IMG/VR virus record: IMGVR_UViG_3300046373_000136
Coordinates: 14,155-78,154 of that record
Length of the DNA: 64,000 nt
Reading direction: 5' to 3' (one strand)
DNA from: a virus
Shown here: positions 1 through 64,000 of the stretch, piece by piece
How positions within the stretch are numbered: the stretch's first letter is position 1
Layout: every line of letters begins with the position of its first letter
The notes under the pieces: model-generated
Told to the model about the DNA's origin: nothing
The model's database searches: none
What the model saw: the letters and a program-made list of their open reading frames with translations, nothing else
Position numbers and translations under genes: made by a program

Positions 1-126
1 GGGCAGTAGCTCATCACAGTAGTGACAACTCCCTGCCGGCACCAGCTTGCTGTGCTTGCGCACGCTGCGCTGAGCCGTCAGCATTTGTTCGGCCACATCA
101 TTAGCCTGGTCAATGATGTCAGCCAT
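1..126 (-). CDS. TraR/DksA-like C4 zinc-finger protein (partial, runs off left edge)
   Basis: Manual translation from ATG at 126: MADIIDQANDVAEQMLTAQRSVRKHSKLVPAGSCHYCDELLP; N-terminal DxxDxA motif and first CxxC. Confidence 0.75.
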   Translation of the reverse strand, partial: MADIIDQANDVAEQMLTAQRSVRKHSKLVPAGSCHYCDELLP

Positions 127-127
127 G

Positions 128-613
128 TCAGTCCTTGAAGCAGTTGGATGATTCGACCCGTGCCCTTAGGGTGCGGTAGTCGGCAATGATGCTGTCGGCG
201 TCGGTTGCAAGCTGTCGAAGATCGCCTGTAAACGACTCTGGAAGGTACCCGGTGCGGGGATTGGTTTGCTCAGGACTTCCGGCCTTGGTGGCTTGGGTGG
301 TTCCGGCAATTCCACAGAACTTCGTGGCATCGACTGGCACCCGCTTACCAGCATTGTGAGCAGCAGTAGCCCGTACATCAGCCAGTTCTTTTTCATGGTT
401 CGTGCTTTCCAGTTCTGCATTGACCCGGTAGGTATCGGCCAATGCACTGTTTTCAGATACGCGAACGGACAGTCTTTGAATGGTCTCCGCTTGTACAGCG
501 ACGTTGACCGCATTCTGTCCGTACTTGTTGCCAGCCTCATACACGCCCCAGTAGCTACCAAGCAGGGCGAGTATGAGAGCCAGTGCAATTGCTGCCTTGG
601 CTCCCATTCCCAT
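128..613 (-). CDS. i-spanin (Rz-like)
   Basis: N-terminal TM helix, coiled-coil periplasmic domain, C-terminal Cys; contains a nested lipoprotein gene. Confidence 0.8.
   Translation of the reverse strand: MGMGAKAAIALALILALLGSYWGVYEAGNKYGQNAVNVAVQAETIQRLSVRVSENSALADTYRVNAELESTNHEKELADVRATAAHNAGKRVPVDATKFCGIAGTTQATKAGSPEQTNPRTGYLPESFTGDLRQLATDADSIIADYRTLRARVESSNCFKD
166..396 (-). CDS. o-spanin (Rz1-like lipoprotein), nested in i-spanin
   Basis: MKKNWLMYGLLLLTMLVSGC lipobox followed by Pro-rich EPPKPPRP in an alternative frame. Confidence 0.8.
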   Translation of the reverse strand: MKKNWLMYGLLLLTMLVSGCQSMPRSSVELPEPPKPPRPEVLSKPIPAPGTFQSRLQAIFDSLQPTPTASLPTTAP

Positions 614-615
614 GA

Positions 616-3600
616 TTACGCTACCGGCAAGGTAAAGACAGAAGGCGTGATGCCCACCACCTTGAGTGCACCGGTCTGGATCGAGCTTGTTTGCCCGTTT
701 GCCGTAACCACCACCCGCAGCTTCCAGGAGCCTTTAGGCAGCGTTGCCTGCTTCGAATACAAGCCACTGGCAACGGTAGCTGCACCGAGTGAGATCGCAG
801 CACCAGAGGGCTGTGGATCAGCGAAAACCGCTACGCTGCCATTGAGATCGCCCTGGAAGTCCACAGACCCGCTAATCGTGGCAGTTTTACCTGACAAGAT
901 TTGGCCATCTTGCGTTGAACGTGTGACCACCGGTGCGGCCGGAACCGGATCAGTTCCCCCTGTACCAGAAGCACCACTATCAAAGGTCAGACCACCGACA
1001 CCTGCAATCTCGAAGGCCGGGGCACCTGTTGCACCGGAGACACCACCTGCATTGAAGAAGCTGAACACAGGGATATGGCTACCTGGCTCAATCGTATCCA
1101 GCTCGACAGAGAAAGTACCATCACCCAACGTTACCGGGTAAGGCCCACTGCGTGTGGTGTCCGGTGAGTTCGGAACCAGGCTCAGGAATGCCGAGGTTGG
1201 ATTATTGGTAGTGGTACCACTCCACGTCACCGATTGACCATCAGGACCGAGAACCGAGGTTACTCGAGCCACCGTCAATGGTGTCGCTGGCGTACGTTGC
1301 ACAGGACCGATGTCTGGTGTCAGACCTCGGTTGTTACCTCGCAGATCGTTTGTGGAACGTGCACGGAGATTGGCAGCACCAATCAATGCACCCGCAGCCG
1401 ATGGCGTGTAATCACTGTTGGCATCCACCACGAAGTTGTTGGCCAGCACATAGCCGACTTGCGCCATGTCTTGATTGCCCACAGTCGAACCACCCGTGAT
1501 TGCTGTATCGAACACGTTGTTGAGGAACCGGTTCCATGCACTGTCGCTGTTGGTGAGGCGGCTACCACAGTTGATGCCCCAGGAATTTTCCATGGCCACC
1601 AAGCTGACATCGTTGAAGATGCGGGTAGTGAACACCCCCTTACGTACGATACCGCAGCCTTGCAAGTCCACTTGATCATTGAACAGAACTTGGTCCGGAC
1701 CTTCCTGGATGATCAGGCAGCTCCGCATCCGAGCACGCACACCATAACCACCGAAGCCAAGGCTACGATTGCTGTTGGCAGCACGGATACGGCAATTGGT
1801 GAATGTCGGCTGATAAGCACCACCCTGACCGTAGCCATTCGCAGCAGCACCCAGTGCAGCGTAGTAACTACGCCCAGCGGAAGATGGATCATCCGTCAGG
1901 TCCACATTCACACCAACCAGTTCACAGCCCTGGTTCACATTGAAACCATTGGCAAAGCCGGAAGATAACGTCAGGCCGGTTACATTGAAATTCACTGGAC
2001 CCAAGGCTGACATACCCAGTCCCGCCGCAGGACGGACGATGACATGGCAATCCTCATTCGAGGTTGCCGGCAGCAGGTTCACACCATCTGCACTCATGCT
2101 TTGGGTCAGCTCAGCGACCACCGACACACCCATGCCGACCACATCCAAGCCACGTACGTAATCCGAAAAGCTCCGGAATTCCGTATTGTTGGTGATGGTC
2201 CGGACGATGGCGTAATCAGCCCGGTAAGGCTGGTCAGCCGGCATGGCTACCGCAGAGGTGGAAGCAAAGTGCACCACGGAATCTGTTGGCTGTGTTGCGC
2301 TGATCGTGAAGTTACCACTGGCATAACCAGAACGGTTTGGTCCGAGAGTGATGCTGGATGGCGTGAAGGTAAGACCGGCACCCGACAGCTCAATCGTAAC
2401 AGCGTCGTTCAGGATACCGTTAGCTGCCAGTCGATAGGAAGGCGAGTTACCCACTGGGCCACCATTGGTCATCGTAACCACGATGGCCGTTGCTGTAGGC
2501 ACAGGCAGGAAAGCATCTGCATGCTTGCTGGCACCCGGTGCTGGATCGGTGAAGGTCGCGTTGTTCACCGAGAAGGCACCCGACATCACTTTCGTGACAT
2601 AGGCACCAGTAGCGCCGTAACGCACCAGGGTATTGGTTGGCACAGTGGCATTGGCGCCTTCACCCCCGAGATACACCCATTCGTACGGTGCAACGTTATT
2701 GGTGACTGGCGTCGAACCAAAGGAAGCAAGCTGGTTGCCTGCAATATCCGTGATCGGATTGCTTCCTGGCTTGACGTAAGACACATCAGGCACATCCGAG
2801 ATCGTGATTGCAGGTGTGATCCCCGACAAGGTGACCTTGTTGCTTGCAATGGCCAGAGCACTGGCCGTATGACCTGTCAGCGGAAAAGCGCTTAGTGCAG
2901 TTACCGTTACAGCCAGGGATTCACTGAACGTCAATTCCACACTGGTACCGTCTGCCGAAGTAACGGCAGATACTAGGGTTGGTGGAGTGGTATCAGTAAT
3001 AGCAGGGTTAACAATGTTGTTGACTGCCTGATTTGTAAAAGATGCTAGCGTGCCGCCATCCGTATCTTGAATGAAGTTCGAGACTGGCTTGGTGTAGCTA
3101 AATGCGATGGTTTCGCCTTGTGTGAAGTTCGGCGCAACTGCAATCACAAGCTGCGTATCTACAGCGCCACCGGATACTGCCGTTACCGTATGTCCTGGCA
3201 CACTAAAGGCAGCAACGGGATTGCCGATAGGTAATTTTAGTGAGGTGGTGAAGTTCAGTCGGATGGAACCACCTGCAATGCTAGTTGCTGCCGAACCAAT
3301 CGCCATGTTTGCTGGTGCTGAAGCTGTCTTGACCATCTGTGCAGGACTTGCAGTCAATGCATTCAGGTCAGCGGCGTTCTTGGCAACACCAGGATACACG
3401 GTGTACCACTTGAACTTGGCTGCTGCTCCGCCATTGAAGTCATCATGTGCACCAAGTACCTCATCACCAAAAACAAAGCCATTGGTGAAAGTTGCCGAAC
3501 CCGCTGCTACACCATTGACCGAGAACAGAATTGCACCATTGGCATCACAGGAGATACCTACTGTATTTTCACCTGCATGCAGAATACCTGCCGCAGAAGT

Positions 3601-4506
3601 AAAAATGGCCGCTATGTTGTCTTTGTTGAGAAAGAAGGAACCATCTGGGATAGTTCCCATGTAGACCGCACCCCCCGAATACCCACCACCACTTCCGTTG
3701 TAGTTGGTATTGAACAAGTCAATTGCTGCACCTGCAAAGTCGAAGGTGATAACACGGGTAAATACCGGATTATTAAATGCAGCATGGATACCCAAACCAA
3801 TTCTAGAAGTAGATCCAAATCCACCTGCTGTTGTGATGCCATCTGAATTGGCAACAGGGGGAGTAGAACCAGCCAATGCAACAGGATAGGCACCTGCATC
3901 AAGCGATTGCAGATTTCCTGTTGCCAATGGGTAAATTACTGCACCAGCAGCAAAGGCATTAGTCGAGTCAATGCCCAACGGGCTAACTGGGCGATTTACA
4001 CCAATACCTCCGGTACCTGCCAATTTTGATATGACAGTATTGAGTGTAGGAAATGCGACAAAATAAACAGCTTCGGCACTACGCCCAGTCAAGTCCCAAA
4101 TTGTCGTAAAGGTTGCACCCGCATCTATCGAGTAAGCCACATTCACTGTGGTACCGGTTCGAGTAAGGCGAATGAGTGCACCATTAACAATTGCAGGTGC
4201 CCCCCATCCTGCTTCACTACCATTGAACATGGGGTGATAATTATCACCAAGTAACAGGGCAACACCTGTTTCAATATCTGCCAAACCTGTGGGATTTGGA
4301 TTTGTGGTTAAGCCGTAAAATGATTTTTCCTGAAGATCCACTTTGAAAGTGAATGAACCATTTCCCCCTGCGGGGAGATGGTAGTCAGAAATACCATGAC
4401 CACCAATGGTATTACCAGTGCCATTATTTGTTGCGGTATAAATCAGGGCATCGGGTGCCCCTGATTCAGTGATGGCTACCAGACTTTTTAAGCGAAGTTT
4501 TGTCAT
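616..4506 (-). CDS. Large multidomain tail fibre/adhesin (lectin-like domains, two SwmB-like repeats, beta-helix, Ig-like C-terminus)
   Basis: 1296 aa, G/A/T/S-rich; repeat motif DTTPPTLVSAVTSADGTSVELTFSESL...SF..V.N occurs twice; DLRGNNRG..PDIG motif; in tail module. Confidence 0.6.
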   Translation of the reverse strand: MTKLRLKSLVAITESGAPDALIYTATNNGTGNTIGGHGISDYHLPAGGNGSFTFKVDLQEKSFYGLTTNPNPTGLADIETGVALLLGDNYHPMFNGSEAGWGAPAIVNGALIRLTRTGTTVNVAYSIDAGATFTTIWDLTGRSAEAVYFVAFPTLNTVISKLAGTGGIGVNRPVSPLGIDSTNAFAAGAVIYPLATGNLQSLDAGAYPVALAGSTPPVANSDGITTAGGFGSTSRIGLGIHAAFNNPVFTRVITFDFAGAAIDLFNTNYNGSGGGYSGGAVYMGTIPDGSFFLNKDNIAAIFTSAAGILHAGENTVGISCDANGAILFSVNGVAAGSATFTNGFVFGDEVLGAHDDFNGGAAAKFKWYTVYPGVAKNAADLNALTASPAQMVKTASAPANMAIGSAATSIAGGSIRLNFTTSLKLPIGNPVAAFSVPGHTVTAVSGGAVDTQLVIAVAPNFTQGETIAFSYTKPVSNFIQDTDGGTLASFTNQAVNNIVNPAITDTTPPTLVSAVTSADGTSVELTFSESLAVTVTALSAFPLTGHTASALAIASNKVTLSGITPAITISDVPDVSYVKPGSNPITDIAGNQLASFGSTPVTNNVAPYEWVYLGGEGANATVPTNTLVRYGATGAYVTKVMSGAFSVNNATFTDPAPGASKHADAFLPVPTATAIVVTMTNGGPVGNSPSYRLAANGILNDAVTIELSGAGLTFTPSSITLGPNRSGYASGNFTISATQPTDSVVHFASTSAVAMPADQPYRADYAIVRTITNNTEFRSFSDYVRGLDVVGMGVSVVAELTQSMSADGVNLLPATSNEDCHVIVRPAAGLGMSALGPVNFNVTGLTLSSGFANGFNVNQGCELVGVNVDLTDDPSSAGRSYYAALGAAANGYGQGGAYQPTFTNCRIRAANSNRSLGFGGYGVRARMRSCLIIQEGPDQVLFNDQVDLQGCGIVRKGVFTTRIFNDVSLVAMENSWGINCGSRLTNSDSAWNRFLNNVFDTAITGGSTVGNQDMAQVGYVLANNFVVDANSDYTPSAAGALIGAANLRARSTNDLRGNNRGLTPDIGPVQRTPATPLTVARVTSVLGPDGQSVTWSGTTTNNPTSAFLSLVPNSPDTTRSGPYPVTLGDGTFSVELDTIEPGSHIPVFSFFNAGGVSGATGAPAFEIAGVGGLTFDSGASGTGGTDPVPAAPVVTRSTQDGQILSGKTATISGSVDFQGDLNGSVAVFADPQPSGAAISLGAATVASGLYSKQATLPKGSWKLRVVVTANGQTSSIQTGALKVVGITPSVFTLPVA

Positions 4507-4521
4507 TCTGTATTCCCCTGA

Positions 4522-7122
4522 TTAAGCTGGACCGAGTTCGGTAGGCGCTTTGATTGGTGCGAGAGCCGGGTAGCAATATGTGAAGTCCCGGCCTGTCTGG
4601 TTGAACGGATTGCTATCTGCTGCTACATACGCAGCCTTGTCTGCCAGGTATTGTTCAGCCTTGGCAACCGCTGCTGCAAGCCGTGGATGAGCCACTTCAG
4701 GAAAGTAATCCCGGCGTGCAAACAAATATTGCAAAGGTTGATAGATGTTAACACCACGATCACCATTCATGACAGCACCACCAGCGTCCCGAATGAGATC
4801 GGAAGCATTACCTGTTGGGTTTTCCGACATGTACTGTGCCCAGCTTGATGGAATACGGCTGGTATAACCAAACACGTTCGGATCAACACCCTGATTCATC
4901 GGTGTATCGAGGATGTAGTTGATGATGAAGTGATCCATGTTGGCCATGTGATAGTCCAGCATCTTGACAGCCATACCGCTGCGAGCACGCAGTGCAGACC
5001 ACAGACCGAACTGCTTCATGAGCACCATCACGTGTGCCATGTAGTAGCCCAGACCGGTACCTTGCATCGCCCAGCCGTATTGGCTCATCACGATAGGCAG
5101 ACCCAGGTTGCGCAAGCCTTCTGCAAAGTGACCAGTCTCACCGTCTTCCACTACAGGCTTGTAGATGAACTGGTACATACCTTCGAAGTACTTCAGGAAT
5201 TGTTCTTCGATCTCTGCCTTGGTGAAACCCAGCGGGTGATCGGAGGCGACTTTCCAAGCCATTGTCCAGTGCATCCAGCGCCATGCCATGTCACGGACCA
5301 TGTATTCACCGCGCATGTAATGACCAGGATCACCAGTCATCATGACCGAGGTAATCACGTCGAACTTGCTACCGATAGCATGCATTGGCGAGCTGGACAG
5401 CAAAGCAATCCATGCCGCATTGGTGTAGCTGTGCAGCGAATCACGGCCCCAACCACCCCACCGATACAAATTTTCCTTGTCGAAGTGTTCAGAGTTTTCA
5501 CCACTGCGCATGTCCGACTTGACATAGATACCATTAGGATCAGCAGGGTTTTCTACGCCGGCCGAGTAGTAGCCGAACAGTTGTTGAATGCTGCCATCCA
5601 GCAGTTTCTTATTTGGCCGCAGGGTCATACCCTTAACATCCGACACCCAGTGGTTTGCATGGTTGAAGTAGCCCATGGAATAGCCATTGAACATGTCCTT
5701 GATCGGCACGTTGTCTTGGATACGCACATAGTTTGGATTGTCAGCCCACAGGGTAACCACTGATGGCATGGTCGAACGGTCATGACGTGGACCACCAGGA
5801 CCGGTGTACCAGTTGTGCAGCGAGTAAGAACCTGGCTCGTAGTCCCAGCCTTTGGCCCAACCGGAATAACCAACTGATCCACCGTCTTTGTTTAAGTCCT
5901 GATAGCTCATGTACGGGTCAGCCGGCGATGGACCATAGCCTGCACGTGGTTGTGGCCAGCGCGGTGCACAGTAGATGTTGGCCAAGCCATTGACGCTGTT
6001 ACCTTGGTAACCACCTGTGATGTTCGGTTCCACACCAATCGAGCTGGTATAGGCTTTGCCGATGGATGGACGGACCATGTTCGGGTTCATGCCGGCGTAA
6101 AACTTCGGCAGGTTGATCGAACGTTTTGGTTCCGTGTTCTGCCAAGGCAGCATCATGCCGCAGTTGGTGAATGGACGCAGTGGCTTTGTGCCAGTGCCAT
6201 CGTTATAGAAGCTCTGTTGCAGCGCAGGATCATTGATCGCCAAGCCGTCATGCATTTCAAAGACATGTAGGACGTTACCGGCTGCATTCTTCAATATGCC
6301 CTTGAAAGGCTTCGGCCGGGTGACATGGTTGGCACGATCATAGGTATCCGCAAACGGATAGGTAGTCCAGGTACCCCGGTGAGCCATGCAGCCAAGCACC
6401 TGATACAGCGGTTCCGTGTTGGCTACCGTGTTGCTCTTGTCAGCTACCAGCATGGTCATACCGATTTCAAATTCCCCATGCATGATCGACTGGTTCGACT
6501 GGTAGACACCGATGTCACCATTGGCCAATGCTACTTCCCGGTCTTCATACACGAAGTCCTTGGCACGAGTATTGAAGGCCAACGTACCAGCAAGCACCGG
6601 TGCAACAGGCACTTCCCAGTTCCAGATTTCCAACGTTGCCGGTGCATTGGCAGTTAGTGCTGGTACAGCCGGACCTACCCCAGTAGGTAGGTTGTCACGG
6701 AAGGCAATTGCAAAGTTAGCTGCCAGTGCCAGGCCATTGTTTGAAGTGAAATTGACGTTAGTCGTGAAGTCAAAATTACCCGAACCAAGCAGGCCAATCG
6801 AGCCTTCAATCCAGCGGCCATTGCCTTCGATACGTAGGACCGATTTGCCTGTGGACAGGTCAGCCGAGCTTTGTACCAGGGTACCCTTGAGCTTACCGAA
6901 CTTGCGGATACGTCCGGCAACCACGGTCAGTGCACCTGTGGCACCCACATTGCGGCACTCCACACCAGTGGCCCATGGATCAGGTGCACTGGCATTTGCA
7001 TCACGCTTGATCCGGACACGTTTATTCGGCCCGAGGGCCGTATCCAGAATCGTTGCCGCTTGCGTCATGGATGCCGCAGCATCCAATGCAGCACGGGTAA
7101 CTTCATCGCATTTGAAAGTCAT
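4522..7122 (-). CDS. Putative virion receptor-binding/depolymerase-like protein
   Basis: 866 aa; N-terminal domain resembles C-terminus of 9171..10190; aromatic-rich body; tail module. Confidence 0.45.
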   Translation of the reverse strand: MTFKCDEVTRAALDAAASMTQAATILDTALGPNKRVRIKRDANASAPDPWATGVECRNVGATGALTVVAGRIRKFGKLKGTLVQSSADLSTGKSVLRIEGNGRWIEGSIGLLGSGNFDFTTNVNFTSNNGLALAANFAIAFRDNLPTGVGPAVPALTANAPATLEIWNWEVPVAPVLAGTLAFNTRAKDFVYEDREVALANGDIGVYQSNQSIMHGEFEIGMTMLVADKSNTVANTEPLYQVLGCMAHRGTWTTYPFADTYDRANHVTRPKPFKGILKNAAGNVLHVFEMHDGLAINDPALQQSFYNDGTGTKPLRPFTNCGMMLPWQNTEPKRSINLPKFYAGMNPNMVRPSIGKAYTSSIGVEPNITGGYQGNSVNGLANIYCAPRWPQPRAGYGPSPADPYMSYQDLNKDGGSVGYSGWAKGWDYEPGSYSLHNWYTGPGGPRHDRSTMPSVVTLWADNPNYVRIQDNVPIKDMFNGYSMGYFNHANHWVSDVKGMTLRPNKKLLDGSIQQLFGYYSAGVENPADPNGIYVKSDMRSGENSEHFDKENLYRWGGWGRDSLHSYTNAAWIALLSSSPMHAIGSKFDVITSVMMTGDPGHYMRGEYMVRDMAWRWMHWTMAWKVASDHPLGFTKAEIEEQFLKYFEGMYQFIYKPVVEDGETGHFAEGLRNLGLPIVMSQYGWAMQGTGLGYYMAHVMVLMKQFGLWSALRARSGMAVKMLDYHMANMDHFIINYILDTPMNQGVDPNVFGYTSRIPSSWAQYMSENPTGNASDLIRDAGGAVMNGDRGVNIYQPLQYLFARRDYFPEVAHPRLAAAVAKAEQYLADKAAYVAADSNPFNQTGRDFTYCYPALAPIKAPTELGPA

Positions 7123-7135
7123 CTTGTTTCCTTGA

Positions 7136-9178
7136 TTAAGCAGCAGGAGTCATTGGAACATTGGCAGGTTTGCCAACAGGAGCAATTGGGCCAAGCGGTC
7201 CACCGGTATAGGTGAAGATTGGCGGTACACCAGGCATGTGATAGATACCGTTGGTCATGACCATACCGTAGTAGTTCGGATCACCTGCTGTCAGCGGCGT
7301 GGTGACATTTTTTGCCAGGGTACCGGCACCCACGAAATCGCAGTCAACAAAGTGCATCTGCACACTGGTGTCCTTGGAGGCCACGAACGAGGTATCACGT
7401 GCTGCATCAACATCGTTGATAAAGCGATCATTGGTGAACAGGTATTCCCGTGGACGGGTACCATCGATCATCTCGCCATTGGCACTTGGATTGGTCGTGA
7501 CACCGAACAGGTTACCGATAGCCACCAGGTTGTTCTGCACCGCATTCGATTTCTTGTGATAGATGTTGCCAGTCGAACGGCAGATGCCACCGTTTGGCAA
7601 ATCCAGTTCACGTGCATCGATTGCACCTTCCATCAAGGAGTTCTTGATGACCACCACGGCACAGCGAGCCTTCACATCATGGCCCGTAACCGAGTTCACG
7701 ATGGACGATTGCTCGATGGTCAAGGTTTGGTTGTTATGGCCGGCGTAGATGTTGTGGACATAACCAGTGGAGTTGTTGCCTTGGTTCGCATTGTTGTTCG
7801 GCGTACCGACACCGTTACCATCCAGTAGACAGTTACGGATCGTCAGTGGGGTATTGGTTGCATTGTCCGTCAAGATACCGTTGTTGCAATCCGTGATGTC
7901 CACGTTTTGTATCAACAGAGCAGCTTGGCCATTCTGACCAATACCGCGGCAGTCACCGTCATCATTGCGGCCACCGGTAATACGCAGATCACGTATTTCC
8001 ATGAACAGACCGGCACCACCATTGAAACCTGCACCACCTTCAGCACCCAGGACTTGCTTGCCGAACGATGGACGGTTGGCACCACGTGGTGGGCCTTCCG
8101 AATAGTCGGTCTTCATCATCTGAAGCAGAGGACGCAGTTCCGTGGTGCCATTGGTCAGCACGTCACCAGCAATGGTCACATGCAGTCCGGCTTCACTGAA
8201 GATGGTACCGGTGGCTTCGGCTGCTTTACCACTACGAGTAATGCTCACCGTGTCATTGTTGACCACGTGGTTGAAGGCACCTGTACCGGCTGCATTGCCC
8301 AGCATGCCATAGCGTGTTGCACCGATACGTGCAATCGGGCTGATCTTACCGAAGCCGGCCAAACTGGTTTTGACTGGAGCTACTTGCGTAATCCAGGTAA
8401 CCGAACCATCCGTTTCATAGGTAGGCGTCAGTGTGAACAGGTTCATGCCTCCGACGACTGAGGACAGGCCAGGAGGCTGTTGATCATCAAAGGCATACGA
8501 TGGACCCCAGTTACCCATAGGGAAAGGTCCAAGTGGCCCCTGGATGACTACCAGCGTAGGCTTGGTATCACCAACGAAGTTGACAGGATCGAGCACCTTG
8601 ACATTGGCTTGGTTCAGCACCAGACGGAAGGACTTGCCCACCGCACCATCAAGGGTAACTTCCCCGTTGACCGGTGTAACCAGCACTTCATTCATGACAC
8701 CACTACCACCCGAGCCGCCAGCACCCATCAGATCAGGCAACCAGCCGACTGCAAAGTTACCGGAGCCAATCTTCTTGAGGGCATAGCCGAGTGCCCCACC
8801 AGGAGGCAGCAAACGATTCAGGATGGCCTGGATCGTGGCATCAGAGATCACATCCACCGGTGTACCGCCTACACCCAGTGCAGCAAACAGATTATGTTCT
8901 GTCAGCACCCAGGTTGTGCGATAGGGGTCATAGGTGAAGATCGCAAACAGACCAGCCTTACCACCCATGGTGAAAGAGTTGGCCACATTACCATTGACGA
9001 AGAACTTGTGCGTCGAAGTCAGCGTGTAGTCTTTAGCATCTTCGGTATAGAAGTGCACGTTAAACGCATTGTCTGGTGGCGTGAAGTCGAGGTTAGCCCC
9101 CGTCATGTCACCGCGCAACGGGAACTTCCTGTTGCGATCAGCAAGCGTGATGATCTTGGTATTAGCCATATTAAACAC
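7136..9178 (-). CDS. Tailspike with right-handed parallel beta-helix (pectin-lyase fold)
   Basis: LPPGG..YALKK..W fibre motif; CNNGIL, GYVHNIY, GHDVKAR beta-helix motifs. Confidence 0.65.
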   Translation of the reverse strand: MFNMANTKIITLADRNRKFPLRGDMTGANLDFTPPDNAFNVHFYTEDAKDYTLTSTHKFFVNGNVANSFTMGGKAGLFAIFTYDPYRTTWVLTEHNLFAALGVGGTPVDVISDATIQAILNRLLPPGGALGYALKKIGSGNFAVGWLPDLMGAGGSGGSGVMNEVLVTPVNGEVTLDGAVGKSFRLVLNQANVKVLDPVNFVGDTKPTLVVIQGPLGPFPMGNWGPSYAFDDQQPPGLSSVVGGMNLFTLTPTYETDGSVTWITQVAPVKTSLAGFGKISPIARIGATRYGMLGNAAGTGAFNHVVNNDTVSITRSGKAAEATGTIFSEAGLHVTIAGDVLTNGTTELRPLLQMMKTDYSEGPPRGANRPSFGKQVLGAEGGAGFNGGAGLFMEIRDLRITGGRNDDGDCRGIGQNGQAALLIQNVDITDCNNGILTDNATNTPLTIRNCLLDGNGVGTPNNNANQGNNSTGYVHNIYAGHNNQTLTIEQSSIVNSVTGHDVKARCAVVVIKNSLMEGAIDARELDLPNGGICRSTGNIYHKKSNAVQNNLVAIGNLFGVTTNPSANGEMIDGTRPREYLFTNDRFINDVDAARDTSFVASKDTSVQMHFVDCDFVGAGTLAKNVTTPLTAGDPNYYGMVMTNGIYHMPGVPPIFTYTGGPLGPIAPVGKPANVPMTPAA

Positions 9179-10190
9179 CGTCCAGTGAACGTGGGATGAT
9201 CAACGTGATCGGACCCGGATTGAAACCGTCACCAATTGCCGTTGCCACATTGAAGGCAGCAGGCAAAGTGATCGTGCGAGCAAAGTTGGTACCACCAGAA
9301 ATTTCCATGGTCCAGACACCCGTGGCAGGATCAGCCACCACAATAGGTGAGACCGTAGTCATGTTGACGAGCACCACAGTGATGTCGATACCAGAAGTGC
9401 TCTGCGTCATGGAGCCGGCATAGTCAGCCGTCAGGATGACCACACCATCTTTCTTCAACTTGAGCTTTTGCGCTGTACCGAAGGCCGTGATGATTGCGTT
9501 GGCACCAGCAACCCGTTTAGCTCCGACTACCGCAGCAGCCACCGCAGCCTGATATGCCGTGAAGCTCGTGGTATCAAATACCGTCTGTGGTGTTGGCGTT
9601 GGATCAACCGGAGGAATAACCACACCACCGGATTCCCAGGCATAAGCACCTTGGATCGAGTCCGTGTTGTTGACGATGGTCGTGTTATTGATCGTCGTGC
9701 CGCCTCCGGTACCGGTACCAGAACCATTCGGGATAGGTACCCAGCGATAGGCACCAGCCCGATAGGCCAGCATCGTTTCATCCGTAGCACCAGGAGGCAG
9801 CGTGGATTCCGTTGCAGGACCGGGAGGTCCAGGCGGCAGGAAGAAACGCAGTTTGGTATGACCCACAGTCCCTACATCAACCACTGCCGGAGCCTGACCG
9901 TAGGGAATGGCCACAGCTTCTACTGCTTCGACCGAACCAATACCATCAAGTCCTTTTGGACCTGTTGGAATAAAGAAGTTGAATCTTTGGGCAGTATCCG
10001 TGGCATCCGGGTCTTCTTCGACACGGGCATTGCTACCGGCCGGCAGAGTAGTCGTGGAACCTGCATGCACTGTCAGCTTCGGATACTGGACCAGGCCCAA
10101 TGCATCTCGAAGCAGTTGCTTTTCTTGTTCGGTAATCTGGCGACCGTTGATGGTCACCCCCTTATTACCGGGTGGTTCATAGTTATTCAT
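9171..10190 (-). CDS. Tail fibre/adaptor protein with short collagen-like segments
   Basis: FFIPTGPKG and FFLPPGPPGP repeats; ATG at 10190 has a GGAG RBS. Confidence 0.55.
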   Translation of the reverse strand: MNNYEPPGNKGVTINGRQITEQEKQLLRDALGLVQYPKLTVHAGSTTTLPAGSNARVEEDPDATDTAQRFNFFIPTGPKGLDGIGSVEAVEAVAIPYGQAPAVVDVGTVGHTKLRFFLPPGPPGPATESTLPPGATDETMLAYRAGAYRWVPIPNGSGTGTGGGTTINNTTIVNNTDSIQGAYAWESGGVVIPPVDPTPTPQTVFDTTSFTAYQAAVAAAVVGAKRVAGANAIITAFGTAQKLKLKKDGVVILTADYAGSMTQSTSGIDITVVLVNMTTVSPIVVADPATGVWTMEISGGTNFARTITLPAAFNVATAIGDGFNPGPITLIIPRSLDGV

Positions 10191-10284
10191 CTTTAACTCC
10201 AATGACAGGTGGTGAGGGCTTGTGCTGTAGCGGCATCAAGGCTTGCCACCATTGAGCCAACATGTAAAACGCGATAGGGTTCAT
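10183..10284 (-). CDS. Small hypothetical protein (33 aa)
   Basis: ATGA overlap with the HNH stop; MNPIAFYMLAQWWQALM... Confidence 0.35.
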   Translation of the reverse strand: MNPIAFYMLAQWWQALMPLQHKPSPPVIGVKDE

Positions 10285-10604
10285 TTGCGTGGGCCTTTGT
10301 AATAACGCCAGCATTGGGCTTCTTGTAAGTCCTTCAGAGCTGCTTCTGTTTTGGTCATCCACCACAGGTTTTCAGGAACATCCTTGCCACCACAGCGAAG
10401 GGCTTCCAGATGGTCCATGATCCATCCAGGACAAGCACCAGTGAACTTCTTGGTTGATGGGCAGGCGTTGTACTTCCTGAACTCCTTGGGAGCCGCAGTG
10501 CCGCGCAGCGTAGCTGCTCCGGCACAAGCGGCATGCCATGTAATGAAAATCACCACCCAGAGAGTGATGACTGTTCGAGCAATCCGGTAGACCACAGGGT
10601 TCAT
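10281..10604 (-). CDS. HNH-family nuclease with N-terminal signal peptide/TM
   Basis: Hydrophobic N-terminus ending AGA; CPST..GACPGWIMDH..L.CGG.D.PEN motif. Confidence 0.7.
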   Translation of the reverse strand: MNPVVYRIARTVITLWVVIFITWHAACAGAATLRGTAAPKEFRKYNACPSTKKFTGACPGWIMDHLEALRCGGKDVPENLWWMTKTEAALKDLQEAQCWRYYKGPRK

Positions 10605-11074
10605 GCTTCATGTACTCCTGAGGTGGTACCACCAGCCGTGATTGTGATCACCCGATTAGCCGACTTCACCTGACGACGAGTCGATACGTGAACCCATCCA
10701 GCAGCACCCTTCTCCGGGTACTCGTTGATGAGCTGGCCAATCTTCAGCTCGTCCACATAACGGGACAGTTCTTTGGCGATTTCGTATGGTGTGCCGAAGG
10801 CAGGAGCACGGAAGTCCACTGCACAGGCAACTGCATGATCCGAATTGGCAGCACCACCTACAGCCTTGTTCAGACGGGCAGAACGCCAGCCGGACGTGAT
10901 CGTGATAGGCACATCACGTCCCTTAATGGCTGACAGATGGTCCCGAATCCACTGCATCATTTCCAGGGTATTCAGGGCTGTATCTTCCAGTTGATCCGGC
11001 AACGAGTTATCGATGCCCATGGATTTGGCGGTAGTAGAAGTGACAAATTCAGACAGAGAAAAATTACGCAGCAT
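10601..11074 (-). CDS. Endolysin, peptidase M15A (D-Ala-D-Ala carboxypeptidase family)
   Basis: NFSLSEF..S.TA...GIDN, ITSGWRS..LNKAVGG..NSDH..AVD, WVHVS; start 11074 or 11077 after GGAG. Confidence 0.88.
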   Translation of the reverse strand: MLRNFSLSEFVTSTTAKSMGIDNSLPDQLEDTALNTLEMMQWIRDHLSAIKGRDVPITITSGWRSARLNKAVGGAANSDHAVACAVDFRAPAFGTPYEIAKELSRYVDELKIGQLINEYPEKGAAGWVHVSTRRQVKSANRVITITAGGTTSGVHEA

Positions 11075-11459
11075 CATCGCTCCCTTTAATGAAGGCGGCT
11101 TCTTCCGCATCTTCAGCAAGCTGTTGCTTCTTGATGCGTGGTTGTTCATTGATCGTGTGCTTGAATAGCACGTACAGCGTCTTGTAGAACTCCGCACCAA
11201 ACACCAATGTCAAGCCAAGCTGCGATAGCACTGGGATAGGGATATCCCCGAACTTGACCATCAAGTAAAACCACCAGCCACCTGTCAGGAAGTAGCCGGT
11301 GATCTTGATGCGCCGCATTGCTTCACCGATAAAGGTCTCCGGAATATCCGGGGTGCGAAGGATGGCGAAATGAGTGAAACCGCACAACAGGATGATGGCG
11401 GTCAGGAACCAATCAGCGACCAGGTTCGTGATCAGCATGAGTGAGTAAGGAGATGTCAT
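11064..11459 (-). CDS. Membrane protein (holin/antiholin candidate)
   Basis: Three predicted TM segments; adjacent to endolysin. Confidence 0.55.
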   Translation of the reverse strand: MTSPYSLMLITNLVADWFLTAIILLCGFTHFAILRTPDIPETFIGEAMRRIKITGYFLTGGWWFYLMVKFGDIPIPVLSQLGLTLVFGAEFYKTLYVLFKHTINEQPRIKKQQLAEDAEEAAFIKGSDDAA

Positions 11460-11845
11460 TTATTAGGTTCCAAGTCGTCTTTAGCCGGAGGTGGCTGAAC
11501 TTGTGCTGACTGCCCACGGTATGCGGCCAGCAGACGGGAGAGAAATCCCAGAGGGTCTTTACCAATCAAGGCACCCAGGCTCAGTAAGCCGAGCAGGATG
11601 TCATCAGCGATGAATGCACAGACACCGACGATGACGCCTTTGGTGGTCACCGTTAGGCCAGCATCGGTGATGCCCCAGGACACCAGGATGGCAACGAATA
11701 CGGACGCGACAACACCACGGAAAAAGGCTCCGAAGGAGCCATGTTTCTGTTGGATGATGCCGCGTGCGATGCCTACGAATAGGCCCAGGATTCCCGAGAC
11801 ATAAACGTAAGCAAGCAGAGTGTTCCAGTCGTCTTTCTCATGCAT
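11456..11845 (-). CDS. Holin
   Basis: Three or more TM segments, hydrophilic C-tail, lysis context. Confidence 0.6.
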   Translation of the reverse strand: MHEKDDWNTLLAYVYVSGILGLFVGIARGIIQQKHGSFGAFFRGVVASVFVAILVSWGITDAGLTVTTKGVIVGVCAFIADDILLGLLSLGALIGKDPLGFLSRLLAAYRGQSAQVQPPPAKDDLEPNK

Positions 11846-12276
11846 TAGAGGCTCGCAGTTTTGGCTTCGAGCGCAGCGATCCGAGGTAGCAGAACGGTGG
11901 TGAGCTGGTTGTAAGCAGCCAGCACAGCGACCTTGGCATCGATCAGCGCAGCCAGTGATGCGTCGTTCTTCAGACGCAGATGGGTACCCAGATCAACGAA
12001 CAGGACTTCCGCTGCCAATGGCAGGGTTGATGCAGGAACGAAGAATTTGAATGCCACGGGATAGTCATCACCTTTGTGGCTCTTGGTGATGAAATACGGG
12101 TTCACGGTAGCGATCAGGACCACGGAGGCTTCACCATTGCTATCAGTGACGAACTCCACAGGCTTGGGCTGCTCACCTTGAACGACAGAATCCTGGTAAC
12201 CGGGTTCGATACGGAACCACGTACCAGTGATGGGCACACCTTCAGGGGTGCGCAATTTGAATTGCACGGTAGTCAT
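11845..12276 (-). CDS. Putative tail-fibre anchor/adaptor protein
   Basis: V.F.L.TPEG.P...F...FVTD.NGEA.V.L, typical of fibre N-terminal attachment domains; C-terminal coiled coil. Confidence 0.45.
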   Translation of the reverse strand: MTTVQFKLRTPEGVPITGTWFRIEPGYQDSVVQGEQPKPVEFVTDSNGEASVVLIATVNPYFITKSHKGDDYPVAFKFFVPASTLPLAAEVLFVDLGTHLRLKNDASLAALIDAKVAVLAAYNQLTTVLLPRIAALEAKTASL

Positions 12277-12407
12277 TTAACGGGCCTCGCCAGTAATTAG
12301 TAGTTAATGGCATGCAGTAACCACCAAGGTGGAATGGCTGTATTGGCCCGTTATTGCGCTATCGTATCATTACTTTTATCAATATTTATCCCTAGAAAGG
12401 AATTTGT

Positions 12408-13145
12408 ATGCAAGCAACTTACGTAAACCACTACCTCACTGATCGAGATATTGCTAATTTTGCAAGACAATCGTTCGCCACTGTTGCTGATCAGTTCACC
12501 GAACAGCAGAACAACAACCTGATTCGTTTCCTGGCCCGAGGCATGACATCGGGTGATTGGGAAAAGACGATTGGGCAGATGCATACCCTTCCAAGTGAAA
12601 AGGCTGCTCACAATCTGGCGGTATACATGCGGTCTATCCCTGAACACTGGGTACCGTTCGGTCATCCACAGATCACCTTGCGCATGAAAGCCCCTGTACC
12701 AATTCGGACACAGTGCTTCAAGCACAAGATCGGCTTCGTGGAGTCGGAGGAATCCCGCCGCTACATCAAGTCAACGCCGGAGCTATATATCCCCGATGCC
12801 TTCCGCTCCGCTGCGGCATCGGTGAAACAAGGATCAGGGGATGAACACCCACACAGTGAAGGTTGGAAAACCCTATATATCGCTATGTGTGAATCAGCTA
12901 TTGGCGTCTATGGAGACATGTTGGCTGATGGTGTTTGCCCAGAACAGGCACGTTTCGTCCTTCCGCAAGGTACCGAAGTCAACTGGGTGTGGACAGGCTC
13001 CTTGTACGCATTTGCACAGGCATACAACAAGCGTTCGGATTCCCATGCTCAAAAGGAAGTTCAGGGTTTGTTTGCGGAAATAGACGCTATAATTTCTCCC
13101 CTGTATCCGGTTGCCTGGGCAGCATTAACCCGAGGCGAATACTAA
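12408..13145 (+). CDS. thyX: FAD-dependent thymidylate synthase
   Basis: HWVPFGH, APVPIRTQCFKH..ESEESRRY, PEQARFVLP, HAQKE. Confidence 0.92.
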   Translation: MQATYVNHYLTDRDIANFARQSFATVADQFTEQQNNNLIRFLARGMTSGDWEKTIGQMHTLPSEKAAHNLAVYMRSIPEHWVPFGHPQITLRMKAPVPIRTQCFKHKIGFVESEESRRYIKSTPELYIPDAFRSAAASVKQGSGDEHPHSEGWKTLYIAMCESAIGVYGDMLADGVCPEQARFVLPQGTEVNWVWTGSLYAFAQAYNKRSDSHAQKEVQGLFAEIDAIISPLYPVAWAALTRGEY

Positions 13146-13268
13146 GAAGAACGAGGCACCCTCCGGGTGCTTTAGCGAAGCAATACCCCTGTTGTATATC
13201 GTGAGCCAGTTCTTTCGTTGTTCCTGGGAAAGACTGGCTTTTTTGCCCCCAGGAAATGAAAGATAAGA

Positions 13269-15212
13269 ATGACATCACCCTCAGTCGCCCTTCCCACACC
13301 CCTCCAAGAGTATGTCCACAAGAGCCGGTACGCACGCTGGATTGACAGCAAGCAACGCCGTGAAAACTGGGATGAAACCGTCGCCCGGTATGTTGACTAC
13401 TTCACAAGCAAGTTCCCCGGCTATCCCCGTCAGCGCATCTATGACAGCATCGTCAGTCTCAAGACGATGCCGTCTATGCGTGCACTGATGACCGCTGGTC
13501 CAGCACTCGAACGTGATCCGATGGCAGGCTTCAACTGCGCCTTTGTTGCTATCGATGATGTCCGGGCCTTCGATGAAATCCTGTACGTTTTGATGTGCGG
13601 CACAGGCATGGGCTTCTCCGTTGAACGTCAGTTCATCGCCAAGTTGCCCATCATCGGAGCCAAGCCGGTCATGGATGCTGATGGCCTCATGTCCATCGCT
13701 ACCATTGATGAGCTGACCCCGGTCAGCACCGTCATTCAGGTACGTGACTCCAAAGGTGGATGGGCCGATGCCTTCCGCAAACTGATCCAGTCCCTCTATG
13801 CGGGGAAGATCCCAACCTGGGATATGTCCAAGATCAGGAAAGCCGGCGAGAAGCTGAAAGTCTTCGGTGGCCGTGCCAGTGGTCCTCAACCACTGATCGA
13901 CCTGTTCCAGTTCACCGTGGACACGTTTAAAGGTGCTGTGGGCAGGAAGCTCAACAGCGTGGAGTGTCACGATCTGGTTTGCAAGATCGCTGACATCGTA
14001 GTCGTCGGTGGTGTGCGCCGCTCAGCACTAATAAGTCTGTCGAACCTGTCAGATGATCGCATGCGTGGAGCCAAGACCGGACAGTGGTGGATCGACAATC
14101 CGCAACGTGGCCTGGCCAATAACTCCGCAGCCTACACTGAGCGTCCATCAGCCGAACTGTTCATGAAAGAATGGCTCAGCCTGGTGGAATCGAAGTCGGG
14201 TGAACGCGGAATCTTCAATCGCCAAGCAGCAATACGCAAGGCACTCGAAGGTGGACGCCGTGATGCTACCCAGCTCGTCGGCACCAACCCGTGTGCAGAA
14301 ATTACCCTGCGCTCTGCTGGCCTGTGCAACCTGTCTGAAGTTGTCGTTCGTGCTGGTGACACACTGGAAGACCTGATGGACAAGATTGAAGTGGCTGTCA
14401 TCACTGGTACCTACCAGTCGATGCTGACCAACTTCCGTCATGTACGTGCCATCTGGAAGAACAACCAGGAAGAAGAACGCCTTCTGGGTGTATCCCTGAC
14501 CGGCATCATGGACCATGAAGTCCTGTCCATCACAGGACTGGAAGCAGCTTCCTGGCTCCAAAGCCTGAAGCGCCATGCCATTGAAGTCAACAAGGTCTGG
14601 GCTGACAAGCTGGGCATCAACCAATCGGTTGCAGTTACCACGGTGAAGCCATCCGGTACCGTATCCCAACTGGTCGATTCGGCCTCCGGCATCCACCCAC
14701 GGTATTCGGAGTTCTATATCCGGACTGTGCGTGCAGACAAGAAAGACCCGCTGGCTCAGCTCATGCGTAGTCAAGGCTTCCCCGTCGAAGACTGCGTGAC
14801 CAAACCTGATACCACGGACATCTTCAGCTTCCCAGTGCAAGGTCCAGCACATGCGGTGTTCCGCAATGACCGGACTGCCATCGAACAGCTCGAACATTAC
14901 CTGATGGTGCTGGACAATTTTGTCGAGCACAATGTCTCCATCACGGTGTATGTGAAAGATGAAGAATGGCTGGAAGTCGGTGCGTGGGTGTACAAGCACT
15001 TCGACAAGCTGGCCGGTGTTTCTTTCCTGCCGCACAGCGATCACAGCTATCGCCAAGCACCCTACACCGAATGCGACAAGGCAACCTATGAAGCCCTGCT
15101 GGCAAAGATGCCTGTAATGGACTGGGAAGCCCTGGCCAACTTCGAGAAGGATGATGCGACAGTTAATACGAAAGAGCTGGCTTGCTCTGGCGGCGTCTGC
15201 GAGATTCTGTAA
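13269..15212 (+). CDS. nrdJ: Class II (adenosylcobalamin) ribonucleotide reductase
   Basis: PSMRALM, FNCAF, GGVRRSA, TNPCAEI, LCNL, VKPSGTVS, C-terminal CSGGVCE. Confidence 0.93.
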   Translation: MTSPSVALPTPLQEYVHKSRYARWIDSKQRRENWDETVARYVDYFTSKFPGYPRQRIYDSIVSLKTMPSMRALMTAGPALERDPMAGFNCAFVAIDDVRAFDEILYVLMCGTGMGFSVERQFIAKLPIIGAKPVMDADGLMSIATIDELTPVSTVIQVRDSKGGWADAFRKLIQSLYAGKIPTWDMSKIRKAGEKLKVFGGRASGPQPLIDLFQFTVDTFKGAVGRKLNSVECHDLVCKIADIVVVGGVRRSALISLSNLSDDRMRGAKTGQWWIDNPQRGLANNSAAYTERPSAELFMKEWLSLVESKSGERGIFNRQAAIRKALEGGRRDATQLVGTNPCAEITLRSAGLCNLSEVVVRAGDTLEDLMDKIEVAVITGTYQSMLTNFRHVRAIWKNNQEEERLLGVSLTGIMDHEVLSITGLEAASWLQSLKRHAIEVNKVWADKLGINQSVAVTTVKPSGTVSQLVDSASGIHPRYSEFYIRTVRADKKDPLAQLMRSQGFPVEDCVTKPDTTDIFSFPVQGPAHAVFRNDRTAIEQLEHYLMVLDNFVEHNVSITVYVKDEEWLEVGAWVYKHFDKLAGVSFLPHSDHSYRQAPYTECDKATYEALLAKMPVMDWEALANFEKDDATVNTKELACSGGVCEIL

Positions 15213-15231
15213 GCAGGTATTTTCACTTCAC

Positions 15232-15256
15232 AGGCGCCCTCCGGGGCGCTTTTTTA
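15232..15256 (+). terminator. Intrinsic terminator after nrdJ
   Basis: GCGCCC-TCCG-GGGCGC followed by a T run. Confidence 0.7.
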
Positions 15257-15270
15257 CCCTTGGAGATCAC

Positions 15271-15756
15271 ATGCATCAATGTAATCATCGTGGCTGTATT
15301 GATCAGGCGATCAAAGGCAGTCCTTATTGTGCTGGCCATGCATCAGCACAAGAAAAACGTGAGCTGGAAGCTGTTGTTGGTAAAGGTCCACATCCTGAAA
15401 ATACTAATAGTGGATGGGTCAGTCCTGAAGCGGTTGCCGCATTTAATAAGCAAACACAGAGCACCTGTATCGTCATGACTGAGCCAAAGAAAGAATCCTC
15501 CGGTGGTGACAACGACTACTGGGTAGCCAATATCACTGAACCGAAACGCCTTGCTCCCTACAAGGCCGAAGCCGAAGACCTGATTGAACTGTTCCAGTTC
15601 AGCTTTGCAGAAGGCAATGCATTCAAAGCACTCTGGCGTATGGGCATGGATCGTGTCGCTACGGGCAAGCCCGGCGACACTCCCCTGCGCAATGCCGAGA
15701 AGGTGGCCTACTACGGTAGCCGCATGGTTAAAGCAGAACAAAAGAAACTGAAGTAA
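15271..15756 (+). CDS. DUF3310-like protein with N-terminal Cys/His knuckle
   Basis: FAEGNAFKALWR..K....AEKVAYY motif; start at ATG 15271 after GGAG. Confidence 0.6.
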   Translation: MHQCNHRGCIDQAIKGSPYCAGHASAQEKRELEAVVGKGPHPENTNSGWVSPEAVAAFNKQTQSTCIVMTEPKKESSGGDNDYWVANITEPKRLAPYKAEAEDLIELFQFSFAEGNAFKALWRMGMDRVATGKPGDTPLRNAEKVAYYGSRMVKAEQKKLK

Positions 15757-15807
15757 TCCCCAGGGAGCCTCCGGCTCCTTCTCCGAATATCTCATTAAGG
15801 AATCCCC

Positions 15808-16794
15808 ATGACTGCTCGCTATTCCAACGTATCCGATGTGCCTCTGGCCATGGGTGTATTTCTCGCCACTGACACGTACGATCATGATGAACGTCCGTTC
15901 GTGATCAGTGCTACCAGCCTGATGAAACCACTGCGTCAGATCATCCTGCCGACACGCATTCCACCAGGACTGGCCTTGCCGAAACTGGCAGACCAGATCA
16001 GGACACAGATCGGCCGATCCGTTCACGATGCCATTGAACGTGCATGGCTGTACAACTATGCTCAGGCTATGACTGACATGGGTTATCCAGATCACGTCAT
16101 AGCACGGGTCAGGCTCAACCCGACAGCAAAAGAATTAGACGATTGCCCAGACTGCATCCCCGTCTACGTGGAACAGCGTGCCGAGAAGAAGGTAGGCAAG
16201 TGGATCGTCACAGGCAAGTACGACATCATCGCTGATGGTCGTGTGCAGGATTATAAGACCGCTTCCATCTGGTCCTACATGAACCAGGTGAACAAAGAGA
16301 AGCAGGCCCAACAGGGCAGCATCTACAAGTGGCTCAACCCCGATATCGTCTATGACGATCAGATCGACATTCACCATATCTTCCTGGATTGGTCAGCGGC
16401 CAAGACCAGTGATGTGAACTACCCACAGCGTGCCTTCATCATGCAAAGCATCGACCTGATGAGCGTGAACCAGACAGACCAGTTCGTCAAACGCAAGCTC
16501 GCCTTGCTGGAACGTTACTGGGATGCAGATGAAGCAAGCATCCCCGTCTGCACGGATGAAGAACTCTGGCGTTCGGACCCGGTGTTCAAGTACTACGGCA
16601 ACGACACCAACGTCAAAGCCTCCAAGAATTTCAGTGACAAGTCCGAGGCGTACACCTACGTCGCAGACAAGGGCAAGGGCCACATCAAGGAAGTCCCTGG
16701 CACTGTCACCGCCTGCAAATACTGCAATGCCTTCCAGGCTTGCTCCCAGAAAGATGCCCTGATTGCAGGTGGCTTTCTCACATTCACCAGATAA
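15808..16794 (+). CDS. PD-(D/E)XK Cas4-like exonuclease (N4 gp42-like)
   Basis: GRSVH, TGKYD..DYKT, C-terminal CKYC...C; synteny before primase. Confidence 0.8.
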   Translation: MTARYSNVSDVPLAMGVFLATDTYDHDERPFVISATSLMKPLRQIILPTRIPPGLALPKLADQIRTQIGRSVHDAIERAWLYNYAQAMTDMGYPDHVIARVRLNPTAKELDDCPDCIPVYVEQRAEKKVGKWIVTGKYDIIADGRVQDYKTASIWSYMNQVNKEKQAQQGSIYKWLNPDIVYDDQIDIHHIFLDWSAAKTSDVNYPQRAFIMQSIDLMSVNQTDQFVKRKLALLERYWDADEASIPVCTDEELWRSDPVFKYYGNDTNVKASKNFSDKSEAYTYVADKGKGHIKEVPGTVTACKYCNAFQACSQKDALIAGGFLTFTR

Positions 16795-16802
16795 GGAACC
16801 CC

Positions 16803-18977
16803 ATGAAACCCTACGAGGAAATGGAATACAACGAGTCATCCGAAGAATTGGTGCAGATTCTCTGCGCCAAGACTCAGAACAGCAACCCGCTGTTCTTCCG
16901 CATCCTGGTCGGCTACTACTTCAGCATGATGGCCTCCATGATGCGTTGTAAGATCGCTACCCATGACACCGGAGATATCCCGGTCAACATGTATGCCCTG
17001 AACCTGTCACCTTCCGGTACCGGTAAAGGCAAGTCCACCAACATCATTGAAGGCACCGTCCTGAAAGCTTTCAGGACACGCTTTCTGGAAGAAACCTTCC
17101 CACTGCTGGCCAAGCAAAATCTGCCAGTGCTGGCGACTCGTCGTGCAGCCAAGAAGAATATCGATCCCGATGCCGAGCTGGAACGAGTCGAGAAGGAATT
17201 CGAAGGCTTGGGCGAGCTGTTGTTTAGCTTCAGCGAAGCCACCAGCCCAGCAATCAAGCAGGCCCGTGACAAGCTGCTCATGGCCGATGCAGGTTCCCTG
17301 AACTTGCAGATCGATGAGATTGGTTCCAATCTCTCAGGTGCTATTGAAGCCCTGAACACCTACCTTGAACTGTATGACGTGGGTCTGGTGAAGCGCAAGC
17401 TGACCAAGAACACGGCCGACAGCAAGCGTGGTGAAGAAATCATCGGCATGACACCAGCGAACCTGCTGATGTTCGGTACCCCAAGCAAGCTGCTGGACGG
17501 TGGCAAGAACGAGGAAGAATTTTATTCCCTGCTCGATACCGGTTATGCACGACGCTGCATCATCGGCTATACCCGTGAATCGAACAAGCTCCTGGACCTC
17601 ACTCCCGAGGAAATCTATGAGCTGACCGCGAGCACCGACACCGACCTGCTGCTGGAAGACATGGGCAAGCGGTTCGAAAACCTGGCTGACATCCAAGGCG
17701 TCAACAAGAAGCTGATCATCCAACGGGATACGGTCATCACCATGATCGCGTACCGTCAGGCGTGCGAACGGCAAGCGTCAGCGTTGCCGGAGCACGATGA
17801 GATCAAGAAGACTGAAATGGCACACCGCTATTTCAAAGCACTCAAGCTGGCGGGTGCCTATGCCTTCATTGACGACTCACCCGAGTTGACCGAGGACCAT
17901 CTGTACCAGGCCATTAAAGTGGTCGAAGACAGTGGCGAAGCATTCGGCCGACTGCTATCCCGTGATCGTCCTTACGTCAAGCTGGCCAAGTATCTGGCTG
18001 AGATTGGCAAGGAAGTCACACAAGCTGACCTGACGCAAGACCTCCCGTTCTACCGTGGTGCTGTCGCCATGAAACAGGAAATGATCAGCTTGGCGATTGC
18101 CTGGGCTTACAAGCACAACATCATCATCAAGAAAGCCTTCAGCGATGGGATCGAGTTCTTGCGTGGGGAAGCATTGCAACCCACACAGACGGATGAGTTG
18201 ATCATCAGCTACAGCGAAGACATGACCGAAGGCTACGAGAACGGCACCGCTGCGTTCGAGGAACTGGGTCCGAACCTGATGGTGCTGCCCGATATGCATT
18301 GGGTCTCACATCATCTGGCCGGCGGTTATCGCAATGAGGATAACTGTCTCCCTGGCTTCAACATGATCGTGCTGGACGTAGATGGTGGCACCAAAATAGA
18401 CGTGGTGCGTCAAGTGCTTAAGCCGTACAAGTACCTGCTGTACACCACCAAGCGGCACACGGATGCAGAGCATCGCTTCCGGGTCATCATGCCGATGAGT
18501 TACACGCTGAAAATGGATTCCAAGGAATACAAGGAATTCATGAGCAACGTGTGTGAATGGCTTCCCTTTGATTCTGATGAAGAAGCCTATCAACGTGGCC
18601 GCAAGTGGCTCACCAATGATGTCGCCGGGCAACCTGATGGTGTGGCTGAGTACAACGACAACCCGGATGCCGTGTTGTTCGATGTGCTGCCATTCATCCC
18701 GAAGACCAGCAAGAACGAAGACCGCAAGGACTTAATTAAGTCCCAACAGTCGATGGACAAGCTGGAACGCTGGGTAATGAACAACATCGGTGACGGCAAT
18801 CGTAATAACATGCTGCTCCGTTACGGCATGATGCTGGTCGATTCCGGTCTTGACCTGAGTTCAGTCCAGCAAAAGATCGTGGCATTAAACGAGAAGATCA
18901 GGGACAAGCTCAGTGAAATTGAGCTGGCCTCCACCATCTTTATCAGTGTCGCCAAAGCAATAGCCAAGCGGCCATAA
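16803..18977 (+). CDS. DNA primase (N4 gp43-like)
   Basis: SPSGTGKG, DEIG, LDVDGG, HRFRV, GNRNN (PriCT-like). Confidence 0.88.
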   Translation: MKPYEEMEYNESSEELVQILCAKTQNSNPLFFRILVGYYFSMMASMMRCKIATHDTGDIPVNMYALNLSPSGTGKGKSTNIIEGTVLKAFRTRFLEETFPLLAKQNLPVLATRRAAKKNIDPDAELERVEKEFEGLGELLFSFSEATSPAIKQARDKLLMADAGSLNLQIDEIGSNLSGAIEALNTYLELYDVGLVKRKLTKNTADSKRGEEIIGMTPANLLMFGTPSKLLDGGKNEEEFYSLLDTGYARRCIIGYTRESNKLLDLTPEEIYELTASTDTDLLLEDMGKRFENLADIQGVNKKLIIQRDTVITMIAYRQACERQASALPEHDEIKKTEMAHRYFKALKLAGAYAFIDDSPELTEDHLYQAIKVVEDSGEAFGRLLSRDRPYVKLAKYLAEIGKEVTQADLTQDLPFYRGAVAMKQEMISLAIAWAYKHNIIIKKAFSDGIEFLRGEALQPTQTDELIISYSEDMTEGYENGTAAFEELGPNLMVLPDMHWVSHHLAGGYRNEDNCLPGFNMIVLDVDGGTKIDVVRQVLKPYKYLLYTTKRHTDAEHRFRVIMPMSYTLKMDSKEYKEFMSNVCEWLPFDSDEEAYQRGRKWLTNDVAGQPDGVAEYNDNPDAVLFDVLPFIPKTSKNEDRKDLIKSQQSMDKLERWVMNNIGDGNRNNMLLRYGMMLVDSGLDLSSVQQKIVALNEKIRDKLSEIELASTIFISVAKAIAKRP

Positions 18978-19019
18978 CCACAGGGGGCTACGGCCCCCTC
19001 TCCTTTCTCCGAGGAAATA

Positions 19020-19862
19020 ATGGAAGACTTCTCCCAAGAATTTACGCAAGGCAAGATCAAGGATGCAATGAAACTAGCGAATGCTGGTTCCAGTGATCTG
19101 TGGATGGTTCCACCCCATCAAATTTGCATCAAGGATGGATTCAACATCCGGACACGCAACCAAGCCTACGAGGACAAGGTTCTCTGGCTCATGGAGCAGA
19201 TCAGCGTCAACGGCTTCGACCGTACCAAGCCGATCCCTGGTTTCGTGGCACTCGAAGACGGCAACAATGTCATCTACGCCATTGGCGGTCACAGACGCAT
19301 GGAAGCGGTCCAGAGGCTCATCGAAGATGGGATGGAGATCGATGCTATACCCATGGTCATGAAACCCCGTGGCACCTCCATGGAAGACCTCACAGTCGAT
19401 CTGTACACGGACAACGAAAGTGATCCGGTGGACATGCTAGGCCAGGCTACTGCCGCCAAGCGCATGATCGGCTTCGGCACACCTGAGAAACGGATTGCCG
19501 AGCGCATGGGATGGTCACTTGAAAAGGTGAATGATTTACTCTCGCTGGCCTCCGCACCTTCGGCGCTACGCCAGCTCGTAGCCGAGGAAAAGGTAGCCGC
19601 AACTGTAGCTATCGACACCATCAAGAAGCATGGTGACAAGGCACTGGACAAGCTGCATGCAGCGTTGGCCAAGTCCAATGGCAAGGTGACTGCCAAGCAC
19701 CTGGATACACCTGAAATTCTGTTCAAGAAGTATGTCAAGAAGCAGGCCCCTGTTCTGTTCAACACCTTGATTAAGGTACAGGCTGATCCTGGCTTCCAAC
19801 ATCTGTCAGAAGAAATGCAGATATTGGTTCTGGACTTGGTACACAACGTCAAGCAGAAGTAG
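19020..19862 (+). CDS. ParB/Srx-family protein
   Basis: GFNIR, GGHRRMEA motif; HTH-like EKRIAERMGWSLEKV. Confidence 0.75.
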   Translation: MEDFSQEFTQGKIKDAMKLANAGSSDLWMVPPHQICIKDGFNIRTRNQAYEDKVLWLMEQISVNGFDRTKPIPGFVALEDGNNVIYAIGGHRRMEAVQRLIEDGMEIDAIPMVMKPRGTSMEDLTVDLYTDNESDPVDMLGQATAAKRMIGFGTPEKRIAERMGWSLEKVNDLLSLASAPSALRQLVAEEKVAATVAIDTIKKHGDKALDKLHAALAKSNGKVTAKHLDTPEILFKKYVKKQAPVLFNTLIKVQADPGFQHLSEEMQILVLDLVHNVKQK

Positions 19863-19866
19863 ATGA

Positions 19867-19889
19867 ACAGGGACGCTCCGCGTCCTTGT
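19867..19889 (+). promoter_or_regulatory. Putative vRNAP-type hairpin element
   Basis: GGACGC-TCC-GCGTCC triloop hairpin (template GCGGAGC, as in N4 promoters). Confidence 0.5.
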
Positions 19890-19943
19890 GCGAAAAATAT
19901 AGGGACCATTCGGTCCAAACCCGAGAAGAAGGAAACTGAACCA

Positions 19944-20240
19944 ATGAGACAGTACCCCCGGCAATGTTTCGTCCTCACTCCTACGTTCCAGCTCAAGGAA
20001 ATCACCATCACCAATGGTTATTCCTCACATGCCTATCCTGACTACGATCAGGTACAGGATGGAAAGATTTTCCACGTCGATGAGCTGTACGCATCCAAGC
20101 AGGAAGCACTGGATGCTGGCGAACGCAAGGTCAATGAGCGCCAAACCAAGCTGACCAAAATGCAAACCCGCCTCAATAAATGCGCTGACAACATCGCGTT
20201 GGCTCAAGCCAAACTCAACCAGGAGAAACCCAGTGTTTGA
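19944..20240 (+). CDS. Hypothetical protein
   Basis: ATG at 19944 after AAGGA; C-terminal coiled coil. Confidence 0.6.
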   Translation: MRQYPRQCFVLTPTFQLKEITITNGYSSHAYPDYDQVQDGKIFHVDELYASKQEALDAGERKVNERQTKLTKMQTRLNKCADNIALAQAKLNQEKPSV

Positions 20241-20403
20241 TGATGATGTGCCCAACACACAGCAACTTGTAAAAGACTGTTTTGAAATCATGGTCAACCG
20301 TGCCGCAGAAGACGGCTTCGTTGTAACCGTCGAGTAGCAACCCCTTCAACCTCTCGCCATGGGCAACTACGCAACCGTAGTCTCCGTGCGCCCTAAACGC
20401 TAA
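20233..20403 (+). pseudogene. Small ORF interrupted by in-frame TAG
   Basis: AGGAG RBS then GTG; ...GFVVTVE*QPLQPLAMGNYATVVSVRPKR; TAG at 20335-20337. Confidence 0.5.
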
Positions 20404-20413
20404 AGGAAACATC

Positions 20414-21142
20414 GTGTCCGAAGGAAATAAGAACGTCGTGCTGGTCATCGGACCACCGAACACTGGCAAGTCCACCTCACTGATGAAGCTGTCGAACCAA
20501 GACGAATTCGTCTACATGAATACGGACCTGAAGGAACTCCCATTCAAGCACAGCTTCATGGCCAGCGTCGAAGTCTCCGATCCCATTGATGTGCTCACGT
20601 ACATTGACGAGATCGAGACCAACGATGCAGCCAAAGGCGGCGTGCTTGATACCATCACCTTCCTGATGGGCATGTACGAGCGCATGTACGTGAAGACCAG
20701 CGCCGATACCCAGAAAGCCTGGGGCGGCTATGGTGACTTTTACCGTGACTTCATCCACCGTATCAAGTCCGGCACCAAGGACTACGCCATCATGGGTCAC
20801 ACCGACACCGTGTATGACGAAGTGGCCTTGCAGAACGTCACCAAGGTGCCTATCAAGGGTGCAGTCGGCAAGATCGGTGTGGAAGCAGACTTCACCACCA
20901 TCCTGTCCACCAAGCAGGTGCCCATCAAGTTGCTGGAAAAGCTGAAGATCGAAAACGATCTGCTGCACATCACGGACAACGAACGTGAAGACGGTTTCAA
21001 GTATGTCTTCTGCACCCGCGTCACCAAGGAATCGCTGGGCGAGAAGATGCGCTCTGCCATGGGCCTCTGGAACCGCAACGAGCTGTACATCGACAACGAT
21101 CTGGATCAGGTCTTTGCTCGTTTGAAAAAGTATTACGCCTGA
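20414..21142 (+). CDS. Sak4-like AAA ATPase (N4 gp44-like)
   Basis: GPPNTGKS Walker A, VLDT, GVEADF; synteny before SSB. Confidence 0.85.
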   Translation: MSEGNKNVVLVIGPPNTGKSTSLMKLSNQDEFVYMNTDLKELPFKHSFMASVEVSDPIDVLTYIDEIETNDAAKGGVLDTITFLMGMYERMYVKTSADTQKAWGGYGDFYRDFIHRIKSGTKDYAIMGHTDTVYDEVALQNVTKVPIKGAVGKIGVEADFTTILSTKQVPIKLLEKLKIENDLLHITDNEREDGFKYVFCTRVTKESLGEKMRSAMGLWNRNELYIDNDLDQVFARLKKYYA

Positions 21143-21186
21143 TCCAACTGCATTACTATCTCACTCCCAACACAAGGAAATAAATC

Positions 21187-21927
21187 ATGTCCCTCCTCAA
21201 AAAACTCGCTACCTCCGACAAAGTTACCGTTGAAAAAGACCGCATTGGCGGTGGTGGATTCGTCCTCGATATGGACCTGTATCTGCTGAAGATCGTCCAC
21301 GCTTACATCAGCACATCGGAATCCGAAGCCATGGCCCTGAACGTCAAGTTCGAGACCGAAGACGGCAAGACCCTGCGGTCCCAGTTCTGGATGACCAGCG
21401 GCAAAGAAAAGGGTGGCAAGAACACCTACATTGACAAGAAAGGCACCGAGCACTATCTGCCAGGTTTCAACCAGGCCAACAGCCTGTGCATGCTGACCGT
21501 CGAGCAGGAAATCGGCACGATGGATACCGAAGACAAGCTGCTGGAAATCTACAACGCCGAAGCCAAAGGCGAAGCACCAACCAACGTGCCATGCCTGGTG
21601 GACCTGTTCGGCACTCAAGTCTGGGCCGGCGTCCAGAAGCAAATCGTGGACAAGACCAGCAAGGAAAGCGGCTACCAGCCAACCGGCGAAACCCGCGAGC
21701 AGAACGAAATCGACAAGTTCTTCCATGCTGAAACCAAGCAAACCCTGTCGGAAGCACTGGCCGGCAGCGAAGCCGTCTTCTTTGAAACCTGGAAGAAGGA
21801 ATTCGCTGGCAAGCCAGCCATCAACAAGGCCAAGGGTGCAGGTGTAGCCGGTGCCCCAGCCAAAGGTGGTGCTCCAGGTGCAGCCGCATCGGGCAAGACC
21901 ACCAAGCCGCTGTTCGGCAAGAAGTAA
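21187..21927 (+). CDS. Single-stranded DNA-binding protein (N4 gp45-like)
   Basis: YLPGF, REQNEIDKFF, C-terminal KPLF; synteny. Confidence 0.85.
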   Translation: MSLLKKLATSDKVTVEKDRIGGGGFVLDMDLYLLKIVHAYISTSESEAMALNVKFETEDGKTLRSQFWMTSGKEKGGKNTYIDKKGTEHYLPGFNQANSLCMLTVEQEIGTMDTEDKLLEIYNAEAKGEAPTNVPCLVDLFGTQVWAGVQKQIVDKTSKESGYQPTGETREQNEIDKFFHAETKQTLSEALAGSEAVFFETWKKEFAGKPAINKAKGAGVAGAPAKGGAPGAAASGKTTKPLFGKK

Positions 21928-22056
21928 CAGGGGAAAAGTCTCAGCATTGCTGAGCAGAGGGATCACGAAAAAGCTAAGTGCGTGCAGTTCGTCATAGCCC
22001 AAGTTTGATCCTGCATCGGGAGGATACCCCGTCATGTCAACCCACCAAGGAACTAC

Positions 22057-22377
22057 ATGAACAATGATCAAGCCATCGAAAAGATGGTAGTGGAGCAGAA
22101 GGCTACCGCTCCCCGTGTCGCTGCGGCGCACATCGAAGACATGATGAGCAAGGTGTCGTACATCACCATCGTACCGCCTGGTTCGACTTCGACCTTCGTC
22201 CACAGCTACTTCGAGAAGCGTTTTCACTTGGCCACCGGCCACAGTGGATGCGTGTCACCGGAAAACTTCCGTGCCGAGATCGGCCGTAAGGTTGCCATGG
22301 ACAAGTGCATTGAACTGACCCGTGACAAGCTGTGGGAACTCGAAGGCTGGGCACTATTCCGGAGCATGAATCCATGA
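22057..22377 (+). CDS. N4 Gp49/Sf6 Gp66-family protein (Acb4-like nucleotide sponge candidate)
   Basis: APRV...I, G.SGCVSPENF.AEIGRK.A...KLWELEGW. Confidence 0.8.
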   Translation: MNNDQAIEKMVVEQKATAPRVAAAHIEDMMSKVSYITIVPPGSTSTFVHSYFEKRFHLATGHSGCVSPENFRAEIGRKVAMDKCIELTRDKLWELEGWALFRSMNP

Positions 22378-22844
22378 TCACCGCTGACATGCAGCAATAT
22401 ATCGGAACCAAGTTACTCAAGGCATTCCCTTTGAGCCGTGGTTCGTACAATCTGTATCGTGGCTGGATTATACCCAAAGGGGAAAACCCAGATGATGAGG
22501 GCTATCTCGTTCAGTACCAAGATGGTTATGAATCATGGTCACCAAAAGACCAATTTGAAATGGCTTATCGAACGACTGAGGCTATGACCTTTGGTCTTGC
22601 AGTCGAAGCCATGAAGATGGGTATGCCCGTCAGCCGTCAAGGATGGAATGGCAATGGCCAGTTCGTTTATCTGGTTCCTGCTGCATCCTATCCAGCTCAG
22701 ACTGGTGTGGCCAAGCATTACTTCGGTGAAGGCTCCATGGTGCCCTACAACGCTTACTTTGCACTGAAGACCGTGCAAGGCAACGTAAGCACCTGGGTTC
22801 CTTCGATCAATGACTGCCTTGCAGAAGATTGGATGATCGTATGA
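22374..22844 (+). CDS. DUF2829/MW1434 (Tad2-like) protein with extra N-terminal domain
   Basis: C-half MTFGLAVEAMK.G..V.R.GWNG...WVPSINDCLAEDW; N-half YIGTK..EGYLVQY.DGYESWSPK..FE.AY. Confidence 0.8.
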   Translation: MITADMQQYIGTKLLKAFPLSRGSYNLYRGWIIPKGENPDDEGYLVQYQDGYESWSPKDQFEMAYRTTEAMTFGLAVEAMKMGMPVSRQGWNGNGQFVYLVPAASYPAQTGVAKHYFGEGSMVPYNAYFALKTVQGNVSTWVPSINDCLAEDWMIV

Positions 22845-23074
22845 CCGACAAGCAACTGGATACCTTGCTGCCCCACCAACAACGTGTGGTGCAGGAGAAG
22901 AAGGAGCTGGACGAGAAAGTTGTAGCCCTGGCCAAGTTTTTTACCACGGATACCTTCCACAACCTGTCGGCTAATGAACAGACCATGTTGCATCGACAGA
23001 TCATCGTCATGGGTAAGTATTCACAAATCCTGGGTGATCGCATTGCCCTGTTCCTGAAAGAAGTCAATGGATAA
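22841..23074 (+). CDS. crAss001_48-like helical-hairpin protein
   Basis: PHQQRVV.EK.ELDEK...L..F....F..L...EQ..L..Q...M..YS.IL..RI..F. Confidence 0.75.
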   Translation: MTDKQLDTLLPHQQRVVQEKKELDEKVVALAKFFTTDTFHNLSANEQTMLHRQIIVMGKYSQILGDRIALFLKEVNG

Positions 23075-23357
23075 TCAACCAGAACCAGTGCAGCCGAAAC
23101 CCGAGCTGATCCCCATGGATGACATGGGTGTCTTCATCGGTCTGGTGGAAGCCTGGCATGCTGCCAATATCGGCATGCTCAAACAGATGCAACACATCCC
23201 GAATGACGGCAGTATCTCTGTCGAATACGAAGGTGTGCGTGTACCCGTTCAAGGCGACATCTACAAGGGCATGATGATGGGCCTGATTGCTGCCATCGGC
23301 ATGTTCGGCCAGCTTCCATTTGCCGAGATCGAAGATGAGCCAGCCAAGGCTGATTAA
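23067..23357 (+). CDS. Hypothetical protein
   Basis: Coupled ORF, 96 aa. Confidence 0.6.
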   Translation: MDNQPEPVQPKPELIPMDDMGVFIGLVEAWHAANIGMLKQMQHIPNDGSISVEYEGVRVPVQGDIYKGMMMGLIAAIGMFGQLPFAEIEDEPAKAD

Positions 23358-23925
23358 CGTCTGTGGTATGGACCCCAGCATGCGTAGCTGGGGAATCGCC
23401 TGTGGCACATACAATCTGGACACGCACGAAGTGGTGATTACCCATGTTGAAGTGGTCAATACCGAGTCAACGAAAAGTAAGCAGGTACGGACCAACAGCC
23501 TGGACATTGCCCGTGCTGTCTTGTTGTATGAAGGTGCGGAAGACTTCTTCCGCGTAGCACAGTTCACCTTTGTCGAAGTGCCTGTGGGATCACAGAGCGC
23601 CAACGGGATGAAGGCTTACGGTATGTGCGTTGGCATTCTTGGATCAGTTCGTGCCAGTGGTTCGCAGTTCATTGAAGTGACACCAACCGAAGTAAAGGTT
23701 GCTGCCACAGGCAATAAGAATGCGACCAAGGACGATATGATCGAATGGGCCACTACCAAGCACCCCGAAGCGCCATGGTCTAAACATCATGGCAAGCTCA
23801 ACACCTCCAAGGTCGAACATCAAGCTGATGCAGTCGGTGCCATCCATGCCGGCATCAAATCCAACGCATTCAAACAATTATTGCCATATCTGGCAGCCAA
23901 TAAAGGAGTAGCACATGCAAGTTAA
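23335..23925 (+). CDS. RuvC-like Holliday junction resolvase (N4 gp46-like)
   Basis: GMDPS, FVEVP, VTPTEVK, ATK..MI, EHQADA. Confidence 0.85.
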   Translation: MSQPRLINVCGMDPSMRSWGIACGTYNLDTHEVVITHVEVVNTESTKSKQVRTNSLDIARAVLLYEGAEDFFRVAQFTFVEVPVGSQSANGMKAYGMCVGILGSVRASGSQFIEVTPTEVKVAATGNKNATKDDMIEWATTKHPEAPWSKHHGKLNTSKVEHQADAVGAIHAGIKSNAFKQLLPYLAANKGVAHAS

Positions 23926-24667
23926 TCTGAAAGAAAGCGAAATCGCCAAGGCGGTTGAACTGTACCTGAACGGTCATGGCATCAAGACCCTCGGACGTGA
24001 TGTCACCATCCAGTTCTCGATGGGCAAAGGCGTCAATGGCCTGAAGGCTGAAGTCGAGATCGAAGGCATCGATCAACCGGAAATCCCCGGCTTCCGCACC
24101 ACTGATCCTGTGGTCCTGGAAACCAAGGCTGAAGAACCTGAAGTCAAGCCGACCAAGGTCGCCGCACTGATCCAGCATCACACGGAAGAAGTGCAGCAGA
24201 AGATCGCTGCGGCTACGGCAGAAGTCCAGGCAGAGCATGTTGCTGCCATGGCTCAGGTTTCCCCGGTTGCTGAACACACCGAAGTCCTGGCCGTGCTCAG
24301 CAAGGCAGACATCGAAGCGGAAGCTGCCTTGGCAGAAGCCGAAGCGGCCGAAGCAGCTCAGGCTGACAAAGGCCCACCGTTCGAAGCAGATCAACCTGCC
24401 GCTGTAGCCGAGCCAGTAGCCGAAGCTGCACCGAAGGCCAAGCGCACGCCGATCTTCGGCAAGAAAGCAGCAGCCATGGTCGAGCCTGAACCGGCCGCAG
24501 CACCAACGACTGAGCCGGACCTGGACGAAGCCGGCGACGACAATGGATCGTTCGATCTGCCAACGGAAGGTGATGCACCAGCCGAAGCACCGGAGCCAGT
24601 GGCAGAAGTTAAGCCAACGCCGATCCGTCGCAACACGTCGAGCCTGTTCAAGAAGCCAGCGCCTTAA
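23915..24667 (+). CDS. Hypothetical Ala/Glu/Pro-rich protein (N4-like conserved N-terminus)
   Basis: MQVNL.E.EI..A N-terminus, low-complexity tail ending SLF. Confidence 0.65.
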   Translation: MQVNLKESEIAKAVELYLNGHGIKTLGRDVTIQFSMGKGVNGLKAEVEIEGIDQPEIPGFRTTDPVVLETKAEEPEVKPTKVAALIQHHTEEVQQKIAAATAEVQAEHVAAMAQVSPVAEHTEVLAVLSKADIEAEAALAEAEAAEAAQADKGPPFEADQPAAVAEPVAEAAPKAKRTPIFGKKAAAMVEPEPAAAPTTEPDLDEAGDDNGSFDLPTEGDAPAEAPEPVAEVKPTPIRRNTSSLFKKPAP

Positions 24668-24856
24668 ATGCGTATCTTGAAAGCGATAGGAGCTATCCTG
24701 TTGTGGATCATCGTCATATTCATTGTGGCGTTGATCGGCTTGATAGGCTGGTTCCTATCCACTATCGCTGGTTTTGTTGTAACCGGTGTACTGGTGATCT
24801 TGGGCATCATGATCCTCTGTTCGGGGAACAAGCCCAAGAAACCTAACCCACCATAG
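24668..24856 (+). CDS. Small membrane protein
   Basis: 62 aa, two hydrophobic helices. Confidence 0.6.
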   Translation: MRILKAIGAILLWIIVIFIVALIGLIGWFLSTIAGFVVTGVLVILGIMILCSGNKPKKPNPP

Positions 24857-24917
24857 GCAATAGAAAGGCTCCTTCAGGGGAGCCTTTCTATGACTTATCC
24901 CACATGGAGACTTACCG

Positions 24918-25145
24918 ATGAAAAATATGAAGCGCGTGAAATTACATGAAGCCAGTATCGGCAAACATGTTGTGGTCAGCGATGCACTCGATGCCACGAT
25001 CTACACCGTCAAGGAAGTGACCAACTACACCTTGCGCCTGGCCTATTATGAGAATGGCCGGGAGTACGGCGGTGGACAGATGGATGTAGGTGGTTGCTAC
25101 CACCCTACCGAAGAACAACTCAACCATGAGCTGACCCGCAAATGA
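24918..25145 (+). CDS. Hypothetical protein
   Basis: GGAG RBS, 75 aa. Confidence 0.6.
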   Translation: MKNMKRVKLHEASIGKHVVVSDALDATIYTVKEVTNYTLRLAYYENGREYGGGQMDVGGCYHPTEEQLNHELTRK

Positions 25146-25384
25146 GCAACAAACATTATGTGCTGGTTCCTGGTTACGTCATCAGCGAGACCGATGATGA
25201 TGAGCACTACATCACATGGCAAATGCTGCAACGCCTGTACCAACTGGAACGGGGAGAATTTTCCATTAGCCGCGGTCATAAACGTGGTTGCACAAGAGAA
25301 ATCTTCGAACCTCCTGTTCCACCAGATCGGGAAATCGTATGGCTCCGACCCAGCAGCAAAGGCAAGTACGGACGGCCAGAATGA
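25142..25384 (+). CDS. Hypothetical protein
   Basis: PGYVIS.TD.D.HYI motif; coupled ORF. Confidence 0.6.
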   Translation: MSNKHYVLVPGYVISETDDDEHYITWQMLQRLYQLERGEFSISRGHKRGCTREIFEPPVPPDREIVWLRPSSKGKYGRPE

Positions 25385-25539
25385 TCTGGCCAATTCTGGC
25401 AGCTTTAGCTGCTTTACTTTCTTTCTTTGGTTTGCTGTATCAAAAACACAAAGATATAAATGATATCTGGACCATGAATATATGGGCAAATGCAATATGG
25501 TTTATTCCATATCTTCTATTGGCTATAGGAAAGAAGTAA
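25381..25539 (+). CDS. Small AT-rich membrane protein
   Basis: ATGA overlap; two hydrophobic segments. Confidence 0.5.
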   Translation: MIWPILAALAALLSFFGLLYQKHKDINDIWTMNIWANAIWFIPYLLLAIGKK

Positions 25540-25540
25540 C

Positions 25541-25573
25541 AAAAAGATGGCCGGTGATTTTACTCACCGGCCA
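25541..25573 (-). terminator. Terminator at convergence of middle and late transcription
   Basis: TGGCCGGTGA/TCACCGGCCA hairpin with an A run on the left. Confidence 0.6.
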
Positions 25574-25599
25574 CTAGCCCTTCTCCGTTACCTCACAGC

Positions 25600-28500
25600 C
25601 TACTTGAAGACGGACATCGCACCATTCACCGTTGCCAGTTGATCCAACGTACTGAAATACCGGAACGCTCCTGTTGTGAGTGGGTTGTTGCCTACCTTCC
25701 TTAATGCAGAGCTGTCCAATACAGTTTCACCCAGTTCCCAGATATTGTCCAGAATGATCGTACCCAACACCCGTGCCGGATTCTCCCGCACCAATCGGAT
25801 CAGCACCTTCTGGATGCGCAGGAAGTACTTCATGAACGGGATGATGCCCATGTCATCCACGTATTGTAAAAGTGGATGCATCGGAATGTCATAGTTCACG
25901 AAGGCTTCACTGGCTTGCTGGATCGCTTCCTTCTTGCTCAGCGGATTCTTTTTCCGCGTCGTCAGGTGTTGATACAGCGCATACCGAGCCACGAAGTCAG
26001 ACAGTTGCGTTACCCGTGAGAGACCTTGATACAGCTTCGTATCGTGGGTCATGTAGACGTTCTTCAGCCCACGCTGAATGACCGGATGCAGGTATTGATC
26101 CATCTTCTCATCCACGTCCCGAGCAAACTTGCTCCGGTACGAATAAATGTCATCGGCTGCGGCCACATCCTCCACAATCGTTGGCATCAGGCCAGCGTCT
26201 ATCAGCTCCTTGACCGGGTTCCGGGCAATGCTGTCTTCCAGACGGGTGATTTCATCATCCAGTTCTTTCACACTCCCCTTGATGTAATCAGCACTCCGTG
26301 CCAGTTGTAGCCGTGCCAGCTTCTCGCTGTCTTTGCGGTACGCTGTCGCTCCCCGCAAAGCCACCAGATGACTGTTCAAGTTTTGCCGGAATGGCACACC
26401 GGACAAGGCCAGCAACCACATATTCGACTTGATGTTGCCGATCATCACCGTACCAGTCTTGACCACCACGATGTCCTTGATCTCCGACACCACAGCGAGC
26501 CAGCGACGTTCAAACTGACGCACACGGTGTTCAGCCTTGGCACCGAAGATTTGCGTGGTCAACTGGATCATCGCCTTGTCCATGAAGCCTTTGTCTTCCT
26601 TGTTGAAGGCATCAGCCATGGACAGCTTGCGATAGCCGAACAGGATGTTCAGGCTGTCCTTGCGTACCATCATGGCATCCTGCCCCCACACTTTACGGAT
26701 ATCCGCTTGGGTCTGGGCCGGCAGAAGATTCCAGATTTCACGCAACGAGGCATCGGCCGAACCAGCACCGATCTTGATGAAGTCGTCTGGATTGTCTGCG
26801 AAGGATTTGTTGTATTCCTCCCGCAGCACTTCCACGGCTTTCTTGTTCTGCACCGGTGTGGCTTGCTTGTCATAGACCGAACCGGCCATCTTGCCCATCA
26901 GGTGCTCGAAGCGGTTATCCCGTTCGAGGATCGAGTCCTTCGTGGACTCAGCCATCAGGTAACGCCAGTCGGTGATCCGGCCAGCTTCATTGAAGATCGG
27001 CGCAGCATGGTTATCCGAACGGTTCGACATCAGCTTCCAGGAGCTACCCTTGGTCTGCCGATCCCAGGCCGACATCGCCATGGTGGAGAACTCATTCGGG
27101 TTCTCAATCTCCAAACGGCTACCCTTGGCTCCGGTATCGGACAGCGAGAACGCACCCGTTACACGGCGGCTCAGGCCACCATCCTTCTGCACGTAGATGT
27201 GCTTGACGCCACCGTTCGGGTCCAGATTGTCTGGGTTCACACGTGGTCCTTTGCTATAGCCTTGAGCCACCAGTAGATCACCCAGCTCATTGTTGACCAC
27301 TTGAATATCAGTGTTCGGGTTGTACACCTCCGGTGTGTAGCCGTGCATCATCAATGTTGGATTACCCTTGAACAGCTTTTCCAGGGACTCCGCTTCCATG
27401 TGCTTGTGCAGCTTGAGCATGAACTCCACACCGTTCTCCGTGCCCCGGCCGTTCTCTGCCGACAGCACCGAGTTGGCCGCAGCCTTGTCTGCATCCGAGC
27501 TGTAGCCGATGCTGTACAGCGTCACCAGGGCATTGATCGTGGCTTCGCTTCGGTATGCCTGAATGTGATCGACATTGCCTTCGTACTTGGTGCCCAGCAA
27601 CCGGCTGATGTTATGGCCATTGGCATGCAGCAGACCACGAACATATCCCGTTGCCTTGTAGTAACCCAGTACTTGTGCCTGCTCGATCACGGCATCCTTC
27701 AGGCCACGATAGTTGCCCAGCTTGGCTTCCATCTCTCCAATGTGCTTGTCCAGTACAGCCGGATCAGCCAGCATCGCTTCGATCTGCTTCAGGTCGAAGT
27801 GATCCAGCAGGTGATGGGCACCCGAGCGCATGAAGATGCGGGTCACACCGGTCTTCTGTGCTTCGGTCAGCTTTTCACTATCCTTGAACCCGGCCAGGAC
27901 TGCCGCTGCACCCTGTGTGATGATGTCCTTGCGTTCACCTTCCCGAATCTTGGCTTCACGCAAGATTTCCTGGAAGACAACCAAGTGTCCACGCACCTCA
28001 GTCACCAGCGAGGCCATCACGCCTTCGCTGCTCTTGAACTCCTTGTTCCGGATGGTCTTCATACCGTCCAGGAAGTCTTCCACGCGATCATCGGCATAGA
28101 TTTTGGCAACCACACCGGCTGTCCGGATGAATTGATTCTTGCTACCGGTGAACAGCTTGGAACCAGCCGCCTTGCTCACAGCAGCACGGCCTTTCTCAGC
28201 CAAAGACTTAGCCATGTCTTCGACTGGTTCCAGCATCGCCGTGGTCACCGCATTACGTGCCAGCACTTGCTTGCTCTTAGCTTCAATGCTCACCAGTTGC
28301 TTGACCAGTTGTTCGAGCTTGGCATCAGCCCGTTGACCAGCGTAGGTACCGGTGATCTTGTCGGTCAGCAGTTCCAACATCTTCTCGAAGAAACGTTGCA
28401 GCTTATCGGCAAAGGAACCACCCGAGGCCATGGTACCGGTGTCGGTCGAGACCTTCATCAGCTCATTCACCTCAGGGTGGACCAGCGCCATGGCTGCAAA

Positions 28501-31500
28501 GCGTGCCAGATAATCCGACTGGTTCCCGTTGTCCTTGGTAGGCGTGAACAGGAAGTCATGCTGATCCTGTGGCAGCTTGCCTTGCAACAGCGTCTTGGCT
28601 TCGGTGTACAGCTTGCCCAGTTGCGCATATGCGCTCTTGGCCGCTGCATCGTGGCTGTCGAGTGCGGTCTTGATCGTCACTTCCACCTGTTCCAGTGCGA
28701 ACGCCAACTGGCTCGATACCCGGAACGGCGAAGCAATCGTAGCCGAGGCAAACGGTACGGCACCCTCTGCTTCAGCGGTGATGAACGCATCCAGTGGTGT
28801 CCCGGCCTGACTGTTCATGATCGCTTGACGCAGCGAGCCGAACTTGCCATGCAACTTCTCCACGATCCCGGTTAGCAGACCGGTGATCCGGCTCTTGTCG
28901 GCATCCGACAGGCGACCATCTTCCAGCGCATTGAAGACATCCTGCGTGCTGTATTCGGTGATGCGCTGTACTGCCATCGACAACACCGTGGCAACCTGGG
29001 ACTGTGGTCCCTGTTTCTGCTCCGCTGCATGCTTGAACAAGCCGGAAGCATTGGCAATGAGCATGCCCAGACCGTTGGTCTGCATGTCCGTTGGCGACTT
29101 GAACAGATATTTGCTGATCGTGTTGATGAACTTCTGCATGCCAGCCACCAGACGATTCTTCGTCGTGCGGCTCTCGTCCAGTTGTATCTTGCTCAGCACT
29201 TCCGTTTGGAAGTCCCGGTTGGTCAAGCCCCATGCCAGCAGCTCGTTGACTTCGGTGACGGCACCGTCGAACTTTGTCAATCCCTTGTCTTCAACATAAC
29301 CCCGTGCCACGGACAGGATTTCTTCCAGTTCCGAGACCAGTGCCTTGGCATCCCCGGTTGGATTGATCACAGCCCGTGCCAGCACACTGTGGATCAGCTC
29401 ATGGATGACCAGTTCAGGCGTCAGGCCCGAGTCCACGAAGTCGGGTGACAGTAGGTTGACTTCCTGCTTGCTGCCCTTGGCCACATACCAGCCACGGCTG
29501 GCTTCAGTAGGCATGGCCAGCACATCCCCTGCCTTGGTCTCCGGCGTGATGTAACGCACCGTCAGATCGGCCGGGGCCAGTTTGTACAGCACTCGCAGCA
29601 TGTCGGCTTGCAGCTTGCTGCTCCACCCGCCATCCTTGCGCAACATCCCGACCAGTTGCTTGATCAAGTCCTTGACCTGGGGATTCGGATTCGCTTGCAG
29701 ATAGGAAACTAATTCTGCATTCGATTCGACCACCGGGGAACCAAGCTGACCAAAGGGGGTGAATACCCCTTGGTTCAAGCTGTCAGCAGCCTGCACAAGC
29801 GATTCCACTACCGCATCCTTGTCAGCACCTTCAGGCATGGCGTTAATCGCTTCTGCGACGTTCTGGCCAGCCTCAACGGCCTTCTGCAAGTCCCGTGCTT
29901 CCTTGGTGTCGAGTTCCGCAGCGACCTGGCCCACTGCCCATGCAGCGGTTGCCGGTGTGGTCTGCGTCTGTTCGGCGGTGATGACCGGTGCTACTTGCTT
30001 CGCGGTGGCGGGTTGTACCCCCTTGACGAACAGTTTGCCCAGCGCATCAGCACTTGCTTCCATCGCTTCGGTGAGTGGTGCACCTTCGGCTTCGAGTTCA
30101 GCCAGCAGCTTCCGGGCTTCGGCCCGGTCTGCTTCGGTGACATCGTACTGCCCGTCTTCCCAGGTGTACTGGTCAATGGCGGTCATCTCTGCCATGGCTT
30201 CGAGCCGCACCTTGTTGGCCTTGAATTGCTGACCACGCAGACGCGACAGGATATGTACCGGCAGATCAGCCGGCGCTACTTCTTCATCCTGGTACAACAG
30301 GGCTTCGAACGATGCCTGAATCTGCTTGAGCACAGCCGGGGAGACATCCCCATCCTCTGCCATTTGCAGCACATTCGTCACCGAGCGTTCGAGCATCTGG
30401 AACGCTTCCGTTGCTGGGGAGAAAGTCAGCAGGGTTTTCCAGGTGGCACCATTAATCGCCTTGGCAGTTTCCCGCACCTTGTCGGCACCATTGCCAATCT
30501 CGTCATGCACGTTCATCGCTTCGATGAATTGAGCCAATGCCCGATGCATGATGGCCGAGTCAGACGAGTGCATGAAGTACGGCAGTCCAGCCGCACCGGG
30601 ACCGACTTCACGTCGTTCCATGGAGCTGGCCTTCATCGCTGTGACTGGCTTGCCTTCGGCATTAAGCACTGGTGTAGCGAACTGGGTCTTGGCATATCCA
30701 TACGGCTGTGTGCTACGACCATTGCTGGTCTTGGCCATATACAGACCGGCATTCAGATCCCCTTCGGCTTGGCTGTAGGCGGTATGTGCTTGTGGCAACA
30801 CGTGCGCTACCTTGGCATCCAGCGCCGCTTTCTGTGTGGCGTTCATGCCATGCACCGGGACACGATCAGTCGTACCGTCCTTGCGCTTAACATCACGGTA
30901 ATCGATTTCACCGGCTTCCATCAGCCGGGTCATTTCCTTGGCTTCCAGATCACGATACAGCGCATCGTAGATTTCAAAGGAAGTCTGGATTGCCTTGTTC
31001 ACTGCCGAACGCCGGGACGAGAACACTTTGAAGTAGTTGTTCATGGTCTCCGTGACCGCTGCACCCATGGTGTTATCAAAGGCATCGTTCATGCTGTCCA
31101 GACGTGCCTTGTTCTCCTTGGCATCCAGGTCCAGCACCATCAGTTGTTCGATGGTCGTGTCTGCACTGAAGGCGTTCTTCCTGCCTACCAGTTGGTTGAG
31201 ACTGTCGATCAACTGACCACGGCTTGTACTCTTGTCCGAACCATCAGCAACCGCTTCAATCTTGTCGTAGACCGACTGGATGAAGGCTTCCCGCATGGAC
31301 AGGACAGATTTCTCCACGGCTGAGCCAAAGGTAAAAGCAGTCAGCGGTGTCTTGACAATCTTTCGGCCTGCACTGGTGACCTTGTTACCACTCATCAGTT
31401 CCTTGGTGAAGGTCTGGATTGCCGTCATGGTGGCCGAGTTCGGCAAGCCTTTGAGCACATGACTGGCCAGGTCTTCGTACAGGTCCAGGCTGGCATCGTT

Positions 31501-34500
31501 TTCGTACCAGAGGTTGTAATTCTTCACACCGTCTTCGGCACGATACATCCCACCCCGATTCAAGCGTGAGAACAGGGCTTTGATCGAGCCGGCCGCACCG
31601 AGTGCCAACTGGGACAGGATCGGGCCATTGGTCTTACCGTCCACACCGACGAGCATATGTGACTCGAACGTGGCATCGCCCTTGTCCTTGGCATGCAAGT
31701 AGGTGCCGTAAGCAACGAGTGCTTGCAAGGTCTGCATCCCTTCGTTACCTGCGGCCAAGTCGGCTATCGCCTCCTTGTCCTGGGTACTCAGGGATGCCGT
31801 TTCGGGAGAAAGGGTGGCGTCATATAGCTTGGTTGCCAGCGCATCGATTCCCTTGGCCTGGACCTTCTTGTTGAAGATGTCCATGCTCTTGCTGTTGCGT
31901 TGCTGGTCCACCTTCACGCCCATGGCTTGAGCCACACCGATCAGGAATTGTTCCGCATCAGCGGTCTTGATGGTGGCCTTCCACTCCGGACGATAGATCA
32001 TGAACCGGTGAATCTTCGAGGTCTGTGGGTTCAGATCACGGGTGCTGATACCAACACGGAAGTTACGCCACACTTCGTAGTTCAGGAAGAATGGTTGTTC
32101 CAGCTTCTCTGTACTGTTGGTCAGCGCATTCGTGATCAGTCCCTTCAGGCTGAGCAACTGGTTTTCCAGGTTCAGGTTTTGGGCTTCGACGCTATCCCGA
32201 TTCTTCGCATGAATCTTGTCGTCATTGGCTTCCTTCCAGCCGGCCGCTTTCAGGATCACGTCATCCCCGAGCACGCTCAAGGCATGCCACATGGATGGAA
32301 TGATCCGGTGCGGTACCTTCTGGGCTTTCTTCAGGGTGGCAGTCTGTTCCTTGCTCACCTGTTGACCGGTGCGCTTGGCGAACTCCTGCTTGAACGGGAT
32401 CGGTGTCCAGCTCGCTTCGGTGGGTGTCTTCTCGCTGTCGAACAGCTTGTCCACCACGCCTTGCGTGTCGGCGTTGGCATCACGGATGGCACGGCTGTCA
32501 TTCGGCAGTTCCTTGCCGTCACGGACCAAGCTCACATAGGTGATCGACTTGTTGGCTTCCATGCTGAATTCCGGCATAAAGTTGGTCAGCACATTGCCCT
32601 TGAAGGTCTCGGTCTTGACCAGTTCATTCTTGCGCAACACCTGCAAGGCATGGATACCAAACGCTGTTGCCAGTCCTGGCAGGTAGTCAAGCGGGGCATC
32701 CGGCGTAGCCGAGAGGCCCAGCGCCTTGACGATACGGTCACCCAAATCATTAATGACTGCGGTCTCCATTGCCGCCACATTGCGCAAGATGGCTACACCT
32801 GCCTTGGTCATCGTATTGGCTTCACCATCCAGACCATGCATCTCCAACAGGTCAGCAGCATCTTTGCTCATCGGTGCATGGATGGTGTCGTTGATCCAGC
32901 TATACGCCCCATAGGCGATAGCCGTCACCACGTTCTCATCCATGGTGCCATCAGCATTGAAGAAGTCCTGAAGCGGGTCTTCATAGACGAACTCAGGGTT
33001 GACCTGATTGCCTTGGCTGTTCTTGATGCTGCCCTTGATCAAGAGCGCCTTGATGTCAGCCGACCACTTGGTTGCGAACTTCTGGAAGGTCGTGATCGCC
33101 GTGCGCTGCTCATCGGTCAGCCCACCGGGAAACAGGCTGTCTGGTTCCACGGTTCCGTCATTCATCAGGGTGAGCAGGTTGTTGACTGCGACCAGGGGTT
33201 TATCCCGGCCGATGTCTTCATCCTTTTCCACCTTGGCACCCTTCTGTTTGAGAAATGTTGCTGCCCTATTAATTTTTCGGTACACGGCTCCACGCTCGCC
33301 TGGCGGCAGCGTGTTCGCCTTGTCCTGGCCTTGTTGTAATACCGTCAACCCTGGCTTGGACTGAGAGTCACTTTCAGTGGAATTCTTAGTCGATAAGGGT
33401 GCCTCCGGCACCATTGGCGAGATGGATGCGGTAGACTCCGTTCCCTCAGTAGAATGCAGTGGATTTTTAGTCTTCTCAGTTTCCTGAGTTGACTTTAGTG
33501 GATTCTCAGTAGAGCTGCCGGAGGCAGCCTGAGTTAACTGAGTAGTCACAGCCGGCTGTGCAGCGGTGGACACTGCACTTGGTGAAACACCTACCGGACT
33601 TGGCGAGACTGCAACCGGTTGTGCAGGTACCGTAGGTGCTGCTTGACCAGACGTTGCAGATGCCGGAGCCGGTTGAACCGCTCCAACAGATGAGTTTCCG
33701 CTAGATACTGCTTGTGCCGATGGTAGGTTCTGGACATTCTTGGCTCCATTGAAACGCAAGTCGATAGCCGCAGCCAACTCTGCCTTGGTTGCAGCAATGG
33801 CATCAGCTTCTTTCTGGATCGAGCTGACCAGTTTTTGTGACGCGGCATTGACCGTTACCGCACCATTGATCTTTGCTTCCTTGCCTTCGAGGAAATTCGA
33901 GTAGCGAATTTCCCATTGCTTAGTGGCATCATTCTTCACCACCTGCACCGGTTTGCCCGTGTCTTGATAATCCTGGAAGGCTTCAGCCGTTAGGGTTGCC
34001 TTCTGGCTATGTGAAGTTTCGAAGTTGGTCAGCAGATCGAGACTGGCATTGGCCTTCTTGATTGAGCCAGCACCAATCGCACTAGCTACCTGTTCCCGAT
34101 ACTGGGTCAGGCCCAGGTTGGTCTTGGAACCGTCCACGATTTCCTTGGACACATCACCCAGACCGCGCAGCTCGTTTTCTGCTACTCGCGTTGCTGCGAA
34201 CTTGCGCAGGTAATCCTTCTGCGTTTCCGTGGTGGCAGGACTGTTGATCAGGGTATTGGCATCGTCTTCCGTGACACGCTTTGGCGACACCATGGAGAGA
34301 TTGATGATGTTCTCCGCTGCTTGGGCCGCTTCCGGTGCGACGGAGGCTTCGCCACCGTCTTCCGGCGCTGCCTTAGCTTCGAGTTTGGCGAGCTGGTCTT
34401 GCACATCCATGGCGGTGAAGTAGTCGGTCTGGAACCGGTCCATCACACGTTGGGCCTTCTCCACGGACTTCTTGGTACCGGACAGTTCCTTTGCCATGGC

Positions 34501-36048
34501 CTTTGCTTCCGGCGTGGTTTTGTCTTCCAGTGCGTCATACGCATCGGACTTGGCCACATAGTCACCGTTGAACTTGGCCATGATGTCGAACGCTTCCCGG
34601 ATGTTCTTTTCCTGCACATCCGGTGTGCCATTCTCACGGGAATGCGTCATGAGTGCCTGGACGGCCTTATCCGGGGCGTAGGCAGGCGATTGCGGGTCAG
34701 TCAAGGCCGATACATCACCTGTCTCTTTCGCCGCCGTGTAGGTCTCCTGAACAGCTTGTGGCACGGGAGCCGGAGCGTCAGCGGCAGGCGACGTGCCAGG
34801 TACATGGCTAGGACTGGCCAGATGTACACCGGCTGAGAGTCCACCACCGGCTACCGCACCCAGCGTACCGCCGACATAGTTTTCTTCACCGGAGTAGGGC
34901 TTGCCCTCGATGTTGCGCTCCATGCCGGTCTGGTAGAACTCGGTACCGAATTCACCGACTGCACCTTCACCCACGGCAGCACCAGCACGACCAATCGCGG
35001 TCTTCTCAACAGCACCGGCTACCTTACCCGAGCCAGGAATCACCTTGGCACCGAGCATGAACTTGTCACCCAGTGTTTCAGCCACAGCCAGGGAACCTGC
35101 TTTTGCTGCCATGGTAGCCAGCTCATCCCCGGAAGGAATCTGACCGTTATGGGTCTTCTGGTATTCCTGTACGCCCTTGCTATAGGCTTCCATGGCATAT
35201 GCCACGTTGGTTGTCGTCATCGCACCACCGGACAGTGCAGCAGCAGCCAGTTGTGGGGTATTGGATACCACCAACTCCATTGCCGCAGTCGGGTTCTTCC
35301 AGGCAGCTTCGCCCACCGTACCGATGAGACCAGCGATCCCTGAAGCTACATCCATGGCACCGGTTGCACCACCTTTATCCCAGCCAGAGGTGATCTTGGC
35401 CATGCCATCTTTATAGCCGGCCTTGGCCGTATTCGTGATGTCGGTCTGGTTACCCTTGTGAACGATGGACGAGATGTCCGTCTGTGAACGCAGGTCTTCC
35501 CCGAACTTCAAAGCTTCATCAACCTTGGCCATGCGTTCCATGTTGGTCTGCAAGCGGCCGGTCTTGCGTGCTTCAGCCCGAGCCACTGCCTGATATTTGG
35601 ACAGGGGCCGGTTTTCCGAGATGTCACCATCTGGCAGACTGAGCAGCTTCATGTCCTCATCAGTCTGCGAGCCGTTCTTGTAACGAGCATGGGCCAGTTT
35701 CACTTCTTCTGGCACACCCTGCATTTCGGCTGCTGCCTTCAATGTCGGTACCATGTTGATGATCTGTGTACCCACCTTGGCTGTTCCATCGGCCAGTGTT
35801 GCTGCCATGTTCACCGCTTCACCGGGAATCCCATCGGGATTCAGGCCCAGCTTGCTAGTCCAGGAATCCTTATTGGCCAGGTCTTCTGCCTGCTGTGCTA
35901 CCTGATTGCCTGACGTACCATCCACCACGGATTGTAGATCAGCAACTTTCTTGTTGGCAGCACGGCCCAGATCACCGAGCTTGTCGCCTTCAGTAATGCT
36001 GCTGCCGTATTTATTGGTCAGGTAAGCGTCAAGGTTGAATTCAGACAT
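25600..36048 (-). CDS. Virion-encapsidated RNA polymerase (N4 gp50-like vRNAP)
   Basis: 3482 aa, no Cys seen; NPQTSK.HR, VDGKTNGP, RKIVKTPL, NVHDE polymerase motifs. Confidence 0.95.
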   Translation of the reverse strand: MSEFNLDAYLTNKYGSSITEGDKLGDLGRAANKKVADLQSVVDGTSGNQVAQQAEDLANKDSWTSKLGLNPDGIPGEAVNMAATLADGTAKVGTQIINMVPTLKAAAEMQGVPEEVKLAHARYKNGSQTDEDMKLLSLPDGDISENRPLSKYQAVARAEARKTGRLQTNMERMAKVDEALKFGEDLRSQTDISSIVHKGNQTDITNTAKAGYKDGMAKITSGWDKGGATGAMDVASGIAGLIGTVGEAAWKNPTAAMELVVSNTPQLAAAALSGGAMTTTNVAYAMEAYSKGVQEYQKTHNGQIPSGDELATMAAKAGSLAVAETLGDKFMLGAKVIPGSGKVAGAVEKTAIGRAGAAVGEGAVGEFGTEFYQTGMERNIEGKPYSGEENYVGGTLGAVAGGGLSAGVHLASPSHVPGTSPAADAPAPVPQAVQETYTAAKETGDVSALTDPQSPAYAPDKAVQALMTHSRENGTPDVQEKNIREAFDIMAKFNGDYVAKSDAYDALEDKTTPEAKAMAKELSGTKKSVEKAQRVMDRFQTDYFTAMDVQDQLAKLEAKAAPEDGGEASVAPEAAQAAENIINLSMVSPKRVTEDDANTLINSPATTETQKDYLRKFAATRVAENELRGLGDVSKEIVDGSKTNLGLTQYREQVASAIGAGSIKKANASLDLLTNFETSHSQKATLTAEAFQDYQDTGKPVQVVKNDATKQWEIRYSNFLEGKEAKINGAVTVNAASQKLVSSIQKEADAIAATKAELAAAIDLRFNGAKNVQNLPSAQAVSSGNSSVGAVQPAPASATSGQAAPTVPAQPVAVSPSPVGVSPSAVSTAAQPAVTTQLTQAASGSSTENPLKSTQETEKTKNPLHSTEGTESTASISPMVPEAPLSTKNSTESDSQSKPGLTVLQQGQDKANTLPPGERGAVYRKINRAATFLKQKGAKVEKDEDIGRDKPLVAVNNLLTLMNDGTVEPDSLFPGGLTDEQRTAITTFQKFATKWSADIKALLIKGSIKNSQGNQVNPEFVYEDPLQDFFNADGTMDENVVTAIAYGAYSWINDTIHAPMSKDAADLLEMHGLDGEANTMTKAGVAILRNVAAMETAVINDLGDRIVKALGLSATPDAPLDYLPGLATAFGIHALQVLRKNELVKTETFKGNVLTNFMPEFSMEANKSITYVSLVRDGKELPNDSRAIRDANADTQGVVDKLFDSEKTPTEASWTPIPFKQEFAKRTGQQVSKEQTATLKKAQKVPHRIIPSMWHALSVLGDDVILKAAGWKEANDDKIHAKNRDSVEAQNLNLENQLLSLKGLITNALTNSTEKLEQPFFLNYEVWRNFRVGISTRDLNPQTSKIHRFMIYRPEWKATIKTADAEQFLIGVAQAMGVKVDQQRNSKSMDIFNKKVQAKGIDALATKLYDATLSPETASLSTQDKEAIADLAAGNEGMQTLQALVAYGTYLHAKDKGDATFESHMLVGVDGKTNGPILSQLALGAAGSIKALFSRLNRGGMYRAEDGVKNYNLWYENDASLDLYEDLASHVLKGLPNSATMTAIQTFTKELMSGNKVTSAGRKIVKTPLTAFTFGSAVEKSVLSMREAFIQSVYDKIEAVADGSDKSTSRGQLIDSLNQLVGRKNAFSADTTIEQLMVLDLDAKENKARLDSMNDAFDNTMGAAVTETMNNYFKVFSSRRSAVNKAIQTSFEIYDALYRDLEAKEMTRLMEAGEIDYRDVKRKDGTTDRVPVHGMNATQKAALDAKVAHVLPQAHTAYSQAEGDLNAGLYMAKTSNGRSTQPYGYAKTQFATPVLNAEGKPVTAMKASSMERREVGPGAAGLPYFMHSSDSAIMHRALAQFIEAMNVHDEIGNGADKVRETAKAINGATWKTLLTFSPATEAFQMLERSVTNVLQMAEDGDVSPAVLKQIQASFEALLYQDEEVAPADLPVHILSRLRGQQFKANKVRLEAMAEMTAIDQYTWEDGQYDVTEADRAEARKLLAELEAEGAPLTEAMEASADALGKLFVKGVQPATAKQVAPVITAEQTQTTPATAAWAVGQVAAELDTKEARDLQKAVEAGQNVAEAINAMPEGADKDAVVESLVQAADSLNQGVFTPFGQLGSPVVESNAELVSYLQANPNPQVKDLIKQLVGMLRKDGGWSSKLQADMLRVLYKLAPADLTVRYITPETKAGDVLAMPTEASRGWYVAKGSKQEVNLLSPDFVDSGLTPELVIHELIHSVLARAVINPTGDAKALVSELEEILSVARGYVEDKGLTKFDGAVTEVNELLAWGLTNRDFQTEVLSKIQLDESRTTKNRLVAGMQKFINTISKYLFKSPTDMQTNGLGMLIANASGLFKHAAEQKQGPQSQVATVLSMAVQRITEYSTQDVFNALEDGRLSDADKSRITGLLTGIVEKLHGKFGSLRQAIMNSQAGTPLDAFITAEAEGAVPFASATIASPFRVSSQLAFALEQVEVTIKTALDSHDAAAKSAYAQLGKLYTEAKTLLQGKLPQDQHDFLFTPTKDNGNQSDYLARFAAMALVHPEVNELMKVSTDTGTMASGGSFADKLQRFFEKMLELLTDKITGTYAGQRADAKLEQLVKQLVSIEAKSKQVLARNAVTTAMLEPVEDMAKSLAEKGRAAVSKAAGSKLFTGSKNQFIRTAGVVAKIYADDRVEDFLDGMKTIRNKEFKSSEGVMASLVTEVRGHLVVFQEILREAKIREGERKDIITQGAAAVLAGFKDSEKLTEAQKTGVTRIFMRSGAHHLLDHFDLKQIEAMLADPAVLDKHIGEMEAKLGNYRGLKDAVIEQAQVLGYYKATGYVRGLLHANGHNISRLLGTKYEGNVDHIQAYRSEATINALVTLYSIGYSSDADKAAANSVLSAENGRGTENGVEFMLKLHKHMEAESLEKLFKGNPTLMMHGYTPEVYNPNTDIQVVNNELGDLLVAQGYSKGPRVNPDNLDPNGGVKHIYVQKDGGLSRRVTGAFSLSDTGAKGSRLEIENPNEFSTMAMSAWDRQTKGSSWKLMSNRSDNHAAPIFNEAGRITDWRYLMAESTKDSILERDNRFEHLMGKMAGSVYDKQATPVQNKKAVEVLREEYNKSFADNPDDFIKIGAGSADASLREIWNLLPAQTQADIRKVWGQDAMMVRKDSLNILFGYRKLSMADAFNKEDKGFMDKAMIQLTTQIFGAKAEHRVRQFERRWLAVVSEIKDIVVVKTGTVMIGNIKSNMWLLALSGVPFRQNLNSHLVALRGATAYRKDSEKLARLQLARSADYIKGSVKELDDEITRLEDSIARNPVKELIDAGLMPTIVEDVAAADDIYSYRSKFARDVDEKMDQYLHPVIQRGLKNVYMTHDTKLYQGLSRVTQLSDFVARYALYQHLTTRKKNPLSKKEAIQQASEAFVNYDIPMHPLLQYVDDMGIIPFMKYFLRIQKVLIRLVRENPARVLGTIILDNIWELGETVLDSSALRKVGNNPLTTGAFRYFSTLDQLATVNGAMSVFK

Positions 36049-36140
36049 GTTATTTCCTGTGAGAAGTGTTGCAGCATTCTAATGGATTGATAGCAACAGA
36101 AGTGCAACAGGCCAGTATTTAGCTGGCCTGTTGTGGTGAT

Positions 36141-38564
36141 TTACCGGCTAGTGCCGGGATTCTGTCGCCGGAAGTCTTCCGGGTACTGGGCATTCGGGTC
36201 TTCCCAGATGCCTACCTTTTTCGCCTTGGCACCGGCTTCTGCTTCAGCCAGTTTGGGATCATTCGAGTACCGTCGATACAACCAGGCTGCACCCTTTTCC
36301 AGCATCTTCTGATCCACGCCGACACCTTCGACTTCGATCTGGCAATAGGACCGGGAGTCCTTGCCTTCACTCGATGATGGTGCCCGTGTGACACGCACGG
36401 TGACTTCCTTATTCTCGATCATGTCCTTGAGTATCTTCTTGGACTGTTCACCGAAGTTCTGGCTGGGCTTGCCGTATTGCATGTGCGCCACTTCCGGTGC
36501 ATCGATACTGTCGATCCGGCAGTTCAACTTGTTGCCATCCTTGGTGGTCAGATTGGCGCCATCACCGTCACCGACATAGGTCACCATCGCCCGTTGTCCA
36601 CCCGGCTTGGCTGCTTGAACAGCCGTAACCGGAGGAGACCAATTCACATCCTTGGGAATCTCCACTGGGGAATTCGACTTTGAAGGGGCACTGGAACCAG
36701 AGATACTGACAAAGCTCGTTTCCTTTACCGTGGCAGCGTCATCACCTGGACGAGACAAGGCCGGAGCCACCTGATCCAGTGTGGGATTAACAGTGCCTCG
36801 GCCCCCTTCGACACTGGGGTTGGCCGGCAAGCTGTTACGCCGAGCCATGGACACCATGTTGGCTGCACGGGTACCCGATTGCACATAGTTTGGGTCTTCG
36901 GCATAGCCACCTGCCTTCAGGCCGGAGAAATAAGCCTGGGCATCCTGGGTATTGAGGGCACCGGCATAGCGTCGATTGCCGAGTAGGGTACTGAAGTCAT
37001 TGGCGAAACCATCGGCATCATTGTATTTCCGGTACTTGTCTACCGAGCCGTTCATGTTGTCCTTGGCTGCGACACCATTCCCGTTCTTGGAGAAGTCCTT
37101 GATATTGCCGAAGTTATTGGTGCCAGGGATGACGGACTTACCCCAGCCAGTTTCCAGGCCCCATTGACCGATGACGGCATCCACAGGCACGCCGAGCTGC
37201 TGCGCAACTCGCTCAGCCTGTGGTCCCACCTGTTTCATGAAGGCCGATACCCGTTCTTGCTGGGTACCGGAAATGGGTGCAGTAGGTGTGCCTGAAGGCA
37301 CATTACTTATTTCACTACTTTTTTTTTGAGCCTCCGTTAGCGCCGGTCCTGCGAAACTCGAACTTAATGGAGATAGTCGATCCGTGGTTGCCCGCAGCAC
37401 TGCTTTGACTTCCTCAATTCGCTGCTTGTCCTGGTTCGATGTATTGTCTTGGCCGGTAACGGCTGACTTGTGGCCAAAGCGATTTTGCAGGATGTTGGCG
37501 AAGTCATCACCACGCCGGCTGAAACCGATAGCCAGTGGGTTATCCGTGGATTGTTCCACAGCCTTCAGTGCATCCGTGACGGAGATCGGCATCTTGATGG
37601 GCTTACCATCCTTATCCGTACCCACTTCGATACCACCATCACGGAAGTACTTGTTCAGGTTGTACAGGATGTCGCTCTGCTGCTTCTCATCGATACCCCG
37701 AGCTTTTAGCCCTTTCATCAGGGCTTCTTTACCTGCTTCGGTATCAAGTGTACCCGAAGCCATACCCGAGTTTTCAAGTAGTTGCTTGTAGGCTTCTTTC
37801 TTGCCCAGTTCCAGCTTGTCGTTCTGGGCCTTACGCAGAGCGGCAGCTTTCTCATCAGACTGTGCTTGATAGTGCAGTTTTTCTGCATCAGCACGGGTTT
37901 GTGCCACACCCAGTTGACCACGACTGATATCCACGTTGGCCGCAGAGTTTGCAATCTCGCCTTTGAGTTTATCCACCATCAATGGACGATCTGCTGTTTT
38001 CCAGTCGAACTCAGTATTAATCCGTTGATCCGAAGTGTTCTGACGGGTCAGATCACGCTTGAATGCAGCGATCTCATTGGCCTGTGGCATGGAGGGGAAG
38101 TTAGCCAGGATTTGATCTCCGGCCGCTGTATCACCCCGTAGATAGGCGGCTTTGGCTTGATCAGCCAGTGGTTGATGGGCCACCACATCCTGTTGGACAC
38201 CAAACTGCTGTTCTTTGGTCAAGTTGTCACGCAGGATGCCAGGACGGGCATCTTCCGCAGCGTTGACTGCATTGCGGTCAAACTGGGCACCGAAGCCTGC
38301 CTTCATCTCAGCCAGTGCACCGGACTGTTGCAGAGCTGCCATTTCCTCTGGCGACTTCGCTCCCCGCAGTGCATCCATCAATGCCTGAGTATTGTTGACC
38401 TTCTGGTTCTGCCAGTTGGCATCCTGATTGTCAGTGACCATGCCCAGCGTCTTCTGTAGAGCAGCGAAGCCGGCATTAAGATCGGCACTAGCAAAGCGCA
38501 TGGGTTGGGCAGCTTCAGCCGGCGTAGGGCCGGTGACATTGCGCCAGGTAATTGGCTCAGCCAT
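36141..38564 (-). CDS. Ejection protein (gp51-like) with GH73 glucosaminidase and C-terminal staphylococcal-nuclease domain
   Basis: PITWRNV N-terminus; QWGLETGWG..NNFGNIK..YAEDPNY; DGDG..RIDSIDAPE..G.AW.Y..G.W. Confidence 0.85.
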   Translation of the reverse strand: MAEPITWRNVTGPTPAEAAQPMRFASADLNAGFAALQKTLGMVTDNQDANWQNQKVNNTQALMDALRGAKSPEEMAALQQSGALAEMKAGFGAQFDRNAVNAAEDARPGILRDNLTKEQQFGVQQDVVAHQPLADQAKAAYLRGDTAAGDQILANFPSMPQANEIAAFKRDLTRQNTSDQRINTEFDWKTADRPLMVDKLKGEIANSAANVDISRGQLGVAQTRADAEKLHYQAQSDEKAAALRKAQNDKLELGKKEAYKQLLENSGMASGTLDTEAGKEALMKGLKARGIDEKQQSDILYNLNKYFRDGGIEVGTDKDGKPIKMPISVTDALKAVEQSTDNPLAIGFSRRGDDFANILQNRFGHKSAVTGQDNTSNQDKQRIEEVKAVLRATTDRLSPLSSSFAGPALTEAQKKSSEISNVPSGTPTAPISGTQQERVSAFMKQVGPQAERVAQQLGVPVDAVIGQWGLETGWGKSVIPGTNNFGNIKDFSKNGNGVAAKDNMNGSVDKYRKYNDADGFANDFSTLLGNRRYAGALNTQDAQAYFSGLKAGGYAEDPNYVQSGTRAANMVSMARRNSLPANPSVEGGRGTVNPTLDQVAPALSRPGDDAATVKETSFVSISGSSAPSKSNSPVEIPKDVNWSPPVTAVQAAKPGGQRAMVTYVGDGDGANLTTKDGNKLNCRIDSIDAPEVAHMQYGKPSQNFGEQSKKILKDMIENKEVTVRVTRAPSSSEGKDSRSYCQIEVEGVGVDQKMLEKGAAWLYRRYSNDPKLAEAEAGAKAKKVGIWEDPNAQYPEDFRRQNPGTSR

Positions 38565-39139
38565 TATTTGACTCCGTTCTTATCCATGTACGAACCCACC
38601 GATTCGTAGGCATTTGGATTGGCAGCAACCCGAGCACGCTGACGGTCTTCCAGTCGGGTGTTCGTGGTCTGCTTCTGGGCACCGTAGTTCAGGTCGAACT
38701 GGCGTTGGCCTTCAGCGAGCTGCTTCTTGGCCAAGCCGTACTGCTGCATGCCCATGAACAAGGAAGCAGCACCCTGGAGAGCACCCAGTCCAAGCCCACC
38801 AGCACCCAGTGTCTTGGAACCATCCGCATTGGTGCCACCCAGGATCATTTTCATCCAGTCGGTACCACCACCTGCACCACCTGCCGGTGCAGCGAATTGG
38901 CTGGCAATGTCCGTACCCACAGGCGACATCCCATAGTTCATCTGACCCAGGTTGGAGCCAGAGAGATCGAATCCTTTGCCGTTGTCACCCATGTAATTGA
39001 CAGATGGCAATAGCGAATTGGGGTCTGTCGGAATCGACATGTTCGGGTCCACTGGAGCGGCACCGTAATTCATTAGGCCGGACAGGTAACCGTTATTGCC
39101 AAAGCTGCCCGAAGGCATTGGCGAAGATGGGTAACTCAT
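38564..39139 (-). CDS. Virion protein (gp52-like)
   Basis: Gly-rich; Q.GLAK.QL..F..NY..Q..NT.LEDRQ.AR. Confidence 0.8.
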   Translation of the reverse strand: MSYPSSPMPSGSFGNNGYLSGLMNYGAAPVDPNMSIPTDPNSLLPSVNYMGDNGKGFDLSGSNLGQMNYGMSPVGTDIASQFAAPAGGAGGGTDWMKMILGGTNADGSKTLGAGGLGLGALQGAASLFMGMQQYGLAKKQLAEGQRQFDLNYGAQKQTTNTRLEDRQRARVAANPNAYESVGSYMDKNGVK

Positions 39140-41400
39140 TTTTGTTCTCCGATGGTGTCAGATAAAGTAGGGAGGGATAACGACCTTTCGACATAATTGC
39201 CCACCGCGTCAATTCCTATCATACCAATGTTTCCGGCATGAATAGTTCTGTTGAAGTAATCTTCTGGTGGCTCACCGAAGATGATGAACGGGGCGAACTT
39301 GTTATCGTCGTCAAGTAGCTTGTTAGCAACAGCAAGTTGGGCATCGAGTGCCTTGGCTTGACCAGACAGGTCTGACATTTCCTCTTGAATCTTGGTCATG
39401 TCGCTTTTCAGGGTTTCCGTAATGGCCTTGCTCAGTCCTTGTCCGACTTGCAAAAGGTCTTTGGCAAACGGCATTTGCTGTGACAGGTTGGCTCCCAACT
39501 CATCCCCGAACTTGGCGCTAATACCGTAGGCTATGGCAATGATGGCCACCAGGAAGGCAACCTTGACACCTGCAACCTTGATGAACAGCTTGAATGCCAC
39601 AGCCGTGACAAGGTATTCAAGACCGGTCATGACCACAGCAAGCAGAATTTGTTCGGCTGTCAGGGTAGCGGTAGCCGCTACAAACGCTTCCAGCGTGGCA
39701 CCACCGTCATACACTGCAATTGCCAGAGCCACCACCAGGATAAAGAACTGGAAGAAGCTGGACTGGTACCAGGACAGATGGACGGTCACCCGTGCATTGA
39801 AGATGAAATGCAGGCTGCGGCTATACAGTTCTTCCCGCTTGCGCAGGGAGAAGTGCTTGGTCACATTCAGATCGAGCGGGATCAACAGCACATCACTGCG
39901 ATCTTCCGGGGTATCCCCGTCAGCCGTGACACCGTAATCCCCATAGATGAAGTAGCGCACCGACAGGCCGAAGACGAAGATTTCTTCGTAGTAGCCGGGT
40001 TGCACTTGCTTGCGGTAGTAGTGCGATGGCACCGGGTAGAACTGGTCAAACGTGTAAGCACCGCCTTCGGTTTCCTGTGTCACGCTGTACTTGAAGCTCA
40101 GGGCCATTTCACCCGAGCTGTAGGTACCGACAGGTCCAATCGTACCCACATAAGCACGTTTGTAGATGCCCATGTTCGACAAAGAGAGTTTGAAACGAGC
40201 ATCCTGAATTATCAGAGCCGAGTTCGTGATAAGTGGACCTACCGTATCCGGATTTAGGTCTTCATGGTTCACGTCCCACACCTGACCACCACTGTCGATG
40301 AAGGTGCTGTCGAAATACTCGTACAGGTACCGCTGTTCCAGCGGGTTAGTGCTGTCGGCTTCCACTGACCACATCAGCATCGCCTGTTCGACGTTTTCAA
40401 TGTCCGGGCTTTGATGGATGCTGTCGCAAATGGCGTCATAGTCCATGTGGATTTTCTTCAGCATCTTCTTCGCAGTCTTGTAGCCGGGATCATTCTTGTC
40501 CTCGTTGCCCTTGACCTTGTTGTAACGGAAGTACACCCACGGGAAGTAGGAACCGGCCTGATTGAAGGCAGGATTGAACACGTTGTCCAGCGTGGGCCAG
40601 GTACCAGAGCCGACCTTGTAACGCCACCAGCCGTAGTTGGTGTTTCCCTGGTTGCGGTAGAGCGTCTGGAAGTACTGGTCAGCCGAATTCAAGCCAGGAA
40701 ACCCGATGTCCTGATCCATGATGACCATTTCGCTGCTGTAGTCGATCACAGTGACCGGGTTACCGTTGTCACCACCACCTTCGAGATGCGAACCACTGGG
40801 CCAGGAATAGTACAGCCAGATTTTGATGCTGTTGTTTGCTGCCCCGTTGTCGATCTGGACCGTGAAACGTTCCGGGTTGACCAGCACCGAATGGTTCACC
40901 AGCGAGTCCTGTGGCAGCGAATCGTAGGTGGTCTGATTCATTATCAGGTACACCACGGCCAACGATACATCTACACCTTTTTCCAATGATGGATTGATGA
41001 GCTTTAGCGTAATCGGATTGAGGTTGTAGCGCAGATCAATTAGGTTGAAGGCTTCGAACCAGAAGTTGTACTGGGCCACGGAGTTGCGGATAACCGTCAT
41101 CTCCTGTCCATAGATATCGAGCAGCACTGCCTTGACCAGATTGCCGCCACCGGTCTGAGATACACCGGAACCATGTGGCAGACCATAGGTGTACTTGTCC
41201 CGGCCATACTTGAAGAAGGGACGGGCCGTGAAGCCGATCCCATTCACCATGTCTTCGAGGATGTAATCCGAGGTCTCACCGTGCGCAAAGATCGACTTGA
41301 TCGTGCCGGACTTGACTGAGGAAATGAACTTGTTGTCGGCCACCACCCGGTTTGCTGTGGTGCTGACGTATGTCTCATCGCTTCCGCTGAATAAACCCAT
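39136..41400 (-). CDS. Virion protein (gp53-like)
   Basis: MGLFS start, WYQS.FF then TM region, EPP.DYF.RT. Confidence 0.8.
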   Translation of the reverse strand: MGLFSGSDETYVSTTANRVVADNKFISSVKSGTIKSIFAHGETSDYILEDMVNGIGFTARPFFKYGRDKYTYGLPHGSGVSQTGGGNLVKAVLLDIYGQEMTVIRNSVAQYNFWFEAFNLIDLRYNLNPITLKLINPSLEKGVDVSLAVVYLIMNQTTYDSLPQDSLVNHSVLVNPERFTVQIDNGAANNSIKIWLYYSWPSGSHLEGGGDNGNPVTVIDYSSEMVIMDQDIGFPGLNSADQYFQTLYRNQGNTNYGWWRYKVGSGTWPTLDNVFNPAFNQAGSYFPWVYFRYNKVKGNEDKNDPGYKTAKKMLKKIHMDYDAICDSIHQSPDIENVEQAMLMWSVEADSTNPLEQRYLYEYFDSTFIDSGGQVWDVNHEDLNPDTVGPLITNSALIIQDARFKLSLSNMGIYKRAYVGTIGPVGTYSSGEMALSFKYSVTQETEGGAYTFDQFYPVPSHYYRKQVQPGYYEEIFVFGLSVRYFIYGDYGVTADGDTPEDRSDVLLIPLDLNVTKHFSLRKREELYSRSLHFIFNARVTVHLSWYQSSFFQFFILVVALAIAVYDGGATLEAFVAATATLTAEQILLAVVMTGLEYLVTAVAFKLFIKVAGVKVAFLVAIIAIAYGISAKFGDELGANLSQQMPFAKDLLQVGQGLSKAITETLKSDMTKIQEEMSDLSGQAKALDAQLAVANKLLDDDNKFAPFIIFGEPPEDYFNRTIHAGNIGMIGIDAVGNYVERSLSLPTLSDTIGEQK

Positions 41401-41413
41401 GGCCTACCTTTAA

Positions 41414-41439
41414 TAAAAAGGGGAGCACGCAGCTCCCCT
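41414..41439 (-). terminator. Intrinsic terminator
   Basis: GGGGAGC/GCTCCCC hairpin with T run on the minus strand. Confidence 0.6.
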
Positions 41440-41461
41440 ATTCCTGCTCAATAACGGCTAC

Positions 41462-42577
41462 TTAGACGCCTGTTACACCAGCTTGACGGAGCATTTGCAG
41501 CACAACTGAACCAATGACCGGATCGGACAGGCCATTCGTACTGTCAGCCACCGTGGCTTCGTCTGTAGTACGGCGTACCTTCCAGGTATCAGTCATGATC
41601 TGTGCTGCCTTCTGCAAGGCATCACTTTCAAATCCTTTGGCCTGGGCTGCATAGAGCGTCATTTGTCGGCCGAGGACTGAAAGGCTACCTGCCACGTTAT
41701 CAATGGTCTGTGCCCGTTCCGTTTCACGTTTCTGGGCAATCAGCAAGACTTCTGCTTCAATCCGGGTACGTGTCACGATCTCAGTCTGAATCTCAGCTTG
41801 CATCTTCAGGATTTGCTGATCAATCAACTGGCCCTGTTTCACTGCTTGTTGCACCTGTGCCGTAATCAAAGGCAACTGCGCTGACAGATTCAGGACTTCC
41901 TGGATGATCTTCTTACGTTGCTCGATGCTGGTCAGCAGTTCATCCCGTGCGTTCAGGATTTGCTGATCAATGAGTTCACCACGCTTCTGCATTTCCACAA
42001 CTTGTGCTTGGATCAGCGGCAGTTGGGCTTGCAGGTTCAGGATTTCCTGGGTCAGCTTTTCTCGTTGCTTGGCCGAGGTCAGCAGTTCGTCAATCAGGTT
42101 GGTGCGTTGCTGATTGATGAGCAGGGTTTGCGCTTCGATCTGCAATTTCTGTGCAGCGAGGTTCGCAATTTCTTGGTCCAGCTTCAGGCGTTGCTTGGCA
42201 CTGGTTAGGAGATCATCTACGAGGTTTGCCTTTTGTTGGATGACCAGGGCAGTCTGGGCTTCGGTCTGTAGGATCGAGGCTTCGGCTTGCCGTTGCTGGA
42301 TGATAGCCAGCTTGATCTGTTCTTCCTTCAGCTCGTTTTCGAGCGTGACGCTACGTTGTTGCAGGGTGAACTGTAACGAGGTATTGAGCACAGCTTGCAG
42401 GCCACCTAGATAGACCTGGGCGTATTCCGGTCCCTTGATGCGGTTCTTGTCATACTCCCCATCAATGTGAACCTTGAAGGCACGCATGAGGGTATCGAAC
42501 GTGCCATCCCCGTCCAGCGTAGCTTGGGTCAAGCTCGCTGTTCGAACGGATGGATCAATGGGTTGCATGTCAATCAT
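41462..42577 (-). CDS. Virion structural protein (gp54-like)
   Basis: G.G.FD.LM..EY.KNRI.G.EYA.VY; coiled-coil repeats. Confidence 0.85.
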   Translation of the reverse strand: MIDMQPIDPSVRTASLTQATLDGDGTFDTLMRAFKVHIDGEYDKNRIKGPEYAQVYLGGLQAVLNTSLQFTLQQRSVTLENELKEEQIKLAIIQQRQAEASILQTEAQTALVIQQKANLVDDLLTSAKQRLKLDQEIANLAAQKLQIEAQTLLINQQRTNLIDELLTSAKQREKLTQEILNLQAQLPLIQAQVVEMQKRGELIDQQILNARDELLTSIEQRKKIIQEVLNLSAQLPLITAQVQQAVKQGQLIDQQILKMQAEIQTEIVTRTRIEAEVLLIAQKRETERAQTIDNVAGSLSVLGRQMTLYAAQAKGFESDALQKAAQIMTDTWKVRRTTDEATVADSTNGLSDPVIGSVVLQMLRQAGVTGV

Positions 42578-42593
42578 GGTGGTCCTGGTCTAA

Positions 42594-43184
42594 TTAATCG
42601 TCAGTTGCACGGGACAGTGCTTGGCGCTGGGCCAGTTCAGCAATTTCAGCCTTGGTCAGTGGGGGCAGGACTTCGATACCGAATTCCTTGATGAGCTTGG
42701 CCTTGCGTACCTTGTTGCCGCGTTCGTCCTTCTTCGTGATGAAGACTTGGCATTCACGGGCACGGAGCTGGTTGAGCAGGATTTGTGGTACGTGGTAGCC
42801 ATCGTCGCCGGTATTGAACGGGACATACTTGGTCACGGAACCAATGAGGGAATTACCTACGGTGAAGATTTCGCCTTCCCATTCCTTCTTGGCCGGGTTG
42901 AGGCAGGAGACACGGATACGCACCAGGGCCAGGGCTTCATCTTTGATGCGCCGGCGCTTCTGAGCGATGGTTTCTTCAACTGCTTCCTTGGGCTGAGCAT
43001 TGTCATCGTCTGCTTCCGTGGTGTCATGCTTGACACCAGCCAGCCGATCATTCACCTTGGTCTTCAGCGATTCCAGCTTGATGTTGGGGTGGTACTTGAT
43101 GCCAAGTACGTCAGCACGCTGTTTCAGGTTTTCGAGTTCGTCTTCGACTAATTCAACGGTGTCATCGTTTTCGATTATGGACAT
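42594..43184 (-). CDS. gp55-like protein
   Basis: LK.RAD.LGI.YHPNI, RIRV.C.NP.K..W.GEI, EVLPPLT. Confidence 0.85.
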   Translation of the reverse strand: MSIIENDDTVELVEDELENLKQRADVLGIKYHPNIKLESLKTKVNDRLAGVKHDTTEADDDNAQPKEAVEETIAQKRRRIKDEALALVRIRVSCLNPAKKEWEGEIFTVGNSLIGSVTKYVPFNTGDDGYHVPQILLNQLRARECQVFITKKDERGNKVRKAKLIKEFGIEVLPPLTKAEIAELAQRQALSRATDD

Positions 43185-43252
43185 TGCGTATTCTCTTTGG
43201 GTTGGATAAGGAACGGGGAGTTGGTCCGTAGGACCACACTCCCCTGGCCTAA

Positions 43253-44419
43253 TTACAGGCGTGCGACGGTCTTGATCAGGGCGATACGCTCAGGGCGCAG
43301 AGCCATGAAGCCGTAGTACCACTTGATCGACATGAAGCCGGTTTCACCGTATGGGTCCAGACGGTCAGCCGTTTCACGACCAGGCTTCTTGTGGGTGATG
43401 GTGAACTTCACCGTCTTGCCATCGGTTTGGAAGCCGATGGTGGTGAACGATTCGTCACCGACAACCAGCATCGGGAAGATGTCGAACTTGTTGGCGGTCT
43501 CGTAGTTCGCGCTGTCGGCCGAAGCGTCAGCACCGGCACCAGCCCACTTCATCATTTCCGGCACAACGACCAGACGGAACTTGCCGACCGTGCCTTCTTC
43601 GCCACGCAGCGGCTCACCACCGGCTACATAGTGTTGAACGGGGATGAAGGCTGCATTGTCATGCAGGTCTTTCATGCGTTCGAAGGTTGGGAGCAGTTCG
43701 CTGCCGATGTACATCACGCGGCAAGCCGGGATGGTCTTGGTGTCCACCATGCGCGAACCGGTGATGACCTTGGTGTGTTTCGGCGTACGGTTCTGATCCA
43801 GATCGATCGACAGATGCATCAGATCGCTGTAGGTGACCAGATCGTCGGCACCCATGGTGACGTTCGAGGTTGCGTTACCCGCAAACTTGATGATGCCAGC
43901 ACTGTTGATCAGATCGATTTGCAGGCAGTCTTCGGTGATCTCGTTCGCGCCACGCAGCATTTCGCGGTTGACGTGCATTTCCAGCTCGGCATCCGAATCG
44001 AAGTCCAGGGATTCCTGGGTGTATTCATCGAAGAAACCGAACTTCTCGAAGGTGCCTTCGAGTTCGACGCGCTTGAAGCCGACACGGTTCACACGACCAC
44101 CGGTCTCGGACAGCACTGGCAGCTTGCCGGAAATGGTGCCGATGTCTTTGCTCGAACCGTACAGGTTGCCGTTGGCGATAGTCACGCCGGCTGCATTGAT
44201 ACCCTGGTCATTGATGTTGCGATCGTCCAGCAGGGGCAGGTAGTGGTAACGCTTGATCTTCTTGCCCATGTTCTTTGGCATGGAAGTCACGTCAGCCAGT
44301 TGGCCGAAGTACTGTTCCTTCGCCAGCTCGATGAGAGCTTTCTTGATGAAAAAGTGCGGGTTGAGCTGGGTTGCACCGATGGTCGATGGGACCGTTTCGG
44401 GAGCGTTATATTGGCGCAT
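43253..44419 (-). CDS. Major capsid protein (N4 gp56-like)
   Basis: [39 protein letters not shown]. Confidence 0.95.
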
Positions 44420-44453
44420 GATGTGCTTTCAAAAGTAGGGGCAGGATATGTGT

Positions 44454-45689
44454 TCAAATGCCCAGCTTGGCGAAGTCAGCATCGGACATGTTCAGGGGAT
44501 CGAAATCCTTGCCTGGTCCGGTCTTGCTGTTGTTCGTCACGACTGGACGGTTGGAGCTTGCAGCTCGCCTTTTTGCATTCAACGTGTCGTCATTGGCCTT
44601 CGGAGATTTTGGTGGCTCGACTACCTTCGGCGCAGCAGGGATTTCCTTCTTCTCCTGGGTGCTACCCTGGAACAGATGGTTGAATCCACCGCGCTCTTGT
44701 ATCGCGTCACCAATTTGCTTGTAGGCTTTCAACATCGGCACATTCTTCAAGCGACCCAGAGTGACCTCGTTCTGGAGTTCGGCCATGATCACGCCATAGA
44801 CACCACTGTTCATGTGGCTGTCCAGGACGCGCAGGATGCCTGGCTCCTTCTGGATTTCACTCTTGCTTGCATGGTCCAACTCTTTAGTGACGAGAGTGAT
44901 CAGCTCTCCTACTTTCGGGGAATCTTTGAGGTCTTCCATGACCTCATCCAAATCCATTTCGGCGTCACTAACGTCGTAGGTTGCCTGCTTGTATTCGCCT
45001 GCTTTTTCAGCATCCAGATCCATGGGATCGATGCCGCTTTCTTTGATCAGCTTGTTGACTGCACCGGGGGCATTGCCCATTAGGTCAATCATGTAGCTAA
45101 TCTTTTCCTGGCTGAGCAGACCGGCTGATTCCAGGGTCTTCAACAGCTTCAGATTCGGTTTCAGTGCTTGCATCTTCTTGCTGTAGTTCGCACCCATTTG
45201 CATCAGGGCTTTGGCGTCATCTACAGACTTGACCGTGAAGTCACGGCCATTGGCTTTGAAGGGTGCCAGCAGTTTTTCGTATTCAACTTTGTAATCGATG
45301 ACGGGTTCAGTTCCAGCAGGCTTGGCTTCTTCCTTGCCAGCCTTGTCATCGGTTACAGCGGGAGAGGTTGTTTTCTCTGTTCCCGTTTTCTGTTCTTTGC
45401 CTTCGGGCGACTTCCCAGTCGCTGTGCCAGCGCCCGGTTCGTCGGCCTCGGCCAGTGGATTCGTGGTATCGGTGGAAGCTGGGTCACCTTTGGCAGCAGC
45501 GGGATCGGCTGCTTCATCAGGGTCAGTACCCGTTGCAGCATCATTGTCACCGTCATTTTGATCATCGGTAGCATCGTGTTGGCTTTCATCTTCCACTTCG
45601 GCAACTTGGGCTACGGCCGGTGCATCGGTAGGCATCGGGGCATTCAGGAAGTCCTCATCGGACATTTCCAGGGCGTCGAGATCAGCCAT
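44454..45689 (-). CDS. gp57-like protein (scaffold; often annotated tape measure)
   Basis: PFKANG..LMQMGANY..KM, MSD.DF at both ends. Confidence 0.85.
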   Translation of the reverse strand: MADLDALEMSDEDFLNAPMPTDAPAVAQVAEVEDESQHDATDDQNDGDNDAATGTDPDEAADPAAAKGDPASTDTTNPLAEADEPGAGTATGKSPEGKEQKTGTEKTTSPAVTDDKAGKEEAKPAGTEPVIDYKVEYEKLLAPFKANGRDFTVKSVDDAKALMQMGANYSKKMQALKPNLKLLKTLESAGLLSQEKISYMIDLMGNAPGAVNKLIKESGIDPMDLDAEKAGEYKQATYDVSDAEMDLDEVMEDLKDSPKVGELITLVTKELDHASKSEIQKEPGILRVLDSHMNSGVYGVIMAELQNEVTLGRLKNVPMLKAYKQIGDAIQERGGFNHLFQGSTQEKKEIPAAPKVVEPPKSPKANDDTLNAKRRAASSNRPVVTNNSKTGPGKDFDPLNMSDADFAKLGI

Positions 45690-46057
45690 TATTCAGCTCC
45701 CTTGTCTTCGAGTGCTTCAGCATTGATGGCATCCAGAGTTTCTTCATCGTCAGAGATGGAATCGGAAGCAATCTCAGCGTTACTTTCGATGAGTCGGAAA
45801 TATCGTTGCAGGGAACCGATTGCGTCGATGTCACGGATGATGGAGGCTTGACGCTCAGGCGTCTGCATATCCGGGTCTCCCTTGACACTGACCAGACGGA
45901 CAGCTTCGGTTTGAAAGAAGCCTTCCATCACAACCTTCTTGAAGTCCTTGTTGTTCTTCAGGCGTTCAAGAGCGTTGTTCAGTGCTACTTGGGCTTTCTT
46001 GCCCTCAATCTGGCGTTCGAGTTGTGCTATTTGCAGGTTAGACATGGGTTCTATCAT
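45689..46057 (-). CDS. gp58-like protein
   Basis: L..N.DFKKV..EG.F..EA.RLV; synteny. Confidence 0.8.
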   Translation of the reverse strand: MIEPMSNLQIAQLERQIEGKKAQVALNNALERLKNNKDFKKVVMEGFFQTEAVRLVSVKGDPDMQTPERQASIIRDIDAIGSLQRYFRLIESNAEIASDSISDDEETLDAINAEALEDKGAE

Positions 46058-46102
46058 TGCTTCTACGAGTTAATAGGGGTGTTGACGGAGGCCAACACCC
46101 GG

Positions 46103-46132
46103 ACTATACAACTACTTCTTGCTAGGTTTCAA
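46103..46132 (-). promoter_or_regulatory. Sigma70-type late promoter for the capsid operon
   Basis: TTGAAA-18 nt-TATAGT on the minus strand upstream of gp58. Confidence 0.55.
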
Positions 46133-48448
46133 CTTATATTGGTGAATTAGCTTGAATTTGTCCTGTTCGACCTTGTTGATGTGGTCCACAGTCTTCTCTT
46201 GCATCTTCATCTGATGATCAGCTACACGCATCTGCGTGTTGCTCCTAGCCTGCTCTCCGATCTTCTGGATATCGCGTTCCTGCTTGGTGCCCGACTCCTG
46301 TTCCACGAAGTCCAGGTTCTTGATATCGGTATCCGATGCCAGGTTGGCAGCCTTGGCCTGCTCTGTACCGATCTTGGCTTGGTTCAGTTGGGCAGTAGCT
46401 TGGAAGCCCACAGTTCGACCCTGAATCTCCGCGATTTCTGCTTGGAGTTTCTGCATTTGCAACTGCGCAATTTGTTGCTGCATGGGATCAGGTGGTGGTG
46501 GTTGATACGTCTTGAGCTTGTGTTCTAGCTCGGGCATCTTTGACAGCCGTGCAATCTCCATCAGGATGATCTTGGTAAAGTCTGGTGCTGCACTCGGTCC
46601 CAGGGTTTGCAGCATGAAGGCCAGCCGCTCAGACTTCTTCTCGTCTTCCTCGGCCGTAGTGATGCCCAGCTTCAGATCGAAGCTACCAGGCAGATCGTCA
46701 CGTTTGACGGTAACGAACTCGTCATTGGTAACCCGGATGACTTCTTCATCCGATAGCATCTCGGCGTTCATGGCAATGAAGCGCCGGCCGACTGCCACGA
46801 TGCCTTCCTTCATTCGACGCAGGATGGACAGCTCACGCTTGGAAGCTGCATCCAGTGCACCACGGATACCAGCAGCGACATCACCCAGACTGGACCCAGA
46901 CACACCTTGGCTGAAGGACTTCACACCGGTCAGCGACTCGGCTTCGAAGTTCTGCAATTGCAACATGTACTGGGCCGACTGTGGAATCTCGGGATAGGTG
47001 TGGTGAAACACACCTTGCCGTGGATCAACACCACCGTTGAAGAAGTAGTCTTCGCCACGTTGGAAGCGCCGCTTGTTAGTTTCGTCCAGCATGTCCTTGC
47101 GCATACCGGTCTGACCGGCAGCAGAGCGACCCATCGAGTCGATGAGACCACGCATGACTGCACCCGATACCAACTGGTTGTCTTCGAGCAGAGCAGCATC
47201 CGGTTCACCGGTGTTCTCATCGTCACCGGGCATGTACTGCACGATCTCGAAGGGCAGGGAGCCATCAGCGAAGGGAAGTTCTTCCATCCGGATGCAGGTG
47301 AGTCCTACCCATGCCACGATGATCGGCTTGACGATACCGGTGCCGTCGATGTCCCACATGCCGTAGTACTCATGCACGACGATGATCTTGCGGGGATCAT
47401 CCAGGAATTGAAACCCGGAGTAGCCACCAGCCGGATCATGGTCAGCCTGAGACAGTGGAGCATTCTCGTTGAGCTGTATCTTGTTCAGGTTCTTGTAGCT
47501 GCCATGGCTTTTCAATTTGGACAGGTTCGAGTCGTAGGACGTGACAACGAACTGGGCCTTCTTGATGTCGCCCATGGCAGTCGGATCAACTACCGTGTTG
47601 CGGAATTTGCACACTTCTACAGTTGGATGGTTCCGGACCACCTTGGTGACTTCGACTTCTTCCATCTCACCGGTAGACTCGGGTCGAATGGGTACACCCC
47701 CATCAATCGTCATTTGGTGAGCGATCTTGAGTTCTTCTTCGACCGCTTGCCAGTCAGAAGGGGATTCCTCCTTCATCTGCGCCAGTTGCTCATGCATTGG
47801 CGCATATTCTGGGTCTTCCAGATATCGAATCTTCGGGCGCTTTTCCTTGACCTTCTTTTCCTCATAGCACCAGCCGGTCTTAAGGATTGCCGTGCCCTGG
47901 TTCACCAGTGTTCGGACGAACTTGTCGATGAACCGTACCCGGTCGATCTTGGTGTTGAACTGGTTGTTCAGCAGCAACTCATTCTGGACTGCGGCCGGAC
48001 CATCTTCCCAGGTTACCGGGGAGACCTTAAACAGATCAGGCATCGACAGGAATGGTTCAGACAGAGCGGGATAACGCCACTCTGCCTGCTTGCGAATCAA
48101 CTTCGGCTGGATCGATGAGCGACCTTCCACCTTTTTCGGTTTGGCCTTCCCGGTCACCTTCAGGTTTTCCAGGTAGACCTCAACCTTCTGAACTTCCGTG
48201 TTGTGGGAAGGTAGTGCGTCCTGATAGTTCTGTTGCAGGTCGCGTAGTTCCGGTGGATTTTTCCAGTCCACCATCTTAGATTCATCGTTGTCCGGATCAT
48301 CAACGTCATCGTCGTCATCAACGCCGTTGACCTCATCATTATCGGTATCGTTGTGCCGATCTTTGGTGATGGTTTCGTCTTGATCTTCGTCGTAAGTAGA
48401 TTTTTTCATTGCTGGCGCTGCTCCGTTTGTATTATCCGCTAGAATCAT
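46112..48448 (-). CDS. Portal protein (N4 gp59-like)
   Basis: PKLIRKQAEWRY.ALSEPFL, EAESLTGVKSF, LDFVEQESG. Confidence 0.95.
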   Translation of the reverse strand: MILADNTNGAAPAMKKSTYDEDQDETITKDRHNDTDNDEVNGVDDDDDVDDPDNDESKMVDWKNPPELRDLQQNYQDALPSHNTEVQKVEVYLENLKVTGKAKPKKVEGRSSIQPKLIRKQAEWRYPALSEPFLSMPDLFKVSPVTWEDGPAAVQNELLLNNQFNTKIDRVRFIDKFVRTLVNQGTAILKTGWCYEEKKVKEKRPKIRYLEDPEYAPMHEQLAQMKEESPSDWQAVEEELKIAHQMTIDGGVPIRPESTGEMEEVEVTKVVRNHPTVEVCKFRNTVVDPTAMGDIKKAQFVVTSYDSNLSKLKSHGSYKNLNKIQLNENAPLSQADHDPAGGYSGFQFLDDPRKIIVVHEYYGMWDIDGTGIVKPIIVAWVGLTCIRMEELPFADGSLPFEIVQYMPGDDENTGEPDAALLEDNQLVSGAVMRGLIDSMGRSAAGQTGMRKDMLDETNKRRFQRGEDYFFNGGVDPRQGVFHHTYPEIPQSAQYMLQLQNFEAESLTGVKSFSQGVSGSSLGDVAAGIRGALDAASKRELSILRRMKEGIVAVGRRFIAMNAEMLSDEEVIRVTNDEFVTVKRDDLPGSFDLKLGITTAEEDEKKSERLAFMLQTLGPSAAPDFTKIILMEIARLSKMPELEHKLKTYQPPPPDPMQQQIAQLQMQKLQAEIAEIQGRTVGFQATAQLNQAKIGTEQAKAANLASDTDIKNLDFVEQESGTKQERDIQKIGEQARSNTQMRVADHQMKMQEKTVDHINKVEQDKFKLIHQYKLKPSKK

Positions 48449-48481
48449 TTCCCTTAATCATTATCCACGAAAGAAACAAAA

Positions 48482-48904
48482 ATGCACATCGTTAAGATTA
48501 ATCCGTCCGTCATCACCCCAGTTCGAGGTACTGAGTTCTCTGCTGGCTACGACATCTTCATGCCCGAAGACGGCATTGCTTACGCGAACCAAGAGACCAA
48601 GGTGAGCCTCGGGTTCAAGCTCGCCATACCAACTGGATCGGTGGCACTTATCCTTCCGCGCTCGGGTATGGGTGTGAAGTACGGCCTTGAACTGAATAAC
48701 ACCTGTGGTGTGATCGATTCGGATTACCGGGGTGAGTGGATGTGCAGCCTGAAGCTCAAGCGCATTGAAGAACTGCGCTGGTCTAAGGGTGATCGGCTAC
48801 TGCAATTCGTCGTGGTGCCTTGCCTACGTACCGAAATCACCGAAGTAGATGAGCTGCCTTTGACGGCACGCGGTGAAGGTGGCTGGGGTTCGACAGGGAA
48901 ATAA
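48482..48904 (+). CDS. dut: Trimeric dUTPase
   Basis: AGYD, PRSG, GVIDSDYRGE, RGEGGWGSTG. Confidence 0.93.
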   Translation: MHIVKINPSVITPVRGTEFSAGYDIFMPEDGIAYANQETKVSLGFKLAIPTGSVALILPRSGMGVKYGLELNNTCGVIDSDYRGEWMCSLKLKRIEELRWSKGDRLLQFVVVPCLRTEITEVDELPLTARGEGGWGSTGK

Positions 48905-48949
48905 GGTACAGTGTTATTTCTTTAACCAAACTTTACTCGAAAGAAAATC

Positions 48950-49279
48950 ATGGACAAAGTTACTGCACCTGAAGCCGAAAGCAAGGAAGTCAAAGTTCTG
49001 AAAGCTGACACCAAGGAAGTCGCAGTCCTCACCGATGGCAAGCGCGAAAACACCCTGAATGAACTGCGCGAAGCCGGCCACATTTCCCCGAATGACCGCC
49101 GTATTGCCCTGGCTGCAAAGGGTGGACCGGATGGCAAGGATATCGTGAACCTGCCAGTGGTGCCCATTACCAAGGACACCGAGAAAGAAGCGGAAGTTGT
49201 GGACGCAGTGAAGAAGGAAGACGCTGAAGCCGAGTCCGAGAAGGAACCGGTCGTCAAGAAGCGTGTTGCTACGAAGTAA
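48950..49279 (+). CDS. Hypothetical charged protein
   Basis: 109 aa E/K-rich ORF with phage-typical codons, followed by a terminator. Confidence 0.6.
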   Translation: MDKVTAPEAESKEVKVLKADTKEVAVLTDGKRENTLNELREAGHISPNDRRIALAAKGGPDGKDIVNLPVVPITKDTEKEAEVVDAVKKEDAEAESEKEPVVKKRVATK

Positions 49280-49293
49280 TCTCTGCACACCAC

Positions 49294-49324
49294 GAAAAAT
49301 GGGGGCGAAGCCCCCATTTTTCTT
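49294..49324. terminator. Bidirectional intrinsic terminator
   Basis: AAAAATGGGGGC-GAA-GCCCCCATTTTT. Confidence 0.75.
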
Positions 49325-49341
49325 AGGTGCAATGTTGTAAA

Positions 49342-50148
49342 TTAAACAAAACCCCTCGCATTAAATTTGGTCTGGTCATCGGTCTGATCGATGTACATAC
49401 CCTGCTCTGTCAAGTCCTGGCATTCTTTCAAGAATTTCCCGTAGTAAATGTTGCCAGCGTTGAATTCCTGGCCCATGCCGATGGGATTCATGACACGGGA
49501 TGCAATGAAATACAGGAGTGCCTGACGATGGGTCTCCGGCAAGTCAATCTCCACCCGATTCGCGTCAAACTGCCCTGCTCCCGGCTGTATCCGGGGATGC
49601 CCCTGCCGGTAGTGGACGAATACCCGGTCTGTGGCCATGAAATGTGGCACATCCGTATGGCCATCCACGATTCGACGCGGGACTTCCAGCACATTCGCCT
49701 TGGGCGTCATGAAGGACCAGGGATTACCGATCTTGTTGAGCGGCAATTCGTAGTCTTTCGTTGTCTCTACCCGCGTGATGAGCAGGATATCGTCCTGGAA
49801 CTCAGCATACGGCTGGTCCCGGATGTATTCCGGGTCAGCATTCTCCTGTGTGTCCACCAACAGGGTACCGAGGCCCACGTCCAGACGGAAATCCCCAACC
49901 ACCAGGGACTCGTCGCTGTACTTGTGCTCACTGGACAGGTGATAACGGTAGCGGCCGGTGTTGAAAACGACCTCGATGCTGTTCATCTTGAGTGAGAAAC
50001 GCCGATGCAGATCGGTCAGGCCCAGGTTCACATGCGTGAGCAGGGCGTTGTAGTTTGCATCATCAATCTTTCCTTCCGGATTGCCCCCGAGCTTGATCTG
50101 GGAGAACTCACCATAGGTGAGATCGTTGAATATTTCCTGTAGTAACAT
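49342..50148 (-). CDS. Head-tail adaptor (gp67-like)
   Basis: L.YGE.S, N.GLT.LH.RF, C-terminal KF..RGFV; synteny. Confidence 0.8.
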   Translation of the reverse strand: MLLQEIFNDLTYGEFSQIKLGGNPEGKIDDANYNALLTHVNLGLTDLHRRFSLKMNSIEVVFNTGRYRYHLSSEHKYSDESLVVGDFRLDVGLGTLLVDTQENADPEYIRDQPYAEFQDDILLITRVETTKDYELPLNKIGNPWSFMTPKANVLEVPRRIVDGHTDVPHFMATDRVFVHYRQGHPRIQPGAGQFDANRVEIDLPETHRQALLYFIASRVMNPIGMGQEFNAGNIYYGKFLKECQDLTEQGMYIDQTDDQTKFNARGFV

Positions 50149-50156
50149 GTTGTTCC

Positions 50157-51791
50157 TTAAACAATGTATGAGGCCATGCGATCAGCCGGGTTATCTTCGG
50201 TATCGATCTCCCACATGTCGTCTTCCTTCTTGCCAACTGGTGCTTCTTCGGAAGGTTTCCATGGAGTAAGGGATGCCAACATCGAGATGGTATCGCAGAA
50301 GTCATCGTGCTTTGACTTAAATCCACCTAGCGAGACCAGTGACAATTCATTCACGGCTTCCTTCATGGGTTCTTCCATCTTGCGCTCGATAGGGAAGAAG
50401 ATTTTCCGGGCCTTGAACCATGGCACCACCTGATTGAACCGGACCAGCTTGTTCGTGTTCGGCCGCAGACCATCTTCCGTGCTGTCCTTTTCCTTGGCCA
50501 GCGTGAAGTAGATGTTCTTGTCCAGCATACGCTCACGTATCCAGGCGATGAAACCCTTCTGCTGGCCACTGATCTCGATGCCGACACTCTCTGGTTTGTA
50601 TGTCTGAGCCAGTCGGAACAGGTCATCCATGTTCTTGGCCATGTCCTGCCGCTTGCAGATGCCATCCACCCAGAACCAGTCACCCTTGTTGTTGTAGGCC
50701 CAGACGGAAATGACTGAGAAGTCCGACTTCTGGCGCTCACTGGTGGCGAAGTCCGTGGTGATGTAGAAGTTGAACTTGCCCTTGTTGCGCAGCACACCAT
50801 CGATCCGGTACCAGCCGATGTCACCGTCCTGCACCAAACGGTCTTCTTCGCTCATGATGCGCAGCATCAGCTCTTGGTTGAAGGTATCGATCTTCCCGAG
50901 CTGTCGCGCCTTGGTATATTTGTCTAGCACGTGCTCATACGGGAAGCGATCCGGCCAACTGCCCCGGAAATCTTCCTTGCTGCAAGGGAATTCTTCGCAG
51001 ACCGGGAACACGTTGACCGACCAGGCACCGGATTCTACTGCCTTATACAACGGGTCTTTCGCATTGAAGGGTGTGCCGGACCAGATGATCATGTTGTTCG
51101 TCGGGTGCAGCGCATAGTCCACTGCCTTGTAGACGGTATCTTCCACTGCCTGAATGACAATGGTCGAACGGGCATCTTCATCGCTGATCAAGTCATCGAG
51201 CACCGCCAGTTGTGGTCGTTTACCCATCTCCTTGGCACCACGCACACCGGTCTTGGCTCCGTAGCCTTTGACGATGAAGGTGTTGCCATCCTTGTTGATG
51301 AATTCCCAACGGATGTCGGTGAACCGTGCCGTGGGGATGTACTCCTTGAGGAAGTCGGAATTGTCCCGCCGCCACTCCAAGTTCTTGCGCATGTTCTTCA
51401 CGCCGTTCTCAATCGAGTCCGACACGTACAGCGCCAGCGAAATCTTGCCGAAGCCGGGGATATTCCCGAACACCCCGAGGTAGAGGAACAAGTATTCCCC
51501 CATCACCGTGGTCTTGGCCATACCCCGATGACACAAATTGATGATCCGGTGCCCCCGGTTGGTGATGGTGTCCAGCATCTTGTAGTGGACCACCGGCGTC
51601 TTGTGTTCCTCGCCGGCTTCACCGTTGCATAGCTTGATGAACGACACGAATTCCAGGGCGAAGTCAGAAGGAACGTACCCTGGCTCCACCTTGTAGTTGG
51701 TCTTGTTCAGGTAGTCTTCTACCTTCCATGGGGCAGTTGCCCCCAGTGGCTCGCGTTCCGCTAAGCCGAGTGCTTCTTCGAGGGCGCTCAT
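50157..51791 (-). CDS. Terminase large subunit (gp68-like)
   Basis: HRGMAKTT, GAKTGVRG, LDDL, TDFA, KHDDF.D. Confidence 0.95.
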   Translation of the reverse strand: MSALEEALGLAEREPLGATAPWKVEDYLNKTNYKVEPGYVPSDFALEFVSFIKLCNGEAGEEHKTPVVHYKMLDTITNRGHRIINLCHRGMAKTTVMGEYLFLYLGVFGNIPGFGKISLALYVSDSIENGVKNMRKNLEWRRDNSDFLKEYIPTARFTDIRWEFINKDGNTFIVKGYGAKTGVRGAKEMGKRPQLAVLDDLISDEDARSTIVIQAVEDTVYKAVDYALHPTNNMIIWSGTPFNAKDPLYKAVESGAWSVNVFPVCEEFPCSKEDFRGSWPDRFPYEHVLDKYTKARQLGKIDTFNQELMLRIMSEEDRLVQDGDIGWYRIDGVLRNKGKFNFYITTDFATSERQKSDFSVISVWAYNNKGDWFWVDGICKRQDMAKNMDDLFRLAQTYKPESVGIEISGQQKGFIAWIRERMLDKNIYFTLAKEKDSTEDGLRPNTNKLVRFNQVVPWFKARKIFFPIERKMEEPMKEAVNELSLVSLGGFKSKHDDFCDTISMLASLTPWKPSEEAPVGKKEDDMWEIDTEDNPADRMASYIV

Positions 51792-52417
51792 CGTTTGCCT
51801 GACATGTCAGGTGTATAAGGTGCTAAGTCCTTGGCATCCAGTCGCTCCGTGCGCAGGCCCGTTGATGCTTTGTATGCGGCAGCAAAGGCAGGGTCCGAGA
51901 ACAGTGCCTTACCCAGCACCGGGTCTTTGGTCAGATCGACATTCTTGGCTTGCTCATATCCACTCATGGATGCCATCAGCTCATTCCATGGTGCGCCATT
52001 GATCATTCCGGTTGGCTGTGGCACAGGATAGCCCGAGGTGTAGCCATCACTCAGACCAATGGATTCCAGGTGCTTCTGGACTTCTGGATTTGCAAGTGCA
52101 CTACGGAAATTCTGCTGGTAATCCCCATCAGGATTCCCCCCGGCTTTGACGAAGGCGTCGTACATGCCTTGGTCTTTCGTCCAGTCGGAACCATAACGAC
52201 CCTTTGCCCGGTTATCCAGGACATGTTCTTGCTCATGAGCAAACACAGAATCTGGCAGGCCCAACATCTGCCGAGGATCATATTGAATAGTGTTTGGGGC
52301 ATTACCTGGCACACGGGCTGGATGATCCATACCCGGTTTAGCTTGTAACTTGGTGTTGAACAACACACCACCGTCATAGGCTACTTTTTGGTTTTTAGGG
52401 AAGTCGCTCAATGGCAA
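51788..52417 (-). CDS. Hypothetical protein with HExxH motif
   Basis: TTG start with GGAG RBS; VFAHEQEH. Confidence 0.5.
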   Translation of the reverse strand: MPLSDFPKNQKVAYDGGVLFNTKLQAKPGMDHPARVPGNAPNTIQYDPRQMLGLPDSVFAHEQEHVLDNRAKGRYGSDWTKDQGMYDAFVKAGGNPDGDYQQNFRSALANPEVQKHLESIGLSDGYTSGYPVPQPTGMINGAPWNELMASMSGYEQAKNVDLTKDPVLGKALFSDPAFAAAYKASTGLRTERLDAKDLAPYTPDMSGKR

Positions 52418-52683
52418 GTCTCCGTAGTCAGTATTGAAAGGTTAATCCCCACCTGGACAATGATGTGATCCCGGTAGGCTCGAATGAAATGGCCGCGTAC
52501 CAGGACATCGACTTCCCCATTGGCACGGACAACAAGCTGCTGCTTCTCCATACGGGAGAGCACCCATGCCGGCGCTATCGCGGAGCCAACACGATAAATG
52601 TCAGTGACCGGGATGAAGTCAGGCAGCTCGAAGGAACCGATGTCATCCCAGCTATCGTCCTCATCAAATTCATCAGTCTCCAT
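52408..52683 (-). CDS. Hypothetical protein
   Basis: Coupled ORF with acidic N-terminus; start uncertain. Confidence 0.45.
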   Translation of the reverse strand: METDEFDEDDSWDDIGSFELPDFIPVTDIYRVGSAIAPAWVLSRMEKQQLVVRANGEVDVLVRGHFIRAYRDHIIVQVGINLSILTTETCH

Positions 52684-52876
52684 GCGGCACCGGGGAAAAG
52701 TAGGCATCAGAAATCGCCTTCTGCTCATGAATAATGGTCAGGATTGTCTGTCGCAAGGCAGCAATCTGAGCATCCTTGGCGGCGATCTGAAGGTCCAGCT
52801 CCATGAGTTCCAGGTAGGTGGGCAGCTCGCGCTTCTTCAGCTTGTAGTCAACCAGGATCATTTGCAGATTAATCAT
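52673..52876 (-). CDS. Hypothetical coiled-coil protein
   Basis: Coupled to gp69-like gene. Confidence 0.5.
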   Translation of the reverse strand: MINLQMILVDYKLKKRELPTYLELMELDLQIAAKDAQIAALRQTILTIIHEQKAISDAYFSPVPHGD

Positions 52877-53573
52877 CTTCGACTTCCTTCGGTGTCACAT
52901 CGATAATCCGGGCATGCGCAATAGCCTGGGCCGTGGCCCCACCGGACAGAATGAATTCCCGCTGCTGTTGGCTGAGCAGGGCCAGGGTGTTGCGCAAGTC
53001 ATTGACCACGCTGTTCTCTGGGAGCTTCACATCCAGTTCGATCCTGGACTTCTCGGGTGGCTTCAACTGGACCATGATGGAGTTGGCTGCATCACTCCGC
53101 ACCTTCTCCGACTTGGCAGTCATCATCAACACAGCCTGCTCATTGAGCGCCTTCTGATACAGGTCTTGGTTCAGGATGTGCGTCGGTACAAGCGTCTGCT
53201 CCATCAGCTTGTTGACCAGGATGCCCTTGTTGTAGGCCGTTACATACGAAGCGATGTCCTTGGGCGTGACACCTTCATCATGAAACCGCTCGATTTTTTC
53301 GGGGAATGTCCTCGTATAAGACTCAATATTCGTACAGCCCATAACCTTGAACCCGACATACTTCACCGCATTGATGTAGTCAGTGACCTTGAACTTCCCA
53401 TCTTGCATCACTCTGGTATAGCTGAGCAGATTGTTCCGGTACTGCTCGAACAGTTCTGGCTCGCTCAAGGTCGCATTCACTCTATCAATCAAGTCCTGAT
53501 TGACAGACTTCTTGAACTTATCAGGCAAGGCCAACTTGAATTCATCAACGCTCAGGGGTTCAGGTAGGTCCAT
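52869..53573 (-). CDS. Terminase small subunit (gp69-like)
   Basis: Y..AVKYV, Y..TFP, AYNK..LV, A.SEKVR.DAANS..LKPPE. Confidence 0.85.
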   Translation of the reverse strand: MDLPEPLSVDEFKLALPDKFKKSVNQDLIDRVNATLSEPELFEQYRNNLLSYTRVMQDGKFKVTDYINAVKYVGFKVMGCTNIESYTRTFPEKIERFHDEGVTPKDIASYVTAYNKGILVNKLMEQTLVPTHILNQDLYQKALNEQAVLMMTAKSEKVRSDAANSIMVQLKPPEKSRIELDVKLPENSVVNDLRNTLALLSQQQREFILSGGATAQAIAHARIIDVTPKEVEDD

Positions 53574-53644
53574 GGTTCCAGCTTTAGGTTATCGGTCAGG
53601 TATCGTGATGATACATGACAACCTTTATCTGGAGAAATTTGGAC

Positions 53645-53673
53645 AAAAAGAAGCCCCTCTCATGAAGGGGCTT
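53645..53673 (-). terminator. Intrinsic terminator ending the tRNA/ncRNA transcript
   Basis: AAGCCCCT..AGGGGCTT then CTTTTT on the minus strand. Confidence 0.7.
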
Positions 53674-53943
53674 GAATTCCCATGGACGGGAAAGAGACAA
53701 GACAGGCACTACGAATATGGGCCGCTTACGGCGGCGAATCGGGCGTTCCTGTCTCTTGTGCTACCACGCACGCAATACCGGAGCAGTTTCGGCACAGGTT
53801 CTATCGCCATACACCCTGTGAAATGACAGGAGGCTTACACCTCCAGAGCGACATTCATTCTTTCATGTTCGGTGCACCGGCCTACTGGCAGCAAAATTGA
53901 CGATAAGGAAACTGGTAAGGTTTCAACCTGTAGCCGGTGCGCA
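53674..53943 (-). ncRNA. Candidate structured ncRNA of unknown class
   Basis: No credible ORF; multiple long stems and GTAA/GAAA-capped hairpins. Confidence 0.45.
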
Positions 53944-53961
53944 ACCAGTATAACTGAACCA

Positions 53962-54049
53962 TGGAGGAAGGTGAAGGATTCGAACCTTCGGATCACTGAA
54001 GACCTACAGGTTAGCAACCTGCTGCATTCGGCCACTCTGCCAACCTTCC
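53962..54049 (-). tRNA. tRNA-Ser(GCT)
   Basis: Cloverleaf, loop TTGCTAA, long variable arm, GTTCGAATC, CCA. Confidence 0.9.
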
Positions 54050-54057
54050 TTTGAAAC

Positions 54058-54133
54058 TGGGGTGACCAGAGAGTATCGAACTCTCGACCCTCGGGACCAC
54101 AACCCGATGCTCTCCCACTGAGCTATGGCCACC
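54058..54133 (-). tRNA. tRNA-His(GTG)
   Basis: G-1, loop TTGTGGT, CCA. Confidence 0.9.
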
Positions 54134-54200
54134 ATTGATGCTGGGGGAACGGGGCGCTAATACCGTTTTTGCTCCCCACCTATCGGCAGGGCACCCATTC

Positions 54201-54276
54201 TGGCAGGGGCGGCAGGAATCGAACCTACGACACGCGGGATCAAAACCCGCTGCTCTACCAACTGAGCTACACCCCA
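54201..54276 (-). tRNA. tRNA-Gln(TTG)
   Basis: Loop TTTTGAT, GGTTCGATTCC, CCA. Confidence 0.9.
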
Positions 54277-54291
54277 ACTGTACTTATGTTC

Positions 54292-54366
54292 TGGCTCCGA
54301 GACCTGGGATTGAACCAGGGACCAACAGATTAACAGTCTGTTGCACTACCGCTGTGCTATCTCGGA
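54292..54366 (-). tRNA. tRNA-Asn(GTT)
   Basis: Loop CTGTTAA, GGTTCAATCCC, CCA. Confidence 0.9.
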
Positions 54367-54804
54367 TCAACGAGCGTTTGAGTATAAGGTTATCTCCGGT
54401 GCCCATCCCTGCTCTCGCCCTACTGCCTGATCTTTTGCAGGTGGTAGCTGCTTCTTCGGGGAATCATCTCGGGCCTACTATGGAGCCTTCTCAGGAACAT
54501 CCACTCGGTTACTTTGATGGTGATCCAACCCCTATTGGGACCAACCAAACGAAGACGGGAGTATGCCACAGGTATTGCTGAAAGAACATATAATTTTTAT
54601 TGTGAAATTGATAACGAAACTTTTCATAGAGAACTGCTCAATTTTTAGGCAGTAGGTTTTTACATTTTTTCATTAGGGAGATAGATGCAGGACTGAAGGC
54701 CGGAAACATAAATATGCGAAGTACCCCCCGGTCTTTACCACCCACCATACCCCACCTACTACCCACCCACCCTTGCTACCACTCACCATCATCCATGTGT
54801 ATGT

Positions 54805-54817
54805 GGTGCTCCGCACT
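54805..54817 (+). promoter_or_regulatory. vRNAP early hairpin promoter 1
   Basis: GTGC-TCC-GCAC (template GCGGAGC) upstream of the first early gene. Confidence 0.7.
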
Positions 54818-54870
54818 AGAGATGGCTATCTCATGAGTAGCTATCAACCAACCTATATAGGAGTAACACC

Positions 54871-55140
54871 ATGGACGCAATTATGATGGCAGTACGTCAG
54901 GCATTCGGTATGGTCACCAAGCTGTTCAGTGCAGGTGAGAAGTACGCATCTGCTATCGAGCACATCGGTACATTCGTGGATGAATCAGCAGCAGCCTTCA
55001 GTGATGAGGCCAAGCACAAGCGTGCAATGAACATCGAACTGCAACGTGCAGAGTTCGAGCATCAAGTTCAGGAACGCAAGAATGCACTGGCAAACAAGGT
55101 ATCCAGGACGGCACCTAAAGCTATCGCAGCATCCAAGTAA
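54871..55140 (+). CDS. First early gene, hypothetical
   Basis: AGGAG RBS, directly after hairpin promoter. Confidence 0.7.
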   Translation: MDAIMMAVRQAFGMVTKLFSAGEKYASAIEHIGTFVDESAAAFSDEAKHKRAMNIELQRAEFEHQVQERKNALANKVSRTAPKAIAASK

Positions 55141-55200
55141 TCCGTAACTATGACCCTACGCTAGTACAGGTAGGGTTTACCCATATCTCAGGAGATCACC

Positions 55201-55491
55201 ATGTTCATCATTAAACTTGCTACGCATGCATTACTGCTTTGCCTTTCCTTCATCTTGGCTAACCTTGGCTTGGACTGGATTGAACTGGGTTATGGTCTGA
55301 ATCCTTGGATCGCATTCCCTGTTGCTGCCATCATCTTTGCCTTTGTGGTGTATCACGTCATGCGTGGTATCTACGAAGAACACCAGAATCACAAGCAACA
55401 ACAACATCAGGATCAACTCAACCATCAACGTTGGGTGAAGGATCAGATACGTAAGCAATCTTCCAGCAACATGACATTCCCGCATTACTGA
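55201..55491 (+). CDS. Early membrane protein
   Basis: Two TM segments, AGGAG RBS. Confidence 0.6.
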   Translation: MFIIKLATHALLLCLSFILANLGLDWIELGYGLNPWIAFPVAAIIFAFVVYHVMRGIYEEHQNHKQQQHQDQLNHQRWVKDQIRKQSSSNMTFPHY

Positions 55492-55605
55492 TCATGAGCC
55501 TACCTTCGGGTGGGCTTAGATCACTTCACACATACACAAACACAAGATCACCTAGAGACAGACAGTTTCTAAGGAGGATAGAGAATCCATCATCTTCACA
55601 GCAAG

Positions 55606-55620
55606 TCGCACTCCGTGCGA
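55606..55620 (+). promoter_or_regulatory. vRNAP-type hairpin promoter 2
   Basis: TCGCAC-TCC-GTGCGA. Confidence 0.55.
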
Positions 55621-55793
55621 GTGATGAAGCATGAACATCAACTGATCTTCAGTCATGTTGATTGCAGGTTCTACTGGTGATGCAGATTGGTAGATCAACC
55701 TAGGATAACACTGGTTGTATCCTACCATCCTACATCCCATCATCCATCCTACCAACACCGATGTATCACCGATACATTACAAGGAGCATACTC

Positions 55794-56030
55794 ATGTTGA
55801 ACACACCATTTAGTAGAGAACAAGGATTGTCAATTTATAAACTAATTCAGAACATGCCAGTTGGCATGTATATGTCCATCGGGATCACTACTGTGGTCAT
55901 CGGTGTACCTGATGATCATACTGCGGCAGAGGTGTGTGGGAGACTACATAACCAAGGTTGGAAAGTCAGTGTGTACCGTTCTAGGCTCAGTCCGGGACAG
56001 TACCAAATCATTGTTCCCTTGGCCTACTAA
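55794..56030 (+). CDS. Hypothetical early protein
   Basis: AAGGAG RBS before ATG 55794. Confidence 0.55.
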   Translation: MLNTPFSREQGLSIYKLIQNMPVGMYMSIGITTVVIGVPDDHTAAEVCGRLHNQGWKVSVYRSRLSPGQYQIIVPLAY

Positions 56031-56091
56031 TAAGAAGGCACTAAATACTTGTTAAAACAACAAGGGTAGTACTTCTACCGATAGGATAACT

Positions 56092-56334
56092 ATGTTCATA
56101 AATGGAGAATTCCATGCAGTCAGCCTATGTACTAAGTGCAAACAGAGGCACCCTAAATCTCTCACCTGTGCTGGGTATGTATCTATGCTCAATCAACGTA
56201 AACAGACCAAGGAAAACATAGGTAAGTTAGAAGCATTCATTGCTCCTATTCATCATGTGGTACCTGCTGCTCACAATGTCATCTACTGGCGTGGTGAGTA
56301 TTACGACCTCAACAAACAACTGATCAAGGAGTGA
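56092..56334 (+). CDS. Hypothetical early protein with CxxC..H..C motif
   Basis: CTKCKQRH....C. Confidence 0.55.
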   Translation: MFINGEFHAVSLCTKCKQRHPKSLTCAGYVSMLNQRKQTKENIGKLEAFIAPIHHVVPAAHNVIYWRGEYYDLNKQLIKE

Positions 56335-56337
56335 ACC

Positions 56338-56505
56338 ATGAGAGAAACAATGCGGGATGTACTCATCCGAGTACGTAATGAATGGCTTAATGAATACCTC
56401 ACCGTGGCCCAGTATGGTGAGCATCATGGGCTTACCGAAGCTGAAGCACGAGTACTCCTCGATCTTGCTAATCAAGTAGCAAGTCACCCACATCCTGAAT
56501 ACTAA
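56338..56505 (+). CDS. Hypothetical early protein (55 aa)
   Basis: Manual translation MRETMRDVLIRVRNEWLNEYLTV..EHHGL; AGGAG RBS. Confidence 0.6.
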   Translation: MRETMRDVLIRVRNEWLNEYLTVAQYGEHHGLTEAEARVLLDLANQVASHPHPEY

Positions 56506-56515
56506 GGAGCAAACC

Positions 56516-56689
56516 ATGACCAATCTTTACCATGCCAAAGCAGCCGAGTTATCGGATAAGGCATTCATGACCGACTGCTGCTACTGCAACTTCAGCTACA
56601 AAGTGTATGTCGAGCAGGCCAAGATCACTGGTCATGCTTACTTCAGTGAATCCGTCTATGATCTTCACTATGAGATGGTGTGCCCATGA
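56516..56689 (+). CDS. Hypothetical early protein (57 aa)
   Basis: TAAGGAG RBS; MTNLYHAK...CCYC. Confidence 0.55.
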   Translation: MTNLYHAKAAELSDKAFMTDCCYCNFSYKVYVEQAKITGHAYFSESVYDLHYEMVCP

Positions 56690-56925
56690 GCGGCTGGCCA
56701 GGTACTCCCACAAAACCTGCGGTACCAGGGCGAATTCCACTCATGGATGTGCACTTCGTAATCCGTTATAAGGATCAGGTGTACGTCTTTGCCGGATTCA
56801 CCTACCTCTGTGATGCTCTTGCATTACTAGAACATCTCAAGACTCGTAGCCCAAAAGGCATGGTTTATGAGCTGGTTGATCTTATGACCGGTAAGGTAAT
56901 TGCGGCCACTTCTGACCCCAGTTAA
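56686..56925 (+). CDS. Hypothetical early protein
   Basis: ATGA overlap with the previous ORF. Confidence 0.45.
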   Translation: MSGWPGTPTKPAVPGRIPLMDVHFVIRYKDQVYVFAGFTYLCDALALLEHLKTRSPKGMVYELVDLMTGKVIAATSDPS

Positions 56926-56965
56926 ACTACCGTCCTCTCCTGTAACACCGCTTCCCTGTTTGACC

Positions 56966-56978
56966 GGCGCTCCGCGCT
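56966..56978 (+). promoter_or_regulatory. vRNAP hairpin promoter upstream of gp2/RNAP II genes
   Basis: GCGC-TCC-GCGC then TAGA, the same 3' context as promoter 1. Confidence 0.7.
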
Positions 56979-57032
56979 AGATGTGGCAAATCCTGCCAAC
57001 TATCCCCTTTACCCATTCTCCGGAGAAATATC

Positions 57033-57359
57033 ATGGCATACGAAAAAGACAGCAACAAAGGCTCCAATAACACCGCTGCACCAGGCACGAACCAAGGTGG
57101 TAACTATGTCAAGGCTTCGGGTTTCCTGAACCTGTCCATCGTGGGCAAGGACGGCTCCAAGAAGAAGCTGGGTGCCATTCCCCTGTACAAGCACAAGCAT
57201 GCTGAAGCGCAGTTGATGGAATGGCTGCAACCGGTTGGTGCTGATGAAGCCGAGACCGTCACGCTGCGTGCAGCACGTGTGCAGGCTCTCCTGAATGCAC
57301 TCACCTGCGACTTCGTGCCAGTGTCCGATGAGCCGAAGGGCTTCGACCTGCCGATGTAA
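57033..57359 (+). CDS. ssDNA-binding RNAP II activator (N4 gp2/Drc-like)
   Basis: GFLNLSI..KDG..KKLG.IPL; upstream of RNAP II genes. Confidence 0.75.
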   Translation: MAYEKDSNKGSNNTAAPGTNQGGNYVKASGFLNLSIVGKDGSKKKLGAIPLYKHKHAEAQLMEWLQPVGADEAETVTLRAARVQALLNALTCDFVPVSDEPKGFDLPM

Positions 57360-57453
57360 TCCCATGCGCTCTGCCCTCACAGGGTGGAGCGCATATCCTT
57401 TGTAGTGAACCAGACAGGCTACCTATGTGGCCTGTTTCTATTGGAGAATGACC

Positions 57454-57633
57454 ATGGATTTCGAAGCACTCAACACCTACAGTCCGGCTGACATGATGCA
57501 TGCAGCCCAACAACACTCATACCACTATGCCCCTGAATTTCAGGACATAGCACGCATCTCATTCTTCGCTGGGATGTCTTGGATACTCGAACAACAGGCA
57601 GAAGCAGCTAAGAAACTCAAACAAGGAGCATGA
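57454..57633 (+). CDS. Hypothetical protein
   Basis: GGAG RBS. Confidence 0.5.
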   Translation: MDFEALNTYSPADMMHAAQQHSYHYAPEFQDIARISFFAGMSWILEQQAEAAKKLKQGA

Positions 57634-57878
57634 CCATGACCTTCACATTGCCACAAACAAGGCTGATCCAAGCCTGTAAGGACTTGGGCTATGGCTATGC
57701 CAAGTTTGCCACCAGTGTGGAGAAGCAAGGCTGGTGCTCACCCAAGCAGGAAGCAACCCTGCACAAGATGAAACATCTGGGCACCATGCGCAAACATACG
57801 TGGAACAACACACCAACCCATTTACCAGACAGTGATGATGGTGTCCTCATCGACTTCGAAGATGGTAGCTACATATAA
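57630..57878 (+). CDS. Hypothetical protein
   Basis: KFA.SV..QG.CSPKQ..L motif; coupled. Confidence 0.6.
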   Translation: MTMTFTLPQTRLIQACKDLGYGYAKFATSVEKQGWCSPKQEATLHKMKHLGTMRKHTWNNTPTHLPDSDDGVLIDFEDGSYI

Positions 57879-57893
57879 CCAAGGAGAAACATC

Positions 57894-58880
57894 ATGCATG
57901 AGTTCCAACAAGTAATGTTGCAAGAGGGCAATGAGCTTCGCTATGCCCGTAAGCACATCGACAAGATGCTGCGTGATGCAATCATGTCCAATGAAGACAT
58001 CATGGCCAAGCATGAAAAAGGCGTCATGCTCATGAATGCATACATCAACACCACGTATTCATACGACAGTAAGAATCGTCGTGTAGCTCAACTGGTCAAC
58101 ATGGACTTGAATGAACTAGTCATGGATGTCTTCGTTGGTGTGTGCTACACGCAGACACCAGAGTTGTTCACCAGTGTCACATCACAGATGGCTGGGCGTC
58201 TTCAGATGAGTGATAAACCTGAAGCGATACAGACCATTGCTGAAATCATGGCTGTGCTGTGCATGACCGATGCCTTCGACATCATGAAGGCCAGCTCTGG
58301 TGCATCGCTGATGATCCAGAGTCGGATACCACTACCCGATGAGCTGTTGGAGTATGTGGCCCACAGCGAATACCTGCCGCCTATGGTGTGTACACCGAAG
58401 GTGATCAGCAGCAACTATGAGAGTGGCTACCTCACCCTCACCGACTCATTGCTGTTGGGTAATGGCAATCACCATGATGGTGATCTGTGCTTGGACGTGA
58501 TCAACAAGGTGAATGCGGTCGCACTCAGCTTGGACCTTGAGTTCCTTTCCATAGTGGAAGAAACACCCAAGGACATCACGTTGGAGAACATCCAGAAGGA
58601 AGCCATGAAGCGTGGACAGATATTGTCCGATGCAGAGGCCAAGCAACGCATGCAGAAGGCATTGGAGAACTGGGACAAGTTCAAGGCCCAGTCCTATGTC
58701 TTCTACAGCCTCATGGCTCAGCAGGGCAATCGCTTTCACCTGTTGAACAAGTGGGACAAGCGTGGCCGGATGTATGCCCAGGGCTATCACATTACGACCC
58801 AGGGAGCACCGTTCAAAAAGAGTTCAATTGAGTTCGCTGATCCCGAGTTAATCGAAGTGCCACCGGAGTATCAATTATGA
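57894..58880 (+). CDS. RNA polymerase II subunit 1 (N4 gp15-like)
   Basis: YLPPMV.P, CLDVIN, DKRGR.Y.QGYH...QG. Confidence 0.92.
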   Translation: MHEFQQVMLQEGNELRYARKHIDKMLRDAIMSNEDIMAKHEKGVMLMNAYINTTYSYDSKNRRVAQLVNMDLNELVMDVFVGVCYTQTPELFTSVTSQMAGRLQMSDKPEAIQTIAEIMAVLCMTDAFDIMKASSGASLMIQSRIPLPDELLEYVAHSEYLPPMVCTPKVISSNYESGYLTLTDSLLLGNGNHHDGDLCLDVINKVNAVALSLDLEFLSIVEETPKDITLENIQKEAMKRGQILSDAEAKQRMQKALENWDKFKAQSYVFYSLMAQQGNRFHLLNKWDKRGRMYAQGYHITTQGAPFKKSSIEFADPELIEVPPEYQL

Positions 58881-59362
58881 GTGATCCAATAGATTTCACT
58901 AAGATCGAAGACCTGATCATTAAGGAGACTGGCATTAAAGACGACATGATGGATGCTATGACTCATGCCATGTTGTATGGCTCCGCTAGTTATACCGTAG
59001 GTATGGACAAAGGCAGAGGCCATAGTAAGTCTGTGGTCAACATACTGAAAGGACGTAACGTTGGAACCATCGGCCATATAGCAACAGGTAACTGGATCGA
59101 GAAGGCATGGATCAATGATTATTTCAATCGAGAGTGGCCTGATCGCATCATGCATGTGTTCCATCACACCAAAGGCTACATGGTGATTAAAGGTTATAGC
59201 CATCACCTATTACCGCCACATTGCTATGCCTTGATTGATAAGCAGTGGTATCAAACGAAGGGTAAAGGTAGAGGTCAACCTCGTCGTATTAAAGTATCTA
59301 AGGTACCAGCCGAGCACCGTCTATTCCTGATGGTGAACCATATCGATCAACCAAAGGAGTAA
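58877..59362 (+). CDS. Hypothetical protein (VPxExRL motif family)
   Basis: Coupled; C-terminal W...KVPAEHRLFL. Confidence 0.55.
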   Translation: MSDPIDFTKIEDLIIKETGIKDDMMDAMTHAMLYGSASYTVGMDKGRGHSKSVVNILKGRNVGTIGHIATGNWIEKAWINDYFNREWPDRIMHVFHHTKGYMVIKGYSHHLLPPHCYALIDKQWYQTKGKGRGQPRRIKVSKVPAEHRLFLMVNHIDQPKE

Positions 59363-59367
59363 TCAAT

Positions 59368-59568
59368 GTGACAGATCAATTGGTGTTCTATGCAGGCAGG
59401 CTGATTGAGCCTGTTAAGGATCATCAGCTTGATATTCCAGATGGTTCCTACATCCGTTATCCCAGTGGTAACTGGGCACATAAGGATGTAGTTAAGCGAT
59501 GGATTTCTATTGAAAATGTGCCCAAGGATATACGCCTCATGGCCTTCCTCATTACAGGTGAATCATGA
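59368..59568 (+). CDS. Hypothetical protein (VPxExRL motif family)
   Basis: W..W...NVPKDIRLMAFL. Confidence 0.55.
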   Translation: MTDQLVFYAGRLIEPVKDHQLDIPDGSYIRYPSGNWAHKDVVKRWISIENVPKDIRLMAFLITGES

Positions 59569-59795
59569 GTGTTTATATATTCTATAAAGGAGAACATAGG
59601 AAAACTGATAATTGGCTAAGTCTTTCAGTTGAAAAAGAATTACCCCCTATTGGGACTATTGCATTTAATGAATTAACAAGTAATTGGTTGACTGTAATAC
59701 CTATTATGACTGACAGGGGATGGACAGATTTACCTTTGCATAAAGTACCCAAAGAAATAAGACTCATGGTCCTACTCTTATCGGGCCAATCCTAA
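59565..59795 (+). CDS. Hypothetical protein (VPxExRL motif family)
   Basis: W..W...KVPKEIRLMVLL; AT-rich. Confidence 0.55.
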   Translation: MSVYIFYKGEHRKTDNWLSLSVEKELPPIGTIAFNELTSNWLTVIPIMTDRGWTDLPLHKVPKEIRLMVLLLSGQS

Positions 59796-59828
59796 ACCTC
59801 CGTTACCCACACCTTTAAGGAGCTTCAC

Positions 59829-61106
59829 ATGTTCAAGACTTACACCCCGTTTCAATGGCTGTTGATCGATGCAGCAAATAACTATGGCAACGGGCTGGAC
59901 AAGGACTTGTTCGAAGCCCGTATCCAATGGGGCTTGGACAACCTCACCACGCTCGAAGCACAGGCTGACAAGGCAGAGACCTATCCGCTCTACATGAAGG
60001 CCGTACAGGCCATCAGGAAGGCCCAGAAGGGCATCCCTACCGGTCACATGATCGGCATGGATGCAATCTGTTCCGGCATTCAACTGATGTCCTGCATGAC
60101 CGGCTGTGCGGTTGGTGCGGCCAACACTGGCCTGATCCTTCAGGATGAGCGTAGCGATGCCTACACGAAGTGCACAGAGGTCATGAATGGCATCCTGCAA
60201 ATGATCCAAGAGATCAGCCGCAAGGATGCTAAGAATGCCCTCATGACCAGCTTCTATGGCTCCCGTGAACAACCCATCCTGATCTTCGGTGCTGACACGG
60301 AAGAACTGGAAGCGTTCTATCAAGCCTCCACCATCATTGCACCAGGTGCTACGGAACTGAAGCAGGACTTGCTGGCCTCATGGCAACCGTTTGCCCTGAT
60401 GCATAGCTGGAAGCTGCCGGATGGCTTCGATGCAAAGATCAAGGTCATGACCAAGGTCGATGGCAAGGATAGCCGCAGCCGCGTGGAAGTGGATGAACTG
60501 GACCATGCTACGTTCACTTACGAGTACTTCATCAATGAAGGAGCCAAGAAAGGACTGTCCAATGTGGCCAACGTTGTGCACAGCATGGATGCCTATGTGC
60601 TGCGTACGATGCATCGCCGTTGTAACTATGATGCTGCAATGGTCAGAGCCGCAGGCGCTTGCATCATCATAGAAATGGATGAGCGTGATCGTGGCTTGCA
60701 AGATGTATCGATCAGTGTTGATGAAGAAGAATTGGCCAAGGTGCAGTATTACATCGCTCAGTATGAGCGTAGCACTGTTGCTGATGTGGTGATCCTGCCA
60801 TACATCAATGACCAGACTGTCAGGCTGCTCAGCACCAAGCATCTGAACAAACTGTGGAGCATCATCGACGGTATGCTGCAATACAAACCGTTCCCTATCG
60901 TTACGGTGCACGATGAGTTCAAGGCCCATGCCAACAACATCAACTGGATGCGTTGGACGTACAAGGAAATCTTGGCCGACATCGCAGATAGCGAAGTGCT
61001 GACGGACATCATGAATCAACTGCATGGCATCACCGATGGCAAGTACAAGAAGCTGTCCTACGATCTTGGTGACAAGATTCGTCAATCGAATTATGGCATC
61101 TGCTGA
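59829..61106 (+). CDS. RNA polymerase II subunit 2 (N4 gp16-like)
   Basis: DAICSGIQ (motif A), R...K...MT.FYGS (B), ANVVHS.D, VHDEF (C). Confidence 0.93.
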   Translation: MFKTYTPFQWLLIDAANNYGNGLDKDLFEARIQWGLDNLTTLEAQADKAETYPLYMKAVQAIRKAQKGIPTGHMIGMDAICSGIQLMSCMTGCAVGAANTGLILQDERSDAYTKCTEVMNGILQMIQEISRKDAKNALMTSFYGSREQPILIFGADTEELEAFYQASTIIAPGATELKQDLLASWQPFALMHSWKLPDGFDAKIKVMTKVDGKDSRSRVEVDELDHATFTYEYFINEGAKKGLSNVANVVHSMDAYVLRTMHRRCNYDAAMVRAAGACIIIEMDERDRGLQDVSISVDEEELAKVQYYIAQYERSTVADVVILPYINDQTVRLLSTKHLNKLWSIIDGMLQYKPFPIVTVHDEFKAHANNINWMRWTYKEILADIADSEVLTDIMNQLHGITDGKYKKLSYDLGDKIRQSNYGIC

Positions 61107-61108
61107 TC

Positions 61109-61201
61109 ATGACTTTCATTAAGGACATGATCTTCATCGTGGTCATGTGTGTGGTGCTGTATATCATCTCCACCCACATGATCGATGCCTACGCACATTA
61201 A
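61109..61201 (+). CDS. Micro membrane protein (30 aa)
   Basis: MTFIKDMIFIVVMCVVLYIISTH... Confidence 0.4.
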   Translation: MTFIKDMIFIVVMCVVLYIISTHMIDAYAH

Positions 61202-61210
61202 GGAGAAGTT

Positions 61211-61306
61211 ATGGATTGGAAAGATTGGACACTGGTAGGGATGATGGCAGGATGTGTCTGCGTCATTGTCTACTGTGTGTACATGATCGTAGTCAGCATA
61301 CCTTAG
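61211..61306 (+). CDS. Micro membrane protein (31 aa)
   Basis: TAAGGAG RBS; MDWKDWTLVGMMAGCVCVIVYCVYMIVVSIP. Confidence 0.5.
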   Translation: MDWKDWTLVGMMAGCVCVIVYCVYMIVVSIP

Positions 61307-61346
61307 TAGACCAGGCTCCCTCCGGGAGCTATACCGAGTATGAACC

Positions 61347-61392
61347 AGTGAGTATCCCTAGCCGACAGGCGCAGGGATACTCACTATTTTTT
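61347..61392 (+). terminator. Long-stem intrinsic terminator
   Basis: AGTGAGTATCCCT...AGGGATACTCACT followed by a T run. Confidence 0.65.
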
Positions 61393-61443
61393 ATTCAGAC
61401 ATCAGTGGACAACACAAAACCAACTACACAAGGAAAGACAGTC

Positions 61444-61719
61444 ATGCTATGGAAAACACTTGTTAAACGGGTGTATGACTATGCTCAGGATCACCCTGAA
61501 CATCAGTCCACACTCATTCTTAAACTCGCTGCACAGCAACTTGATAAGCCCATTATTACTGCACTCGAAGAAGTTGTACCTGACCAGGATAAAGTCAGCT
61601 TCATGCGAGACATGTTTCGTGATGCCTTCCCCAAGAAGCTGCAACGCCTCCCACTTAAAGTGGACCAAAACATCCATGGCGCATGGCGCGTCAAAGCAAT
61701 CAAGGAGACAGTCAAGTGA
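61444..61719 (+). CDS. Hypothetical protein
   Basis: AAGGA RBS before ATG 61444. Confidence 0.55.
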   Translation: MLWKTLVKRVYDYAQDHPEHQSTLILKLAAQQLDKPIITALEEVVPDQDKVSFMRDMFRDAFPKKLQRLPLKVDQNIHGAWRVKAIKETVK

Positions 61720-62024
61720 GCATCACAATATTTCGTCCTACCATTAACTTCGAAGGCTACCTCGATGTATTCAACTCCGTTGAAGTACACCCAGTGTATG
61801 AAGACGAAGAAAACAACTGCGAGATATGCGAGCCAGAGAAGGCAACCATGTGGTCTGTGTATCTGCACTACAACCCACAAGCTGCCACCAACAACCAGAT
61901 GGAAGGTGTCATCTGTGTTGCTGACTTCGAGACCAAAGGCCAAGCATACATCTTCGGCATTGCCCTCGATACCATCCTGATGAGCGTACTGCCACCAGGC
62001 CAGCACATTCCAATGAACATATAA
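61716..62024 (+). CDS. Hypothetical protein
   Basis: GTGA overlap; WSVYLH...G..C.ADF. Confidence 0.6.
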   Translation: MSITIFRPTINFEGYLDVFNSVEVHPVYEDEENNCEICEPEKATMWSVYLHYNPQAATNNQMEGVICVADFETKGQAYIFGIALDTILMSVLPPGQHIPMNI

Positions 62025-62029
62025 CCACC

Positions 62030-62218
62030 ATGAACACACCAGATAAATCAGCCACCGTCCCGGTGGTGCCAATGAACCTGTTCCCGACGATGGGCAGTCT
62101 CCAAGAGGTGATCGCCTATGCCAAGGCACAGCTCCCGATCACCAATGACAACATGCTGATGTCCATCATCGGCACCTACCACAACACGCTTCTCTCACTC
62201 CAATCTAAAGGCGAATAA
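62030..62218 (+). CDS. Small hypothetical protein
   Basis: LPIT..N.L.....YHNTLL; precedes the AAA gene. Confidence 0.6.
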   Translation: MNTPDKSATVPVVPMNLFPTMGSLQEVIAYAKAQLPITNDNMLMSIIGTYHNTLLSLQSKGE

Positions 62219-62220
62219 TC

Positions 62221-63330
62221 ATGGTCATGAAAGTCAATCTCACAGAAGCCAAAGAACTGGCTATCTTCTACATGGGCCTGGGCCTCCTGCCTATGCTGCA
62301 TGGCACCTTCGGTCTGGGCAAGTCATCCATTGCCAGGGAAATCGCAGATGAATTCAATCTGCTGCTGATCGACATGCGGCTCTCACAGTGTGACCCCACC
62401 GATCTGAACGGCTTCCCCAAGGAACGCAATGGTCGCTCGTACTATGCGCCACCGGAAAACATTCCACTGGCAGGTGATCCGTTACCCATTAAAACACCAG
62501 GGCGTCCTGCTATTAAAAAAGGAGACAAGTTACCTACGGGTGCTATTGCTCCTGCAAATGTTCCTGCTGTTGAACCTGTCTACTATGACGGCTGGCTCCT
62601 GTTCATGGACGAGATCAATTCGGCCGACGAAGACATGCAGGCAGCGTCCTACAAGGTCACCCTGGACCGTAAGATTGGTGACAAGGACGTGCACCCACAG
62701 TGCGCCATGATCGCCGCAGGCAACCTGGAAACAGACGGGGCAATCGTGAACCAGATGAGCAGCGCACTGGTCACCCGACTGGTTCACATCGTGATCGATA
62801 ACCAGCTCGAAGTGTTCCTGAAGTGGGCCAGCCAGATCAAGATGGACAGCCGTATCACGTCCTTCCTGAACTGGAAGCCAAGCTACCTGCATCACATCCC
62901 CGAGAACAACGATGACCCAACCTATGCTTGCAACCGGACCTGGGAATTCGCTGATCGTGTCTTTAAGAACAAGGACACCAGCGACAAGCTGTTCTTGCCG
63001 GCACTGGCAGGCTGCATCACACAGGGCATGGCCATGGAACTGGATACCCACATCAAGGTCTTTGCGACCCTGCCCAAGTATGCAGACATTATCAGCCAAC
63101 CGCTCTACACCACGATCCCGGAGGAACCAGGAACCATGTGGGCACTGATCGGCTTCGTGGCAGACAATGCCAAGAAAGCGGATATGCCCCAACTGATGCA
63201 ATTCATCAGCCGTCTGCCTAAGGAACACCAGGTGGTGCTCATGCTCGACATGGGCCGCAAGCATCCCGAGGTCATGAAGACTTCGGAAGTCACCAAGTGG
63301 TGCTCGGTCAACGCCAACGTCGTCTTTTAA
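62221..63330 (+). CDS. MoxR-like AAA+ ATPase (N4 gp24-like)
   Basis: G..G.GKS, D.RLSQ..PTD..G.P, FMDE, AAGN, RTWE. Confidence 0.88.
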   Translation: MVMKVNLTEAKELAIFYMGLGLLPMLHGTFGLGKSSIAREIADEFNLLLIDMRLSQCDPTDLNGFPKERNGRSYYAPPENIPLAGDPLPIKTPGRPAIKKGDKLPTGAIAPANVPAVEPVYYDGWLLFMDEINSADEDMQAASYKVTLDRKIGDKDVHPQCAMIAAGNLETDGAIVNQMSSALVTRLVHIVIDNQLEVFLKWASQIKMDSRITSFLNWKPSYLHHIPENNDDPTYACNRTWEFADRVFKNKDTSDKLFLPALAGCITQGMAMELDTHIKVFATLPKYADIISQPLYTTIPEEPGTMWALIGFVADNAKKADMPQLMQFISRLPKEHQVVLMLDMGRKHPEVMKTSEVTKWCSVNANVVF

Positions 63331-63373
63331 ATCACAGCTCCCTTCGGGGAGCTTTACCCTTCAGGAGTAAGAA

Positions 63374-63589
63374 ATGTTCTTTAAGAAAACGCTGCGAGAA
63401 GAAATGGAAATCGCACTGGAAGAAACCACACGCAGTCGGCTGGAACATGCCGACCAGATGGAATACCACCGCAACATGACCACCTACTTCATGGAAAAGG
63501 AAGCACGGCTCAAGCGTGAGCTGAGCACAGCTCCACCAGGATTGCCCGAGTCGGAACTGTTCACCTTTCAACGTCCAACCACAAACTAA
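63374..63589 (+). CDS. Hypothetical protein
   Basis: AGGAG RBS, coiled coil. Confidence 0.55.
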   Translation: MFFKKTLREEMEIALEETTRSRLEHADQMEYHRNMTTYFMEKEARLKRELSTAPPGLPESELFTFQRPTTN

Positions 63590-63593
63590 CACC

Positions 63594-63612
63594 AGGGGCA
63601 CTCCGTGCCCTT
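63594..63612 (+). promoter_or_regulatory. vRNAP-type hairpin element
   Basis: GGGCAC-TCC-GTGCCC. Confidence 0.45.
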
Positions 63613-63632
63613 AACCGACATGGAGAAACCCA

Positions 63633-64000
63633 ATGACCGCAGTTACCTTCGATAAGAACGCAGCCGATCTGTTGCTGAGCAAAGCAAAGATCGCTGTGAT
63701 GAAAGACCCCAAGCTGGTCTTTTTCAGCGTACTCATGATGAACATGCGTTATGCATGGCGCATGAGTATTCCCACAGCGGCCACTGATGGTCGCACCATT
63801 TATATTAACCCGGTGTCCTATGCTGATCTGACACCGGGACAACGAGTCTCCCGCCTGATGCATGAGGTCATGCACTGTGCCCTTTGCCACCTGTTGCGCA
63901 AGGGAAGCAAGAACCATCAGAAGTGGAATCGGGCCTGTGACTTCTACATCAATCTGATGCTGACAGACCAAGGCTTTGAGCGTATCCCTACCTGGCTCTG
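63633..64000 (+). CDS. DUF2201-like metallopeptidase/vWA partner of MoxR (gp25-like, partial)
   Basis: Manual translation: PTAATDG..I.INP, LMHEVMH.AL.H, WN.ACD..IN. Confidence 0.85.
   Translation, partial: MTAVTFDKNAADLLLSKAKIAVMKDPKLVFFSVLMMNMRYAWRMSIPTAATDGRTIYINPVSYADLTPGQRVSRLMHEVMHCALCHLLRKGSKNHQKWNRACDFYINLMLTDQGFERIPTWL

Follow-up and report, generated by a model that had tools for sequence, protein, structure and literature searches.

We find that a group of small overlapping genes between the SSB gene and a RuvC-like gene of an N4-like phage is very probably the cargo slot of the published N4-like anti-signalling hotspot, occupied by members of three sponge families, with a fourth small gene, ORF4, standing apart and belonging with the RuvC-like gene. 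The locus lies in a complete, 78-kb, N4-like genome, 64,000 nucleotides of which form the stretch analysed here (the window; all positions are those of the window). We propose that the slot holds three separately encoded but translationally coupled sponge genes, whose products would each sequester a different class of nucleotide signal. The sponge families, their fusions and the N4-like hotspot have already been published (Chang 2024, Tal 2025, Fedorova 2026), and the locus is largely an ordinary new example of them. Its value is that of a clean natural case, in which three sponge families occur as separate coupled genes with predicted cover against CBASS, type I Thoeris, type II Thoeris and Pycsar.

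The four small coupled ORFs all lie on the plus strand, with the SSB gene on one side and the RuvC-like gene on the other. ORF1 (22057-22377, 106 aa) is an Acb4-family protein and a predicted cyclic-dinucleotide binder. ORF2 (22374-22844, 156 aa) joins an N-terminal beta domain (residues 1-68, 22374..22577), homologous to the N-domain of RyR Tad, to a C-terminal Tad2 domain of the MoTad2 type (residues 69-156, 22578..22844). ORF3 (22841-23074, 77 aa) belongs to the Sequestin family (PF21825), and ORF4 (23067-23357, 96 aa) is an acidic protein resembling gp73 of Pectobacterium phage CB1, from a family that has no name. The initial annotation described four small overlapping ORFs with two ATGA overlaps, and this is what we find: the ATGA overlaps are real (22374-22377 and 22841-22844), and ORF3 and ORF4 share a further 8 nt (ATGGATAA). 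ORF4 in turn overlaps the plus-strand RuvC-like gene (23335..23925) by 23 nt, and the RuvC-like gene overlaps the plus-strand gene that follows it (23915..24667) by 11 nt. Because the overlaps continue through these two genes, the coupled chain consists of six genes rather than four.

Fedorova et al. 2026 (bioRxiv 10.64898/2026.06.04.730250) place the N4-like anti-signalling hotspot in the interval from the primase to the virion RNA polymerase (vRNAP), and the elements by which it is recognised are found here. At the upstream boundary is a DNA primase gene on the plus strand (16803..18965, obtained from genome coordinates 30957-33119 by subtracting 14154), whose product is 53% identical to the CB1 primase (E 1.2e-251). 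The downstream boundary is the vRNAP gene on the minus strand (25600..36048 in the ORF list, 3482 aa), and the C-terminal 400 aa of this protein are 44-52% identical to homologous ORFs of related N4-like contigs. Between these bounds, on the plus strand, lie a gene for a Sak4-like ssDNA annealing ATPase homologous to N4 gp44 (20414..21142; phrog_124, E 1.9e-28; PF13479, AAA_24), the N4-type SSB gene (21187..21927; phrog_743, E 7.3e-71), whose product shares about 50% identity with its counterpart in Escherichia phage Pollock, and, beyond the small ORFs, the Bes1-orthologous RuvC-like gene and the Bes2-like gene.

Comparison with known hotspots shows which features are common and which are particular to this phage. 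The hotspot of phage Ab09 (gp57 SSB, gp58, gp59 Acb4-Sequestin, gp60 Bes1, gp61 Bes2) has the same primase and vRNAP bounds and carries its SSB, Bes1-type RuvC-like and Bes2-like genes in matching order; it differs in that Acb4 and Sequestin are fused there, whereas here we see three separate coupled genes that include a Tad2. Ab09 also has no gene of the ORF4 family, and the idea that its gp58 might be a relative of ORF4 was rejected, since the two proteins proved unrelated on comparison. Likewise shared with the hotspot of Fedorova et al. is the location, beside the SSB gene, of sponges from the Acb4, Tad2 and Sequestin families. In phage N4, gp48 (Acb4) and gp49 (N-domain plus Tad2-like domain) share with ORF1 and ORF2 their families, their order and the two-domain Tad2 architecture, gp49 being 40% identical to ORF2 over its full length, and in Klebsiella phage KP8 gp097, gp095 and gp094 repeat the order Acb4, Tad2, Sequestin. 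Unlike the genes described here, however, the modules of N4 and KP8 lie after a tRNA cluster and adjoin the vRNAP gene, and N4 has no Sequestin.

The position of the slot follows from a graded series of related loci. The SSB gene directly adjoins the RuvC-like gene in RiverRider, Arace01 and KP8, while in CB1 and in one related contig (L023), both sponge-free, the order is SSB, ORF4 homologue, RuvC-like gene. The interval holds no sponge in CB1 and L023, Acb4 only in L020-L022, Acb4 together with an N-domain-Tad2 protein in L019, and three sponge genes in our phage, and across this whole series the order of an ORF4-like gene followed by a RuvC-like gene is unchanged. Since the pairing of ORF4 with the RuvC-like gene does not depend on the number of sponges, the sponge slot is the interval from SSB to ORF4; and since the sponge-free CB1 and L023 retain an ORF4 homologue, ORF4 itself lies outside the insertion. 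The proposal that all four ORFs were inserted into the core replication block thus stands for ORF1-3 and fails for ORF4. From a series running from zero to three sponges in one slot one can see how such a hotspot gains its cargo, and isogenic tests built on it could address both the redundancy of sponges and the cost of sponge-sensing systems (Panoptes, PanDA). A search for an insertion scar, in the form of flanking direct or inverted repeats, gave only short matches at chance level.

Ahead of ORF1 is a 129-nt plus-strand spacer (21928..22056) with a small hairpin at 21940-21954 (6-bp stem, 3-nt loop). As a structured or switching leader the spacer was considered and rejected: its folding energy is nothing out of the ordinary (MFE z-score -0.82), Rfam gives no match, and its plus strand has no sigma-70-like promoter or terminator consensus.

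The assignment of ORF1 to the Gp49/Gp66 family, that of the anti-CBASS sponge Acb4, was made earlier from motifs and is borne out by profile search: ORF1 matches PF13876 (Phage_gp49_66) with E 1.4e-13 and 51.6 bits against a curated cut-off of 27, over profile positions 3-78 of 82, and the same profile is present in all 30 of 30 close homologues. The protein is homologous to N4 gp48, the Acb4 of N4 (E 4e-13), and to the Acb4 domain of Ab09 gp59 (E 8e-11). Its AF2 model (pLDDT 90) has the fold of the Acb4 protomer, in which three antiparallel strands (33-38, 45-52, 56-64) are preceded by N-terminal helices (3-13, 23-30) and followed by a long C-terminal helical extension (73-104). The structural comparison with Acb4 that had been suggested as a check agrees, with the ten best Foldseek matches in the PDB all being chains of 9e4w (SPO1 Acb4; probability 0.99-1.00), although the similarity itself is modest (E 6e-3 to 1.5e-2, TM 0.4-0.6).

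PF13876 is the Acb4 family, of which all eight tested homologues bound 3'3'-cGAMP; base specificity varies across the family, and Gram-negative homologues bind c-di-AMP as well (111 nM for N4 Acb4). We mapped the ligand-contacting residues of SPO1 Acb4 (K36, F48, E49, V56, Y57, F62, N63, I66, T70 and K81) onto ORF1 by phmmer alignment. SPO1 Acb4 (PDB 9E4W), the founder of PF13876, shares with ORF1 the Pfam family, the predicted fold, the loop motif ENF..EIGR and three of these ten contacts (F48, F62 and I66, which correspond to F56, F71 and I75), but it is only about 20% identical to ORF1, and the remaining contacts include K36 (P41 in ORF1), E49 (H57), V56 (C65), Y57 (V66) and T70 (V79), all of which have changed; N63 contacts the ligand through its backbone, and K81 falls outside the alignment. 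Because K36, E49, Y57 and T70 are replaced, the exact dinucleotide can be predicted only tentatively. ORF1 would act as a tetramer and hold, at the interfaces between its protomers, cyclic dinucleotides of CBASS, for example 3'3'-cGAMP or c-di-AMP.

The second assignment, of ORF2 to DUF2829, the family of the anti-Thoeris sponge Tad2, is equally clear. Residues 71-156 match PF11195 (DUF2829, Tad2-like) with E 2e-23 and 83.1 bits (cut-off 25), and the PDB matches are ModTad2 (9eib/8v3e, E 2e-26), SPO1 Tad2 (E 2e-13), HgmTad2 (E 4e-13) and SptTad2 (E 4e-11). Pocket residues had been named as a feature to look for, and in the alignment the core of the gcADPR pocket of SPO1 Tad2 (W25, N26, W73, D79) is kept in full as W91, N92, W141 and D147. 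Two further positions are also kept (S76 as S144, T65 as T133), and three differ (T78 is N146, D67 is Q135, H71 is S139). Some entries in the PDB point elsewhere: the Tad2 domain is also matched by structures that carry the names AcrIIA7 or 'Inhibitor of Type II CRISPR-Cas system' (E 1.9e-11 and 4.3e-13), and in some phage records homologues of ORF2 are labelled anti-CRISPR. That ORF2 is an anti-CRISPR of the AcrIIA7 type and not a signal sponge is nevertheless extremely unlikely, given that Tad2 sponges are by far its best matches and that Yirmiya et al. argued that DUF2829 proteins are anti-Thoeris sponges whose binding to Cas9 was never demonstrated.

Within the Tad2 family, in which specificity differs widely, ORF2 has the features of the MoTad2 clade. 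It is about 56% identical to MoTad2/ModTad2 (8V3E, 9EIB) over 88 residues with a single 2-residue gap, and it shares with them both an extended region, an insertion after strand beta2, and a Thr in place of SPO1 F44, the Phe that occludes the second pocket. ModTad2 sequesters His-ADPR, the signal of type II Thoeris, and also cUMP and cCMP of Pycsar. For the Tad2 domain of ORF2 the expected ligand is a Thoeris signal derived from ADP-ribose; the most plausible one is the His-ADPR of type II Thoeris, for which the identity to MoTad2 is the one basis, and the domain may additionally sequester Pycsar cUMP/cCMP.

What sets ORF2 apart from MoTad2/ModTad2 is an additional N-terminal domain of 68 residues. 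This domain matches no Pfam family; residues 4-63 are homologous to residues 2-80 of RyR Tad, CB1 gp68 (BLASTP E 1e-6), a protein that has the same type of N-terminal beta domain but a C-terminal ligand-binding domain that is RyR-like (PF02026) and not Tad2. The crystal of CB1 gp68 shows the N-domain as a domain-swapped beta sheet responsible for dimerisation and the ligand in the C-terminal domain, and the N-domain by itself has no activity against type I Thoeris (Fedorova et al., bioRxiv 10.64898/2026.06.04.730250). The small beta domain that precedes the Tad2 of ORF2 may thus act as its RyR Tad counterpart does, as a domain-swapped dimerisation module. Could it instead be a second ligand-binding sponge module with a signal of its own, beyond a scaffold? 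Homologues are carried by 154 phage records, the domain occurs very widely and is conserved, with as much as 70% identity in a Clostridium phage, it is found joined to Tad2, Acb4 and Sequestin domains in PHROG profiles and to RyR domains in other phages, and it is often encoded on its own (Fedorova et al., 10.64898/2026.06.04.730250), all of which would suit an independent module. We regard this as unlikely, given the inactivity of the isolated CB1 N-domain, its role in dimerisation with the ligand bound elsewhere, and the acidic character of the ORF2 N-domain (charge -2.5).

ORF3 had been described as a crAss001_48-like hairpin that co-occurs with sponges or is fused to them, and this too is correct: PF21825 (crAss001_48) is matched with E 8.9e-18 and 64.4 bits (cut-off 24.8) over profile positions 2-60 of 61, and this is the family of Sequestin, a binder of 3'cADPR whose discovery came by way of fusions with Tad2 and Acb4 (Tal et al., bioRxiv 10.1101/2025.07.12.664507). 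At 77 aa, ORF3 falls within the short Sequestin class (about 60-80 aa). All four Sequestin pocket residues are present (R15, E19, Q53 and R67), with spacing identical to that of R7/E11/Q45/R59 in SequestinB; the equivalents in SequestinA are R8/E12/Q47/R61. BLASTP gave no alignment between ORF3 and the Sequestin domain of Ab09, so the comparison needed a multiple alignment, and in it the four residues are invariant among ORF3, KP8 gp094, the fused Sequestin of a related locus (L012) and the domain of Ab09 gp59, which has been experimentally characterised and crystallised. ORF3 therefore shares with known Sequestins (PF21825; T4 Y16O; the C-terminal domain of Ab09 gp59) both the Pfam match and the R/E/Q/R tetrad, and differs from Ab09 gp59 in being a stand-alone protein whose gene is translationally coupled to that of Tad2. 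We expect it to form an antiparallel dimer that would sequester 3'cADPR (1''-3' gcADPR), the signal of type I Thoeris.

With these three family assignments correct and documented, the best reading of ORF1-3 is a multi-signal anti-defence operon, as had been proposed, less ORF4 as a further member; ORF1-3 together would allow CBASS, type I Thoeris and type II Thoeris to be blunted by one early or middle transcript. The oligomeric states and ligands given here are inferred, and the ligands would be wrong if the three proteins had kept sponge folds but diverged towards signals of systems yet to be discovered, or away from every signal used by CBASS, Thoeris or Pycsar. In favour of such divergence, 19 of 84 tested homologues of Acb2, Tad1 and Tad2 inhibited none of seven systems, and several of the base-contacting residues of SPO1 Acb4 are altered in ORF1. 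It is improbable here, however: the Acb4 homologues that all bound cGAMP (8/8) are diverse, cyclic dinucleotides are the ligands of ORF1's relatives in N4 and Ab09, and the core pocket residues of both Sequestin and Tad2 are intact.

We now turn to ORF4, the sole element of the locus that could bring new biology, which the initial annotation had offered as a possible new sponge. It carries a net charge of -10, and every one of its 61 aligned relatives is acidic (median -12, highest pI 5.8). The family (at least 143 representative clusters at 50% identity, E<=1e-3) is mostly viral and patchy among N4-like phages. ORF4 has no match in Pfam, the PDB or NCBIfam; tblastn against 50,697 phage records found none, a word-index search returned only ORF4 itself, and a related-locus search with ORF4, P0002 and P0019 as queries gave no loci. 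The model (pLDDT 90) is a helix/beta-hairpin/helix fold for which Foldseek finds nothing in the PDB at E<=0.001 (the best rows are prefoldin-like, TM about 0.3), and a wide VIA-align search returned generic helical hairpins only (Z<=6), from which we draw no functional inference. A short protein of 96 aa with a confident fold, from a mostly viral and patchy family in a sponge-rich hotspot, could be taken for a fourth sponge for a nucleotide signal. Against this, known sponges use positively charged pockets and the ORF4 family is uniformly acidic, neither sequence nor fold resembles any sponge, no fusion to a sponge domain is seen among the PHROG matches of ORF4, and its occurrence follows the RuvC-like gene and not the sponge content. 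We consider a fourth sponge very unlikely and drop the suggestion.

ORF4 is instead an acidic accessory protein outside the sponge set that travels with the RuvC-like gene. Its homology to CB1 gp73 is detected by hhalign (96.6% probability, E 6.5e-10). The gp73 gene, annotated 'Mu Gam-like end protection', occupies a like place, with SSB on one side and, on the other, the RuvC-like gene, whose start it overlaps; it differs in being only about 18% identical to ORF4 at the protein level and in having no sponge genes between it and SSB. The location is alike in L019-L023 and CB1, and in seven of the seven other loci found an ORF4 homologue sits immediately before the RuvC-like gene and overlaps it, irrespective of the number of sponge genes ahead (zero, one or two). 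That the overlap with the RuvC-like start is kept among ORF4 proteins only about 18-36% identical argues for a functional tie. Most likely, then, ORF4 works with the RuvC-like protein to whose gene it is translationally coupled, the link being one of position only.

The charge of ORF4 raises a different idea, namely that it has a role of its own in anti-defence or host takeover, for example as a nuclease inhibitor or an acidic mimic of DNA, and is no partner of the RuvC-like protein. Its strong negative charge, its helical hairpin with an acidic tail, its status as an accessory, patchy gene in a hotspot of gene acquisition and the labels of matching PHROGs ('Mu Gam-like end protection', 'host nuclease inhibitor') all fit such a role. 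The label, however, found no homology support: an hhalign profile of 61 ORF4 sequences matched Mu Gam with a probability of 0.5% and lambda Gam with one of 0.2% (each template a single sequence, so that a very distant relation may have escaped), and no member of the family matches the Pfam Gam family. An identity as Gam, from the PHROG label and the CB1 gp73 annotation, thus found no support in these comparisons. The conserved overlap with the RuvC-like start also speaks against independence, which we judge rather unlikely. It is possible, if on balance doubtful, that the ORF4 family is an undescribed part of the N4-like anti-signalling module, acting either as an obligate partner or regulator of Bes1 or as an independent acidic inhibitor of the mimic type.

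Through its constant coupling to a RuvC-like gene of the Bes1 type, the ORF4 family gives a way into the so far unexplained mechanism by which Bes1 evades CBASS and Thoeris. The RuvC-like protein is 48% identical to Ab09 gp60 (Bes1; E 6e-60) and belongs to phrog_159 (E 1.4e-45), and 39 homologues all keep its residues D13, E81, H162 and D165. The acidic product of the gene that follows (23915..24667) resembles Ab09 gp61 (Bes2) at its N-terminus (BLASTP E 1e-8, 33% identity over 82 aa), and its N-terminal residues, about 80 of them, also resemble N4 gp47.

The virus record is complete, at 78,154 bp with direct terminal repeats (the window is part of it), and the phage is N4-like, of the Schitoviridae type. 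On the plus strand we find a primase (16803-18965), assigned by its similarity to the primase of Pectobacterium phage CB1, a Sak4-like protein (20414-21142, PHROG profile match), an N4-type SSB (21187-21927; phrog_743, E 7e-71) and a RuvC-like gene (23335-23925, PHROG profile match) of the type of Bes1, the RuvC-like gp60 of phage Ab09; the virion RNA polymerase (vRNAP), an ORF of 3482 aa, occupies 25600-36048 of the minus strand. The initial annotation had placed four small overlapping plus-strand ORFs between SSB and the RuvC-like gene, and the coordinates agree: ORF1 (22057-22377, 106 aa, Acb4 family), ORF2 (22374-22844, 156 aa, an N-terminal domain plus a Tad2 domain), ORF3 (22841-23074, 77 aa, Sequestin family) and ORF4 (23067-23357, 96 aa, an acidic family without a Pfam entry). 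The two ATGA overlaps that it reported are both present, at ORF1/ORF2 and ORF2/ORF3. At the ORF3/ORF4 junction the overlap is 8 nt, ORF4 extends 23 nt into the RuvC-like gene (start 23335), and that gene runs 11 nt into the one after it (start 23915); because the overlaps run on through the RuvC-like gene into its neighbor, the coupled chain comprises six genes.

Judged by sequence, the window fits a published description of the primase-vRNAP region of N4-like phages as a gene-acquisition hotspot, in which Tad2, Tad3, Acb4 and Sequestin occur among SSB and a RecA-like gene, together with RuvC-like Bes1 followed by Bes2 (Ab09 gp61), each of which independently evades CBASS and Thoeris by an unexplained mechanism (Fedorova et al., bioRxiv 10.64898/2026.06.04.730250). 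The RuvC-like protein of the window shares 48% identity with Ab09 Bes1 (E 6e-60), and the N-terminus encoded by the gene after it resembles Bes2 (E 1e-8). In phages RiverRider, Arace01 and KP8, SSB directly adjoins the RuvC-like gene, and therefore ORF1-3 are cargo inserted at this junction; the earlier idea that all four ORFs were inserted into the replication block thus holds for these three but not for ORF4, which is tied to the RuvC-like gene. The content of the slot between SSB and the ORF4 homologue varies: it holds no genes in CB1 and its relatives or in the related locus L023, an Acb4 gene in three further loci (L020, L021 and L022), a 79-aa ORF followed by Acb4 and N-domain-Tad2 genes in L019, and Acb4, N-domain-Tad2 and Sequestin genes in this phage. 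In the window, a 129-nt non-coding spacer occupies the place that the 79-aa ORF (L019:3920-4159) has between the SSB and Acb4 genes of L019, and nothing corresponds to that ORF. Klebsiella phage KP8 has the same order of Acb4, N-domain-Tad2 and Sequestin, but adjoining vRNAP, and N4 gp48-gp49 repeat the order of ORF1-ORF2. Since the gene order recurs in KP8 and N4, the sponge module is an old one among these phages and shifts its position.

Membership of ORF1 in the Acb4 (Gp49/Gp66) family, as initially proposed, is treated here as certain. ORF1 scores over the gathering threshold of PF13876 (E 1.4e-13), which has been shown to be the Acb4 family and in which 3'3'-cGAMP was bound by 8/8 homologues tested (Chang et al.). 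Homologues of ORF1 include N4 gp48 (E 4e-13), known as 'N4 Acb4' and a binder of c-di-AMP (111 nM), and the Acb4 portion of the Acb4-Sequestin fusion Ab09 gp59 (E 8e-11). The AlphaFold2 model of ORF1 (26 homologues, pLDDT 90) has the Acb4 topology, and the best PDB matches, although modest (E 6e-3, TM 0.5-0.6), are all chains of SPO1 Acb4 (9e4w). Of the SPO1 Acb4 ligand-contact residues, alignment finds F48, F62 and I66 kept and K36, E49, Y57 and T70 replaced in ORF1, and the exact dinucleotide that it would bind is uncertain.

The DUF2829 (Tad2) domain attributed to ORF2 is likewise borne out, residues 69-156 matching PF11195 (E 2e-23). The solved structure that this domain matches best is ModTad2/MoTad2 (E 2e-26, about 56% identical with one 2-residue gap), with SPO1 Tad2 well behind (E 2e-13). 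The SPO1 Tad2 pocket core W25, N26, W73 and D79 aligns with W91, N92, W141 and D147 of ORF2. Where SPO1 Tad2 has the phenylalanine that closes the second pocket (F44), ORF2 and ModTad2 both have Thr; MoTad2 sequesters the type II Thoeris signal His-ADPR and, using a different pocket, the cUMP/cCMP of Pycsar. Residues 1-68 gave no family in a Pfam scan; they have a homologue in the N-domain of CB1 gp68, 'RyR Tad' (BLASTP E 1e-6), a domain-swapped beta sheet that assists sponge dimerisation and by itself had no anti-Thoeris activity (Fedorova et al., bioRxiv 10.64898/2026.06.04.730250). In PHROG profiles this type of N-domain is joined to domains of the Tad2, Acb4 and Sequestin families; the 154 phage records that contain it range over N4-like, crAss-like and Clostridium phages. 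N4 gp49 shares the two-domain architecture at 40% identity.

ORF3, first described as crAss001_48-like and of a family co-occurring or fused with sponges, matches PF21825 (E 8.9e-18). This family, named Sequestin, came to light because no other is so often fused to Tad2 and Acb4; 3'cADPR is sequestered by its members, which inhibit type I Thoeris and have the pocket residues R, E, Q and R (Tal et al., bioRxiv 10.1101/2025.07.12.664507). In ORF3 these are R15, E19, Q53 and R67, spaced exactly as in SequestinB and conserved in every sequence of an alignment containing the Sequestin domain of Ab09 gp59, which has been crystallised and binds gcADPR (Fedorova et al., bioRxiv 10.64898/2026.06.04.730250).

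ORF4 has no match in Pfam, NCBIfam or PDB sequences, and structure searches with its model (pLDDT 90; helix, beta hairpin, second helix) returned no informative neighbor. An exhaustive HMMER search gave homologues in 143 representative clusters; these proteins of about 100 aa conserve a WH motif, an IP.G turn, a GD..GF..GL helix and an LPF motif, after which comes an acidic tail. Among viral proteins, ORF4 is matched best by the gp73 homologue of Pectobacterium phage CB4, and profile comparison shows ORF4 to be homologous to CB1 gp73 (probability 96.6%, E 6.5e-10); a search with a positive control did not find the family in N4, Ab09, KP8, RiverRider or Arace01. PHROG families matching ORF4 carry the label 'Mu Gam-like end protection', for which comparisons with Mu Gam and lambda Gam (single-sequence templates) gave no support. 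The suggestion that ORF4 is a new sponge is opposed by its position and by its charge: the net charge is -10, and the family (n=61) is uniformly acidic, with a median of -12 and a highest pI of 5.8, which argues against a nucleotide sponge. In every locus compared, the ORF4 homologue directly precedes the RuvC-like gene, whose start it overlaps. This constant position, set against the variable genes upstream, is the key evidence by which we place ORF4, from sequence comparison, as an accessory gene linked to the RuvC-like one and outside the sponge cargo.

Beside the observed gene structure, family membership, conserved pocket residues and comparative series, we infer ligands, stoichiometry and timing of ORF1-3 from characterised relatives. 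A single transcript would supply three small sponges, each homo-oligomeric, whose predicted ligands complement one another: CBASS cyclic dinucleotides for ORF1, the type II Thoeris signal His-ADPR and possibly also the cNMPs of Pycsar for ORF2, and 3'cADPR of type I Thoeris for ORF3, with the ORF4/Bes1/Bes2-type module coming after them. Such sponges have a cost, as they can trigger sponge-sensing systems, for example Panoptes and PanDA. Earlier publications cover the Acb4, Tad2 and Sequestin families with their fusion network, as well as the N-terminal accessory domain and the hotspot of N4-like phages; what is new is modest, namely an unfused three-gene sponge stack at the SSB/RuvC junction, a series of zero to three sponges within one slot, and ORF4 as an undescribed acidic family constantly coupled to the Bes1-type gene.

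Elsewhere in the hotspot, the interval between the primase and Sak4-like genes, which in CB1 is the site of the RyR Tad sponge, encodes here (19020-20240) a ParB-like protein (280 aa, phrog_1033, E 6e-43) and a 125-aa coiled-coil protein. From the Bes2-like gene to vRNAP (24668-25539) there are four small ORFs of 62, 75, 80 and 83 aa, the first clearly membrane-spanning, with no significant family in a Pfam scan; they are further hotspot cargo. A strong terminator-like hairpin follows the vRNAP gene on the minus strand (25574-25547). In the N4-like contig L019, the Bes2-vRNAP interval encodes a 145-aa protein (6330-6767) whose C-terminus resembles, by eye, an H-NS-type DNA-binding motif.

In another locus, a metagenomic ORF cut at its 5' end (L015:3-512) would be an Acb4-RyR fusion, judging by an Acb4 domain and, by eye, a RyR-type repeat as in RyR Tad. 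A temperate element encodes, beside a cI/LexA-like repressor, a 203-aa Acb4-Tad2 fusion (L013:5986-6597, domains by eye), like that described in Pasteurella phage Pm86. In L012, a 188-aa protein (1779-2345) joins an unassigned N-terminal domain of about 120 aa to a Sequestin domain; the 301-aa ORF after it (2390-3295), with an Acb4 C-terminus and an N-terminus like two transmembrane helices, could be a membrane-anchored Acb4 or an over-long ORF call.

In the RuvC-like protein (23335-23925), D13, E81, H162 and D165 are invariant in 39 homologues, consistent with an active RuvC-type nuclease center. The SSB C-terminus (21900-21927) ends ..TKPLFGKK, and the Bes2-like protein has an internal ..RTPIFGKK.. 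(24440-24470) and a C-terminal ..SSLFKKPAP (24630-24667). In L019 and L023, SSB (..TSLFA) and the Bes2-like protein (..TSLFN, ..TSLFS) share an SLF-type C-terminal tail, a short linear motif through which both could dock on one partner.
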